DNA of 61,909 bases. Source: an uncultured virus (IMG/VR IMGVR_UViG_2061766007_004349) (taxonomy: Duplodnaviria > Heunggongvirae > Uroviricota > Caudoviricetes). This document shows, one piece after another, positions 1-61,909 of this stretch (position 1 is its first letter; each line of letters opens with the position of its first letter). The notes below the pieces were generated by a model. That model was not told the DNA's origin. It ran no database searches and saw only the letters and a program-made list of their open reading frames with translations. Both the position numbers and the translations under genes were made by a program. The stretch is taken from the IMG/VR virus record IMGVR_UViG_2061766007_004349; one strand, 5' to 3'.

Positions 1-1
1 C

Positions 2-337
2 GCTCACATGAAGGCCCTCGACGTGAATTGCGGGTGCGGCGTCGCACACAACGGAATCATCCGGCTGACCACAGACACCACGAACAGGGAGTTCAGCGAC
101 ACAGCGATTTTCATCACCGATTACCTTTCAACCATCATCCGGCGGCCAGATGACCTGAAAGACCCGGATGTGCTCCGGCTCATCTACCGGCTGGCGGGCT
201 CCAAATTCGCCATCATGGACGCCAGCGGGTACATCGCCACGGTTGGGGAGTTCATCAACGAAAAGGGAATCCTCTACAGCAACAGAACCTACTGTGCGCC
301 TCGGGACTACCTGGGAACCTACGCCCGGCGCGGATAA
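2..337 (+). CDS. Class II glutamine amidotransferase-like protein, C-terminal part (allelic copy of 728-1186)
   Basis: AHNGII and SDT motifs; near-identical to 1006-1186; 5' end outside window. Confidence 0.7.
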   Translation, partial: AHMKALDVNCGCGVAHNGIIRLTTDTTNREFSDTAIFITDYLSTIIRRPDDLKDPDVLRLIYRLAGSKFAIMDASGYIATVGEFINEKGILYSNRTYCAPRDYLGTYARRG

Positions 338-617
338 GCCGGGCGGGGTTTCGCCTGGGCTTTCAAATCAAACCGCCTGACGATGGCCTCCGGCACAGGC
401 CGAAACCCACCCGCATCGGGTGTGGNNNNNNNNNNGGGTGGAAGACATCGAGCAGGTACAGCGGGTCTGGGATGACCACGGCAAACGGCGCTTCGAAATC
501 ATCGCCAAGGGCAAGCGGTACACCATCCGCTGACACCTTCCGCCGCCGGAACACAGACCGACGAAAATACCGCTTGACTTCCGGCGGCGGGAGAGTGNNN
601 NNNNNNNCGAAAACACC

Positions 618-649
618 GCTTGACTTCCGGCGGCGGGAGAGTGATGAAT
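618..649 (+). promoter_or_regulatory. Putative element-specific promoter GCTTGACTT-N12-GAGTGA-N2-AAT
   Basis: TTGACT -35-like hexamer upstream of GATase; same motif and spacing at 3234-3265 (-). Confidence 0.5.
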
Positions 650-727
650 CACCTGCCCCAACGGGGAACGCCGCCCGGCTTTCAAATCAAGAACGGCCAT
701 TGGCCGGAAATACAGGAGGAAAATCAC

Positions 728-1186
728 ATGTGTATCATCTGCGTATCGCCCGCAAAAATCAGACAGCCTTCCATCAGCTCCATCCGAACCATGTTTGAAG
801 CGAATCCCCACGGCGCGGGATACATGTACGCCCGAGACGGCATGGTTCACATCAGCAAGGGCTACATGAACATCGATGATTTCCTGGCCGCCCTGAAGGA
901 TGAACACTTCACCGCAAAAGACCCGGTGGTGTACCACTTCCGCATCAGCACACAGGCCGGGGTGAACCCCCAAATGACGCATCCCTTCCCGCTTTCAAAT
1001 CAACGTGCTCACATGAAGGCCCTCGACGTGAACTGCGGGTGCGGCGTCGCACACAACGGAATCATCCGGCTGACCACTGACCCTACGAACCTGGAGTACA
1101 GTGACACAGCAATTTTCATCACCGATTACCTTTCGGCCATCATCCGGCGGCCAGATGACCTGAAAGACCCGGATGTGCTCCGGCTC
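728..1186 (+). CDS. Class II (Ntn) glutamine amidotransferase-like protein, truncated by gap
   Basis: AGGAGG RBS, then MCII (N-terminal Cys nucleophile), NPHGAG, HFRIST, HPF and AHNG motifs. Confidence 0.8.
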
Positions 1187-1719
1187 NNNNNNNNNNNNNN
1201 NNNNNNNNNNNNNNNNNNNNNNNNNNNNNNNNNNNNNNNNNNNNNNNNNNNNNNNNNNNNNNNNNNNNNNNNNNNNNNNNNNNNNNNNNNNNNNNNNNNN
1301 NNNNNNNNNNNNNNNNNNNNNNNNNNNNNNNNNNNNNNNNNNNNNNNNNNNNNNNNNNNNNNNNNNNNNNNNNNNNNNNNNNNNNNNNNNNNNNNNNNNN
1401 NNNNNNNNNNNNNNNNNNNNNNNNNNNNNNNNNNNNNNNNNNNNNNNNNNNNNNNNNNNNNNNNNNNNNNNNNNNNNNAGACAATAGGCACCGCAGAGAC
1501 ACACGAATTCAGCCGCTTTCCAGTCCGGAAGGTGGCTTTCGTCATTTTCGGCGGGCTTTTAAGTCAAGGCCGTTTCGGGCCGCCGTTCGCGCCGTTTGGC
1601 CCGGTCGGGTTTTCCCTCGACCCTTGCGGCAAAGCCCGCGACAGGGGCAAACGTGCGCCAACACGGGCAACGAAAAAGCGGCCAGCGTATTGGCTGAACC
1701 GCTTTCCGTTCCATGGGGA

Positions 1720-2241
1720 TTACGTCTTCTTCAACAGGTCGACGGCGACCTCCACAGTGTCGCCCTTCTCCCGGAAGCGTACCACAATCTCACCGTCGGC
1801 TGCCTGATACAGCGCCTGGAAGGGGCGCTCCCAGATCTGTGTCAGACCGGGGCATTCCCGGATCGCCTCTGATCTGATCTCGGCGAAATCCACACCGCCC
1901 GCTTTCCACTTCTGGAAAATCCGGATGAGCCTGGGCACATGCTCCGCTTTGATGGTCTTCAAGGCTTCTTCGCCGGCCACGGCTTTGAAATCAGCATCGG
2001 GTGTGTCTTCCTGGAAGAACGCCCAGCATTCGATGGGCAGCGGATTCCGCATGAAGTCAAGCATCGATTCTGCTGAGCCGCAGTCATCGCATAAATAGAT
2101 GCCGTCGGCGTGTCTGCTCAGCGCGTTGGTGGTCAGCGTTGGTTTCATCGTATACCGCCCACAGCGCGGGCAGGGCATATGTTCGCCCGCTTCCTGCCGG
2201 GCTCTCAAATCAAGCAGGGCTTCCTGAATGCTATTACTCAT
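1720..2241 (-). CDS. Phage hypothetical protein with CxxC...CxxC zinc ribbon
   Basis: MSNSIQEALL start after purine-rich RBS; CPRCG...NALSR...LCDDCG. Confidence 0.7.
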   Translation of the reverse strand: MSNSIQEALLDLRARQEAGEHMPCPRCGRYTMKPTLTTNALSRHADGIYLCDDCGSAESMLDFMRNPLPIECWAFFQEDTPDADFKAVAGEEALKTIKAEHVPRLIRIFQKWKAGGVDFAEIRSEAIRECPGLTQIWERPFQALYQAADGEIVVRFREKGDTVEVAVDLLKKT

Positions 2242-3206
2242 TCTCTTCCTCCTCCTCCACCATGACCTCCGGCACATCCGGTCCTTGTTCAGCCACCCGG
2301 CGTTCCCGGCGGATAGCCGTGTACTTTTCTTTGTGAGCCTGCATCTTGGCTCCGTTAGCGAAGGCGCAATAGCCGCGCAGATGGCCCAGCAGGATTTTCC
2401 GTTCAGCTTTGGAATCACCGCCGCTGTNNNNNNNNNNTATGCGCCAGGTACTTTTCGTTCTCCTCGGTAGGTTCCACCTGCTCCGGAGACACCCGCATGG
2501 CCTTCACCGCCGCATCGTAAATCCGGTTCAGCAGATTGGCGTAGGCAGTCCAACGTTCCGGCTGTGTCTCATTGAAGGGGAATGTCATCGTCACCTTGCC
2601 GTCCCGGAAATCAAATCCGGTCAGGCCGTCGGCTCTGGAATCGTCCAGCAGTTCGGTGAAAGCTTCCGGCGTTTCCGGCGTGCTCTCCCGCAGGCGGTCA
2701 ATCAGGATGCCGGGAATGCTCAGGCAGCCGCTCTGGGTCATACTGTTNNNNNNNNNNNNNNNNNNNNNNNNNNNNNNNNNNNNNNNNNNNNGCATGAAGG
2801 TCAGGTTTTTCAGCTGCGCCGGAGTGATGCCCCGCGCCGGAATCGAAATCTCCATGCTCGTGACGGGGTCCCGCGCTTCTGAATCAGCGGGCGCTTCTTC
2901 AGGCGGAATGCTGTCCGTTTCAGGANNNNNNNNNNNNNNNNNCAGGGCAGGCGCTCCAGCGTTTTCCTCTTCCGCAGTCGTTTCCTGATCGGCGTTTTCC
3001 CCTGTGATATAGCTGTTCCGCAGCAGGAAATCCCGCAACGCTCCGAAATCATCTCCGATGATACTGCCGTCCCGGTCAACGGTGTATTCACCAATCTGGT
3101 AGGCGTAAGTAGGTGCCCGCAGATAAACAGCAGGCGTCCCCAGTTCCTCGGCGATGGCTTTGGCCAGCGCTTTGCGGTCGGTTGTGTTGGTTCTAATCGT
3201 CATCAT
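2234..3206 (-). CDS. Phage hypothetical ('virulence-related protein' type), broken by gaps
   Basis: RKALAKAI...YLRAPTYAYQIG N-terminus; NEKY and ERKILL...L.GYCAF C-terminus; GGAGG RBS. Confidence 0.65.
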
Positions 3207-3233
3207 GCCTTCCTCCTTTGATTTTGGTATGAC

Positions 3234-3265
3234 ATTACTCACTCAAAAGGGCATGAAAGTCAAGC
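3234..3265 (-). promoter_or_regulatory. Putative promoter GCTTGACTT-N12-GAGTGA-N2-AAT
   Basis: Matches the 618-649 motif; just upstream of the RBS of the 3206 gene. Confidence 0.5.
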
Positions 3266-3321
3266 AGAAATACGAGTTTCAGGCATTTTTGTTTTCATCC
3301 GGGCACACTTACTCTTCTTCA

Positions 3322-4107
3322 TCAGAACAGGCCCCATTCGGCAAACTTCTCAAAGCCGCCCAGGGACTGAATGTACATTCTGGCCTCTTTCACAATCTCG
3401 CCGAAGGGGACGCCGTCTACGGTATCATCACCGATAGCGCAGCAGAGGGAGACAGGTTCACCTGTGCGCTGGGCCTTAAGGAAAGCGTGGATATTGACGG
3501 ATACGTCCGCTTTGGTCAGGTCTTTGCCATGCAGCCCGCCGCCGGTAACGCTGTCAGCCATGTCGCTGCCCAGCTTCCGGTTCGTCGCGCCGCTGTCCAC
3601 ATCCGGCCCGCCCGTCCAAGCGCCCAGGGGATTGATTTCCGCACCGGGAAACTCAGCAGCCAGGTCGGTGGTAGTGGCGTTGCTCTGGCAGATGATCAGG
3701 CGCTCCCCGTCCAGAATGTATTTACCATCATAGGGATACTTTTCGTAGATGCGCCGGGCGATGGCGGACAGCTGTTTTTGCTCTTTTGTCAGTGGCATAC
3801 CCTTGAAGATACCGTTGTCGCCACAGCGGAAGCCTTCCGCCTGATTGGCGGCGAGACGGGCATCCTGGGCCACTTCGCAGTAGTCCGTGACAATGCCTTC
3901 GCCCGCGATGCGGGTGACGGTATCCTGCACAAAGGTGACCGGGATATGTACGAAAGTCTCCGCAATGATGTGGCACAACCCGTGCCCGAGCAGCACCTCC
4001 ACCGCGATTCGGGGATTGTCATGTACGGAGTAGGCGTAGTCAACCAGCGAGCCGGCGATGCGGTCGCCGATTTTGTCAACATGCGATGGGTTCACTTTTT
4101 CTATCAT
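3322..4107 (-). CDS. metK: Compact phage-type S-adenosylmethionine synthetase
   Basis: EKVNPSHVDKIGDRI, GDNG, DSGATNRKL and GGGLHGKDLTKADVS motifs; about 261 aa. Confidence 0.85.
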   Translation of the reverse strand: MIEKVNPSHVDKIGDRIAGSLVDYAYSVHDNPRIAVEVLLGHGLCHIIAETFVHIPVTFVQDTVTRIAGEGIVTDYCEVAQDARLAANQAEGFRCGDNGIFKGMPLTKEQKQLSAIARRIYEKYPYDGKYILDGERLIICQSNATTTDLAAEFPGAEINPLGAWTGGPDVDSGATNRKLGSDMADSVTGGGLHGKDLTKADVSVNIHAFLKAQRTGEPVSLCCAIGDDTVDGVPFGEIVKEARMYIQSLGGFEKFAEWGLF

Positions 4108-4224
4108 CAGGAAAGCTCCTTTCGACCTCAAGTTGGGTTTATGCCTACCGGCAGAAGAATTTGCAATTGCTCCACACCATTTTTCATGATATAATGCTCG
4201 TACCAATCACGAGGAGGTGTCCGT

Positions 4225-4482
4225 ATGGCAGAGAAGTTCATTCCCTACGAAAAGCTCTCCAAGAAAAAGAAGAGAGAGCTGAACGCGAAACGCAGGAACA
4301 CATGGGGCAGCCTGAATCCCGTCACAAGGAAACCGGCCAGCTCCAGGGCGTACGACAGACGCAAGGCGCGGAAGTGGATTCATGATGAATTCCCTACCGC
4401 GCCTTTTGTATTTGAAAAAGCCCCCGCACCGCGAAGGCTTCATCCTTTTTTACTCCTGCATGATAACATGTCAAGCCCCTGA
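4225..4482 (+). CDS. Small basic phage hypothetical protein
   Basis: GAGGAGG RBS, TATAAT upstream; MAEKFIPYEKLSKK...RRNTWGSLNPVTR. Confidence 0.65.
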   Translation: MAEKFIPYEKLSKKKKRELNAKRRNTWGSLNPVTRKPASSRAYDRRKARKWIHDEFPTAPFVFEKAPAPRRLHPFLLLHDNMSSP

Positions 4483-4516
4483 AAACAAGATGAAATTCAG
4501 CGAAACTTCAATGAAA

Positions 4517-4933
4517 TCAAGCGAAATTCAAGCTTTTTTCAATATTGTTTTTCGCTTCCCTGATGATCATCTGCACACGGCGCACTCCGACGCCGCTTTC
4601 CATAGCGATGACGTCATTCTGCTTCCCTTCGATGTATCGCATCGTCATCATCTGGATTTCCTGCGGATCCGTCAGAAGGCCAATCCAGTACATGGCTGTT
4701 GTCTGCAATTCGGCCAATTCTTCTTTCAGGGAAGACAGATCACGTTCTGCGTCTACGACTGCGGACACTTTTTCACCCATGGCGTCCATGTTCCGGCTAT
4801 GGGTTACACGCTCTGTGTCGAACGGCGCACTGCTGGCGCACAGCGTATCACGATACGTCTGGACGCGTCTTTCCGTTACCGCAATCAGCTTCACCACATA
4901 TTCCAATCTGTCAAAACGTTCTGAAACTGTCAT
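4517..4933 (-). CDS. DUF1492/RinA-ArpU-like transcriptional activator
   Basis: Coiled coil plus C-terminal sigma-r4-like HTH (MRYIEGK...IA...VRRV); position after SNF2. Confidence 0.6.
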   Translation of the reverse strand: MTVSERFDRLEYVVKLIAVTERRVQTYRDTLCASSAPFDTERVTHSRNMDAMGEKVSAVVDAERDLSSLKEELAELQTTAMYWIGLLTDPQEIQMMTMRYIEGKQNDVIAMESGVGVRRVQMIIREAKNNIEKSLNFA

Positions 4934-5148
4934 TCCTCCATCTCCTTCCTCAGCCGTTTAATCAGGTATTCTCCGGGCACTTCCGTCAACTGGGCGTACC
5001 AGCGGGAACGGAAGAACCGTTCGATCTTCAGCGCGTCCTTCGTCGCTTCTCTGTTCCCAGGGTCTTTTCTGATCCGCCGCAGATCCGCCCTGTAGTCCTC
5101 CGCAGCCCGTTCTATGATCGCATTCGCCAGGTCGTGCCAGCAGTCCAT
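4930..5148 (-). CDS. Phage hypothetical protein
   Basis: LANAIIERAAEDYR...ERFFRSRWY...L pattern; stop overlaps next start. Confidence 0.7.
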   Translation of the reverse strand: MDCWHDLANAIIERAAEDYRADLRRIRKDPGNREATKDALKIERFFRSRWYAQLTEVPGEYLIKRLRKEMEE

Positions 5149-5248
5149 TCCGCACACTCCGTTTCCTCCTGCGTTCTTCACGCATGATATTCGCCAGCGC
5201 CGCCCCGGCGGTCGGGTCGCTGTAGCCCTCACGGTTCCTGTAACTCAC
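4958..5248 (-). CDS. Small phage hypothetical (NREGYSDPTA type); 3' part overlaps next gene
   Basis: Recognisable N-terminal motif; long overlap makes the true end uncertain. Confidence 0.4.
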   Translation of the reverse strand: MSYRNREGYSDPTAGAALANIMREERRRKRSVRNGLLARPGECDHRTGCGGLQGGSAADQKRPWEQRSDEGRAEDRTVLPFPLVRPVDGSARRIPD

Positions 5249-5481
5249 GCCGATCCACCGCCTTTGCTCTTCTTCTCAAGGTAGCTGTAGACTTCCATCC
5301 CCAAATCCATGGCCAGCGAATGATTGTTCCACTTCTCTCCTGCCAGGGCGGAGATGTCCTTTGCTGCCTTTTCCCAGAACGCGGCGCTTGCTTCTGTCCC
5401 GGTTGTGGGCGGGTCATGATGCTCTTTCAAGTAAATCCAGATATCCCGGATGATCTGCTTCTCAGTTTCCACTGCTTTCAA
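5245..5481 (-). CDS. Hypothetical protein
   Basis: GGAGG RBS; coupled to neighbouring genes. Confidence 0.55.
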   Translation of the reverse strand: MKAVETEKQIIRDIWIYLKEHHDPPTTGTEASAAFWEKAAKDISALAGEKWNNHSLAMDLGMEVYSYLEKKSKGGGSA

Positions 5482-8016
5482 CCTCCGCCTTCACGGCATC
5501 GATCAGGGCTTCCTGTATCCGGTCCTTCTCCGCTAGCGCTTTCAGCACCCTGGCGTCTACAGTGTCTTTTGTAACGATATGTGTGATGACAACGGTTTCA
5601 GCTTTCTGCCCCTGCCGGAACAGACGGGCGTTCATCTGCTGGTACAGCTCCAGCGACCAGGTGGGTGTAAACCAGCAGATCGTGTTCCCGCCTTCCTGCA
5701 GGTTCAGCCCGTGCCCGGTTGATGCGGGATGCGCAAGGCCGACCTGTATCTGTCCGGCGTTCCACCGTTTCAGGGACGCTTCTGAATCCAGCCGTTCAAA
5801 AGGAACGCCGATCTGCGCCAGGCGCTCCGTTATCCGCTGCAGGTCATGCTTGAACCAGTACCCAACCAGCAGTGGCCTGCCATTCATGCCTTCGATGATG
5901 TCTTCCAAGGCATCCAGCTTTCGGGCGTGGATGCGGATTACGCCTCCATCATCGGAGTATATCGCTCCGCTGGATAGCTGCAGGAGCTTGCCCGTCAGCG
6001 TTGCCGCGTTTGCCGCGGTGATCTCACCCTCCGGAAGGGACAGCACAAGATCCTGCTTCATTTCCTCATACACAGCTTTCTCTCTGGGGGACATCTCCAC
6101 CTCATAGCTGGTGGTGATGAGTTCCGGCATTTTCAGATGCCCGCAGGCCTTCATGCTGATGGTGATGTCTCCGATGCGGCGGTATATCTCCTCCTCAGCG
6201 CCGGGCAGGGGCTTGTAGCTGTACACGATGGGTCCGTTCATCCTATCGGGCGTGAAAAACGCGTTCCGGTACTGCCCGATGAAGCGGCCCAGCCGCTGGC
6301 CCATATCCAGCAGACGGAATTCAGCGAACAAATCCATCAAACCGTTGCTGGAAGGAGTGCCTGTCAGGCCGACCACCCTTTTTACACGGGGACGGACTTT
6401 CATCAACGCCTTGAAGCGCTTCGCCTGCCAGCTTTTGAAGGATGACAACTCGTCGACCACCAGCATGTCGAAGCCGAAGGGNNNNNNNNNNACGCACCTC
6501 CGCCTTCACTGCATCTATCAGGGCTTCCTGTATCCGGTCCTTCTCTGCCAGCGCTTTCAACACTCTGGCGTCCACGGTGTCCTTCGTCACGATGTGGGTG
6601 ATCACCACAGTCTCCGCTTTCTGCCCCTGACGGTACAGGCGCGCGTTCATCTGCTGGTACAGTTCCAGCGACCACGTCGGCGTGAACCAGCANNNNNNNN
6701 NNNNNNNNNNNNNNNNNNNNNNNNNNNNNNNNNNGTTCAGCCCGTGACCGGTTGATGCGGGGTGCACCAGCCCGACTTTTATTTTCCCCTCGTTCCATCG
6801 CTTCATGGACGCTTCTGTGTCCAGCCGCTCGAAGGGAANNNNNNNNNNNNNNNNNNNNNNNNAGCAGGGGTCTTCCATTCATCCCTTCGATAATGTCCTC
6901 CAGGGCGTCCAGTTTCCGGTCATGGATCCGGATCACGCCGCCATCGTCGGCGTATATCGCCCCGCTGGACAGCTGCAGGAGCTTGCCCGTCAGGGTCGCA
7001 GCGTTCGCCGCTGTGATCTCGCCGTCCGGAAGGGACAGCACAAGATCCTGCTTCATTTCCTCATACACAGCTTTCTCTCTGGGGGACATTTCCACTTCAT
7101 AGCTGGTGGTGATGAGTTCCGGCATTTTTAGATGCCCGCAGGCCTTCATGCTGATGGTGATGTCGCTGATGCGCCGGTAGATTTCCTCTTCCGCGCCGGG
7201 CAGGGGCTTGTAGCTGTACACGATGGGGCCGNNNNNNNNNNNNNNNNNNNNNNNNNNNNNNNNNNNNNNNNNNNNNNNNNNNNNNNNNNNNNNNNNNNNN
7301 NNNNNNNNNNAAGGCCGTTGCTGGAAGGAGTGCCTGTCAGGCCGACCACCCTTTTTACGCGGGGACGGACTTTCATCAGCGCCTTGAACCGCTTCGCCTG
7401 CCAGCTTTTGAAGGATGNNNNNNNNNNNNNNNNNNNNNNNNNNNNNNNNNNNNNNNNNNNNNNNNNNNNNNNNNNNNNNNNNNNNNNNNNNNNNNNNNNN
7501 NNNNNNNNNNNNNNNNNNNNNNNNNNNNNNNNNNNNNNNNNNNNNNNNNNNNNNNNNNNNNNNNNNNNNNNNNNNNNNNNNNAACGCGTAGTGGGGCGAT
7601 GATAAGGGGCTTGTGAACCTCAAAGCTGTCAAACAGCAGATCCGCGATGGCAGTCAGGGAGATGACCGTTTTGCCCAGACCCATATCGAGNNNNNNNNNN
7701 TGATGTAGATGTCCGCGTCCTTCCGCAGCGCCGCCTGACGCTCCTGGGCTGTGCCTGTGATGACCGACCATGTCAGGCTTTGAAGGTGATCCCATTTCTG
7801 AATTTCGGCGGGCCAGGTGTCGCGGGCGACGCGGAGCGGGGCGATGATAAGGGGCTTGTGAACCTCAAAGCTGTCGAACATCAGGTGTTCAATCGCCGTT
7901 AGCGTGATAACCGTCTTTCCTCAGCCCAAGCCCATATCCAGCAGCAGGGCCGCTTGTTCATGACTCAGAATGTGCCTGACCGCAAACGTCTGATAGTCAT
8001 GGGGTACGAACTTCAC
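5462..8016 (-). CDS. Phage SNF2-family helicase, present as overlapping fragments of at least two alleles
   Basis: GTG start 8016; DMGLGKT, APLRV, VVDELS, GLTGTP, GHGLNLQ and QMNARL motifs; one allele has an in-frame TGA at 7921-7923. Confidence 0.85.
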
Positions 8017-8282
8017 CGGGCATCACCTCCAATCTCATCCAGCATCCCGGCAATATCCGCCGGATTGTCCAGTACGTATGCTTTGAATCCCAGCCGCCGC
8101 AGGAGACCGTNNNNNNNNNNTTTGCCGAGGGCCTTGACTTCCACAAACGCCAACCGTCCTCGGGGCAGGAGCACCAGTCTGTCCGGCATGCCGTCGAAGG
8201 CTGGGCTCACAAATTTCAGGGCGATGCCGCCGCGCTTTCGCGCCGCTTTAACAAGGGCCTGTTCTACCGTTTTTTCTCTCAC
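8013..8282 (-). CDS. VRR-NUC domain nuclease
   Basis: GMPDRLVL...FVEVKA PD-(D/E)xK motif. Confidence 0.85.
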   Translation of the reverse strand: MREKTVEQALVKAARKRGGIALKFVSPAFDGMPDRLVLLPRGRLAFVEVKALGKXXXXGLLRRLGFKAYVLDNPADIAGMLDEIGGDAR

Positions 8283-8290
8283 AGACACTT

Positions 8291-8560
8291 TGTCATGATT
8301 TGAAAAAGCGCCTTGCAATCTGTATGACATTTGAAAACCTCCCATTTATAAGGGCTCGTGACCTTTTGTCATATTGTCATGCAGTCCTATAGGGGAAAAA
8401 ACAATATGGGAGGAGTAGTCCTGAAATTGAGAGAGATAGATATAGTCAATTTTGGTCTTTATAAGGATTTTTGAAAAAATGACAAAAGTCCAAAGGCCAG
8501 TATTTTCAAGGGTTGCCGTCCTCATATCCTGTCATACTCCTCCATGACAAATACATGACA
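8291..8560. repeat. TGTCAT/ATGACA iteron-like cluster, putative replication origin
   Basis: Eight copies (8291, 8324, 8367, 8375, 8479, 8530, 8544, 8555) around an AT-rich core, downstream of DUF3987. Confidence 0.55.
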
Positions 8561-8561
8561 A

Positions 8562-10083
8562 TTACTGCAAAAAGGTCTGATTCCAAAGCGGGTTCACCAG
8601 ATACTGTGGCAACGGCGGTCGTCCGGAATAGCGCTTTTCACAGGGCAACTGGCTGATATAGCCGTAGTCCTCCAGGAAATCCAGCACGGGCTGAATCTCG
8701 CTGACGGTCTTAAAGCTCTGGCAGTAGCGCATGGCTGTTCTCCGGTCAAACTCCTTCAGCCCTTTCTCCGCAATTGCCTTCAGGATTCGGCTGGCTTGTA
8801 CGTACATGGGCTTTTCCGGAAGCACGTCATAGGCGGCGATGGCGTTGCTGAGATAGTACCNNNNNNNNNNNNNNNNNNNNNNNNNNNNNNNNNNNNNNNN
8901 NNNNNNNNNNNNNNNNNNGTTATCGGCAATCTCATCCAGAAAGCCATGCCCCAGATAGACATTGGCCCGGCAGAACAATCCGGCGATACGCAGCGTATTG
9001 CCGATCAGCTTGCCCGCCCAATCCGCGATATCCACATATTCCCTGGTTAGCTTGGGTTCAAACTCGGAAGAAAAAGCGGATAACAGCCTTCTGGCTTCCG
9101 GACTGACTTTGATCGTGCAGGGCGTTCCGGAGTATTCGTCTTCCAGCAAATTGACAATCTTCCGGTCGTACTGGCCGGATACAGTTTCGGACACGGGCGT
9201 ACTGTCATACAGCCGGGTACCGACCCTGGAATCCGGGATACAGTAGAGGAAGCGGGCCGTCAGACCGCGCCCACGGAAGGTCTTGTTTCCAAGCACAGCC
9301 GAAACAACACCGGGCTGCGCCATGAGGAGCACCGTAAGGGCCGGATTCATGACGCTCTCGCTTTCCCTGCCGATACGGTCTACGCGGATCGTGTCTCCTG
9401 AATACCCTTTCAGCATGACGTCGATGTTCACGTTCTTCGTGTAGATGCCCGCAAGGGTGTCGAAAATACCGCCCTCGCTGGAGACCAGCGCAGCCCTGCC
9501 TTTGTTGGCGGACAGGACAGAAACCAGCTTTTCAGTCGTGATGTCATCCACATACAGCTGTAGCGGTTTTTCCTCTTCGAAATCAGCGACCTCTCTGGCA
9601 ATCCGCTCCAGTTCTTCCTTCTCAACCTTGCCCTTGGCGAACTGTTCCTCCGCGGCTTTCTGCCTGCGTTCAAGCGCCCGCTTCAGCATTTTGCTGTTCT
9701 CCACGTTGGCGGCGTTCCTCAGATTAAACTGCTGCTCAAAGGTATTGAGGGGACGCAGCATCATGTTCAGAACAGCGGACTTGCGCTCGGATGGCAGCGC
9801 GGAAACCAGCGCATAGGTATTCAGCGGCTCCAGCCAGTCCGCTTTGCCCTGGATACGGTATTTGCCCTGCAGGCAAACAGACAGAATGGAAAGAGCGACG
9901 GTCGCGGCCATATCCACCGGCGTCTGCGTGCTTTCAGCAACGGCGGACACATAATCCGCGATGTCTTTCGGCAGCGCGTCCAGGGGAAACGGCATGATGG
10001 TGTGTCTGTAGAATGGAATCGGCTCTTCCCAGCCAGACGAGATTTCTTCAAAATCCGCCTGGGCCTCCGCCGCTTTTTCAGCC
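8562..10083 (-). CDS. DUF3987/YfjI-family replication helicase-like domain (5' end lost at gap)
   Basis: FPLDALP, PSERKS, DDITTEKL, SSEGG, GDTIRVDR and RGLTARFL motifs; C-terminal wHTH-like region. Confidence 0.8.
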
Positions 10084-10093
10084 NNNNNNNNNN

Positions 10094-10609
10094 ACACAGG
10101 ATGTCCCGACTGATGCCCTGGACGCAGTTTTCCACCAGCTTGCCGCCCCAGGTTTCGATCCGTTCCCATTTCTTCGTACTGCCGACGCCCATATAGGTTG
10201 CCGCCGGTGATCCAAAATGGTTTTCCCCGATCCGGGGCTTCACATAGGAAAGCTGGCGGCCCGAGGGCAAGGTAATGAACAGCATGCCGGAGCGGACAGA
10301 GAACAAAAGCCCGTGGGTCCTGGTAGTGGTTTTCTCCCGAATTGCTGTCATGACTGCGCCATCCACATCCCACCAAAGCCTGACGATGTTGGGATTGGAT
10401 GCGCGCCACGCCTGCACCAGCGGGGCAAGCTCCTCCTCCTGGAGGCCCATCTCCAATGCGCCCATGGCCTTTAAGGCGCCAGTTGAGCCGCTATAGCCCA
10501 GGGCCAGCTCCGCGATCTTACCTTTTTGCCGCAAGTGCCCGTTCACACCGTGCTTCTCCACAGGCACCTTGAACATTTGGCTAGCGGAGGCGCAGTAGAT
10601 ATCACCGCC
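10094..10609 (-). CDS. Family A DNA polymerase fragment (second allele)
   Basis: GDIYCASAS, RQKGKIAELALGY, LPSGR and KLVENCVQ motifs. Confidence 0.8.
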
Positions 10610-10619
10610 NNNNNNNNNN

Positions 10620-11399
10620 CTCAAAGAACTGGCACGCCTTGATAAAAGAAGCCTTTTCATCTTCATTTCCGAACAGGTGGATGCGGACAAGATCGAAGAG
10701 GTTCAGCAGCCTGCCGCCCGCTGGGTCTGTGGCGTGATGGCTGTAGATGAATTTGTCCTCATAGATGATCACGCCCGCCGAGCCCTCGCCGGGGATGTAA
10801 TCGTACCGGCCTTCCACCATGGAAGGCGCGTATATATGGGAGAGGAACTTCGCGATGCCATCCTGGGGCGAATACGTCCGGCATACCGCGCCGATGATGC
10901 CCTGTTTCACTGTGGGGTTTTCCAGCATTTTGCGTTCCCGGTTCATGTCCGCCTTTTCACCGGGGGCAGTGGGCAGACTTGAGTAATCCCTCCAGTTGGG
11001 ATGCGCGGCAAGATACGCGTCCGGGTCGAGCCAGTCACCGTCATAGCGCCTGTGGATATACTCCCCATCACAGGAGCAGCTGGGCCAGAACATCAGCTGG
11101 TTAATTTTGAAAGAGCAGATATCGATCATCGCCATGCCGATCTCATCAGCCAGGTATCTGACAATGGCGTTGTACTCTTCCGGTGTCACATCCCTGGCAA
11201 GCGGGATCAGCAGCCTGGCCCTAGGCGCTTCGCGCCGGTGCGAGTGCGTGGTATACAGGATGGTAAAATACCTGTGGGACGCTTCGTAATCGTCAAAGAA
11301 GCCGGGCGCCAGTTTGTCGAAGTCCATAGTAACCATGGAGCGGGATACGACTTCGTCCCTCTTGCGCCGGGTGCCCTTGAGCGTTCCGGCTACTGTCAA
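10620..11399 (-). CDS. Primase-like N-terminal region (VapE-associated type), 5' apparently truncated
   Basis: TMDFD, YTTHSH...PRARLLIPL, QLMFWPS and YSHHATDP motifs. Confidence 0.7.
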
Positions 11400-11423
11400 A
11401 TACAGGTAAGGTATTCATCCATG

Positions 11424-13132
11424 TCAGTCCTTTCTGTAGAATTCACATTCATAGCCATCTGAACGAAGCAGCAAGCCTTCCGCCCAGGGCGGCGTCCTGC
11501 CCATTTGTTCACATACAGCATCGAGGGACATACGGGGATCGGCTTCTATGATCAGCTCATCGTGCACATGAGCCACGATGCGGCAGCAGCGGAGCGTTTT
11601 CATGGCGTAGCACAGGATGTCCCGGCTGATGCCCTGGACGATGTTTTCCACAAACTTCGGCCCATAAGACTCGATCCGTTCCCATTTCTTCATGCCGCCC
11701 ACACCCATATAGGTCGCTGCCGGAGAGCCAAATTGGTTCTCTCCGATACGGGGCTTCACATAGGAAAGCTGCCTGCCAGATGGCAAGGTGATGAACAGCA
11801 TCCCGGAACGGACGGAAAAAGTGAGGCCATGAGTCCTGGCAGTGGTTTTCTCCCGTATCGCCGTCATAACCGCGTCGTCCACATNNNNNNNNNNCAGCCA
11901 AGCGATGACGCGGGCTTCGATGGCGGAGAAGTCAGAGACGATCAGCTTCATGCCCGGATCGGGAACAAAGGCGGTACGGATCAGTTCCGAAAGCACATCC
12001 GGCACGGAGCGGTACAGCATATGGACCGCGTCATAGTTGCCTTCACGCACGAGGCCGCGGGCAGCATCGAGATCAGGCATATGATTCTGCGCGAGATTCT
12101 GCATCTGCACAATTTTGCTGGAAAACCGCCCTGTTCTATTGGCCCCGTAGAACTGGAACATTCCGCGTACCATGCCATCCGCGCACACCGCGTTTTTCAT
12201 AGCCAGGTACTTTTTCACGCTGCTTTTGGCCAGCTGCTGGCGCAGCAGAAGCGCATCCCGCAGCAGGGGCGGAGCGTCCTTCAGCAGCTCAACCACCTGT
12301 TTTTTCCCCAGGCTGTCGGTCTCCAAGCCGTTGTTGGCCAGCCATTGCTTCATCTGCTGCACGCTGTTGGGGTTCTCCAGGTGGGTCAGCTTCTGCATAA
12401 TGTCTGTCAGTTCTGCGCGGGAGCGGGCGTCCATGGCGATGGCGTTTTCCACGAGCGCCATATCCACCCTGATTCCCCGGTCATTGATTTCCTGATCGAT
12501 GTGATATTGATCCCATACTTCTTCAGGAACGGGAAAGCCGGACAATTTCCGCTGGATTTCCATTTCCACCTCGACGTCGCGCATGTTATAGGATTTGAAG
12601 GTTTCCCATTTGTCCGGCGCGTCAGAGGGCAGGTTACGTGTGCGGCCGCCGTTGGCCCGGGTNNNNNNNNNNNNNNNNNNNNNNNNNNNNNNNNGGTCAG
12701 TTTCTGTTTTTCAAGGCCCAGCACCGCGCCGGCCTCTGCCAGTGACAGCGGCATGCCCATGTAGGCGGCCCAGATCATGGAGCAGCGCCAGCTTTCCGGA
12801 TTCAGAAAACGGGCGCATTCAGCTGATGGCGAATGGCGGTCATGGAAAGGATCAAGGGAAATGCCCTGATCTGAAAGGAACCGGGACAGACAGACCCTCT
12901 CGAAATTCGCGTTATAGCTCCACTTGACCACAGTTTCATCCGTCAGCGCATCCAGAATTACCTGGGGAATCGTCTCGCCGGACGCGAGATCAACGACCTG
13001 TACAGGCCCGCCGTCCACGCTGTAGCCAAAGAGCAGAATTTGGAAATCCGGAGATTCACAGTACCGATAAACGCCTGCTTTGTTCAGATCTGCACTGGAA
13101 AAGGTTTCCAAATCGATTGAGACTGTTTTCAC
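11424..13132 (-). CDS. Phage family A DNA polymerase (gapped)
   Basis: Exo SIDLETFS/YNANFER; GANRTGR, QNL, SDFSAIEAR and HVHDE motifs. Confidence 0.9.
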
Positions 13133-13212
13133 TTCATCACCCCCTGGGAGGAGGGGACAGCGGCTTGCGCCGNNNNNNNNNNNNNNNNNNNNNNNNNNNN
13201 NNNNNNNNNNNN

Positions 13213-13777
13213 GGAAATCCTCGTCACCGTCATCCGCAAAATCAGACTCGGCGCTGGCACGGCTGCCCAGCGGCTCACCATCACGGATCTTCTGCAGGTT
13301 ATTGAGCCCGCAGGCGATGCCGCGATTGCCCGAAGAATTGAACGCGTAGAAAGTGATGCTGGCCCTGCCATACACTCCGGAATACACCTCGGAGCGGGTC
13401 AGGATCGGATTGCGATCCGCGTCCACGATGCCCGGAGCGGAGCTGGCGTTGGCGTTGACGAAATAGCAGCCCGCATACGCCGGATCGTCCGGGCGCTCGG
13501 TGTCGCCGTCGCGGAGAGGCGTCTTGATGGCGCTGAGCGCGGGAACGGACTTGCCGTTGCCCTTCAGTTTGGCCTCGCCCTCGTTATAGGCGGCTTCGAT
13601 GGCGGCCTTGATCTTGGCAAGGGTCTTGGTGTCGGACTTGGGAATGATCAGGCTGACGCTGTACTTGGGCGCGCCTCCATTGATCGACTTGGGCTCCCAG
13701 ACGTTGGCGTAGCTCCAACGGGTATCCGGGCCGGTGATTACTTTCATGGGATTGGCGGGCTTCATAGTCTTATTCAT
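13213..13777 (-). CDS. DUF2815 ssDNA-binding protein
   Basis: RWSYANVWEP, KYSVSLII, PLRDGD, YSGVY and GLNNLQK motifs; acidic tail. Confidence 0.9.
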
Positions 13778-15049
13778 TGTCAGAATCCTCCATAAAATCA
13801 TTTTTTGCTGTGTTCATGGCCGGGCGGCCATCTATGTCCGGCACGAGCGTGGGTTTGCCCTGCGGCTTCTCGATGTAAGCCGTGAGCAGTTCATCGAAGC
13901 GGGCCTTGCCGAGCATCTTCTGCATGGACGTGATGCCAAGGATTTTCCGCTCATACGGGTCAAAGCCAGCCTTGGCCACGGCTTCCGCGGCAGCGGTCTC
14001 GTTGGTGTACCTGCGGTTGGACCGGCCCTCGACCAGTTTCCAGCCGTGCCATTCTTTCCCGCTGATCGCCTGTTGACGGGCGTACTCCTTAATATCGGAA
14101 GCCCAAGAGACCAGATCGTCTACACGGGAGAGAATGTCTTCAACATCCTCGTCCGTCAGGAGCGGCGGCAGCTTGAAATCATACCGGGCCAGCGCCAGGT
14201 TGGCTTCTGCCCGTGCCCGGCACTCGTTCTTCGCCTTGCAGAATCCGCACCATTCGCCGCACAGGAAGNNNNNNNNNNGAGGATTTTCCGCTCATACGGG
14301 TCAAAGCCAGCCTTGGCCACGGCTTCCGCNNNNNNNNNNCTTCCGTCACCAGCGAAGGCCAGATCTGCCGTGGGCTTCAGGACCTCGTCGGCCCACTGGT
14401 ACAGGTCATCCTTGGAGTGGGTGAAGGTGCTGATGTTTTGCCTGCGGGGCTGGTAGATCGTCATGGCTACCGTGTCGATGTCGTAGATCCCGTCGAACAG
14501 TTCCAGAGCGCCGAGCGCGTAGCATTTCATCTGCGGGTTGTCCTCCGCCGATACCAGGACGCCGAGGCCGTGCTTGTAGTCGATGACGTGCATGGTGCCG
14601 TCTGCGATCAGGATCGCGTCGGATGTTCCGAAGCCCTGTTCCACCCAGCGNNNNNNNNNNATGGTTCCGTCAGCGATCAGGATTGCGTCGGATGTTCCGA
14701 AGCCCTGTTCAACCCAGCGGGAGAAATCCACCCGCTGCTCGATCAGGACGACCGGATCCGCGCAGGTTTCCTTGGCAGCCTCTACCAGTTCGAGGATGAA
14801 GGCAGCATACCCAGAGGCGCAGTCATCCATTTCCTGATTGAACCAGCTGAGGTTCTCGGTGGGATTCTCGGCTTCCATGCCAAGCGCCTTCCGAAGCTTG
14901 TACTCACACAGTGCGTGGGCGTCAGTGCCTTCGGCGGCGTAGTCGCTGCCCTTGTCCGCGTAGGACTCACACAGCCGTGCCGATGGCGGGCAGTGGAGCC
15001 AGCGGTCTGAGGATGAAGCGGAAAGAAGCGCATGTCCATTAGGTGGCAT
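13770..15049 (-). CDS. DUF2800 Cas4-like exonuclease (gapped, allelic duplicates)
   Basis: HALLSASSS.RW..CPPS, EGT.AH, FGTSD, IDYKHG, QPR and W.CGFC motifs. Confidence 0.9.
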
Positions 15050-15346
15050 TGCCCAGCACCTCCGCATCCCTCAGAAGGGCTTCATAGTTCTTGGGATCGA
15101 CCTGCGAAAGCTTGGCCGCGCCATGCTTCTCCAGCAGTACACGCACGGCGGCGGTGTGCCCGGCGCGGGACTTGTCCGCCAGCACGGCACGCACTTGTTC
15201 CAGCGTGACAGCCGGTTTCGCATCGGCGGGCGNNNNNNNNNNNNNNNNNNNNNNNNNNNNNCAAGCCAGTTGGCTGCATCAGTAATCGCGGTAGCAGCAG
15301 TGCGGAGCTCTTCGATGGTTTGAGCCATTTCGCCTATTTTGCTCAT
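15039..15346 (-). CDS. Conserved phage hypothetical upstream of DUF2800
   Basis: MSKIGEM...; TLEQVRAVLADKSRAGHT...LLEKHGA.KLS. Confidence 0.7.
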
Positions 15347-15491
15347 GGTGTTTGCCTCCTTCTTGTGTTTGGCGTTGGTTGGCAAGAGCAGCAAGCTTTC
15401 GCGCCAGGCGGGCGGATACCAGACTGATTGCGCCAAGCACCTGAATCTCTTCGGCTACAACGCTACTGTCTCTACGGTTGCAGTGTTCCAT
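15279..15491 (-). CDS. Small phage hypothetical, first gene of replication operon
   Basis: GGAGGTG RBS; VLGAISLVSARLARKL. Confidence 0.6.
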   Translation of the reverse strand: MEHCNRRDSSVVAEEIQVLGAISLVSARLARKLAALANQRQTQEGGKHHEQNRRNGSNHRRAPHCCYRDY

Positions 15492-16054
15492 GTTGTTTCA
15501 CCTCCGTTTCTGCAAGGCCGGTGTCGTTGCCTTACACTTTCCACTGGNNNNNNNNNNATTCCTATGGCATTTCCGGGGCTGTATATCCCTGCCCCCACTC
15601 CCGAAATCGGTCATGTTTTTGCTCGTTTCCACTCACAAAAACCTGCCCGTTTTCCTGCCGAGCAAAAGGAGCGTTCCCTCACCGAAACGCTCCTTTTCCC
15701 CGTCAGCCGTGGGTGCAGGTATAACACACTATNNNNNNNNNNNNNNNNNNNNNNNNNNNNNNNNNNNNNNNNNNNNNNNNNNNNNNNNNNNNNNNNNNNN
15801 NNNNNNNNNNNNNNNNNNNNNNNNNNNNNNNNNNNGCCAAAGGAGGAGTCACCCTCCTTTGGAATCCACCCCAAAAGCAAAACAGAATGTGCCTGAAAGA
15901 AAATCACATTCCATTTTGCCATTTGGTACGAAGCAATCCTTTCCGAATTGTATTCAGATTGTCAGTTGTCTTAGAAGACCAAATGTGCTATAATTTTATA
16001 TCGGAAGATATGATCATGATGTGGTAAAAGTAAGGGATACAAGGAGGTGCAAAT

Positions 16055-16759
16055 ATGCGTATCTATAAAGAATTATGGTTTGTCGGCGACAGATCTTCTT
16101 TGGATGAGTTTATAAGGACAGCTCCCTCATTTGCTTATGGTGACTGGAAGTATGTTTATCCAGAACGGATGAAGGATTTTATCATTTTTGCTTATGTAGG
16201 TAATAAAGTAGAACAATCGGAAGTCTCAATTTATTGTGGAGAAGAGTCGTTGGAGCAAGGGCAGCTCAAGGTCGGTAATATTGTGCCCCTCAATAAGAAG
16301 CAATTAACTATTGATGAGTATAACGCAGTATTGGATCTCTTTTACGAAGAAATAATAGCGCCTAATCAACTTCAATTAAAGAACCAAGGATTGACAATTA
16401 ACGGTCCCGAATCTGATGCGTTTGATCCTCTTAAATATATCTCAGGAGAAGCTTTGAAAAAACTGGAGAGGTTTTGTTCCGCTGCAAATAAAACAACAGG
16501 ATCCTCACATCCTAACGACGAAGAAAGATGGTTTGATTTTATTTGCCAAACAGTTGATGATGACCGTTTCTTCGATTATGATACAATTTTTCGCTTTCTG
16601 ATGGATGAAGAATACTGGGGAAAAAAAGAACCCAGTTCGATCAGTGCTATCGGGCATTTTGCCTGGGATGAAGAACATGCCGCAGAACTTGCATCCGAAT
16701 ATGATAACTACGTTAGGATTCTTCAATTCTATAAAAGTACGAGGGGAAAAAGATCATGA
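16055..16759 (+). CDS. Hypothetical protein (AT-rich cargo)
   Basis: AGGAGG RBS; TATAAT near 15989; ANKTTGSSHPNDEERW motif. Confidence 0.8.
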   Translation: MRIYKELWFVGDRSSLDEFIRTAPSFAYGDWKYVYPERMKDFIIFAYVGNKVEQSEVSIYCGEESLEQGQLKVGNIVPLNKKQLTIDEYNAVLDLFYEEIIAPNQLQLKNQGLTINGPESDAFDPLKYISGEALKKLERFCSAANKTTGSSHPNDEERWFDFICQTVDDDRFFDYDTIFRFLMDEEYWGKKEPSSISAIGHFAWDEEHAAELASEYDNYVRILQFYKSTRGKRS

Positions 16760-18562
16760 CTGGATGGGATACTGCATTGATAATTGTTAATATTTTGATT
16801 ACGGGTATTTCTTGCGTTGGTGCATATAAATCGCGTCGATATTATCGAAAGAGTAGGAATATAACAATATTAACACAAGTAAAACAGGCTTTGAACGAAA
16901 TAAGTGAAATGCTTCAGAGATTGCCTGATGTATTATTGACCACAAACAGCAATAGAAAAGGGTTCAATCCCACGAATGCTGTTAGAGAAATCGGCAAAGA
17001 GCTTTCTGATCATCTGAACAAAGCAATGGATGTTGTAAGTGCTGATTACTCAAATGAATTTAGGAAACTGCAAAAGAATTATAGCTTCGATTTACCTAAG
17101 TATATTAATTCGATGATGGATGGAACCGTGCTTAAGCAAGATAATGATAGATTATTGATATACCAATAAATACTTGAACCATGTTTCAATCTGTGATATA
17201 NNNNNNNNNNNNNNNNNNNNNNNNNNNNNNNNNNNNNNNNNNNNNNNNNNNNNNNNNNNNNNNNNNNNNNNNNNNNNNNNNNNNNNNNNNNNNNNNNNNN
17301 NNNNNNNNNNNNNNNNNNNNNNNNNNNNNNNNNNNNNNNNNNNNNNNNNNNNNNNNNNNNNNNNNNNNNNNNNNNNNNNNNNNNNNNNNNNNNNNNNNNN
17401 NNNNNNNNNNNNNNNNNNNNNNNNNNNNNNNNNNNNNNNNNNNNNNNNNNNNNNNNNNNNNNNNNNNNNNNNNNNNNNNNNNNNNNNNNNNNNNNNNNNN
17501 NNNNNNNNNNNNNNNNNNNNNNNNNNNNNNNNNNNNNNNNNNNNNNNNNNNNNNNNNNNNNNNNNNNNNNNNNNNNNNNNNNNNNNNNNNNNNNNNNNNN
17601 NNNNNNNNNNNNNNNNNNNNNNNNNNNNNNNNNNNNNNNNNNNNNNNNNNNNNNNNNNNNNNNNNNNNNNNNNNNNNNNNNNNNNNNNNNNNNNNNNNNN
17701 NNNNNNNNNNNNNNNNNNNNNNNNNNNNNNNNNNNNNNNNNNNNNNNNNNNNNNNNNNNNNNNNNNNNNNNNNNNNNNNNNNNNNNNNNNNNNNNNNNNN
17801 NNNNNNNNNNNNNNNNNNNNNNNNNNNNNNNNNNNNNNNNNNNNNNNNNNNNNNNNNNNNNNNNNNNNNNNNNNNNNNNNNNNNNNNNNNNNNNNNNNNN
17901 NNNNNNNNNNNNNNNNNNNNNNNNNNAATCACACAGCGAGCCGAGGAAGAGGACGCTGAGATCTTTTTCGGAGACGAAACCAACATCCAGAACACGGCAA
18001 ATTACGCGCGGGGCTATGCGCCCAAAGGTCAGACGCCTGTGGTCAGGGTCGAAGCTCAGAAACTGAAAATCGAGATGCTGTCAGCCATTTCCAAACGGGG
18101 AAAACTGCGTTTTATGCTGTACAAAGACAGCATGAATACCGATAAGCTGATTGATTTCATGAGCCGGCTGATCACAGACTGCGAGAAGAAAGTCTTTCTG
18201 GTGCTGGACAATCTTCGTGTTCATCATGCCAAGNNNNNNNNNNNNNNNNNNNNNNNNNNNNNNNNNNNNNNNNNNNNNNNNTGATATCAAGCGAAACGCC
18301 GGTGCCAAGCAGTCTCCAAGAACTCAGGCTGAGCTTGAAGCAAATGTGCAGAACCGGCTGAACTTTCTATTGGACACCCCCTCTGTCATCGCTTCTTTTT
18401 TCCATGCTTCTCTCACTCAGTACGCTGCTTGAAATTCACGAATTAATTGGGGGAGCAATAATTCTTGATCGAACAGACTTTGATCAATGCCAAGAACAAC
18501 TTAATGTAATGCGATTGTTTTTGAAGAAAAAGGTATCCGAGGCTGAAGAAAAACTAAAGTGA
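16756..18562 (+). pseudogene. N-terminal TM protein interrupted by IS630
   Basis: Removing the IS and one TA rejoins AGA TTA|ATT CTT GAT in frame to TGA at 18560-18562. Confidence 0.8.
17155..18458 (+). mobile_element. IS630-family insertion sequence
   Basis: TA duplication (17153-54, 18459-60); imperfect terminal IRs; transposase FFGDET...VLDNLRVHHAK at 17928-18432. Confidence 0.85.
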
Positions 18563-18708
18563 TTTGTTCTTATGGTTTATATATATTTGTCTGGTAGTTG
18601 TATACGGATCAAGAATAAGTTTACTGATATCTAAAGCCCAGATAGATTCAGGTAGACAAAAGAGAGTTTTGCGTGAATAACGAACTATTCATCCGGTTGC
18701 TTCAGTAG

Positions 18709-19620
18709 ATGGGAGTTGAAGAAATGACACAAAAAAAGAAGGATGAGAGGATTTCAATTTTCACTATCGAACGAAGGATAGATTTCCCGAAGTCCTTTGC
18801 TAAGTTTTTTGAAGACCTTCAATCGACGGTTACCACATCGTCTGGCGATACCTATAAGATGTTCATTTTTCTTAATCGCTGTGTTCGGTACTGGCCTCAT
18901 CGCTGCGGTGCAACAGGAATTGATGATTATCTGAAAGCTATTGGGGTTGATATCACAAGCCCCAAAGACGATAAGGATCTGTTTCTTGCTTTTGAATTGC
19001 TAATAAACCTTCTTCATTGGGCACCAACACAAGATTACAATGACGATCAGAATACTGAGTTTGGAATAGCACTTAAAAAGAATGATGTTGAATTGGAATC
19101 TGATCGTCTGATCAGGAATGCGGAATACATATTGGAGCAATGTTGCAATATGACCATTAGAAAGGTAGAAGACGAAGCCTTTCCAAAGTATTACATAACA
19201 AAGCGAGATTCTTATGTGGATGCTGCAGTAGCGGCAGTTCCAGAATTAGGTGATATTCTGTTGGGGTATTTAGACATTCGAAACGCTGATAGTGTCGAAT
19301 ACAAAAAGTCCGCACTCACAACAATTTATGGACACATGGAACCACACAGAAAAGAATATAAGTCGTCGATATGTAGTTCTATTAGTGAGGAATTCTTTTC
19401 AGCTATGAATACCTTTGGAATCAGGCACAATGCTAAGTCCCAAATTAGGATACATCCAAAGAAAATGCTGTCCGTCTGTGATAAATTGTTCATGATGGCA
19501 GTTTTTGTTCTTCAAACTGATAAAGTAATCAGGTACAAAACGGATCTAAAGGAATTACGAGAGGGGAATACAAAAGCAACGCACAGTACAGCCATTTCCA
19601 CAAAAGCTGAATTGCTATAA
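18709..19620 (+). CDS. Hypothetical protein, possibly AbiJ/HEPN-like
   Basis: 303-aa AT-rich ORF; C-terminal NTFGIRHN. Confidence 0.65.
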   Translation: MGVEEMTQKKKDERISIFTIERRIDFPKSFAKFFEDLQSTVTTSSGDTYKMFIFLNRCVRYWPHRCGATGIDDYLKAIGVDITSPKDDKDLFLAFELLINLLHWAPTQDYNDDQNTEFGIALKKNDVELESDRLIRNAEYILEQCCNMTIRKVEDEAFPKYYITKRDSYVDAAVAAVPELGDILLGYLDIRNADSVEYKKSALTTIYGHMEPHRKEYKSSICSSISEEFFSAMNTFGIRHNAKSQIRIHPKKMLSVCDKLFMMAVFVLQTDKVIRYKTDLKELREGNTKATHSTAISTKAELL

Positions 19621-20046
19621 AAGTAGAGTGTACGTCGATGGGATTAGAAATATTTCTTTTTCATAGAGGCTTTTGAAAGAATACCTTATTGGGGACAATG
19701 CTCAAATGACTACCCGCCTTGCACTTTGGAAACTCGATCAAATGCTTCTTTTCAACTAGGTGCTGTTCACACTAATGCATCAATAATCATGGCAAACAAG
19801 ATNNNNNNNNNNNNNNNNNNNNNNNNNNNNNNNNNNNNNNNNNNNNNNNNNNNNNNNNNNNNNNNNNNNNNNNNNNNNNNNNNNNNNNNNNNNNNNNNNN
19901 NNNNNNNNNNNNNNNNNNNNNNNNNNNNNNNNNNNNNNNNNNNNNNNNNNNNNNNNNNNNNNNNNNNNNNNNNNNNNNNNNNNNNNNNNNNNNNNNNNNN
20001 NNNNNNNNNNNNNNNNNNNNNNNNNNNNNNNNNNNNNNNNNNNNNN

Positions 20047-20299
20047 CCTGGATGAACTCAGTTACATGAGTTTCAACAAGTATGAATCCGAATTGCTGTT
20101 CAAGGTCATCTCTGACCGCAGTGAACGTTCCAGCACCATTGTCACCACCAACCTGCCGTTCTCCCGCTGGACAGAATTGTTTGAGAACGGCACGATGGTT
20201 TCTGCCCTGGTTGACCGGCTGACCTTTCGTTCCCATGTTCTGGACATGAGCGGCCCTTCTTACCGTCTCCTTACTGCTCAGGCAGACACCGGCCATTAG
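20047..20299 (+). mobile_element. istB: IS21 IstB ATPase C-terminal fragment
   Basis: LDELSY, TTNLPFSRW, ALVDRL and GPSYR motifs. Confidence 0.8.
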
Positions 20300-20363
20300 C
20301 NNNNNNNNNNGCTAAACCTCTTTTGCATAAATGAACTTTTACTGTCTTCTTAACAGTTTCATT

Positions 20364-20634
20364 TTACACGATTAAGTCGTCCTTGTACACTAACAGACAG
20401 TTAGTACTTTGGATCAGAAACAAACTGGCAGTAAGGGAAAACCCATATCCGATGAAAAAGGAACACCCCTGCAAGAATCTGGGAAGCTTCCTGCAGGGGC
20501 ATCGTCTTACATCATGGATAGGTTTCCGGCAATGCCCTCCACTTGCAGCCGTTTTCCGTGACATACAGGATCGCGTTGATCAGTTGGAGATTCGTCATGC
20601 TGACGTTGCCTCGTTGGGTTGGAAGATACTTCGC
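20364..20634 (-). pseudogene. IS5-family (DUF4096) transposase remnant
   Basis: RGNVSMTNLQLINAILYVTENGCKWRALPETY, then early stop. Confidence 0.7.
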
Positions 20635-21081
20635 NNNNNNNNNNGCTCTGCCCCAGACCCCGGAGTTTAACGCTTTTGTTTCCAGGAGAGCGGCGTCCTG
20701 TGCAAAGAGAAAAGCGACACCACCGTGCCGCTCTCCCGCAAACCTCGTACACCGCTCTGGTTGCTCTCCAGCATTGCCATATCCTGTGTACGAGTAAAGC
20801 ACTATTATTATACCTGGCGGAAGGAGGCTGAGTCAAGGCGGGGAGTGGCCCAAGTTTCATTCACATATGGCTCAAGTATTCGCTGTCATTTTTGCTCCGA
20901 ANNNNNNNNNNTTATAGATACGCTGCTGCGAATTCATGCCCCATCTGGTGGCCATCATAATGCAATGGATATCTGCTGTTGCAGAAAATGTTGCAAAACC
21001 CGCTGATTTCTCATGAAGTGCGTTTGAAAACCAAAAACAAAAAACCTGCAAACCCTGAATTCACAAGGCTTGCAGGCTTCA

Positions 21082-21130
21082 TGGGATTAGTAGGGCTCGA
21101 ACCTATGACCTCCACGATGTCAACGTGGCG
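21082..21130 (-). tRNA. tRNA-Val(GAC), 3' part only (5' in gap, or att remnant)
   Basis: CCACG-TTGACAT-CGTGG anticodon arm and GGTTCGAG T-loop. Confidence 0.8.
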
Positions 21131-21216
21131 NNNNNNNNNNAAGAAACCGTCCCTCCCTCCTCGTCGCAATATGGATTCACTCGCGGCGCTGAATACTACG
21201 TTAGGAGGGAAAAGAA

Positions 21217-21405
21217 ATGCTGACAGAAACAACCGTCACCAAGCTTCGGGAAATGCGCCTGAGCGNNNNNNNNNNAGATGTCCGCGTTACCCGTTCCACG
21301 ATTGAGGTGTTTTACAACGGCAATCGCGTCTGTTCTCACCGCAGGCTGTATGGAAGATTCAATCAGTACAGCACGCTACAGGAGCACATGCCGCCCGAAC
21401 ACCAG
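21217..21405 (+). mobile_element. IS21 fragments (istB start; istA C-terminal piece)
   Basis: MLTETTVTKLREMRLS; TIEVFYNGNRVCSHRR...EHMPPEHQ. Confidence 0.7.
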
Positions 21406-21449
21406 NNNNNNNNNNGTGACAGCCATGAACGCAAAAATGGGAGGAAAAT

Positions 21450-21905
21450 ATGTACGAGTACAAGCACAATTATCATTGGTTCCTGGCGCTCTTGTTGGCG
21501 CTGTTCATCGCCCTGTGCGGGATGATGCTGATTACTGAAGCAAAGGCAGAAGGACTGCCGGTGGAGCCGGTCCCCAGCATTACCGTGGACGCGCTATACC
21601 GGGTCGTATCCGGCGCGATGGCGAAATCGGACGTGCCTTTTGACCTGCAGATCGTCGAATGCATACGGTTGGATATCGACACGGACAGCCTGCCTGAGCA
21701 AGTGGCGCTGATCGACGCGGAGATCATTTTCCCGGCGATCCCGAAGAAGCTGAAATCCGTCCTGCTGTATGACGGTAAGCATGTGCTTGCTGCCCAGTGG
21801 CATTGGACGGATGAGAACGCAATCTACATTGCTTTTGAGAGGAACGATATCGAAAAGATGGATCAGGCGCAGCCTTTCTATCTCTTTCTGATTGCTTTGC
21901 AGTAA
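21450..21905 (+). CDS. Hypothetical exported/membrane protein
   Basis: GGAGG RBS; hydrophobic signal peptide with AKA cleavage-like site. Confidence 0.65.
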   Translation: MYEYKHNYHWFLALLLALFIALCGMMLITEAKAEGLPVEPVPSITVDALYRVVSGAMAKSDVPFDLQIVECIRLDIDTDSLPEQVALIDAEIIFPAIPKKLKSVLLYDGKHVLAAQWHWTDENAIYIAFERNDIEKMDQAQPFYLFLIALQ

Positions 21906-21926
21906 GCCTGATGCAGGTGGTGGAGC

Positions 21927-22294
21927 ATGAAGGATTATTTTATCTGGAATGGGACGGACTGCCGCCAATACGGGATTCATGTATCGGAGCAGCCACCCAT
22001 CACAATTCCCGCGGAGCGTTCCACGCAGACCAATGTTCCGGGGCGGCCCGGCAGCCTGACCATATTGGAAGGGGAAGATGTGTATGACGATCTGCTTCTG
22101 ACCGCCACCTGCTTTATCTCTGGCCCTGCGCAGATCCCGGCTATTGCGGCCTGGCTGAAAGGCAGCGGCACAGTGGCCTTCGCCAACCGGACAGGCGGAT
22201 ACTACAAGGCGCGGATTGCCAATCAGATCCCTTTTGAAAAGATACTGAGAGGCAATCCGCACTGTTCCTTTGCCGTCAACTTCCGCTGTTTTCC
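21927..22294 (+). CDS. Siphophage distal tail (Dit)-like protein, N-terminal part
   Basis: YFIWNG...P.ER...VPGRPGSL...Y pattern. Confidence 0.7.
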
Positions 22295-22304
22295 NNNNNN
22301 NNNN

Positions 22305-23181
22305 CCTGACAGAAAGCTGAAGCAGGAAGAACTGCTTCGCTTCGGCACCTGCAACTACATCCACGAGCATCACAACATCATTCTGCTGGGAGCGACCGGC
22401 AGCGGAAAGACCTATCTGGCCTGTGCGCTCGGTATGGCAGCAGCCAGGCAGTTCCTGCCGGTGAAATACGTTCGGCTTCCGGATCTGCTTGTTGATTTCA
22501 GCATCGCCCGGGGTAACGGCACGATCCGTAAACTCATGACGCAGTACAAGAAATATGCGCTGCTCATTATTGACGAATGGCTGCTGTATCCGCTGAAGGA
22601 AACCGAATGCCGCGACCTGCTGGAGATTATGGAATCCCGCTACAAGCGCGCTTCCACGATCCTGTGTTCGCAGTTCGACATCCCTGGCTGGCGGGATAAA
22701 CTGGTTGACCCGATCCTGGCGGACGCCATTTGCGACCGCATCGTGCATGATTCTTATACTGTCATTATCGCCGGCCAGGAATCCATGCGCAAGCGGAAAG
22801 GCCTCAATGAATAAAGGAGCCTTCGGCTCACCGGGCTCTGCCCGGACCCGAGATTTATNNNNNNNNNNAACGCGCTCAAGGATCAAATGTCAGATCCACA
22901 ATACAAGAGCATGGCTTTCGAGGACAGGCTTGGGCTTCTTGTGGACGCGGAATGGAATGCCAGAAAGAGCAACCGCTTGCGCAAGCTGATTCGGCAAGCA
23001 GCTTTCTCCGACTCTGGGGCATGTCTGGAAAATGTGGAGTATCTGCCTGACAGAAAGCTGAAACAGGAAGAACTGCTTCGTTTCGGTTCCTGCAACTACA
23101 TCCATGAGCACCACAACATCATTCTGCTGGGTGCTACCGGCAGCGGAAAGACCTATCTGGCCTGTGCGCTCGGTATGGCGG
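22305..23181 (+). mobile_element. istB: IS21 istB, two overlapping allelic fragments
   Basis: GATGSGKT, LIIDEW, ADAICDRIVH and ESMRK motifs. Confidence 0.85.
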
Positions 23182-23379
23182 NNNNNNNNNNATATGTGCC
23201 AAAACGTCAGTGGTGACGTAGACAGGTCTTTTCACAACCCTTAAAATTTGTGAGCGTTTACCATTGCCTCAGGCGAACCCGATCCGACTTCATTTCGTAA
23301 TTTTTCGGTGCAGAGTCTTGACGAGGCAATACGTGTATGATAAAATATGTTTGTATAAAACAGGTCGAAAGGAGGAGCC

Positions 23380-23537
23380 ATGGAAAACAATTATCGCGAG
23401 GCAATGAAACTCGCCAATCAGCTGTGCTTTCCTCTCTATGCTGCCGCACGGAATGTGACGAACCTGTACACACCCTGGCTGAAGCCTCTGGGACTGACCT
23501 ACACGCAGTACATCGTCTTTCTTGTCCTGTGGGAAAA
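23380..23537 (+). CDS. MarR/OhrR-like regulator, N-terminal fragment
   Basis: LANQLCFPLYAAAR...LGLTYTQY...LWE. Confidence 0.75.
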
Positions 23538-23926
23538 NNNNNNNNNNCTAGTATTTCTGGGATTTTCCGGGTCCGGATGCCCGATATATGAATCCGGCTT
23601 TGTATCAAAGTTGGAGTCTACATTTCCATGTAAACGCTGTCTTTGATACAATTCAATTATTCCTCCTGCCTGAAAGGGAGGGGGGTAAGTTTTGGAGAGA
23701 GGGGGGTAAGTTCTGAAAGAGGGGGGATGCGTTTATGCAAAAAGGCTTATAAACATACGAAAGCCCTCATCTCGATTAAAGATAAGGGTTGCGATGTGGA
23801 TCGAAAGCGAAATGGTATATCAAGAAAGGCTGACACTGAAAAAACTATTTCCTGCGCTGCATTCGTTTATCTGAAAAAAGCATTCACTCAATCAATCGAT
23901 AGTCGGCGCGGACCAAATCCTACGCA

Positions 23927-24688
23927 TCATCCTTCTTGATCCGGTTTCTTCGCTACATTCTTGTTATCTACTTTCAGAGATTCCTGCAATCTGTCGATTT
24001 CCCGCTGCTTCGCTTTGCTGCTTCCCGATTCGATTTTCACCTTGTCCCATTCCATTTTGCAAATCGATGTCAGCACTTCCCGAATACGCGGACAATTTTC
24101 CTTCACCAGGCGGAAATCCAGCCTGACCCTGTCCGGCTCCTCAGGCAGGAAATCCCTGTTGGCCTCCCCTTGAGGCCCCAGTTTTGGATCCAGCGGGTTC
24201 AGCAGGGTGATCAGTTCGTTATCCGTGGTGTAAATGTCCCAGGGGCTCAAATGCAGCAGCAGGCCGCTACGCGCCTTATAGAAAGCCAGCAGCTTTTCCC
24301 GGTCCTTCACGATGGAATCCTCGTCGAAAAGCTCGCAGATAGCGCACAGTTCCATGCACAGCGCGCGCACTTCCTTGACCCACGCCATCCTCTCTCGGGA
24401 AACGATATTGGAAAACAGCTGTTTTTTCTCCCGCCTGTTGGTCAGCAGCGCGATGAGGACGCTGACGACGCCCGCGATCACGGCGGCGGTNNNNNNNNNN
24501 TCTGATCCGGTTTCTTCGCTACATTCTTGTTATCTACTTTCAGAGATTCCTGNNNNNNNNNNGGCCCCCGGCGCGGCGGTGGCAGCGATCCCCGGTGTGA
24601 CGGCGGCAATCATTTCCGGGATGGCATCGGCGGCCTGGGGAATCTCCGTGACGGCGGCTTCCGCCAGCGCGGCAGCGAAATGGAACAT
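23927..24688 (-). CDS. Hypothetical single-TM protein (fragments across gaps)
   Basis: TM segment then IVSRERMAWVKEVR...EWDKVK; likely N-terminus at 24563-24688 with GAGGAGG RBS. Confidence 0.5.
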
Positions 24689-25424
24689 TTTCGTGTCCTC
24701 CTCAAAAATGAAGCTTTTAGCGGGTAATGAGTACGTACTCATTCCTTGAATCATGTTGTACGTAATACTCTTTGTTGATTCTTTTTAACGCGGTATTGAT
24801 CGTTTTCAATATNNNNNNNNNNNNNNNNNNNNNNNNNNNNNNNNNNNNNNNNNNNNNNNNNNNNNNNNNNNNNNNNNNNNNNNNNNNNNNNNNNNNNNNN
24901 NNNNNNNNNNNNNNNNNNNNNNNNNNNNNNNNNNNNNNNNNNNNNNNNNNNNNNNNNNNNNNNNNNNNNNNNNNNNNNNNNNNNNNNNNNNNNNNNNNNN
25001 NNNNNNNNNNNNNNNNNNNNNNNNNNNNNNNNNNNNNNNNNNNNNNNNNNNNNNNNNNNNNNNNNNNNNNNNNNNNNNNNNNNNNNNNNNNNNNNNNNNN
25101 NNNNNNNNNNNNNNNNNNNNNNNNNNNNNNNNNNNNNNNNNNNNNNNNNNNNNNNNNNNNNNNNNNNNNNNNNNNNNNNNNNNNNNNNNNNNNNNNNNNN
25201 NNNNNNNNNNNNNNNNNNNNNNNNNNNNNNNNNNNNNNNNNNNNNNNNNNNNNNNNNNNNNNNNNNNNNNNNNNNNNNNNNNNNNNNNNNNNNNNNNNNN
25301 NNNNNNNNNNNNNNNNNNNNNNNNNNNNNNNNNNNNNNNNNNNNNNNNNNNNNNNNNNNNNNNNNNNNNNNNNNNNNNNNNNNNNNNNNNNNNNNNNNNN
25401 NNNNNNNNNNNNNNNNNNNNNNNN

Positions 25425-26376
25425 CAAGCTGGCTATCAACTCCGTTGGCACCGGGCAGCTTCAAAGCGGTTCCGTCAGTTCCGCGCAGATTCAAATGGCG
25501 GCGATTGAAACGACCCACATCCAGGACGCGGCGATCACCCGCGCCAAGGTGGGAGAAGCAGCCATCGGTGAAGCGCAGATCGCGGACGCAGCAATCGGCA
25601 CGGCGAAGATTCAAGATGCGGCAGTGGGCAGGGCCAAGATCGCGGACGGCGCTATTGGCACCGCGCAGATTGGGGACGCAGCTATCACCCGCGCCAAGAT
25701 CGGCGACGCGGCTATCGGAACCGCCCAGATCGAGGACGGCGTCATTACCTCCGCGAAAATCGGTACCGGCGAAATCCAGGAAGCCAATATCCATGACGCA
25801 GCGATTACCAGCGCCAAGATCGGCGTAAGCCAAATCAAACAGGCGAACATCGAGGACGGCGCTATCGGCACAGCCAAAATCGCTGACGCTGCCATCACCA
25901 ACGCGAAGATCGGCAGCGCGGCGGTCGGNNNNNNNNNNNNNNNNNNNNNNNNNNNNNNNNNNNNNAAAATCCTCGACGGTGAAATCATCACCGCGAAAAT
26001 TGCTGATTTGGCTGTAACCGGGGCGAAGATCGCAGACCTCGCCGTGACCACCGCGAAGATTGCGCAGGCGGCAATTACCAACGCCCAGATTGCCAACGCC
26101 GCCGTCGATACGGCCCAGATTGCCCTCGGCGCAATCACCGCCGCCCTGATCGCCAACGGCGCGGTAGGAACCGCCCAGATCGCCGACGCCAGTATCACGG
26201 ACGCGAAAGTGGTATCCCTGAACGCGGACGTCATCACCTCCGGTACCCTGGCGACAGAACGCCTGATCATCCGAGGGGACGACGGCCTGATCTATGAGAT
26301 CAACGCTCAGGCTTCCGGTCTCTCCGTTCAGGAATTGAAGCAGGAAAAGTATCGGCAGCAGCTGAGTGGCACAGTG
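25425..26376 (+). CDS. Phage tail/fibre protein fragment with decapeptide repeats
   Basis: More than 20 A(K/Q)IxDAAIxT repeats; [11 protein letters not shown]. Confidence 0.7.
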
Positions 26377-26494
26377 NNNNNNNNNNAGGGGTGTGCTGTG
26401 TGGAGAAAAGCCTTGCAGAACCTTACTTTTTGGGCTTCCGTTATCTTCCACGAAAAGGATGCTGATTTCCGGTGTTTTCCGAGGTTCTCAAAAA

Positions 26495-26551
26495 ACTCGA
26501 AATCAGGTGACGGGCAACCGTCCGTGGGTTCGAATCCCACCCGCTCCGCCA
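26495..26551 (+). tRNA. 3' half of tRNA-Ser(CGA): att remnant, not a full gene
   Basis: CTCGAAA loop, long variable arm GACGGGCAACCGTC, GGTTCGAATC and CCA; upstream lacks D-arm and acceptor 5' strand. Confidence 0.8.
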
Positions 26552-26692
26552 AATAAGGACGCTGATTTTGATACAAAGTCAGCGTTCTTTCTTTTGCCCG
26601 AAAGTGCCCGTAAATAAAGGGTTTCCGGTCATCAGGCGCTTCCAGACGGAAGTCCCGGTGGCCGATTTTTTTGTCTTTCTCCGGTTGCAAAC

Positions 26693-26772
26693 CGTGTACT
26701 CTTACACGATTACTTCGGCTTCCGTGTAAATTTACACGATTGGAGTCAGGAAACGTGTATCTTTACACGATT
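26693..26772. repeat. Three palindromes CGTGTA-N4-TACACG(ATT), about 30-bp period
   Basis: Starts at 26693, 26723, 26754; further copy at 29552. Confidence 0.85.
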
Positions 26773-26872
26773 GACGGGGTGCCGTGTGAATGCTAAAATG
26801 TACTTGAGCCACATTCGCTAAAATGCCAGCGANNNNNNNNNNACAATATCATGATACTATCCGTTTTTTCCA

Positions 26873-26991
26873 CTGTCAATATTCAACTTGCGCGGAAACC
26901 TTGCTCAATTCGCCCGGAACCACTGCTCAATTTCAGCGGAATCGTTGCTCAATCTCGCCGGTTTGGCTGCGCAATTTGAACGGCATATGCA
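26873..26991 (+). mobile_element. IS21-family terminal repeat region
   Basis: Repeated TGCTCAAT...CGG units of about 22-23 bp ending in TATGCA. Confidence 0.6.
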
Positions 26992-27039
26992 ATCCCGGAA
27001 AGTACCATTTCAAAGTCGATTTTTGAAGAGCCGTAAGTC

Positions 27040-27130
27040 GGTTAGAGCAAGTATCGACCTGTGGCCCAAATTTTGCGGTTTCGCAAAATTGGCCCTTTTC
27101 GGTCCGATCCTTGTTGGGGAGTGCCTTCCC
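27040..27130 (+). other. Putative oriT
   Basis: Inverted repeat AATTTTGCG/CGCAAAATT upstream of mobC-relaxase. Confidence 0.4.
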
Positions 27131-27206
27131 CAAACCCTGCCTTCATCTCGCGGATGGTGCATCCGCCGCGATGGACGAGGCGAAAACGATAAGGACGAAG
27201 AATGCC

Positions 27207-27614
27207 ATGAAGAAGAATGAGGACACCGGAGAGAAGCAGTATCGCACACATACCGTGAAGGTGCGCATGACAGACGATGAATATCAGGCGTTCTTGCGGC
27301 GGTGCGACGTGTATCACGTCACCCAATCCAAGATGCTCCGCACGGCGCTCAGCGATTCCATGGGTGATCTCGTGATCCGATACAGCCCCGTCAATGAACA
27401 GACGCTTTCCCTTCTCAATGATCTCATAACGGAGGGCAAACGCATCGGGAACAACATCAATCAGATCACCCGCATCGCAAACGTCAGCGGCTGCATAGAC
27501 GACGATCTGCAAAAACGGCTGCGCCAAGCATTGAGCGAACTCACAGAATGGAAGTATGAGATTTTGAAGAAAGCGGGGACGGCGCTTGGCAACACTGAAA
27601 CATATCGCATCTAA
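27207..27614 (+). CDS. mobC: MobC relaxosome protein
   Basis: RHH start VKVRMTDDEY; KRIGNNINQITR. Confidence 0.85.
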   Translation: MKKNEDTGEKQYRTHTVKVRMTDDEYQAFLRRCDVYHVTQSKMLRTALSDSMGDLVIRYSPVNEQTLSLLNDLITEGKRIGNNINQITRIANVSGCIDDDLQKRLRQALSELTEWKYEILKKAGTALGNTETYRI

Positions 27615-29250
27615 GAACGCCGATTACGGAGCCGCCGAACGCTATCTTACCTTTGAGCATGACGAGTTCACCGGAAAGGAAGTGCGGGATGCGGACGGCC
27701 ACCTGAGCCCAAGAACGGAGTATCGGATGGACACCGTTTTGTGCGGCGAGGAAGATTTCGCCATCGCCTGTATGAAAGCCAACCTCCGCTTTCGGAAGAA
27801 CGATCATAAGGGCGACGTGAAAAGCCATCACTACATTCTCAGCTTTGATCCCAGGGACGCAACCGACAACGGGCTGACTGTGGATCAGGCGCAAGCCCTC
27901 GGCTTGCAATTTTGCAGGGATCACTTTCCGGGCCATCAGGCCATTGTGGTCACGCACCCAGACGGACACAATCACAGCGGCAATATTCACACCCATATTG
28001 TCATCAACAGTCTGCGGATCGAGGACGTACCCCGGATGCCATACATGGATCGGGCCTGCGATACCAAAGCCGGAATGAAGCATCGAGTGACAGCTCCGTT
28101 TTTCCGATACCTGCGTAGTGAAGTCATGGAGCTGTGCCGGCGAGAGGGACTGTATCAGATCGATCTTCTCAGCGGAAGCAAAAATCGGATCACGGAAAAA
28201 GAGCATTGGGTGCAGCGCCGGGCGGAACAGAAAGCGGAAACGACGGATGCAGCGTCGTCGCAACCGAAAACGAAGTTTGAAACGGATAAGGAGAAATTGC
28301 GAAATACCATCCGTGTGATACTGGCAGATGCGCAAAGCATGGACGATTTTAATCAGCGGCTTTTGCAAATGGGCGTCACCGTGAAGGAGAGCAGAGGCAG
28401 GTTCAGTTATCTCACTGCAGACCGCACCAAGCCCATTACCTCCCGGAAGCTGGGCGACGATTTCTCCAAAGAAGCGATCCTGGCCCGGATCAAAGCCAAT
28501 GTGGAAAGTAAACGAGAATCGCCGACAACGCAATCGCCTATCAAGGAGCAGCCGTCTATTTCTCCCTTCCCGCATCAAAGCAAGCCAGCATCTCCAAAAT
28601 CGCGCAAGCCGCAAACGATCCAACAGCGAATTGCCGCCGATCAGAAAATCAGCCGCATGATCGATCTGGAGAAGAAGCGGGAAGAAGGAAAAGGAGAAGG
28701 CTATATCAACTGGGGCAAATCCTTCAATCTCAAGCAGCAGGCAAAAACGCTGTCCTATTTCAATAAACACGGTTTTTCATCCCCGGAAGCGCTGGAGGCA
28801 GCTTATCAGGCAGCGGCAGGTCTGCGGCTTGACCTCTCCCATCGGCTGAACGCGCTGGATCAGCAAATCCGGGAAAAGAAGGATTTGCAAAACCACCTGC
28901 AATCTTACCGGAAAGGGAAAGAGATTTACACGGAATATCAGTCCATCCGCAGTGAGAAAAAGCGAAACGCTTATTATGAGCAGCATCGCACCAGTATCGT
29001 GCTGACAGAAGCGGCCATCGCATTTTTCAAAAAACAGAACATGACCAAGTTGCCTTCCGACAAAAAGGTGCAGGATGAGATCGAAGCGTTGATCCAGGAG
29101 AAGAATACGCTATATCAGGAATATCGTGCGGCAAAAGAGAAAGAACAGGAGTTGCGCACAGTGACGCTCAATATGCAGCAGATGCTGAGACATACGCAGG
29201 CGCATCCCGCACGAAAGCAACCCGGTAAAAACAATCCCACTTATCAATGA
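27586..29250 (+). CDS. MOBP-type relaxase
   Basis: KHIASKNADY, HYILSF and H..GH...NIHTHIVIN motifs. Confidence 0.9.
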   Translation: MATLKHIASKNADYGAAERYLTFEHDEFTGKEVRDADGHLSPRTEYRMDTVLCGEEDFAIACMKANLRFRKNDHKGDVKSHHYILSFDPRDATDNGLTVDQAQALGLQFCRDHFPGHQAIVVTHPDGHNHSGNIHTHIVINSLRIEDVPRMPYMDRACDTKAGMKHRVTAPFFRYLRSEVMELCRREGLYQIDLLSGSKNRITEKEHWVQRRAEQKAETTDAASSQPKTKFETDKEKLRNTIRVILADAQSMDDFNQRLLQMGVTVKESRGRFSYLTADRTKPITSRKLGDDFSKEAILARIKANVESKRESPTTQSPIKEQPSISPFPHQSKPASPKSRKPQTIQQRIAADQKISRMIDLEKKREEGKGEGYINWGKSFNLKQQAKTLSYFNKHGFSSPEALEAAYQAAAGLRLDLSHRLNALDQQIREKKDLQNHLQSYRKGKEIYTEYQSIRSEKKRNAYYEQHRTSIVLTEAAIAFFKKQNMTKLPSDKKVQDEIEALIQEKNTLYQEYRAAKEKEQELRTVTLNMQQMLRHTQAHPARKQPGKNNPTYQ

Positions 29251-29267
29251 GAATGGAAGTGATCCTT

Positions 29268-29531
29268 ATGAACAATGAAACCCAAGGGACGTCCAACCAT
29301 CAGAAAGCCTTTTCCGATGATGGGCATATCAAAGTTAAGAACCTTTCCGCCTATTGGATTCCCAAGATCACGCTGAAACGCAGAATCCACGGCACGACCT
29401 ATATCGTCACCGGCAGTTATGAAGGAACAGCGTGCTTCACACGAAAGCTGGAGCGGATCATGGAGAAAAAAGAAATATGTGATCCCGGAGAAAATGCGGA
29501 GGAAAACCATGACAGAGCAGCCGAGATATGA
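29268..29531 (+). CDS. TnpW-like small protein
   Basis: RRIHGTTYIVTGSY...KLERIM; follows relaxase. Confidence 0.55.
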   Translation: MNNETQGTSNHQKAFSDDGHIKVKNLSAYWIPKITLKRRIHGTTYIVTGSYEGTACFTRKLERIMEKKEICDPGENAEENHDRAAEI

Positions 29532-29589
29532 TATAATNNNNNNNNNNGTGCCGTGTAAAAATACACGATTTGTTTTCAGAAAAGAAGCT

Positions 29590-32508
29590 TTATACCTCAT
29601 CCAGGCTAAACCTGTGCCGATCTATTCCGTTGCACCGGATAAACAACCCATATTTCCCTACACAAGGCTCTAAAGACGTATGATCACGTGGACATCTCCT
29701 ACCATCTGGGTTTTTAAAGTAAAAATATGACATCACCATGTCTTCCGTCACAAACTCCGTATGGTTACACCTTGGATAGCCGGTACACCCAAGAAAGAAC
29801 TTCCCGGTCTTTCCCTTTTTCAAACGGAGGGGGCTTTGGCATTCAGGGCATTTCAGCTCGCCACTTGCATAAGCGCTGAAGGTATCATACCCACCTTCCG
29901 CATTTTTTGCAGATTCGACGGTCGTTTGATCAACCGTTTTATTCATTTCGAGGAAACCATAAAGCGACTGAGCAAAATGACGGCCTTCATAACGAATGAT
30001 TGGTCTAAATCGAGTTGGAATGGTCACCCCTTCTGAGATAAAGTCCGCGCCGGAATGTGGCATACCAAACCAAACAATACGTTTATCGATCAGCGTGATG
30101 GGATTGGCAAAGTATTTGTTTTCTATAGCCAAGGCGCGAAGTTCAAGAGGAAGGCAGGCTTTTGCCTCAGCACGGACGATGACTTTTTTGCCCTTCTGCT
30201 TGAGTAGATTCAGTATTCTCACTAAATCCTGAAGGAAAGAAGTCTTTACAACCGTTGTACCAGGGATATCAATGCGGACTTCGCTCTTTGTCTGGGCAAC
30301 TTCTTCAAGAAAACGCTTATCAAATACCTGCCCCATCCCCATCTGCATGATCGGAGTGTTACAATCAGATACTATCACAGGGCCGCTGGATGTGGCATGG
30401 AACGCCGTTTCCTCAATCATCTGGCGGAACATCAGACTCTGTGACAAATTCTTTGTCCGCATATAATCTGCGTTGACGACGGTAAGCATCTTGCCACGTG
30501 CTCTTGTCAGCGCTACATTATAAAGCCGGTTTGCATAGTTGTTGGTTGTTGATGTCAACAGCATTCCAGGGTACGGCATACGATAGCAATCGACAGCGTC
30601 ATAAATGATGACGTCCCTTTCCGAACCCTGGAACTGATGCACTGTGGCGCAAACGATTTTATGATACTCCGGATTGCTTTCTGCCACGTCCCTTGAAATT
30701 GCGTGCAGTAGTCGGGATTGAGCACTGTACGGGGAAATGACCCCTACATCGCTTGTCTGTGCCGCTTTGATAGCTATACCCATGGAGACCAGTGCTGAAA
30801 GCACATTGATGCGTGATTGATCTCCGGTTTTCAGGCAAACAGACATCATTCCGCTGAGATCGTACATCCCTATGGCCTTGCCCTGCATCGGAGCACGGAC
30901 AGTTATTCTTTGTCTGTCTTCTTTGATACCTGGTGCTGTTTTTAACAGGCCACGATACATGTTCTTACTCGAGAAGGCTGCAATGTCCGGATGCATCCGA
31001 TACTGTGTGTCCAGCATACAGAGCCATTGATGCGCGTATCCGGCCTGGACAGCGTCAGCGATGCCACAGAATTGGAAAACGTCTGCATTCAGTGCGCTGC
31101 TGTCACTACCTTGTACGATGGGCGGCAATTGCGCAAAATCACCCATACAAATGAAATGTTGCCCAGCAAGACCGGCAGAGAACACAATCTGCGGGATATA
31201 GGCCATGCTGGCTTCATCGAAGATAACAGTATCATACTTCTCTTCGTACAGTGTACTGTCCGCAATTGCCTTAGATACAGTAGTAGCGATAAAACGAGCC
31301 TCTGTAACAGCTTTCCGTTCTTCTGATTGTAACTGCTTCCGAATCTGTGTCAGGCGAGTACCTGCTTCCACAAAACGAGAAGAAGCATGCGGCAATTGTT
31401 TTCTCTCCTCGATAAGCTTGGCTCTTTCCTGAACAAGTTCTGGATGATTGGCAAGTGCAAGATTGTATGATGTCAGATATTCATGGCACAGGAGCTCTTT
31501 ATCTTTTGGGTAACCATATCGCACCATGATTCCTGGTGCCTTTTCCTTTGCCTTTTTAAAGACGCGAGTAATGGCCCCATCTACGGATACGTTGCTATAG
31601 GAAAGCATCAGTACGCGGTGCCCCTTTGCCATATGCTGAAGAGCAATCTTTGCAAGTGTTTCTGTTTTGCCGGTACCGGGAGGCCCCCAGATAAATGAGA
31701 TCGGCTGTGAAAGGGACAGCCGCATAGCGTTTTCCTGTCCGGTCAGAATATCCTTATTGAACTGTACAAGACGCCTGCCATCAAGAATCAGCGATCTCGC
31801 AATCGGTGAATCTGCTGCCCGGAGTGACTTCAATCGCTCAATCAGGAAATGGAGCAGTTTCCACGGCTCCGCAGTAAACTCAATCATCGGTACTTTTTCA
31901 CCGAGATTTTTGGTTGTTGCGATAATCAGCGTGAATTCCTCACAGTTTATGATCGTGGCAGCGATCTCTGTCTCGTTCTGCCAGAGAGAAATCTGGGTAT
32001 TATCGGGAATATTGAGTTCAGAATCGGATTCAAAGGCATAGATATAAATCCCATTTTTGTACTCGACACGTTCACCGTCCACGATCTTCTGCTTTTTGCC
32101 GCCGCTCTGCCGGAGGTACACAATTTCAGATATAAGTAGGCGTTCCTGGTCATCAAAAAACTCATCCAGCGAGTTGTAGCGCGGTACGGTTACTCTTTTC
32201 TCTGGATTTCCTTTGGCTTGCTTGATTTGAGCCTGACGCTCGAAAATCTTTAGACGCTGATCAAACTCTTTTTTTGCCTTTTCAGCGGCTGTCTGTGCTT
32301 CATATGCATGCGCTTCCTCTGTAGCATGTTTCGCTGCATCAGCATCCAGAAGTTGGAGAAAGGTGGTAAAACAAACCGGCACAACAAAGCTCTTTGTTTC
32401 AGCAAGTGAATCAAACTGCACAGTGATATGATTGTCCTGATCCTGTGCGACGATCACGCCTTCACCAAACTTTGTTTTATGGTAGACTCTCTTGCCAATA
32501 TAATTCAC
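29590..32508 (-). CDS. SF1 (DNA2/Upf1-like) helicase with degenerate PLD-like domain and topoisomerase-type C4 zinc ribbons
   Basis: GPPGTGKT, FDEAS, GDFAQLPP, QYRMHP, TVHQFQGSE and NVALTRA motifs; CPEC...FLGCTGYPRC; CPRD...RC. Confidence 0.85.
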   Translation of the reverse strand: MNYIGKRVYHKTKFGEGVIVAQDQDNHITVQFDSLAETKSFVVPVCFTTFLQLLDADAAKHATEEAHAYEAQTAAEKAKKEFDQRLKIFERQAQIKQAKGNPEKRVTVPRYNSLDEFFDDQERLLISEIVYLRQSGGKKQKIVDGERVEYKNGIYIYAFESDSELNIPDNTQISLWQNETEIAATIINCEEFTLIIATTKNLGEKVPMIEFTAEPWKLLHFLIERLKSLRAADSPIARSLILDGRRLVQFNKDILTGQENAMRLSLSQPISFIWGPPGTGKTETLAKIALQHMAKGHRVLMLSYSNVSVDGAITRVFKKAKEKAPGIMVRYGYPKDKELLCHEYLTSYNLALANHPELVQERAKLIEERKQLPHASSRFVEAGTRLTQIRKQLQSEERKAVTEARFIATTVSKAIADSTLYEEKYDTVIFDEASMAYIPQIVFSAGLAGQHFICMGDFAQLPPIVQGSDSSALNADVFQFCGIADAVQAGYAHQWLCMLDTQYRMHPDIAAFSSKNMYRGLLKTAPGIKEDRQRITVRAPMQGKAIGMYDLSGMMSVCLKTGDQSRINVLSALVSMGIAIKAAQTSDVGVISPYSAQSRLLHAISRDVAESNPEYHKIVCATVHQFQGSERDVIIYDAVDCYRMPYPGMLLTSTTNNYANRLYNVALTRARGKMLTVVNADYMRTKNLSQSLMFRQMIEETAFHATSSGPVIVSDCNTPIMQMGMGQVFDKRFLEEVAQTKSEVRIDIPGTTVVKTSFLQDLVRILNLLKQKGKKVIVRAEAKACLPLELRALAIENKYFANPITLIDKRIVWFGMPHSGADFISEGVTIPTRFRPIIRYEGRHFAQSLYGFLEMNKTVDQTTVESAKNAEGGYDTFSAYASGELKCPECQSPLRLKKGKTGKFFLGCTGYPRCNHTEFVTEDMVMSYFYFKNPDGRRCPRDHTSLEPCVGKYGLFIRCNGIDRHRFSLDEV

Positions 32509-32607
32509 ATGGTTTCACCTTTCTTGAAAGCTATGAGGATAGGGCCGAGAAACGTGTATCTTTGCAACACGATGGGTCGGATTATAAATCTACACGATAG
32601 CAGTGGA

Positions 32608-34320
32608 CTAAATACTCTGTGAAGAAAAATTATCCAAATGCTTCCCAACATGACCAATGATGATTTTCTGTGTCACATTATCATAACAAAAATAAATTCG
32701 CACAAAATCCGGAGCACTCTCGCGGTTGCCGTTTCTGACATGCGGTTCTATCAATATCTCTCTTCCTTCATAGTCATCTTTTCGCAAATTCATTAATTTG
32801 TTATCTTTCCTCGTCTGAGTTCCCTCTCCGCGTGCCATATTCCAACCAGTAGCCGTCTGGAATGCTTGCTCAATGTTCGGAGTACCATCTTTATATAGAT
32901 CTCGTAAGGTTGTGGCTATAGAATAAAAACATCCCCAAAGAATATCTGCCCTTGTCTCACAAGTTTGCAACGAACGTAATCCTCGCTCAGTAAAGTCGAG
33001 CTTCTCCTGGAAAACTTTCCGGAAAAAATCTGCTATCTCGGATGGTGACTGTGGATAATTTGGAAAGCTACGTGATGCATCTAGCGATGCTTTTACTCCT
33101 CGTGCTTCTTCCTGAAATGAATCAAGATATGTGATTCTGCCTTGTAATTTCCAATTATCTTGTTTGGCTTCCTCAAGTTGTTCTTTAAGAGTATCTATCA
33201 TGTCTTGTTTGCTTGCGATATCCTCATCAGCCAGTAACAATAATTCCTCCGTGTCCTTAAGTTGTTCTTTTATCTCAGTATTTGACAGTTCTTTTTGATC
33301 CGCTGTAGCTTTTATTTCAGCGATTCGTGTTCTTAACTCAGTATTGCGTTGTTGGCGATACAATTCATCACAGTCTTCAATACGGAACATTTCTCGTGAA
33401 TCGCTGTAACGAATATCAGTTGAAAAAACACGTCGTAAGATACCAATAACCATATCTTCAGAGAGCGTATTAACTTGAGAAGCAGACAAATATCGACATT
33501 TTTTGTCGGATGATATACTCTTGGGCCAATAAACCATAATCTGTCCTTTTCTTGCATGAAGCTTTTTGTCAATGAAATATGTTATTTCATCGAGAACAGC
33601 TATGGAATCGATAGTATAAACGATAGCATTTCCAGCTACATTTCTTGCCACCTGTTTCGCGTCAACTGGAAAAACAAGACTATGATCATCGTCCTCATCT
33701 GGGACAATGAGGATATATGGCACAGTTCTGTCGTTATTCATTACCCGTTCAGCAAATGGTTTACCTGCACCGGGTTTCAACTCAATTTCATGAATTAGCA
33801 GCTTATCTGTCCCATTCATACAATCCAGTTTTTTGCTAAATAGTAAGTTTCTAACAAATCCAGGAAGAGTCGGATTCGGACAATTATCTATAATACCAAT
33901 AAAACCTGCTCTATCAGTATAATAAACGACATAAGAAATAGTGGCGCGATCAAAGGCTACTTGCTGAAACCCTATCTCTGTTGTCCATATCCTTGGAGCT
34001 TTTCCTATTGATAAATCTTCATCCTCATCGGGTTGTGAGGGTTCGTATTCTTCAATTTTGCACGCCCAATTGTAAAAGGATTCTTTACCAGTAAATGAAG
34101 TCGTTTTTGCGTAAACGATATAATCTTCTGTCCGAAAATCTCCATATCTCCTGAATTGTTGCCAATTCCAACCCGTCACCTTATCTTTGTATTTCCAATG
34201 GAGCCAATTATATATAGTAAAAATCACTTCCTCAAAAAGAGAAACATCAGGGAACCTTTTGACTATATCAAAATGAACTTTATAGTGAACTCGTGCTGCA
34301 AGATCTAACATTTGTTGCAT
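32608..34320 (-). CDS. Hypothetical protein: globular N-terminus, coiled coil, RelE-like C-terminus
   Basis: 570-aa AT-rich ORF; C-terminal PHVR...VRIYF...IIIGHVGKHL. Confidence 0.75.
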   Translation of the reverse strand: MQQMLDLAARVHYKVHFDIVKRFPDVSLFEEVIFTIYNWLHWKYKDKVTGWNWQQFRRYGDFRTEDYIVYAKTTSFTGKESFYNWACKIEEYEPSQPDEDEDLSIGKAPRIWTTEIGFQQVAFDRATISYVVYYTDRAGFIGIIDNCPNPTLPGFVRNLLFSKKLDCMNGTDKLLIHEIELKPGAGKPFAERVMNNDRTVPYILIVPDEDDDHSLVFPVDAKQVARNVAGNAIVYTIDSIAVLDEITYFIDKKLHARKGQIMVYWPKSISSDKKCRYLSASQVNTLSEDMVIGILRRVFSTDIRYSDSREMFRIEDCDELYRQQRNTELRTRIAEIKATADQKELSNTEIKEQLKDTEELLLLADEDIASKQDMIDTLKEQLEEAKQDNWKLQGRITYLDSFQEEARGVKASLDASRSFPNYPQSPSEIADFFRKVFQEKLDFTERGLRSLQTCETRADILWGCFYSIATTLRDLYKDGTPNIEQAFQTATGWNMARGEGTQTRKDNKLMNLRKDDYEGREILIEPHVRNGNRESAPDFVRIYFCYDNVTQKIIIGHVGKHLDNFSSQSI

Positions 34321-34345
34321 ACCTCCGTAATGCCTTTATTCTGTA

Positions 34346-37300
34346 TTATTCATCGAAACCAAAGTCTCCAATATGGAGTGTTCGGCAATTCTCCGTCACT
34401 GTTCTTACAATTGGAACGGGAGTTCCATTAGGCATATCTGCGTCCACCTCAAGACGAATCCGCACATTAGCCCCATCCACATGCATCAAGTGGTTGATCA
34501 CCTCGTCCATCAAGCGGCTTACGTCTTTATTGACACGGATCGTATCAATGTCAGCTGTCATGTAGAAGTGTTTATTGGCAGGTTGCGGATTTGGAGGTGT
34601 TACAGGATTCGGATTATCAGGTGTGACAGGAGTCACCGGTGGATTATCAGGATTGACAGGGGGATTAACGACAGGCTGAGGTGGAATGACCTGCGGTTGC
34701 GCTGCGATTTGCTTAAGCGCCGCCATTTGCTTTACAATANNNNNNNNNNNNNNNNNNNNNNNNNTAAGGCGATTATACTTGAGGCCAACAAAACGGCCAT
34801 CAGAAACGTTGTCCGCGTAAGCAAAATACTCATCCGAATTCACACCTGCTTGTACAGCATCGGAAAGCACATCAAAGTTGACCAAGCGAGGCAGATAACA
34901 ATAAGTGCATAACTGCTTCCACAAATCACCAATATTCTTATGATCGTAATCACCCCAGAGCAGCTTATCAAGCTCCATAAGTAACAGTGCCGGAGCCCAC
35001 TTGCCAATCAGCTGTTCATTCTGTTCCATTTTCCGGGCGGCTTTGGTAACAATGGTGTCCGTACCGCCGCGAATGCTGATGGTTTCCCAGACGATATCGC
35101 TCTTGCTGACATCCAGATCGATATAAGGCACCAGCAGCCAACAGTACGTTTCCCGAATGCGATCCTCAATGGTACGGTCGCACCGTTCCAGCATATTCTG
35201 CGTTTCTCGGTTCTGGGCAGCATCCAGATTCAGGTCTTCGCTATCTTCTTTGATGGATTTCCATGCAAGGAACTGCCGTGCGCCATCCTTTAGGGCAATC
35301 ATCGCATTCTGATCCGGCGCGATAAAAGCCAGCATGTTCCGGTAGATGCGAGGGGACTGTCCGCGGTTATTCAGGATGTCCAGGGCGGCTTGAATGGCGT
35401 GATCCGTTTCAATATTTGTTTTGTAAGTCGCAGAAATTGGCAGAATCACAAGACCAACGTCCTGATCGTCGGACACGTCCGCGGAGCTGGTGGGGTTGAT
35501 ATGCAGGCGGCTGAAGGGACGCTCCTTTCGGATATTCCGCAGGCGACGTTCAATTTCCATCTCCACGTTTTCCTTTGACTGCTGGCTCGCCCGGTCTTCT
35601 GCGGTCTTACGCAGGGTGGGCCGAGTGTCATACCAGAAACGTTCGGCGGAGGGATTGGTGTATAGGTAAGTCAGGCTGGATTGCAGCGTGTTCAGCGCGT
35701 CGTTAAATGTGGCGATGTTTTCTCCGGGCTGAATGGTGCCCAAACGGATGCGTGATGCTTCTAAGCCACGGACGGACTGTTGCCGTTCGCTGGGAGCAGA
35801 ACCGAGCATGATGGTACGGGCTACACGGCGGCAGGCCATCAGGTGACCAAAGCGAGGAGTGTTCTGATCTTTCTGATAAGGAATAGAATCCTTACCGTCC
35901 ACCTCATGATCCACGATGGCATTCCAGTTGTCGCCTACGTGACGGGTCAGTTCATCGCGGACAGCGGGTACATCCAACGTCATGGAACCGGGCATGATCA
36001 TCAATCCGGCATCCTGATTCATCCACAGATCATGGATCACTGCTGCCATCAGACGCAGCACACCACGGGTTTTCTGGAAATGCTCAATTGTCGCCCAGTC
36101 CTCATACAGCCGGTCAAATACTTCCGGATGAATCGGATAGCAGGACTGCAACCGCGTGAGATAGTCTACTTCCTTTGCTTCTGTTGGGAAATCCGCAGAA
36201 TTATCCTGATACATCTGGCTGAATGCCAAGCATACCTGATTCCGTTTGGTTTCATCCTTACAATTCTGGAACAGGCGGCGGCGCACAATCTCAAAGCCCT
36301 CATTCGCTGCGACAGGTTTCCAGATGGATTCCATGCGTCCAAAGGTATGCTCTATAGCTGTCAGTGCTTCCTTGCCGCCGCCTTCGCCAATTTCGATCTC
36401 ACTTTCCGGGATTGATGCAACCACAAGGCTGTTTTCACTGGCGCGGGCAGCTTCAGTTAGTTCCTGAATAAAGGTTATCAGATTGTCGAAGGAACCAGCG
36501 ACCAGGCCCTCTTTATGCCACAGCTTTTTGGCATATGCGACCAATTCATCAATCAGTATAACACATGGGCCGCAGGAATTGAAAAGATCAATAAGAGCCT
36601 TTGAACCAGGCGCGACACCTTTTTTGTCTGCTTCTTTGATATAATCGTAAACCTTGGGTACACCGGAATCCACAGCCAGCTGTGCGGCCATCTCACCCCA
36701 AAGTGTATTAATGGTCACACCGGGAAGCTGTGGTTCACGGCGGCTCTTGGAAGGATCAAGCGCAGTGCCGACCAGTACAGCAACACGGCAGATAGGTGGC
36801 ATTTTAATCCCAGCGGCTTCCAACACTGCCTTAAGGCTTTCAACCTTTGCAACAGGTGCTTTTCCACGAAGGGTATGATACAAAGCCAGCATACTGTGGG
36901 TTTTACCACCGCCAAAAGCTGTTTTTAACTGGATAACGGGCTCGCCATCCAAGTTGGAGACTCTGCGTAGAGCTTGTACTAACAGTCCCTTAATACCCTC
37001 CGTCATATAGGTACGGGAGAAGAATTCAATAGGGTCGCGGTATTCGTAGGAACCTTCACCACGAGCCACCTGAGCCAGATCAGCAGCGAACTCCGCCTTT
37101 TTATATCGGCCCTGCGCCACATCAGGGTGAGGCTCCATCACATCCCGCCAACTGGGCAAACCGGCCACTGGCGTTTTTTGCATCACACCAGATGTTTTCT
37201 TATTGGCTTCTGTTGCAGTATTAACAGCCTGCATGGAACCCTGTTCGCTTCCGTACAGATGGACACGATATAATGCCTGAATCTGTGCTTCCGCTTCCTC

Positions 37301-37717
37301 ATCCATCTGTCCGGCAAGCAGGCTGATATTGTCCAGAGCGCTGGCAGTTTCACCGTCAGACAAGTCATTGCCGCCAATATGAGAAATATCATTCCGGGCG
37401 TCCTGCACCAGCTTATTCCAGGAGCGGGCTTTTTTGTTCATCAAGTGGGAAAACAAATTGTTCCAATTCTTTTCCAGCACATTGCAGCAGCCTTGAATAT
37501 CCAGCGCGTCGGTGCGCTCGTCCCAGGCCGTTAAACGCAGCAATTCATCCTGGTCATGCTGAAAGGCGGTGGCAAAGGGAACCACCGCTTCCGTCCACCA
37601 GAGGGTATCATTCAGCCTGTAGTCCGGTATCTTTTCCCGAATGTTTTTGCAAATCCAGGGAGCCATAATATCTCGCAGTATTTCCAAAGCCTTTTGTACT
37701 TTATCTCTGTTTTTCAT
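34346..37717 (-). CDS. DUF499 AAA+ ATPase with N-terminal Swt1-like HEPN
   Basis: RNDISH (RxxxxH); LPSWR...PHPDV, TAFGGGKTHS, LIDELV, YPIHPE and FQKTRGVLR motifs. Confidence 0.9.
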   Translation of the reverse strand: MKNRDKVQKALEILRDIMAPWICKNIREKIPDYRLNDTLWWTEAVVPFATAFQHDQDELLRLTAWDERTDALDIQGCCNVLEKNWNNLFSHLMNKKARSWNKLVQDARNDISHIGGNDLSDGETASALDNISLLAGQMDEEAEAQIQALYRVHLYGSEQGSMQAVNTATEANKKTSGVMQKTPVAGLPSWRDVMEPHPDVAQGRYKKAEFAADLAQVARGEGSYEYRDPIEFFSRTYMTEGIKGLLVQALRRVSNLDGEPVIQLKTAFGGGKTHSMLALYHTLRGKAPVAKVESLKAVLEAAGIKMPPICRVAVLVGTALDPSKSRREPQLPGVTINTLWGEMAAQLAVDSGVPKVYDYIKEADKKGVAPGSKALIDLFNSCGPCVILIDELVAYAKKLWHKEGLVAGSFDNLITFIQELTEAARASENSLVVASIPESEIEIGEGGGKEALTAIEHTFGRMESIWKPVAANEGFEIVRRRLFQNCKDETKRNQVCLAFSQMYQDNSADFPTEAKEVDYLTRLQSCYPIHPEVFDRLYEDWATIEHFQKTRGVLRLMAAVIHDLWMNQDAGLMIMPGSMTLDVPAVRDELTRHVGDNWNAIVDHEVDGKDSIPYQKDQNTPRFGHLMACRRVARTIMLGSAPSERQQSVRGLEASRIRLGTIQPGENIATFNDALNTLQSSLTYLYTNPSAERFWYDTRPTLRKTAEDRASQQSKENVEMEIERRLRNIRKERPFSRLHINPTSSADVSDDQDVGLVILPISATYKTNIETDHAIQAALDILNNRGQSPRIYRNMLAFIAPDQNAMIALKDGARQFLAWKSIKEDSEDLNLDAAQNRETQNMLERCDRTIEDRIRETYCWLLVPYIDLDVSKSDIVWETISIRGGTDTIVTKAARKMEQNEQLIGKWAPALLLMELDKLLWGDYDHKNIGDLWKQLCTYCYLPRLVNFDVLSDAVQAGVNSDEYFAYADNVSDGRFVGLKYNRLXXXXXXXXXIVKQMAALKQIAAQPQVIPPQPVVNPPVNPDNPPVTPVTPDNPNPVTPPNPQPANKHFYMTADIDTIRVNKDVSRLMDEVINHLMHVDGANVRIRLEVDADMPNGTPVPIVRTVTENCRTLHIGDFGFDE

Positions 37718-37789
37718 TGGCGGTTTTCCCCCTAAATCATTCTCGCTACGGTATCGATCTATTGCCTGTTCCTTTGTGCATGACTACAA

Positions 37790-40561
37790 TCATAAACTTC
37801 CCAAATCCATTGCGATCTGTTCCGGCGTTTCCGCTTTGATGGATGCTGCCATAGCCAGGATTTCCGGCCAGGCAACCACCAAATTGTTATAGGCGTAGCC
37901 TTCCTGTGCCCAGCCCTTCCGTTCACAGATGGTGTACAGGCGGTAGGCCAGGGCCTTGGCGTTTTCCGCATTACTGCCATACATGTAAGCCAATTCTTTG
38001 GCGCAGCCCTTTACCCCTTCTTTTTCAAAGAGATAGGCAAGCTGCTGGGTCAGCAGCCAGATACATTCTTCGTTCCGGTTAATCGTTGCCGGTATTTCTT
38101 CCCGGGTCAGCAGATGAACACGACCTTTGGAAGCGATCAGCACATGACGGTCAGCCAGTGCTTGAATAGAAATACTCTTCGCTGTTGCCAATACTTGTGC
38201 TTCGCCAAATGCCATTTCATTGAAACCTATCTGCTGAAACAGATCCACGCAGAACCGGCTACCGGAATCCATTTCGCCCTCCTGCTCATTGTAGAAGGCA
38301 TCCAGTTCCTGATTGATGATTTGCAGGGCGGAAGAAACGGTCATGGGTTTTCCGTCCGCCTCCAGCACGGATTTGTAGCGGCTGAACACGCCAATGCCAG
38401 GGCCGATGGCAGATTGGGCCAAGTCTACTGGGGCGATGTTGGCGCTTTGCAGCTTTTCCAAGGCGGGGCGCATTTCCCGGTGGAGATTGTTGATGAATTC
38501 ACGGCGGGTCACGCTGCGGGCATTTTCAACGCGTTTGCGACAAACGAGAACAATAGAGGATGCAAGCGCATTTGACCCCATTGCTAATGATCGCGAGCTC
38601 ATTTCTGTTCTCATCGGCCAAGTGCCCGTTATAGTGAAACCAGCTTTATCAATTGCAGTCAGCATAGTCTCCCAACCAGACGATTCACGATCAGTAGCTG
38701 ACTCAGAGTCACTTTGCTTAAAAGCATAATAGATTGTAACAGGAATCTCATCAGATGAATATTTATATAGTTGACAACAAGTATTATACATTCCTTCTTC
38801 AAAGAAACCTTTGGCCTTTTGTACATTTCCACCGTGCCTATACTGATTTGCAATGAGTTCCTCAGCTTTTGGTACAAGCAGCGTGTTAAATAGCTTTGGA
38901 TATGTACCTCTTAAAGCTTGTCTCATCCAAACATAGAAATAATCCGATAAATCCGCATATCCTATATTATCATAATAGGGAGGATCTGTTGAAATAATCA
39001 AGTTACGTAAAGAACAATCTGATTGTGCATCAAATTGTCTTGCAGTTCCTTTACCAGACGCCGGGAAATTCGGAATACACTTGATAATCCATTCAATCAT
39101 ATTGCTATAGCAACCTGACGAGTCACTGAATGGATTTGCTTCTGCATAATCCCAACACATAGGTATTGCTTGCCGTGAAAAAGTATGTCCTATTTTCTCT
39201 CCTGAGTTATGCCAATTACATATAGAAGAATGATAATCGGCAAGTTTGCCCATTAAAAAAGCAAAATAAACACCAATTGCTTCACCGTATGCACGAGCAC
39301 CTAAACCACCATCTGAAAGACTAATATGGTCATTAGCCATTCCAGATGCAATGGCATCTGCCTCTGCCTGTCCTTGTATTTCTTGCACCAGTTCTGAAAA
39401 CACTATTAATGTGGTAAGCTGTCTATTTGTAAATAAATCCTTAAACTCGGTTAAACCATATACTACTGTATTCAGATGCCCAGGGTAATACGCGAGTTGT
39501 CCTTCAGGGTAATTTTCGGGTCTACTTACATTTGCAGTATTTTTTTGCTCAGAATCTGCATTTAGATACAATCTTCCGTTTGGACCGTCTGCAACAACTG
39601 CCATCATTTGACAGCCTAAACGACCTTCAATACTTTCACTTCGTATATAAGGAAATTCAATTCCTGTCCCACAATGAGGGCATAAAGCACCTTTTCGATT
39701 AATGGTTCCCTCATCTTTGGTTTTCCCGAGTTTTACAACAAAGTCAAAAGTACCTTGATCATCATAAATTGGCTGGATAAATGCTTCTTTTCCTTTTTTC
39801 TTTGACAAAACAAAAGTATGGGCTAAAGGAAGCGTACATCCACACGCTGGATTCGGACATTTTACCGTCCTGGCCCAAATCCAGGCAATTACCGTCGCTT
39901 CTCCGCCGCCCTGCTCCTTGGGCACTTTGACCTTTGGATACAGATGCCCAATTTTTTCAAAGGCTTTCTTCTTCATCCATTCGCCATAATAGCGTACATC
40001 CTCCGCTAAGCCTGCAGCACCCCTCCAGGCATCCTTGTATTCGCTGCCCACCTGCTGATCACGAATCAATGGATTGACCGGTGGCTGATTCGCAAACTTA
40101 GGGGGAATCTCGATCATAGCCTTGTTGATCATCACAGCCACCGGGTTCAGGTCGTGGGCATGAGCTTCCAGACCCAGCCGCTGGGCTTCCAGCGGGNNNN
40201 NNNNNNNNNNAAGGAGAGGAGGGGGATTGTTTCCAGTGCTCTTCATGATTTCTGCTTTGGCCTCTGCCAGAACTTCCGGATTGTTGCTGTTTTCCCATAC
40301 CACCAGCCTGGTCAGAATATCAAACAGGCGCTTCCGTTCTTTCTGCTGTTCTTCCTCTGTGGGAAACTGCTCCGGATGGCTGGAGGGATCATCCACCAGG
40401 GATGACCAAATCACGGCCCTGGCCGTCGCTAAAGGCCGACGTGCCCACCACAGATGCAGGGTGGAGGGATGCCCATGACGTATGGACTTTTCACGTGCGG
40501 ATTCTGCGTTGATCGCTTCCAACGGCAGCGCCACTTCAATCAGTTTCTTTTTCATCGGCAT
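37790..40561 (-). CDS. DUF1156 adenine DNA methyltransferase
   Basis: [25 protein letters not shown] and TDPPYYD motifs. Confidence 0.9.
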
Positions 40562-40577
40562 TTTCTTCCACTCGCTT

Positions 40578-43500
40578 TCAGAATTCTATCGACCCGATCT
40601 GCAGCAGGTCGGCAATCTCATAGTTCACACTGGTGGCCCCAATATCCGGCGCAGCGTTGAAGGGCCGTTTCAGATAGACCGCATGGGTCTGATCTCCATC
40701 CACTTCAACAATCGCAAGGACAAACTCCTCCGGCTTGTTTAAGGCTGTCAGTATCTCGTTCTTTGTGACCGTCACTGTGGTGGAGCCTTTCTGCCTGCCT
40801 TTGACTTCGATAAAACGCAGGCAATTCCCGCCACCGCGCCGTTCCTCCGGGATTGTGGACTCAATATCATATCCTACCTTGTCCATACTGACATCCTTCG
40901 GGATATTGCCGATGGCCTGTTCGTGTTGCATAACACAGTTCATAGCCGTCAGTTCCACCTCAGTCCTGTTCTGGCTGAACAGACTTCCTGTGTTCTGCTG
41001 TCCAGTGATCCTGTTCAGCAAACCCTGCGGAATAATCAATGCACCGCCTGCGATCACCGGCGGGCAGGGGCTGATATGTTTTTCCTCGTCCAGTTCACTG
41101 AGCCGTTTTTCAAGCCGCGCTTGCAGATCATCTGCCCGACGCTGCGCATTGTCTGAATTCAACTTCGGATTGCCTTTTCCTGCTGCTTCTTTCTGCCGGA
41201 GATCGGATGCCCGATAATCCCAATATTGGATTTCTTCGGTCAGGCGTGTCTTGACGGCCTTCGCTACTTTGTCCGCATATTCCTGACGACGTTTTCGCAC
41301 CTCCTGATAGTGGGCTGGAACGATTTCCGTCATGGCATAATGGATAGCGATGTCTTCGATATTCCCTGCCAGCCAAGATTGGGTTTTGGCATAATCAAGG
41401 GCCGCTTTGGTTTCATCTTCCGTAGCGGCGCGGTAATCCAGGTAAGGAGCATATCCGGCAGTGTGCGCTTTCCCTGATTCATCCAGTTCCACAAATTGCA
41501 GACTCTTATCTACCACACGCTGTGCGCCGCTTGGGAGCCTGTGCCCATCCTGGAAAGCATCCTCAATGTAAAACAGAAGCCGGGGCTTGTCGCCGGGATC
41601 GTTTTCATCGATCAGTACAGCGCCACGCTTCATCACATCCGCGCTCTGCTCCAGCGTCAGGTCAATGACAGCTTCCAGCAACGGATGACCGGGGCATAGC
41701 TGATCCGCAACAGGCAGACCGGGCACATTGACGTACTGCTTATCGAAGCACACCCGTTCATACCGAGTGGCAACCGGAACACCAAAGCCGATCTGCTGAT
41801 CACGGGAGCGAACCTTGTAAGGCACATTGGAAATCTCCCAGCGACCTTTTTCACGCTTACGGATAGAACCACCAAGCGCCTTGAAGGCTTCAATGAAGAA
41901 GGCTTCCACAAAATGGGGCTGTAGTTTATGAGCTTCCATCCGCTCCATATCCTCGCGGATCATATTCACGCGATGCACGTCCATCACATCGTCGGTCAGG
42001 GCTTCTTCATCCATTAAGTCCAACAGCTTCTGCCGGTCAAGACTGCGATCAACGACCTGCTGCATACGGGCACGGGTGGCGGGATCATTCCCATACCGAA
42101 TGGCTTCCACCAACAGATCCCGAAGAGGCTTATTGTCGAAGGTGACTTTACCAAGTATATCAAACACACGACCAGAAAGAGCCGCTTTTTCTTCTTCCAG
42201 TTTCTCAAACAGGCGTTGGAATACCTCGCCCTCGCGGGTCTCTTGGGATACAAGATTCCACAGATAACAAACCTCTGTCTGGCCGATACGATGGATACGA
42301 CCAAAACGCTGCTCAAGACGGTTAGGGTTCCACGGCAAGTCATAATTTACCATGAGATGCGCCCGCTGCAGGTTGATGCCCTCACCGGCGGCGTCTGTGG
42401 CGATCAGAATGCGGACTTCCTTATCCTGCTTGAAACTGGTCTCGATTTTTCGCCGGTCATCCCGAAGCATTCCACCGTGAATCGTAACCACCGCTTCCGG
42501 CTTTCCGAAGAGGGTACGGATCTTATCTGCCAGATAATTAAGGGTATCCCGATGCTCGGTAAAGATGATCAACTTTTCACGATTGCCGTTTTTCTCAAAC
42601 ATGAGCTCATTTTCCTGAAGCAGGCTGGAAAGCTCATCCCACTTTCGATCATGTCCGCTCAGGCGCACTTCGTTGGCCATACGCTCCAGGCGAAGAAGCG
42701 TATCGATTTCTGCTTCCAGTTCCGAAATGGTGCGTGAAGCGGATGCCTGATCCGCCACGCGCTCCTCTTCCTGTTCCAGCTCATCGCCTGGCATTTCATC
42801 GAGATCATCCGGTTCATCCGCTATAATGTCCTGTACCCGTTTGCCGAGTTTTTCTTCGGCGAGACGATTCTGCAGGCGCTCACGTCTGCGATGCAGGGAC
42901 TGATAAATGGCTTCTGGTGAGGACGCCAAGCGGCGCTGCAGGATTGTCAAAGCGAAANNNNNNNNNNNNNNNNNNNCATCCAAGTGATCGGCACGGTTGA
43001 ACTCGTCCTGTACATAGGAAGTCACCGCCGTATACAGCTTAGCCTCCGCATCAGACAGGTCATAATTGACTGTATACGCGATACGCTCCGGGAACAAGGG
43101 CGTGCCGTCAAACTTTAGCAGATCTTCCTTGACCAGACGGCGCATCACATCGCTGACGTCGATGGATTGATTGCTGGTACGCAATGCACCTTCAAAACGA
43201 TCCTGATCGACTAAAGACATGAATAGCTGAAAATCTTCTTCTTTACCATTGTGCGGGGTGGCCGTCAGGAGAAGGAAATGCCGAGTAAGACCTGACAACA
43301 AGCGCCCCAATAGGAAGCGTTTTGTGTATTTCGCTTCTCCGCCCCAGAAAGAGGCAGACATCTTATGTGCTTCATCGCAGACAATCAGATCCCATTCCGA
43401 TACTTTCAACTTTTCCTGAAGTTCTTCATTCCGGGATAGTTTATCAAGCCTCGCAATGGCGTAATTCACCTCTGTGAAGGCGTTACCAGAGACAGCCGAT

Positions 43501-44063
43501 TCCAGCCGATCATTGGTCAGCAGTTCAAAGCGCAGATGAAATTTTGAATATAGTTCATCCTGCCATTGTTCGCACAGATTTCCGGGAGCTACAATCAGAC
43601 AGCGTTTCAGGTCGCCTCTGATGATTAGTTCCTTGAGCAGCAAACCGGTCATGATGGTCTTGCCTGCGCCAGGGTCGTCCGCAAGCACATAACGCAAGGG
43701 TAAACGGGGCAGCATTTCTTCATAAACTGCACTTATCTGGTGCGGCAATGGGTCAATAGAAGAAGTATGAACAGCCAGATAGGGGTCGAACAGATGAGCA
43801 AGCTGAATACGATACGCTTCAGAAACCAAGCGCATCTTGTTTCCATCGACATCAAAACTCCATGGTAAACTTTTTGAGACAATATCCATGGATGGCTCAT
43901 CTTCCCGGTAAACTAATCGCTCACCCGTTTGCCCACGGTTGGTCTTATAGAACACATCGAGGCATGCTGTTCCATACCACTTGGAAGAGACCACAGTGAC
44001 TGGCTCATGTGGAATAATACCAAGAACGATGCTGCCATCAGTAATATCTTCAAGCCTTGCCAT
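40578..44063 (-). CDS. SNF2 helicase with C-terminal DUF3883 nuclease
   Basis: [36 protein letters not shown]...FIEVKG. Confidence 0.9.
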
Positions 44064-44106
44064 GTTTGATTTCCTTCCTGTATATCAATATGTCTTAAAG
44101 CTCTTT

Positions 44107-44331
44107 TTATTCTTGGCCACTTTGTTCATCTACGAGTTCCATAATATCATCTAATTCGCAGCCAAGCCCATTGCAAATTTTCAGCAATACTGCCGTTGTA
44201 ATATTCTCATTTCGACCAAGTTTAGCAATAGATGCGGTACTGATGCCGGTCTTTTCTTTTAGTTCATGCCTTTTCATATGCCGATCAATCAATAATTTCC
44301 AAAGTCGGTTATAGCTAATAGTTCTTGTCAT
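44107..44331 (-). CDS. Cro/C1-type HTH (HTH_26) regulator
   Basis: ISYNRLWKLLIDR...SIAKLG...LLKIC...DIME. Confidence 0.85.
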   Translation of the reverse strand: MTRTISYNRLWKLLIDRHMKRHELKEKTGISTASIAKLGRNENITTAVLLKICNGLGCELDDIMELVDEQSGQE

Positions 44332-44359
44332 AGTATTCTCCCTTTCATTAACCATCATT

Positions 44360-46155
44360 TTATTCATCAGAATGGTTTCTTTCGCTGAGCAAGAATCCAT
44401 AACGACCTTCTTTTTCATCCATTGTGAATTCAATAAGATTCACACTTTGATAATCTACATTTCCAGGTAATTCGTTTTCTGCGATGATGACCTGGTTACT
44501 GCCACAGTTTTCAATAATGTATCTGAACAGAGACTCTCGCATTCCTGGAGTAGCTTTTTCCTTCTCAGACACGATTTTCTTTTTCTCTTTCAATGACAGA
44601 ATTGGTGAATCAAGGACGAGAATATGAAATGCGTACTTTGCTGTTCTCTCCATTACTTTAAGGAGGTTGAAAAGCATTATTGTATTCAAATATGCCCGAT
44701 ATCCTTTGCCTTCGTCTTTTTTGTACTTCCCATTGACAACCGCATCGCAAGTGTCCAATTCAACCCGAGCGGTAAGGAAACCAGGATATGCGCATGCCTT
44801 TACTATAGCCGCAAATTGATCACTAAGGTCTTGCCACTTTTCTTTGGGGAACATATCACGGGCGCTAAACTTTTTATACGCTTCTTCCTCTTCAGTGTTA
44901 TTTTGAGTCGCATCTGTGTTTAGCTCTGTAGCCATGGAATCAATAGCAAACAATTCCTGCCTTGTTTGTAGAATGCGTTTGTAGGAGTCTACGGTTTGTC
45001 GCAATTCATTCATCCGGGGACGAAGTTTTCTATTGACAAGTCCCATAACTGATTCGTTTTCTTCATTCAGTGCTTTGATTTGCGCTTCGAGGGCAGTAAT
45101 CTCTACCTGCACATCTTGTTCTGCGCCTCGCAGGTCATCAAGCTGAAGATTAATCCTTTTTAATTCTGCCGTGGAAGCCTCTACATATGAAATACGGCTT
45201 NNNNNNNNNNCTTTTTTTCCCCATCAATTATGAATCTCAGCCGTTTAATATCTGAAGCGTATTGGGTATGTAAAGCCTTATAGCGGTTTTGTAGGAAACG
45301 TGCTTCTTCGAGTTTTGTACTGACTTCATATATTTTTGCAAGCAAACTGCGACTTCGGGCGTTAGCATTCATGATTTGGCTGTCAGTGGTTTCAATCTCA
45401 TGAAGAATATCTTCGATCTTTTGATCCATATCGACATCTGTCATCCCTGCAACATCTTTCTCCAGCTGCTCACGCCTTTTTGTCAGTTCTTGAATTTTCT
45501 GGTTTAAATATATAATAACTCCAGCTTTTTGTGTTGCCTTTTTCTCTCTTGTTTCTTTATCCTCAGCAGGGACAACATTAGCAAATGCATTTCCGGTCAG
45601 CAAGAAAAGAAGCCCCATAAGACTCAAATTAATCTTATTATACTTTCTGGAGTCGAACACTGTTTGCTTTGTGAGAATATTGCTCTCATCTATAAAGAAA
45701 AAGTGAAAAATCGAACGGAAAGTAAGATCTACTAAATCATAGTCCTGATTTGAGATTATTTGAGGTCTTTTTCGTATCCCCATGAGGCGGAGAAGAAAAT
45801 CACTGTATTCCTTTTTCTTAATATTGTAGGCCCCATCTTCTATATCATCAAACGGGCTTTCCACACGAACTGTTCCCGCACCTGTTTCTCCTTTTTGGCC
45901 GTCAACAATCTTCCTCTCCAAGTAGGCTACAGATCCATCATCAGACTCAAGCCGCATTCCTACCGTATCATACCCTGTCGAACCCATGGTGAAGGGAATA
46001 TCACCACCAAAAATGAAATCGATGCAGCTAATCACATATGACTTACCAGTATTAGACGGCCCATGAATAATATTCACACCATCGTTAAAAGGTATGCTTG
46101 AGTATTTTACTTTTGGGCCGGTAGCTATTATTTCTGTTATATGGAACCGACTCAT
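44360..46155 (-). CDS. ABC three-component (Lamassu-like) SMC/ABC ATPase; one gene split by the gap at 45201
   Basis: GPSNTGKS, coiled coils, GKGYRA, LVLDSP and QVIIAEN motifs; frame open up to the gap. Confidence 0.85.
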
Positions 46156-46157
46156 GC

Positions 46158-46607
46158 TTAGTCTCCTTTGCTTATTGATGCGGCGGACAATCGATTTATA
46201 TACGCGATGACTGCACTTTCAGATCGTCCACAAACCTTTTTAACCACATTTACTGCGTTAGTTTTGTATTCCTTCGCATAATCACTGGTGAAGCTTTCAG
46301 CCAGTTTTTTCCCTTGTTCAGAAGCAGCATATGCAATACCGTCACTTGTTCGTATTGGAAGAACTAATCCTTCCAGTACAAGGTTTTTTAACGCATTTTG
46401 TACGATTTGCCTTCTGGATGCAAATTCACTAAATTTGTACTGATTGTCTCCGTTCAGATCAGCAATAGAAATACCAAATACTTTTCCATAGGTGGTCATA
46501 AAGTCTGCTGCATATAACATATCTACAGTTTGCGGATCTGAAAATACATTAAGCAGTAATAGGATTCGGAGGGAGTTTTCAAATGTGCTATTAAACACTC
46601 GAGGCAC
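46158..46607 (-). CDS. ABC-3C middle component
   Basis: FNSTFENSLRILLLL...DF...Y...LNGDN...EF..RR. Confidence 0.8.
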   Translation of the reverse strand: MPRVFNSTFENSLRILLLLNVFSDPQTVDMLYAADFMTTYGKVFGISIADLNGDNQYKFSEFASRRQIVQNALKNLVLEGLVLPIRTSDGIAYAASEQGKKLAESFTSDYAKEYKTNAVNVVKKVCGRSESAVIAYINRLSAASISKGD

Positions 46608-47589
46608 GTTTAATCACCCAACCTTCCAGTTTACCTTCATTCACAAGTACATGACAGACCCCTTTTTTCTGGGAATTACCTACCCATACTGTATCTCGAG
46701 CAATCCAGCATTGATCAACTGGCGCATGCATAGCAGCCTCCAATGTTGCACGTAGTCTATCAAAGCCAGTGTTTAGGGATGGGTTTTCCCATACATCGAT
46801 AACGCCATTATAGATTTCGTTTTCAAGAATTGTAAAATACTCCTCCTCATCATCTCCATAGAAATCTCTTGTTCCACGCCGGATAGCTTCGGCAGCGAAG
46901 TAATCTCCTCTTTGCCGAGTAAAATGCGAACGATATTTATTGTATTTACCGTTGAGGTCATCCTCTGTCATAGATAATATTTTAGCATCTTCAGCATATA
47001 CATCCATGAGCGCATTTGTGTAACGTCGTTCTTTGGGCTGTACTCGGTCTGATGGGGTTTCTGATTGAAGAGGATGGTGCTTGGCATCATCCTTATTCAT
47101 CTCAGATGTGTTCTGTGTCTTGGTTTCAAGTACATTCTTGGGCTGTAAAGATTGAATATATGCTTTCGCCAGAAAACTGCTGATAGCGTTTTTTTGTGCC
47201 AATTCATGCAATTCGTTTCTGATCGAAGGCGCAATTGTTTCATCTTCCTGGATGATTGAATCCAATCGATGGATCAAGTTTATTTCTGATCCATGAAGAA
47301 GTCGTTTTACGACTTTCGTCTCAAAGAAGTGGTCAATCGACCCAATGACAGCAGAGTCATGAGAGTGTTTTCGGATCGTTTGATTAACATTGCCACCCCG
47401 CAATCGTTTAAAGATCTTGGAAGCAGTGCCTTTGCTTACTGTAATGGTTTCTCCCCTTCTGTTCAAAAGACCGGCAGGTTCTGAAATCGCATCATAAAGA
47501 AGGTTGACCAAATCAGGCTCAGATATCGTTTCGTTCCAAGCCCCTTTCAATTCTTCCAAATAAACTGCGAAAACGAGCTTTGCCTCCAT
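46591..47589 (-). CDS. ABC-3C effector/CTD protein with unrecognised N-terminal domain
   Basis: C-terminal Y..ALMDVY, RQR.DYF.AE, IYNGV and KKGVCHVLVNEG...W motifs. Confidence 0.75.
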   Translation of the reverse strand: MEAKLVFAVYLEELKGAWNETISEPDLVNLLYDAISEPAGLLNRRGETITVSKGTASKIFKRLRGGNVNQTIRKHSHDSAVIGSIDHFFETKVVKRLLHGSEINLIHRLDSIIQEDETIAPSIRNELHELAQKNAISSFLAKAYIQSLQPKNVLETKTQNTSEMNKDDAKHHPLQSETPSDRVQPKERRYTNALMDVYAEDAKILSMTEDDLNGKYNKYRSHFTRQRGDYFAAEAIRRGTRDFYGDDEEEYFTILENEIYNGVIDVWENPSLNTGFDRLRATLEAAMHAPVDQCWIARDTVWVGNSQKKGVCHVLVNEGKLEGWVIKRASSV

Positions 47590-47778
47590 TCGACCCTCCA
47601 AATTGGAAACCTCCGTATAACTTCTGGGTAACCTCTGGGGCTCTACTGCTCCAGGGGTTTTCTTTATAATCCAATTGTGTGATACACATCAAGGACACAT
47701 GGATAATCATCGTCCTTGATTATATCACATGGGGTCGCGGAAATCAATTTTTTTGATGCGGATGCAAAAGAAAAATTT

Positions 47779-47970
47779 GCCTGATTCCGTGGCTGAATGC
47801 AGCGCATTGGTGCTGGCCAGCAATGATCCGGCGCTGCAAGTTACATGGCACTCGACTACCGGAAGCCGAGCTGCAACTTGGAACGGATAACCGTTCAGAT
47901 GCGCAGCTCAGCCTCCTTCTTGGCTTATGCATATCTGAGGCTTTCCGTTCCTGACCAGAATGGAGGGCTG
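47779..47970 (+). ncRNA. Candidate structured 5' leader
   Basis: Several stems, including two mutually exclusive ones, and an anti-SD segment. Confidence 0.4.
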
Positions 47971-47971
47971 T

Positions 47972-48478
47972 ATGTCAGACCAAGAGAATCGCCGATATTT
48001 CTATCCTATTCGCAATTCAGAAAACCCCTTCGACATTGAACTGGTTGAAATCACCGAGGAACAGTATCGTGCCCTCTATCCCGATATCTGGCGCACTCAA
48101 AAACGAGAGCGCAACCTGGGCCGCTGCCATTGCCCTCCAAAGCACCTATGGCGCTGTGATACAGATTGTTTTCTCTGCCCATATCATGCCGCAGGCCAAA
48201 TCTGGTCTTTGGAACAGGAAGAGGAAATTATGGGGGATCATCACAGCGCACCGAATTCTGATCCTTCTGATGCTGTTACAGATCAGCTTTTGCTGCGGCA
48301 GCTTATCCACCGTCTTGGCGAATTGTGTCCAGAAGCTCTGGAAGTTGGTCACTTGCAACTGGAAGGACTATCAGTGCGTGATGCGGTAGAAAAACTGGGG
48401 TTGCCGCGAACCAGCTATCGTCGTCATCTAAAAGAAGCCGAAAAAAAGCTCCGCGAGGAGTATGGGGACATCTTCTAA
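47972..48478 (+). CDS. Phage-type sigma70 region-4-like regulator with Cys cluster
   Basis: RCHCP...CDTDCFLCPY; EGLSVRD...LGLPRTSY HTH. Confidence 0.75.
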   Translation: MSDQENRRYFYPIRNSENPFDIELVEITEEQYRALYPDIWRTQKRERNLGRCHCPPKHLWRCDTDCFLCPYHAAGQIWSLEQEEEIMGDHHSAPNSDPSDAVTDQLLLRQLIHRLGELCPEALEVGHLQLEGLSVRDAVEKLGLPRTSYRRHLKEAEKKLREEYGDIF

Positions 48479-48483
48479 AAACA

Positions 48484-48517
48484 AGACCTGGAGCATCATC
48501 GTTCCAGGTCTCCTTTT
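48484..48517. terminator. Hairpin terminator between convergent genes
   Basis: AGACCTGGA/TCCAGGTCT stem with T-rich flanks. Confidence 0.6.
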
Positions 48518-48523
48518 AGCTTG

Positions 48524-49170
48524 TTATACAATCGGTTTGATGCAGCACACCTGAATGCCCATTTGCTTGGCGTACTGAACGGTCATTTGCGTCCCGCCCG
48601 GTTGCCCATCATATGCAGCCAATAGCAAATCTGCGTTTTCCACAAGATAGCGATTCCGCAGAAACATGCAGGATTTTGTGTATTCGTGTCCGGTTGCTGT
48701 TACGATGTCGGCTTGATTAAACAGCGCATCGTGCCGCTTCTGGTATTCAGGAGCCCATTTGGCAGCTTGTCCATCAAAAGGCGATACCATCTCCAACAAG
48801 ATTTCCGGGTAGCTCTTCTTTAACGCCAATACTGTTTCTGCTGCGAACATGTCCATGCCCAGCGCCCCGCCAGAAATAAAATGCTGGTAGCCTTGCCAGA
48901 TAAAGCTCTCAATCGTATCGTGCAAACGCTTCTTGAAATCAATGCAGCGCTCGTCCTGCTCATTAAACCCGAAAGGCATCTTCTGGGGCCGGTACCCGGT
49001 AAACGCCACGNNNNNNNNNNACTCTCAATTGTGTCGTGCAGCCGCTTCTTGAAATCAATACAGCGCTCGTCCTGTTCATTAAACCCGAAAGGCATCTTTT
49101 GGGGCCGGTACCCGGTAAACGCCACACGCCTGCTCTTCGGGACGTTTTTCACTCTTACAATATTCTCCAT
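48524..49170 (-). CDS. SLOG/YspA (DUF1273) family protein (overlap duplicated at gap)
   Basis: AFTGYRP, FISGGALGMD, RNRYLV and YDGQPGGT motifs. Confidence 0.85.
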
Positions 49171-49219
49171 ACTCTGCAAGTCTCCTTACAACAGAATAAT
49201 CGTATCGTAGTTCAATCCT

Positions 49220-49743
49220 TCACAGAAAGCTTATCTGGATGCCGAAAGTGATAGGTTGGTTCACGTTGCCTCGCTTCTTTTCGTAATACCACGGCTTTTC
49301 TTGAAAGATGACCGACCGTTTCGGAGCAGCTACACCCATTAATGATTCTTCATCGTCAAAGCCGCCGTGATCTTCCCAATCCTCCCAGGGCTTGTTTTCT
49401 TTCTGAATCTGTGTGGCTGTATTCATGCGCATCCAAAGCTTCCCCCTCATGCTGATGCCTGTACAAAGTATCGGCTGTTATCATCACAACGGTATCGGGC
49501 AACATTCCGTTGCAGATCCATACCGAACCAGGCGAGCATTCCATCCGTTATTTCGGTAGCGAGGGGACGATCTACGCTGACATAGATCCGTTCGCTATCG
49601 CGGGCCGTGCTGATAATTGCCGAACCATAGCGATATGATCTTACCTGCCCATCTGTCTTATAATGCCGCAACAATTGTGGCTTGAACATCCCGAACCCAT
49701 GGCTGTTGGAAGGAACAATGAGTCTGATATGACGCTGAAGCAT
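49220..49743 (-). CDS. Two small coupled hypothetical ORFs (49447-49743, 49220-49450)
   Basis: AAGGAGG RBS; ATGA overlap. Confidence 0.45.
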
Positions 49744-49842
49744 TGATAAGTCCTCCTTTACGAAAGTATGTTCTCATTGAACTGTCATATGAAAGGCGGA
49801 CTTCGATCCGCCCCACCAACATCGAAAACGCAGCCAGTTTCC

Positions 49843-50268
49843 TCACATGCCCATGGCGTCGTAATAATCATCTTCATCCAACTCACGGCATCCTATGACT
49901 TTCGCTTTTGCGCTATGCAAGCCTGCCGCATTGATAGGCCCGTTAAATTCTAAACGTCCATCGACTGCCTTGCAGTCCAGAATCAAAGTGCCGCCGTCCG
50001 CTGTTTGCAGGCACAGATGCTTCGGCTGATTACTATCCCCATCCAGGCTTACGGTAGAGTTGATTGCCAGCGACCGTGGGCTGCCGGGTTTCGTCTCGAT
50101 CAGAATACCTTGTTCTTGCAATCTGATTATATGCCGGTGGACAGTGCTGGCTGAGCAGATGCCGATCCCGGCGCATATCTCGCGGATCGTGGGTGAAAAC
50201 CCATGTTTTCTGTCATAATCAGAGATGTATCCCAGGATTCTCTGGGGAACGTCAGATATTTTCGGCAT
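49843..50268 (-). CDS. LexA-type DNA-binding domain protein without peptidase domain
   Basis: GFSPTIREIC.GIGI.SASTVHRHI..L...G. Confidence 0.8.
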   Translation of the reverse strand: MPKISDVPQRILGYISDYDRKHGFSPTIREICAGIGICSASTVHRHIIRLQEQGILIETKPGSPRSLAINSTVSLDGDSNQPKHLCLQTADGGTLILDCKAVDGRLEFNGPINAAGLHSAKAKVIGCRELDEDDYYDAMGM

Positions 50269-50553
50269 CTATTTCACCCGCCTTTCCACAAACCATTTGC
50301 CGATCTTTTCAGCCCCGTATTCCGGGCTGTGCTCAAAGAAAAGAAATCGTTGCTGTCCGCCAATCATAACTGTGTACCGGTCACCTTGCCCTCCGGCCTT
50401 CATTGCCGGAGCAGGTTGAATCTTCAACACACGGTCGATTTCATATTTGTGGCCGTCCTCCCATTCAATGATGCGGGGAAGCATTGTCCCGTCAGCGGCA
50501 AAATGCACCTCCACCTGAATGTATTCCTTCTTGTACTTGGCAGTCTCAGCCAT
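50269..50553 (-). CDS. Conserved small protein usually linked to clostridial DinB
   Basis: F..DG.M.P..I.WEDG..YEIDRV...KAGGQGDRYTV. Confidence 0.75.
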   Translation of the reverse strand: MAETAKYKKEYIQVEVHFAADGTMLPRIIEWEDGHKYEIDRVLKIQPAPAMKAGGQGDRYTVMIGGQQRFLFFEHSPEYGAEKIGKWFVERRVK

Positions 50554-50632
50554 AGCAATCGCCTCCGAAAAAAGGTGCAGAAAATAAGCCGAACGGTAAT
50601 CCCGTTCAGTAAATAGATCGTATTCTCAGCCT

Positions 50633-51481
50633 TTACTTCTTTTCCCGCAGAATCTCTTCCAGTACGCTCTGTTCTTCTCGGGTGGGGTAATCACCATGTT
50701 CCACCACACCAAGTACCCTGCCGACGGTGCGGCTTTCATCATATTCTCTCAACTGGATATCGTCATATGCAGGATTCAGGGAATGAAGATAGCTCCCCTG
50801 GTACTGCTTGATGAAACCATCGCCGTTGATCACGAATAGGCCAATCTCACCGATCTCCAAATTCGGCGTATGCTCAACATACACATCCTGTCCGTCATGG
50901 AAATCAGGCTCCATGGACGCGCCGTTGACTGTGACAATTTCATCTGCTTGATCAGACATCCAGTTATTCCGGATGAATACTTGCTCACCGGATTCATCTG
51001 CTTCCAGAGCGAGACCGCTGCCAGCAGCAGCCTGCTGATAGTTGTGATAGATGAGGTGGAACTGTGTCCGGCACCGATCCCACAACTCCGCCGTGGCAAT
51101 CTCAGCCATCTTTGAAAGCGCAGCGTCTAAGATCACGCGATCCCGAGGACTGATACTCCTGTACTCCTCCATATGCCGTTGCTCTGCATCAGATAAGCTA
51201 TCAAGGCTGGCCGGAGCGTTGAAAAAGGCGGCGATGCTGATACCAAGCTCTCTGCAGAGGGCAGGGATCAGGTTGAGATCCGGGCGTGCACGGCCAGTCT
51301 CCCAATGTCCTATGTAATTCTTTTGAACACCAAGACTCTGGGCCAGCTGAGTCTGGGTCAATCCCAATAGGCTGCGCCTGGCATGAATCAGATCACCGTA
51401 TTGCTTCTTATTGAAGGAAAGAGTGCTGGCTTCCTTCGCTTCCGCAATCGTAGTGATGTTTCCGGCTGTAGGCTTCTTCAT
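50633..51481 (-). CDS. XRE HTH-S24 peptidase (CI/LexA-like) repressor
   Basis: LTQTQLA...WETGRARP; AAG cleavage site, GASMEP, IK and SLNPAY motifs. Confidence 0.85.
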   Translation of the reverse strand: MKKPTAGNITTIAEAKEASTLSFNKKQYGDLIHARRSLLGLTQTQLAQSLGVQKNYIGHWETGRARPDLNLIPALCRELGISIAAFFNAPASLDSLSDAEQRHMEEYRSISPRDRVILDAALSKMAEIATAELWDRCRTQFHLIYHNYQQAAAGSGLALEADESGEQVFIRNNWMSDQADEIVTVNGASMEPDFHDGQDVYVEHTPNLEIGEIGLFVINGDGFIKQYQGSYLHSLNPAYDDIQLREYDESRTVGRVLGVVEHGDYPTREEQSVLEEILREKK

Positions 51482-51717
51482 ACCGAGCCCTCCTTGCACG
51501 AGTCTGAATATATCATAACACAGCTTCTATCGTTTGACAAGACCAAAAGAACAAAAATTTTATACTTTATATCTCTTCGTGTCAGATTATTAAATTTTTA
51601 CGGTGATACATACGTTCGCAATAGGCTGTTGAAAGGACAAAATTTTTGTGCTAACATTTCGCAGGAAGGCACAGCCTCATTAGGAAATCTGACACTGTTC
51701 TGGAGGAGGGATGTTGG

Positions 51718-52956
51718 ATGAGTGTAATCCTTCACAGTGACCTCAACTGCTTTTACGCCAGCGTAGAGATGAATGAGCATCCCCAGCTCAAAGGGAAGAA
51801 AGTTGCGGTCTGCGGCTCGACGGAGAACCGACATGGTATCGTACTGACCGCCAGTTATCCCGCAAAACACAGCGGCGTGAAAACCGGTATGGCCAATTGG
51901 CAGGCAAAACAGGCATGCCCCGGTCTCATCATGGTTGATCCTCACTACGATCTGTATCTGAAATATTCCAGGATCGTCCGGCGCATCTACCAGCGGTACT
52001 CTGAAATCATCGAGCCATTTGGCATGGATGAAAACTGGATACAGCTTCCCTTCACAAACGATGTGGAGGGAATCGGATTCCAGACCGCTGAAGAAATCCG
52101 CAGAACGGTTGAGAGCGAAACCGGGCTTACTGTTTCCGTTGGGGTCAGCTTTTCAAAGATATTTGCGAAGCTCGGCAGCGACATGAAAAAGCCCAATGCT
52201 GTCACCGTTATCCCCCGCACAGGATATAAGGAAAAGGTGTGGCCGCTGCCGGTATCCGATCTGCTTTATGTCGGCCCNNNNNNNNNNNNNNNNNNNNNNN
52301 NNNNNNNNNNNNNNNNNNNNATCGGCGACCTGGCCAATGCCGACCCGCACCTGATCCACCAGAAACTCGGAAAAAATGGACTCATGCTGTATCAGTTTGC
52401 CAATGGGACAGACGGCGCACAGGTTATGCCAAGCGGATATGTTGTCCCGGTCAAGAGTGTCGGCCATGGAATCACTTGTACCCGTGATCTTGAAAGCAAT
52501 TATGAGGTCTGGCTGGTGTTGCTGGAGTTGGCGCAGGATGTAGGCCACCGTCTCCGCGTCCATGAAATACAGGTAAGGGCAGTGCAGGTATCTGTCCGGG
52601 ATAAAGACCTGGGCTGGTGCCAATGGCAGACACCGCTGGTTTATCCCTCCCAGAGTCCCTATGAGATCGCCTGTGCGGGCTTCGATCTATTCCGGCTGCG
52701 CTATACCTGGCAGAAACCCGTTCGTGCTCTGACCATCCGTGGGATCAATCCCATCAACGATTCAGCGCCAGTACAGCTGGACATTTTCAATGACTACGTT
52801 CCCAGAGGAAAACAAAAAGACCTGGATGACGCCATCGACGATATACGCAGACGGTATGGGAACCATGCAGTAATTAATGCTTGCCTCATGGGAGATCTGT
52901 ATATGGCAAACGACCGGTGTGAGACCGTACCGATGCCCAACCCCATGTATCAATAA
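51718..52956 (+). CDS. dinB: Y-family DNA polymerase IV
   Basis: [26 protein letters not shown] and FAKLGSD.KKP motifs. Confidence 0.9.
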
Positions 52957-52980
52957 ATTACTGACCATAGTACAAGGAGG

Positions 52981-53148
52981 AATGTAGTTCGTGTAGTAAT
53001 CAATCTGCGCCTCATAGCTGGTGAACTGTTCGTCACTGTCCGTAGAAACGCGGGCATACCCGGCCACCCTGCGGTGGGCTGCAGTTGCGATTGGCGCAGT
53101 CGTGAAAAGGTTTCTGGTTTGTGGAATGACGGTGATTGTTTTAGCCAT
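52981..53148 (-). pseudogene. Truncated large serine recombinase (first ~56 codons)
   Basis: [26 protein letters not shown], then homology stops with no gap. Confidence 0.75.
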
Positions 53149-54525
53149 GGTGCCTCCTCATTGCACGTTCCCGTGCTTTTTCCCTCATTTCAGGAGTCCA
53201 ACTTTCCGCTCGGGAACGGTCTTTCCATTCCAGTGTATGAATTGTCCCGCCCCGTAAGTGAAGCTCCAGTGTATTCGGCCCGGTTGCAATGATGTATTCT
53301 ACCAGGCTGCTGAACGTCTCCGGGAGCCAGGGGTCAATATGAAGCGCCTCGCCGATTGTCTTTCGCAGCGTTTCTTCCGGTATCTTTTTGCTTTGACAGT
53401 AGACTTTGCCCTCCTTGTAGTAGGTGGGGCATACCCAAAGGGGAATACCACGCATTTGGACGCGCCGGAAGTTCTTCCCACAGTTGGGGCACCGGATCAT
53501 GCTCGTGAATTCGTTTGTAGTCTTTGGTTTTTTCTTGTTTACGGGCATTTCTGCAATGTCAGCAAGTCTCTTCTGTACTGCTGCGAATGTCTCTGGATCG
53601 ATAAGCGCGGGATGTGTTTCTGTGACGTAATATTGAGGAAGCTCACCGTGGTTGGCGAGCTTCTTCTTTTCGAGATGGTTATTCACGTATTTCTTCTGCA
53701 GCAGAGCGTTTCCAAGGTATTTTTCATTTGACAAAGCATCCCGGAGCCTTGGCGTCTGCCATTTCCCGCCCAGCGCACCGTAGTGGCCGGTTTGATTCAG
53801 CCACCGCGCCACCGAATTGAGGGATGCGCCTTCGGCCACCCGCCTGAAGGCTTCCTGTGCAATAGGCCCTTCCACGGGATCGATTTCGATGCCGTTCTCT
53901 TTGCTGATCCTGTAGCCGAACAGGAACCGCCAGCACATGATTTCNNNNNNNNNNCTCGATGCCATTCTCTTTGCTGATCCTGTAGCCGAACAGGAACCGC
54001 CAGCACATGATTTCTCCCTTCTCAAAGGCTTTCCTGATACGCCATTTCATGTTCTCACTGACTGAACGGCTTTCTTCCTGCGCATAGGATGCCAGGATTG
54101 TCAGCATAAGCTCACCGTCGGCGCTTTTACTATGGATGTTCTGCTCTTCAAAGAATACGTCGATACCCAGGTCTTTGAGCTCCCGAACCGTTTCCAACAG
54201 AATGACCGTGTTCCGGGCGAACCGCGATATGGATTTGGTGATGACCATCTGGATTTTNNNNNNNNNNCCGGCAATCCATGAGGAGCCTTTGAAACTCCTC
54301 ACGGCTGTCCTTGGTGCCGGAAACCGGTTCATCCGCATAGACTCCGCCATACTGCCAGCCGGGGTGACTCTGGATGAGATTGCTGTAATAACTCACCTGC
54401 GCTGACAGGGAATGGCGCATGGCATCTTTTTCTGATGATACCCGCGCATATGCCGCCACCCGGAATTCCGGAGCCAGTCTGGGCAGCGCTTCAACCCTTG
54501 AAACCCTTTTCTCCACGGGCTCCAC
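53141..54525 (-). CDS. Large serine recombinase (gapped)
   Basis: [31 protein letters not shown] and CPNCG...C...C motifs. Confidence 0.9.
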
Positions 54526-54533
54526 CTCCTTTG

Positions 54534-54728
54534 TTAGTGTGGCATATTACCTCTGCTTTCCTTATATAGCAACCCTTTATCCCGGAATAAACTCGATAAA
54601 GGCAAACTATATTTTTTGAGAAGAACACAATCGATCTTCTCAAAATCCTCCAGGCTGATGATGCCAGTTTTCAACATGCGGCGGGCCTGCGCAATCGCGG
54701 AGCAGTACCCGATGATATCCTTATTCAC
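54534..54728 (-). CDS. SHOCT-like small protein of the recombinase cluster (variant at 55229-55423)
   Basis: ARRMLK.GIIS..D..KID..L..KY. Confidence 0.75.
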   Translation of the reverse strand: MNKDIIGYCSAIAQARRMLKTGIISLEDFEKIDCVLLKKYSLPLSSLFRDKGLLYKESRGNMPH

Positions 54729-55137
54729 GGGCTACACCCGCCTTCTGGGAACGAGCCTGTCCATAACAGGCGCGGGAACAATATCGCCCGTGATAGGTGT
54801 AAAAAGTGCGACCACACATCTCACAGGTCTGCTTGTGAGCCGATGCCCACTGGGACAGATCCCGGTGCTCATTCCAATAAGACACACGGCACCGGTCACT
54901 GCAGAAGGTTTTTGTCTTACCGTGCTGTGTTTGATCCAGGGGAGCACCGCACTGCCTGCAGCGGGTTTGATCCACTGTAATGCGTGGCACCGCGACCGGG
55001 GCTTCCTTCTTTCCGCTGGCACGGGACAGGAAGGATTTGATGGTGCCCAAGGGCAGTCCAGTGGTTTCCGCGATTGCAGAAAATGAGTATTGCTGCTGTC
55101 TCAGGGACAGAATAGCTGCCTTTTCTGCCTGTGTCAT
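54721..55137 (-). CDS. HTH plus zinc-finger protein of the recombinase cluster
   Basis: HTH, CRQCG, FCSDRCR..YW, CEMCG and YCSRACY motifs. Confidence 0.8.
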   Translation of the reverse strand: MTQAEKAAILSLRQQQYSFSAIAETTGLPLGTIKSFLSRASGKKEAPVAVPRITVDQTRCRQCGAPLDQTQHGKTKTFCSDRCRVSYWNEHRDLSQWASAHKQTCEMCGRTFYTYHGRYCSRACYGQARSQKAGVARE

Positions 55138-55174
55138 TTCCAGATTCCTCCGTTCTGAGGATCNNNNNNNNNNT

Positions 55175-56850
55175 TGGGCAGTGCTTCTACCCTTGAAACC
55201 CTTTTTCCCACGAGCTCCACCTCCCTTGTTAGTATGGCATATTACCTCTGTTTTCCTTATTTATCAACACGATATCACGGTATAAACTCGATAAACTCAG
55301 CTTATATTTTTCGAGGAGCACATGATCGATTTTCTCGTAATCGTCCAGGCTGATGATGCCCATTTTCAGCATTCTCCGGGCCTGGGCTATCGCTGAGCAA
55401 TACCCGATGACGTCTTTATTCACAGGTCACACCAGCTTTCCGTGATCGAGCCAGCCCGTAACAGGAGCGGGAGCAATACCGCCCTTGATAAGTGTAGAAG
55501 GTGCGACCGCATAATTCGCAGGTCTGCTCATGAGCCGATGCGCGCCGGGACAGATCCCGGTGTTCATTCCAATAAGCCGCGCGGCAACGGTCACTACAGA
55601 AGGTTTTTATCTTGCCGTGCTGTGTTTGATCCAGGGGAGCACCGCACTGCCTACAGCGGATTTGATCCACTNNNNNNNNNNNNNNNNNNNNNNNNNNNNN
55701 NNNNNNNNNNNNNNNNNNNNNNNNNNNNNCAGTCCTGTGGTTTCCGCGATTGCAGAAAATGAGTATTGCTGCTGTCTCAGGGACAGNNNNNNNNNNTTTT
55801 CCTTCTTTCCGCTGGCACGGGACAGGAAGGATTTGATGGTACCCAAGGGTAGTCCGGTGGTTTCCGCAATTGCAGAAAATGAGTATTGCTGCTGTCTCAG
55901 GGACAGAACTGCTGCCTTTTCTGCCTGTGTCATTTCCAGATTNNNNNNNNNNAATGTTTACACTCGATACATTGCCTTTCGGACGGTTTCAGGTATAATA
56001 AAGNNNNNNNNNNGAACACCACACTGCCTGCAGCAGGTGTGATCAAGCGTGACACGTGGGGCTGATGCCGGGGATTGGGGCTCCTTCTTTTCACCGACAC
56101 GGGACAGAAAAGATTTGATGGTGCCTAGGGGCAGTCCTGTTGTCTCCGCGATTGCTGAAAATGAATATTGCTGCTGTCTCAGGGACAGAACGGCNNNNNN
56201 NNNNTTCATTCCAATAAGCCGCACGGCAACGGTCACTACAGAAGGTTCTGGTCTTTCCGCGCTGCGTCTGATCCAAGGGTGCACCACACTGCCTGCAGCA
56301 GGTGTGATTAAGCGTGACACGTGGGGCTGACGCCTGGACTGGGGATTCCTTCTTTTCACCAACACGGGACAGAAAAGATTTGATGGTGCCCAGGGGCAGT
56401 CCTGTTGTTTCCGCGATTGCTGAAAANNNNNNNNNNGGGAGCAATACCGCCCTTGATAGGTGTAGAAGGTGCGACCGCATTCTTCGCAGGTCTGCTGATG
56501 GGCTGATGCACGCCGGGACAGATCCCGGTGTTCATTCCAATAAGCCGCACGGCAACGGTCACCACAGAAGGTTTTTATCTTACTGTGTTGTGTTTGATCC
56601 AGGGGAGCACCGCACTGCCTGCAGTGGGTTTGATCCATTGTAATGCGTGGTGCCACGACCGGGTCTTCTTTCTTTCCGCTGGCACGGGACAGGAAGGATT
56701 TGATGGTGCCCATGGGTAGTCCAGTGGTTTCTGCGATTGCAGAAAATGAGTATTGCTGTTGTCTCAGGGACAGAACTGCTGCCTTTTCTGCCTGTGTCAT
56801 TTCCAGATTCCTCCGTTCTGAGGATCACCGTCCTCACAACTCACTGGAAA
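55175..56850 (-). repeat. Several variant copies/fragments of the HTH-Zn and SHOCT genes
   Basis: Near-identical fragments, each bounded by N joins. Confidence 0.7.
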
Positions 56851-57041
56851 AAAACAGGCCGTTTGGGCCACCAAAAATGAAAAAAGAGGCAACTCGTGCC
56901 CCCATGTTTTANNNNNNNNNNNNNNNNNNNNNNNNNNNNNNNNNNNNNNNNNNNNNNNNNTGCTATAATAAAGCGTCGCAAGGGCGGACGACCACCGAAT
57001 TAATCTTGGGGCTTCAAAAGTCCCGGAAAGGAGGGGGCCGT

Positions 57042-57113
57042 ATGAAAGAAAAACTTTCTTCCGCTCTGAAAGAGCTCGGCAAGGTCGCAAAGGTTCTCGC
57101 CATTGTGTCCAAG
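57042..57113 (+). CDS. Small amphipathic peptide, truncated by gap
   Basis: TGCTATAAT promoter, AGGAGG RBS; MKEKLSSALKELGKVAKVLAIVSK. Confidence 0.45.
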
Positions 57114-57170
57114 NNNNNNNNNNGTAAGATCGTAAGAATCCAACTGCTTCATGAAAGGAGAGGATGTCGC

Positions 57171-58061
57171 ATGGCCATCTATGTTACGGGAGACACTCAT
57201 GGAAGCCAGTCTCATGGAATGTACTCTATTGATGGCTTCATGCACAGACTCAACACCACTTCCTTCCCTGAGCAGAAAGAACTTGGAAAAGAGGATTATG
57301 TGATCATATGCGGTGACTTCGGCGGCATATGGGATGTAGATCGTTTCCGTGTTCAGGAGTCTCCTTCTGAAAAGGCTGGCTTGGATTGGCTTGAGCAGAA
57401 GCCTTTCACAACCCTTTTTATTCCCGGCAATCATGAGAATTATGACAGGCTGACTGGCTGCTGTGATGACAAGCTGATGAATTCCTGGTTCTATGCAAAG
57501 ATGCCGCCAGAAGAAAAAGAAAAGCTGCGGCAAGGATATCCGCGTGATAAATGGCATGGTGGAAATATCCGTGTGCTCCGGCCTTCAGTTTTCATGCTGG
57601 AGAGAGGGGACATCTTTGTTATTGACGGGAAGTATTGTTTTGCATTTGGCGGTGCCCGGAGCCATGATATCCAGGATGGCATTCTTGATCCAGCCGCCTA
57701 TCCGGATGAAGAGTCCTTCAAGAAAGTATACAGAGCCCGGCGTCATGGAATGATCCGGGTGAAGGGGATTTCGTGGTGGGAAGCGGAGATGCCTTCCCAG
57801 AACGAAATGGAGTATGGCATGAGGAACCTTCGAGCCTTCATGGAAAAACATGAAAAGATAGACTTCGTTTTCACCCACGACGCTCCAGCTTCAGACAAGA
57901 TTTATCTCGGTTACGAAGGAATAGACGAACTGAATCGATACCTTGAGTCACTCCGGGGTATCATGAAGTACGATAAATGGTTCTATGGTCATCTGCATGA
58001 TAACCGCCGGGTCTTTGAAAACAACTTTCTTCTTTATGAACAGATTATCCGAATCAATTAA
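57171..58061 (+). CDS. Calcineurin-like metallophosphoesterase
   Basis: GDTHG, GDFG, GNHE, TH and GHLH motifs. Confidence 0.9.
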   Translation: MAIYVTGDTHGSQSHGMYSIDGFMHRLNTTSFPEQKELGKEDYVIICGDFGGIWDVDRFRVQESPSEKAGLDWLEQKPFTTLFIPGNHENYDRLTGCCDDKLMNSWFYAKMPPEEKEKLRQGYPRDKWHGGNIRVLRPSVFMLERGDIFVIDGKYCFAFGGARSHDIQDGILDPAAYPDEESFKKVYRARRHGMIRVKGISWWEAEMPSQNEMEYGMRNLRAFMEKHEKIDFVFTHDAPASDKIYLGYEGIDELNRYLESLRGIMKYDKWFYGHLHDNRRVFENNFLLYEQIIRIN

Positions 58062-58226
58062 TAAATGTGAATTCCAGCCATGGCGCTGAACAGGGATTAA
58101 AGAGCTCTGCAAAATGGATCATGGAACAGGCGAAGCTTGAGAGTTAACTACAGTTAGTTCTGTATACACAATCATAAAAAGAAGGGAGAAGTATAATCTC
58201 TTCATAGAGAATTATACAATGATCAA

Positions 58227-59267
58227 ATGACACAAGCAAAAGAACATCATAGAATACCTCGGGTATATCTTAAGGCTTGGGGGGATTCCGTCTGGATTTA
58301 TGATAAATCAAAGAAAAAAAGTGAATTCCGCAATATTGAATCGATTTTAAGCAAAAAATACTATCATTCTATATTGCCTGGAGATCTCTTTACTCTACCA
58401 GGATCACTAAATCTGTTTTTCTCATCTTTAGATACATATACTGTTTCCTTGCCAAATGATAATGGCACAGAAATACTGCTGAACAACAAGCAACTCTTAA
58501 ATACTTACTGGTTTGAAAGAGATAGATGGGAAATCAAGGATACAACGGGTAGACTTCTGCCAAAAGCACAAAAGAATCAGCTACTTACTGCTATTTCGCA
58601 AAAGAAAGATAATCAAATAGAAGAAGCCTGGAATAATGAATATGAAACCGTTTGGGAAGATACAATTAGAATAATAAATGAAACGATATTGAACATACAT
58701 TTTTCAAGAAATGGAACAATGAATTATGAGGATGCCCAAAGACTCCTGAAATACTTCACAATGTTTCGGTGGAGAAGTATACAGGGGCCGGAACAGTTGA
58801 AAGAAACATTTGATAGTGTAGTAAACATATTTCCTGAAGAAATCAAAAGCATCGATAGTATTTCACCTGGTCATCATGAAGACAAGTCTTTTATTGATGA
58901 TATTTGGCATGGAATACTGCTGAAGTACTTTTATGAATTCTTATCTGGGAGGGGCCCCATTCAGGAAGAATATGAACATATGCTTGAAAACACTACTTTC
59001 ATTTTCAGAATTGATCCAGTAAAGAGATTGATCACAGCGGACAACCCATGTTTTCAGTACATTGATTCTGAAGGAATAATTTGGCCAACATTCATTGCTC
59101 TTCCTGGCCTTATAGTGCAATTAGCAAAAAAAGATCCAGATCATCCATATGAGTATAGAATAATAGATATGGATGAAAAAGAGGTTAAGGCTTTCAATAC
59201 TATCGTATATGAGAGAGGCAACATAATAATATCATCCAATAAATTGCCCGATGAATTCTGTCGCTAA
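58227..59267 (+). CDS. DUF4238-like protein
   Basis: N-terminal EHHRIPRVYLKAW; LITADNP. Confidence 0.7.
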   Translation: MTQAKEHHRIPRVYLKAWGDSVWIYDKSKKKSEFRNIESILSKKYYHSILPGDLFTLPGSLNLFFSSLDTYTVSLPNDNGTEILLNNKQLLNTYWFERDRWEIKDTTGRLLPKAQKNQLLTAISQKKDNQIEEAWNNEYETVWEDTIRIINETILNIHFSRNGTMNYEDAQRLLKYFTMFRWRSIQGPEQLKETFDSVVNIFPEEIKSIDSISPGHHEDKSFIDDIWHGILLKYFYEFLSGRGPIQEEYEHMLENTTFIFRIDPVKRLITADNPCFQYIDSEGIIWPTFIALPGLIVQLAKKDPDHPYEYRIIDMDEKEVKAFNTIVYERGNIIISSNKLPDEFCR

Positions 59268-59487
59268 TTGAGAGTACCCATCACTGGTCATACATTGTAT
59301 TTTGGATTGAATTCGGATATAATCGAGAAGAGCAACGGGCTGGGGCTTTTGGCAAGGAACTACGATGCAACCCCCCGCCGATNNNNNNNNNNGTGTTCAT
59401 TTTTGCTGGCAGCACTGGCCATACATTGTATTTTGGATTGAATTCAGATATAATAGTGAAGAACAACGGGCTGGGGCTTTTTTACGA

Positions 59488-59585
59488 TGCAACCCCCCGT
59501 CGATGAAATGCAACCCCCTGCAACCCCCTCCGGGAGAGATGCAACCGGTTGCAATTCGGCAGGGGGAAAATGCAACCGGGTTGCA
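59488..59585. repeat. TGCAACC repeat/palindrome cluster
   Basis: Copies at 59488, 59509, 59519, 59540, 59571; last two palindromic. Confidence 0.75.
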
Positions 59586-59606
59586 TTTGTATCAAAATTT
59601 GACTCC

Positions 59607-61104
59607 TTAGCCAAGTGATTCCAAATCCGAACCTGGTTCGGGTTTGGAATCTTCTTTATTTTCAAGGGTTTCGAGGAGGGATTTATGGGAGACCTGCTTA
59701 CCGCCGCGGATATTGTAGAAGATGATGATACGATCATCATAGACGTAAACGGAATTGATGAAGGTATCAACCAGGCGGGAACGGAAAGCCTGATCGGTTG
59801 GATCGCCATCCCGGAAGGTGTATAGCCAGGAGACAACCTCAGACTCGGTGAGGCGGAGGCCCATTGCCACGCGAAGCTTCGCCAGGTCCTTTTCATATTC
59901 GGCTTTCTGTGCTTCCAACTGTTCCATGCGGGCATAGATTTTCTGATGGGCAATCTTGGGGGCGTCAATGAGCGCGTCCACCAGCTTTTCCGCCTCCCGG
60001 TCAATCTGAGCAAGGGCCTTTTCATATTCATCCAGGCGGCTGGAGGAAAACTCTTTATTGTATTCCTGCACGACGGCGGAAGCGATGCGCTTGATATATT
60101 CAGGCGTTAAGATATACTCCATCGTTTGGGAAACGACGAAGGTTTCCAACTCTTCGCGGCGCTCATTCTTCTTTTCGCAGGCATGACGGCGCTTGCGGGC
60201 ATAGCAGGCATAATAGCTATGGACTTTTCCGGTGTGGGACTTCCCGCTTTCGCCAAAGAGCGGAGAACCGCACAGACCGCAGTATGCCTTATTTTGCAGG
60301 AGATAGGGGACGAAAGCTTTCCTGGCGGCGGGGGNNNNNNNNNNNNNNNNNNNNNNNNNNNNNNTTATCGAAGATTTCCCTGGAAATCAGGGGCTGGGAG
60401 CAGCCGGGGATGATCTGGCCCTTGAACACATGATCCCCCACATAGGTGGTCATGCGCAAGGCGTGCTGGAATGAGGTATAACAGAGGGGCTTTCCCCTGG
60501 CATTGCGCACGCCGCGGCGGTTCAATTCGTCGATGATCTTCTTCTTGGGCACCCCTTCGGCATATTGCTCGAAGACGTAGCGAATGATAGGTGCAGTTTT
60601 TTCATCGGCCACCAGTCGATGATCCACCACCTTATACCCATAGGGAACCAGGCCACCGCAGAAATACCCCTTCTCCGCGCTTTCACGCATTCCGCGGCGG
60701 ACATTCTGGGACAGATTGGCGCTGTAATACTCGGCCATGGATTCCAGCAGCCCTTCCAGGATGATGCCCTCGGGGCTATCGGAGATATTTTCTTTTACAG
60801 ACACCACACGGACGCCGTACTTTTTCAGGCGGGCTTTATAAATGGCGCTGTCATAGCGATTGCGGGCGAAGCGATCCAGCTTCCAGACGATGATCATTTC
60901 AAACTGCTTTTTGGCCGCGTCTTCGATCATGCGCTGGAAATCCGGGCGGGCGTCCTTGGTGCCGGTGAGGGCGCGGTCAATATATTCCCCCACGACGGTG
61001 ATGCCCTGCTGCTGCGCCCAGACGTAATTATCCCGAAGCTGGCCCTCGATGGACTGCTCCTGCTGGGAATGGGAGGAATAGCGGGCATAAATCACCGCGT
61101 TCAT
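59607..61104 (-). CDS. Large serine recombinase/integrase (gapped)
   Basis: YARYSS, WKLDRFARN, YSANLS, PYGY, CGLCG zinc ribbon and coiled coil. Confidence 0.9.
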
Positions 61105-61360
61105 GAAAAAACCCCTTTACAAGAGGCCGCGCATATGATATGCTATACACGATCCTCGGTTGATATGGTGTTGGCTGGGATCATCCGTCCCCCGTTAGTG
61201 GGGGGCGGATTTTTTTGCAGTATTTTCTCTATGGACAGGGTAACAAATCCCGCAAGAGCACCGTTTGAATAACGTGGTTCATTGATTGTAATTACCTTTG
61301 TAATTACCTTTTTCATTTTTATCTTCCTTTCATAATTACATAATTATGTTATTTTTCCCT

Positions 61361-61909
61361 CTATCTCGGATTGCACTTTTTACAGGGCACAAAACCCATA
61401 CCAATGACTTCTTCATATGTGCCAAAGTAGTCCACGCGGTTATTATCCTTGATTTTCTTGACCTCCGAACAAGACGGTTTATGGAATTTCCCGGTATTAC
61501 GGTTGAGAACGTATGTTGTGCCAGGTACGGGCGTTGTGGCCGCCGTGGCCTTTGGAGCGGGAGAATTGGCAGGAACCCGCGTGGGGCTTCTGGTTGGCGC
61601 AGGTGTTTTTGATAGATCTGGGAAAGTAAAGGGAGTATACGCAACAGCAGGCGTGCGATAAGGCTCTGTTGGCCCGGGGACAGACGTTGGAATGGGCGTT
61701 TTCGTTGGCGACGGCGTTTTCGTTGGGCTGCTTGTCGGTTTTGGGCTCGATGTCGGCGTCGAATCGGAAACATAAGACCTTACAGCGATACGACTGTTTG
61801 GAGTAGCCGTTGGATAAGAATGCGAAGTTTGATCATCAGCGATAAACCGCGCATAACAAATGATCGCTATTGCCGCTATTAAAATCGTGATAATGCGCTT
61901 AACCTTCAT
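61361..61909 (-). CDS. Membrane-anchored Pro/Thr-rich protein with Ada-like metal-binding C-terminus
   Basis: N-terminal TM, PT linker, YVLNRNTGKFHKPSC...PCKKCNP. Confidence 0.7.
   Translation of the reverse strand: MKVKRIITILIAAIAIICYARFIADDQTSHSYPTATPNSRIAVRSYVSDSTPTSSPKPTSSPTKTPSPTKTPIPTSVPGPTEPYRTPAVAYTPFTFPDLSKTPAPTRSPTRVPANSPAPKATAATTPVPGTTYVLNRNTGKFHKPSCSEVKKIKDNNRVDYFGTYEEVIGMGFVPCKKCNPR

Follow-up and report, generated by a model that had tools for sequence, protein, structure and literature searches.

To our knowledge, almost all examples of programmed bypassing in bacteria are T4 gene 60 or homologues of it, together with a candidate in phage Hau3. According to the accessible text of one study, the T4 gene 60 insert blocks nicking by MobA and the endonuclease was later lost (10.1101/2022.08.31.505936); in that of another, a slide driven by RNA pairing behind the ribosome, and dependent on ribosome spacing, is proposed for bypass (10.1101/2024.12.09.627546). 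The accessible part of a 2016 review records no natural in-frame stop hop as known at that date (PMC5009743).

Here we describe a short insert in the Walker A motif of prophage SNF2 helicases, identified in a 61,909-nt stretch of DNA (the window) from an uncultured Caudoviricetes virus (IMG/VR IMGVR_UViG_2061766007_004349). Comparison of alleles makes a ribosomal hop over the insert highly likely, and this short stop-hop has probably spread with a homing-endonuclease cassette that would couple the hop to immunity against an HNH enzyme. On the best reading of the sequence data, the cassette would work like T4 mobA/gene 60 yet be a separate element, its HNH gene lacking in the window. So far as the accessible sources describe gene 60 and MobA, the likeness extends to take-off from a Gly codon that borders a stop, renewed pairing further downstream, an RNA structure on the 5′ side that is proposed to drive the ribosome forward, an accompanying HNH gene, placement of the insert in a conserved motif and later loss of the endonuclease. 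Unlike T4 gene 60, the host gene encodes an SNF2 helicase rather than a topoisomerase, the gap is 4 to 15 nt rather than 50 and contains no stem-loop, the helix forms with the start region of the gene itself or as a local hairpin, landing is often mismatched, and there are three take-off positions. Unlike MobA, the SNF2-linked HNH is intergenic, lying between VRR-NUC and SNF2, has N-terminal CxxC motifs and leaves the ORF unsplit; at the SNF2 loci there is no element inserted in, and splitting, a topoisomerase II large-subunit gene.

Other described systems share part of this arrangement. The +6 class corresponds to synthetic E. coli stop-hops in which nine nucleotides give one amino acid, as the accessible text describes them, but those are constructs, whereas the SNF2 insert is natural, conserved and provided with a dedicated helix (Atkins et al. 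2016, PMC5009743). The 10-nt bypass in the terminase of Streptomyces phage Hau3 is likewise short and phage-borne, is stimulated by 5′ elements and has been proposed to serve regulation; unlike the SNF2 case it is triggered by a hungry UUA codon and known from few loci, and the accessible text mentions neither an endonuclease nor helicases (PMC10732093). Magnusiomyces mitochondrial byps are, in the accessible text, also mobile inserts that differ in length and that bypassing renders harmless, but they measure 27 to 55 nt, place an unused sense codon in the A site, occur in many genes and are read by organelle ribosomes (10.1101/2022.08.31.505936).

In the window, positions 7938 to 7912 of the minus strand read GAT ATG GGC TTG GGC TGA GGA AAG ACG (DMGLG-TGA-GKT), and all helicase features given here lie on that strand. 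The frame starts with VKFVPHDYQ at 8016 (GTG AAG TTC GTA ...) and runs for 31 codons before the stop and a Gly codon. This ORF1 (7924..8016; dN/dS 0.088 across insert alleles) ends on the proposed take-off codon GGC (Gly31, 7924..7926), which is followed by the TGA that would occupy the A site at take-off (7921..7923, also present in an independent contig) and by the proposed landing codon GGA (7918..7920), the roles of both Gly codons being suggested by the pooled alleles. ORF2 (7702..7917) extends from the Lys-Thr of Walker A and matches SNF2-rel_dom and phrog_62 DNA helicase; after the landing Gly, 72 codons are open up to an N gap. Upstream, an ORF in the VRR-NUC position (8013..8345, minus strand) matches phrog_93 endonuclease (E 3e-18) and gave zero matches in a Pfam search; its TGA overlaps the helicase start (GTGA). 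A Shine-Dalgarno-like GGAGGTGA (8023..8030), which at HNH-bearing loci is usually the tail of the HNH gene, precedes a GCC (8019..8021) that forms the 5′ strand of a short helix with the take-off codon. Codons 2 to 4, AAGTTCGTA (8005..8013), form the 5′ strand of the main long-range helix, and its 3′ strand, TATGGGCTT (7928..7936), lies immediately 5′ of take-off. Neither an HNH gene between the nuclease ORF and the helicase nor any match in an HNH profile search of the window was found.

A plain DMGLGKT copy from a related prophage (7667..7687, minus strand; GAT ATG GGT CTG GGC AAA ACG) lacks the helix-type codons. The initial annotation had treated it as the other allele of the gene; the copy is indeed present at 7687-7667, but within this gapped mosaic scaffold its sequence is distinct, and it is not provably a same-locus allele. 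The window is a mosaic of related prophage pieces with 64 N runs, and therefore the C-terminal SNF2 piece (5462..6466, minus strand) can be assigned to neither copy. Across positions 1-16000, many genes appear as tandem partial copies between N runs, as in a scaffold of several related prophage variants. Sequencing runs containing the stretch are mostly gut metagenomes by record. Assembly error is ruled out by run X3 of another study, in which a contig covers 7787-8040 gap-free with one differing letter; the comparison used assembled contigs of four runs, and those of X2 and X1 extend to the site, where their overhangs are short. Two RNA runs matched only a small share of the sequence words of the stretch, and the one compared, library X19, gave contigs of relatives only, in which one joint has 147 letters where 149 are expected and might stem from a 4-nt-class allele. 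Chance occurrence is ruled out by the recurrence of the exact motif at 51 IMG/VR and 54 GTDB loci, isolate genomes included. The observation of DMGLG-TGA-GKT in the window is therefore real.

Recurrence was followed through both datasets. The exact GGN-TGA-GGN motif at the 51 IMG/VR loci was accompanied in every case by an intact N-terminus and by 412 to 467 open codons downstream, and the 54 GTDB loci were mostly Bacillota by record title, with one Actinomycetes bin; a few GTDB bins of other phyla hold Bacillota-like alleles and may be mis-binned. When any codon was allowed at +6, 100 IMG/VR loci were recovered (51 TGA, 47 TAA and 2 sense), and both sense-codon cases sit in non-SNF2 genes. 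The position was thus a stop at 98 of 98 SNF2 loci and a sense codon at none. Looser search patterns revealed further gap lengths. The pooled set comprised 614 records, 531 of them with a helicase-profile match; 10 could not be parsed, and 405 distinct loci were obtained. A Walker A insert of 4 to 15 nt was carried by 219 of the 405 distinct phage SNF2 loci and 186 were plain, a ratio that reflects retrieval enriched for insert alleles and not natural frequency. Gaps of 6 nt were commonest (129 loci), followed by 4 nt (29), 7 nt (23), 5 nt (18), 8 nt (7), 9 nt (6) and 10 nt (5), with single loci at 12 and 15 nt, and 82 of the 219 inserts changed the frame. The codon after take-off was a stop in 216 of 219 (TGA 137, TAA 54, TAG 25) and a sense codon in 3. 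Take-off lay at the fifth motif codon in 200 loci, at the first Gly in 16 and at Leu in 3; the fifth codon was Gly in all 200 but L440. ORF2 spanned at least 380 codons in 200 of the 205 insert loci with enough sequence and in 166 of 170 plain loci.

Several alleles depart from the common form. L440, beside an HNH gene, has a 15-nt insert (about 2560-2590; DMG-PR-stop-P-GLGKT) with an ambiguous take-off that a simple hop misfits. L441, L466 and L500 carry frame-changing inserts with sense CTA, TGG or CCA after take-off and are possibly hungry-codon versions. Inserts of 6, 7 and 9 nt with an upstream helix also occur in a different SNF2 subfamily (L428, L429 and L435; YH/YL-DMGLG-stop...GKT[YF]). 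Two prophage helicases in one complete genome (CP130740.1; L227 and L253) both contain the TGA insert, and in one clade (L215, L236 and L267) a PemK/MazF-like gene lies directly 3′ of the helicase. Some inserts resemble small duplications, such as TTAGG present twice in the +5 class, which suggests repeated origin. A long intron or IS after DMGLG-stop was found at 0 of 55 loci with a pattern blind to GAC-starting and TRAG-non-G cases. A separate sample of 1203 GTDB genomes gave 135 matches, of which the best 89 were taken and 76 parsed: 9 inserts (3 of them seeds, and a count that the plain-allele query may bias low), 32 canonical motifs and 35 altered motifs. The altered Walker A sequences in these 35 of 76 (within L525-L613; DCGLG, EMGLGKS, DMGMG) are perhaps traces of past escape from HNH.

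Both halves of the helicase are under purifying selection. Among insert alleles, 48 disjoint close pairs gave dN/dS of 0.088 upstream and 0.071 downstream of the insert, and 14 pairs of plain alleles gave 0.10 and 0.078. Silent divergence upstream versus downstream was lowered in insert alleles (0.26 versus 0.40) and equal in plain alleles (0.47 versus 0.47), and shared cassette ancestry could have inflated the 5′ conservation. On a FastTree phylogeny of 228 downstream ORFs, with the plain set taken from among the matches listed, the insert/plain state changed at least 27 times and the gap class at least 35 times. The loci thus present a non-coding, frame-independent gap between two selected ORF halves, as seen in bypassing, and the A-site codon that in bypassing is either a stop or slowly decoded is here nearly always a stop. 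A take-off/A-site stem-loop within the gap and a 3′ barrier were not found at these loci; the gap is too short for the former. Excess nucleotide conservation in the 45 nt after landing was likewise not found, nor was conserved downstream structure or a SECIS-like signal.

For Gly take-off (215 of 219), the landing triplet was GGN in 184 loci, GAY in 27 and AGC in 4, and for Leu take-off CTT landed on CTT in 2 and on CCC in 1; we infer that each Gly landing triplet still makes at least two pairs with the GCC anticodon. Take-off and landing codons were identical in only 54 of 219 loci and differ in the window (GGC/GGA), contrary to the matched Gly codons that the initial annotation had invoked by analogy with T4 gene 60. 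Its central proposal of a Gly-to-Gly hop over the stop is well backed by the stops at +6 and by the landing series, and the two comparisons it had outlined came out in the same direction: GGN-TGA-GGN cases were numerous, and selection downstream was not relaxed. The readthrough it had offered as an alternative is contradicted by the uniform +6 stops and by the inserts that change frame. Programmed control of the helicase level, which it also put forward, is a conjecture; the upstream RNA helix, the series of gap lengths and the HNH gene escaped it. More generally, the insert series, the frame changes and the purifying selection on both halves fit a hop and make readthrough, selenocysteine and decay unlikely.

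Close to the start and within DMG, insert alleles have silent positions in common (GGC in 96% versus 39%). Codons 2 to 4 pair with UAUGGGCUU, and the GCC ahead of the start with the take-off codon, so that RNA structure lies 5′ of, and includes, the take-off site, as in described bypass. Duplex energy was -12.9 kcal/mol in insert alleles (n=97) versus -7.4 kcal/mol in plain alleles (n=46); of the control windows, two upstream gave no difference and one downstream a difference of 0.9. In 98 aligned sequences, from which the helix structure had itself been derived, 93% of helix cells were paired, with G-U pairs common, and 23 double changes were counted (0 of 500 shuffles); two further covariation measures did not exceed the shuffles (97/500 and 335/500). 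The helix in its fixed register occurred in 134 of 145 insert and 2 of 44 plain alleles (L135 and L142), and it separated independent tree pairs by 10.3:0.0 of 15 (median p 0.002), as did an ensemble measure (7.8:0.1 of 18, p 0.008). A loose score allowing any upstream partner did not separate independent pairs (median p 0.18-0.29) and favoured the insert allele in 4 of the 8 nearest pairs, and the window's own fold was no more stable than shuffles (z -0.93).

The strongest control of the helix is internal, namely that its register tracks the take-off codon. Alleles with take-off at the second Gly used register 2 in 113 of 123 cases and register 1 in none, and those with take-off at the first Gly used register 1, six nucleotides upstream, in 9 of 13 and register 2 in none; the registers were found in 4 and 6 of 111 plain alleles. 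Other Gly codons are matched by changes in the partner strand (L077, L416 and L430), and a separate clade (L005, L056, L099, L335, L346 and L421) holds the same 3′ strand in a local hairpin. An enrichment of N-terminal MKF(I/V/M) is accounted for by the RNA helix and shifts with register.

One HNH_3 family with N-terminal CxxC motifs sits between the VRR-NUC gene and the helicase, and the tail of the HNH gene usually encodes the helicase Shine-Dalgarno sequence and the GCC helix strand. HNH lay directly upstream of 25 of 147 insert and 0 of 61 plain loci (p 1e-4; same-type loci only, 24 of 136 versus 0 of 36). An alignment scan with the HNH found 555 relatives, and of the best 80, 79 precede SNF2. 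Sixty-six distinct HNH-linked helicases were parsed, comprising 49 with an insert, 16 with an altered motif (DCGLG, EMGLGKS and others) and 1 with canonical DMGLGKT, or 36, 16 and 1 without the 13 loci already in the insert sample. The canonical motif accordingly occurred in 1 of 66 HNH-linked helicases versus 32 of 73 HNH-less loci of the genome sample (p 5e-10; without the 13 loci, 2e-8); altered motifs also occurred in 34 of these 73. As in a homing cassette, the endonuclease lies beside its presumed target with the carrier's own site altered (65 of 66 by insert or altered motif), and a co-conversion tract appears to end near it: in insert-plain pairs that are close downstream (mean 0.89), identity falls to 0.69 in the preceding 78 nt in 7 of 7 disjoint pairs, a drop seen in 0 of 44 insert-insert and 3 of 21 plain-plain controls. 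The insert is thus predicted to mark the right-hand end of a mobile HNH cassette, in line with the excision footprint suggested in the initial annotation as to a mobile element, but it is conserved and no decaying scar. A structure search with the HNH gave only weak zinc-finger matches.

Two named phages illustrate the association. Paenibacillus phage Pd_22F (MZ092003), whose host strain is named in its record, combines HNH with a 5-nt insert; GenBank lists its helicase as truncated, without the N-terminus, and a literature search found no paper describing this phage. In Corynebacterium phage StAB, HNH is present, the insert is absent and the plain motif is altered to GLGMGKT. Selfish elements of another kind are known at the same Walker A motif, namely SNF2 inteins at GK|T, which act by protein splicing and not recoding, and the DMGLGKT motif is a hotspot for selfish elements. 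An intein at the insert site was sought in this helicase subfamily and rejected (0 of 46 DMGLGKC loci); intein-like inserts were found only in other SNF2 groups (ADDMGLGK), where phage helicases L370-L415 carry them, several hundred residues long, at DMGLGK|T.

We propose that a ribosome, probably re-initiating from the overlapping upstream gene, would translate 31 codons and pause with Gly-tRNA on GGY and the stop in the A site. The start region, by then outside the ribosome, would re-pair with the codons immediately upstream of the P site and also with the take-off codon, so that the anticodon would be dislodged and the ribosome driven forward by a few nucleotides. The tRNA would then re-pair with a triplet close by that allows at least two base pairs (GGN, GAY or AGC), and decoding would restart at Lys to give DMGLGKT. 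SF2 helicases require the lysine of Walker A, and the hop product alone is therefore expected to function. HNH would nick the canonical Walker A DNA of relatives and copy itself along with the 5′ end of the helicase gene. The carrier would be shielded by the insert or, failing that, by changed Walker A codons, and HNH would often be lost afterwards, as in the window. We more tentatively entertain, with rather less than even confidence, a portable minimal bypass device, in which the HNH tail would supply the ribosome-binding site and one strand of a start-closing helix, and mRNA re-pairing alone would launch hops of 4 to 12 nt from the codon ending the helix, without need of a signal in the nascent peptide or of structure in the gap. 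Since the helix could not form while a following ribosome occupied the start region, the hop would also cap helicase output through ribosome traffic; such a device would have arisen repeatedly, given the different take-off codons and helix partners, and would be the most widespread natural bacterial bypass known.

That the bypass is real but kept mainly to regulate the helicase level, for example through the supply of release factor or the passage of ribosomes across the start region, with HNH as a passenger, is improbable, although partly compatible with the hop-and-immunity cassette. It would agree with the 122 of 147 insert loci from which HNH is absent and which still keep insert and helix, with a helix that covers the start region, and with upstream stops overlapping the start in 100 of 145 insert versus 13 of 44 plain loci; however, gap length and stop type vary freely, and the HNH-linked, insert-free genes, 16 altered to 1 canonical, point to target immunity. 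Recoding class by class, with readthrough at +6 and +9, a +1 frameshift at +4 and +7 and a -1 frameshift at +5, so that the P-loop gains one or more residues, appears quite unlikely. The prfB frameshift motif is CUU UGA C, which the +4 GGU UGA C (GGY TGAY) resembles, and a +1 shift would read TGAY as Asp; most of the +4 class is TGAY, but TAGC and TGGC variants also occur, and a prfB-like +1 shift may still operate in this class. The TTAGG-TTAGG overlap of the +5 class would permit a -1 slip, yet one shared helix would have to serve five different mechanisms, inserted residues would differ between classes, and the three sense codons in the A site all change frame, with no in-frame sense insert among the 98 loci at +6.

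Removal of the insert from RNA, by processing or polymerase skipping, or from DNA before expression, is very unlikely: the flanking GG repeats and adjacent helix would suit it, but an in-frame stop would be needless and is almost universal, the common G-U pairs argue against a DNA structure, and, weakly, a short RNA-library contig of a relative covers 7907-7943 gap-free, with no 6-nt skip joint in that run. It is more doubtful still that the gene is split into a 31-residue peptide and a separately initiated downstream protein, as annotation pipelines assume and as the truncated GenBank entry for Pd_22F would have it. TRA-GGN does resemble a Shine-Dalgarno sequence, but no start codon is conserved after KT (GTN, GCN, ATH or ACN), Lys-Thr is kept with silent variation even when the search used the upstream side only, and the P-loop would be cut. 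Scarcely any probability attaches to selenocysteine, a changed genetic code, a pseudogene or an assembly artefact, despite TGA being the commonest stop and the window a gapped mosaic; dN/dS is below 0.1, upstream genes end at TGA, and isolate genomes as well as the independent contig carry the insert. Selenoproteins and readthrough genes have a single stop type, a kept frame and sense-codon homologues, none of which holds here, and selenocysteine and readthrough were rejected on the three stop types, the frame-changing gaps and the missing in-frame sense inserts.

The hop with its HNH cassette is apparently a second endonuclease-plus-bypass cassette, independent of gene 60. No description of such an SNF2 hop was found in a literature search in which subscription papers and the supplements of recoding surveys, which could list the family, were thinly covered. 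More than 200 distinct alleles varying in gap length, stop, take-off codon and helix partner provide a natural mutational series for asking whether mRNA re-pairing behind the ribosome drives forward sliding, and the prophage helicases that annotation calls truncated or pseudogenes probably include functional ones (6 of the 73 genome-sample loci that were not seeds). Elsewhere in the window, five large ORFs on the minus strand (29590-44063), comprising a DrmD-like SNF2 helicase, DUF1156-like, DUF499-like, an unknown 570-aa ORF and an SF1 helicase, look like an anti-phage defence operon, with all matches below curated cut-offs. At 50633-52956, a LexA-like HTH regulator is divergent from a DNA polymerase IV-like gene.
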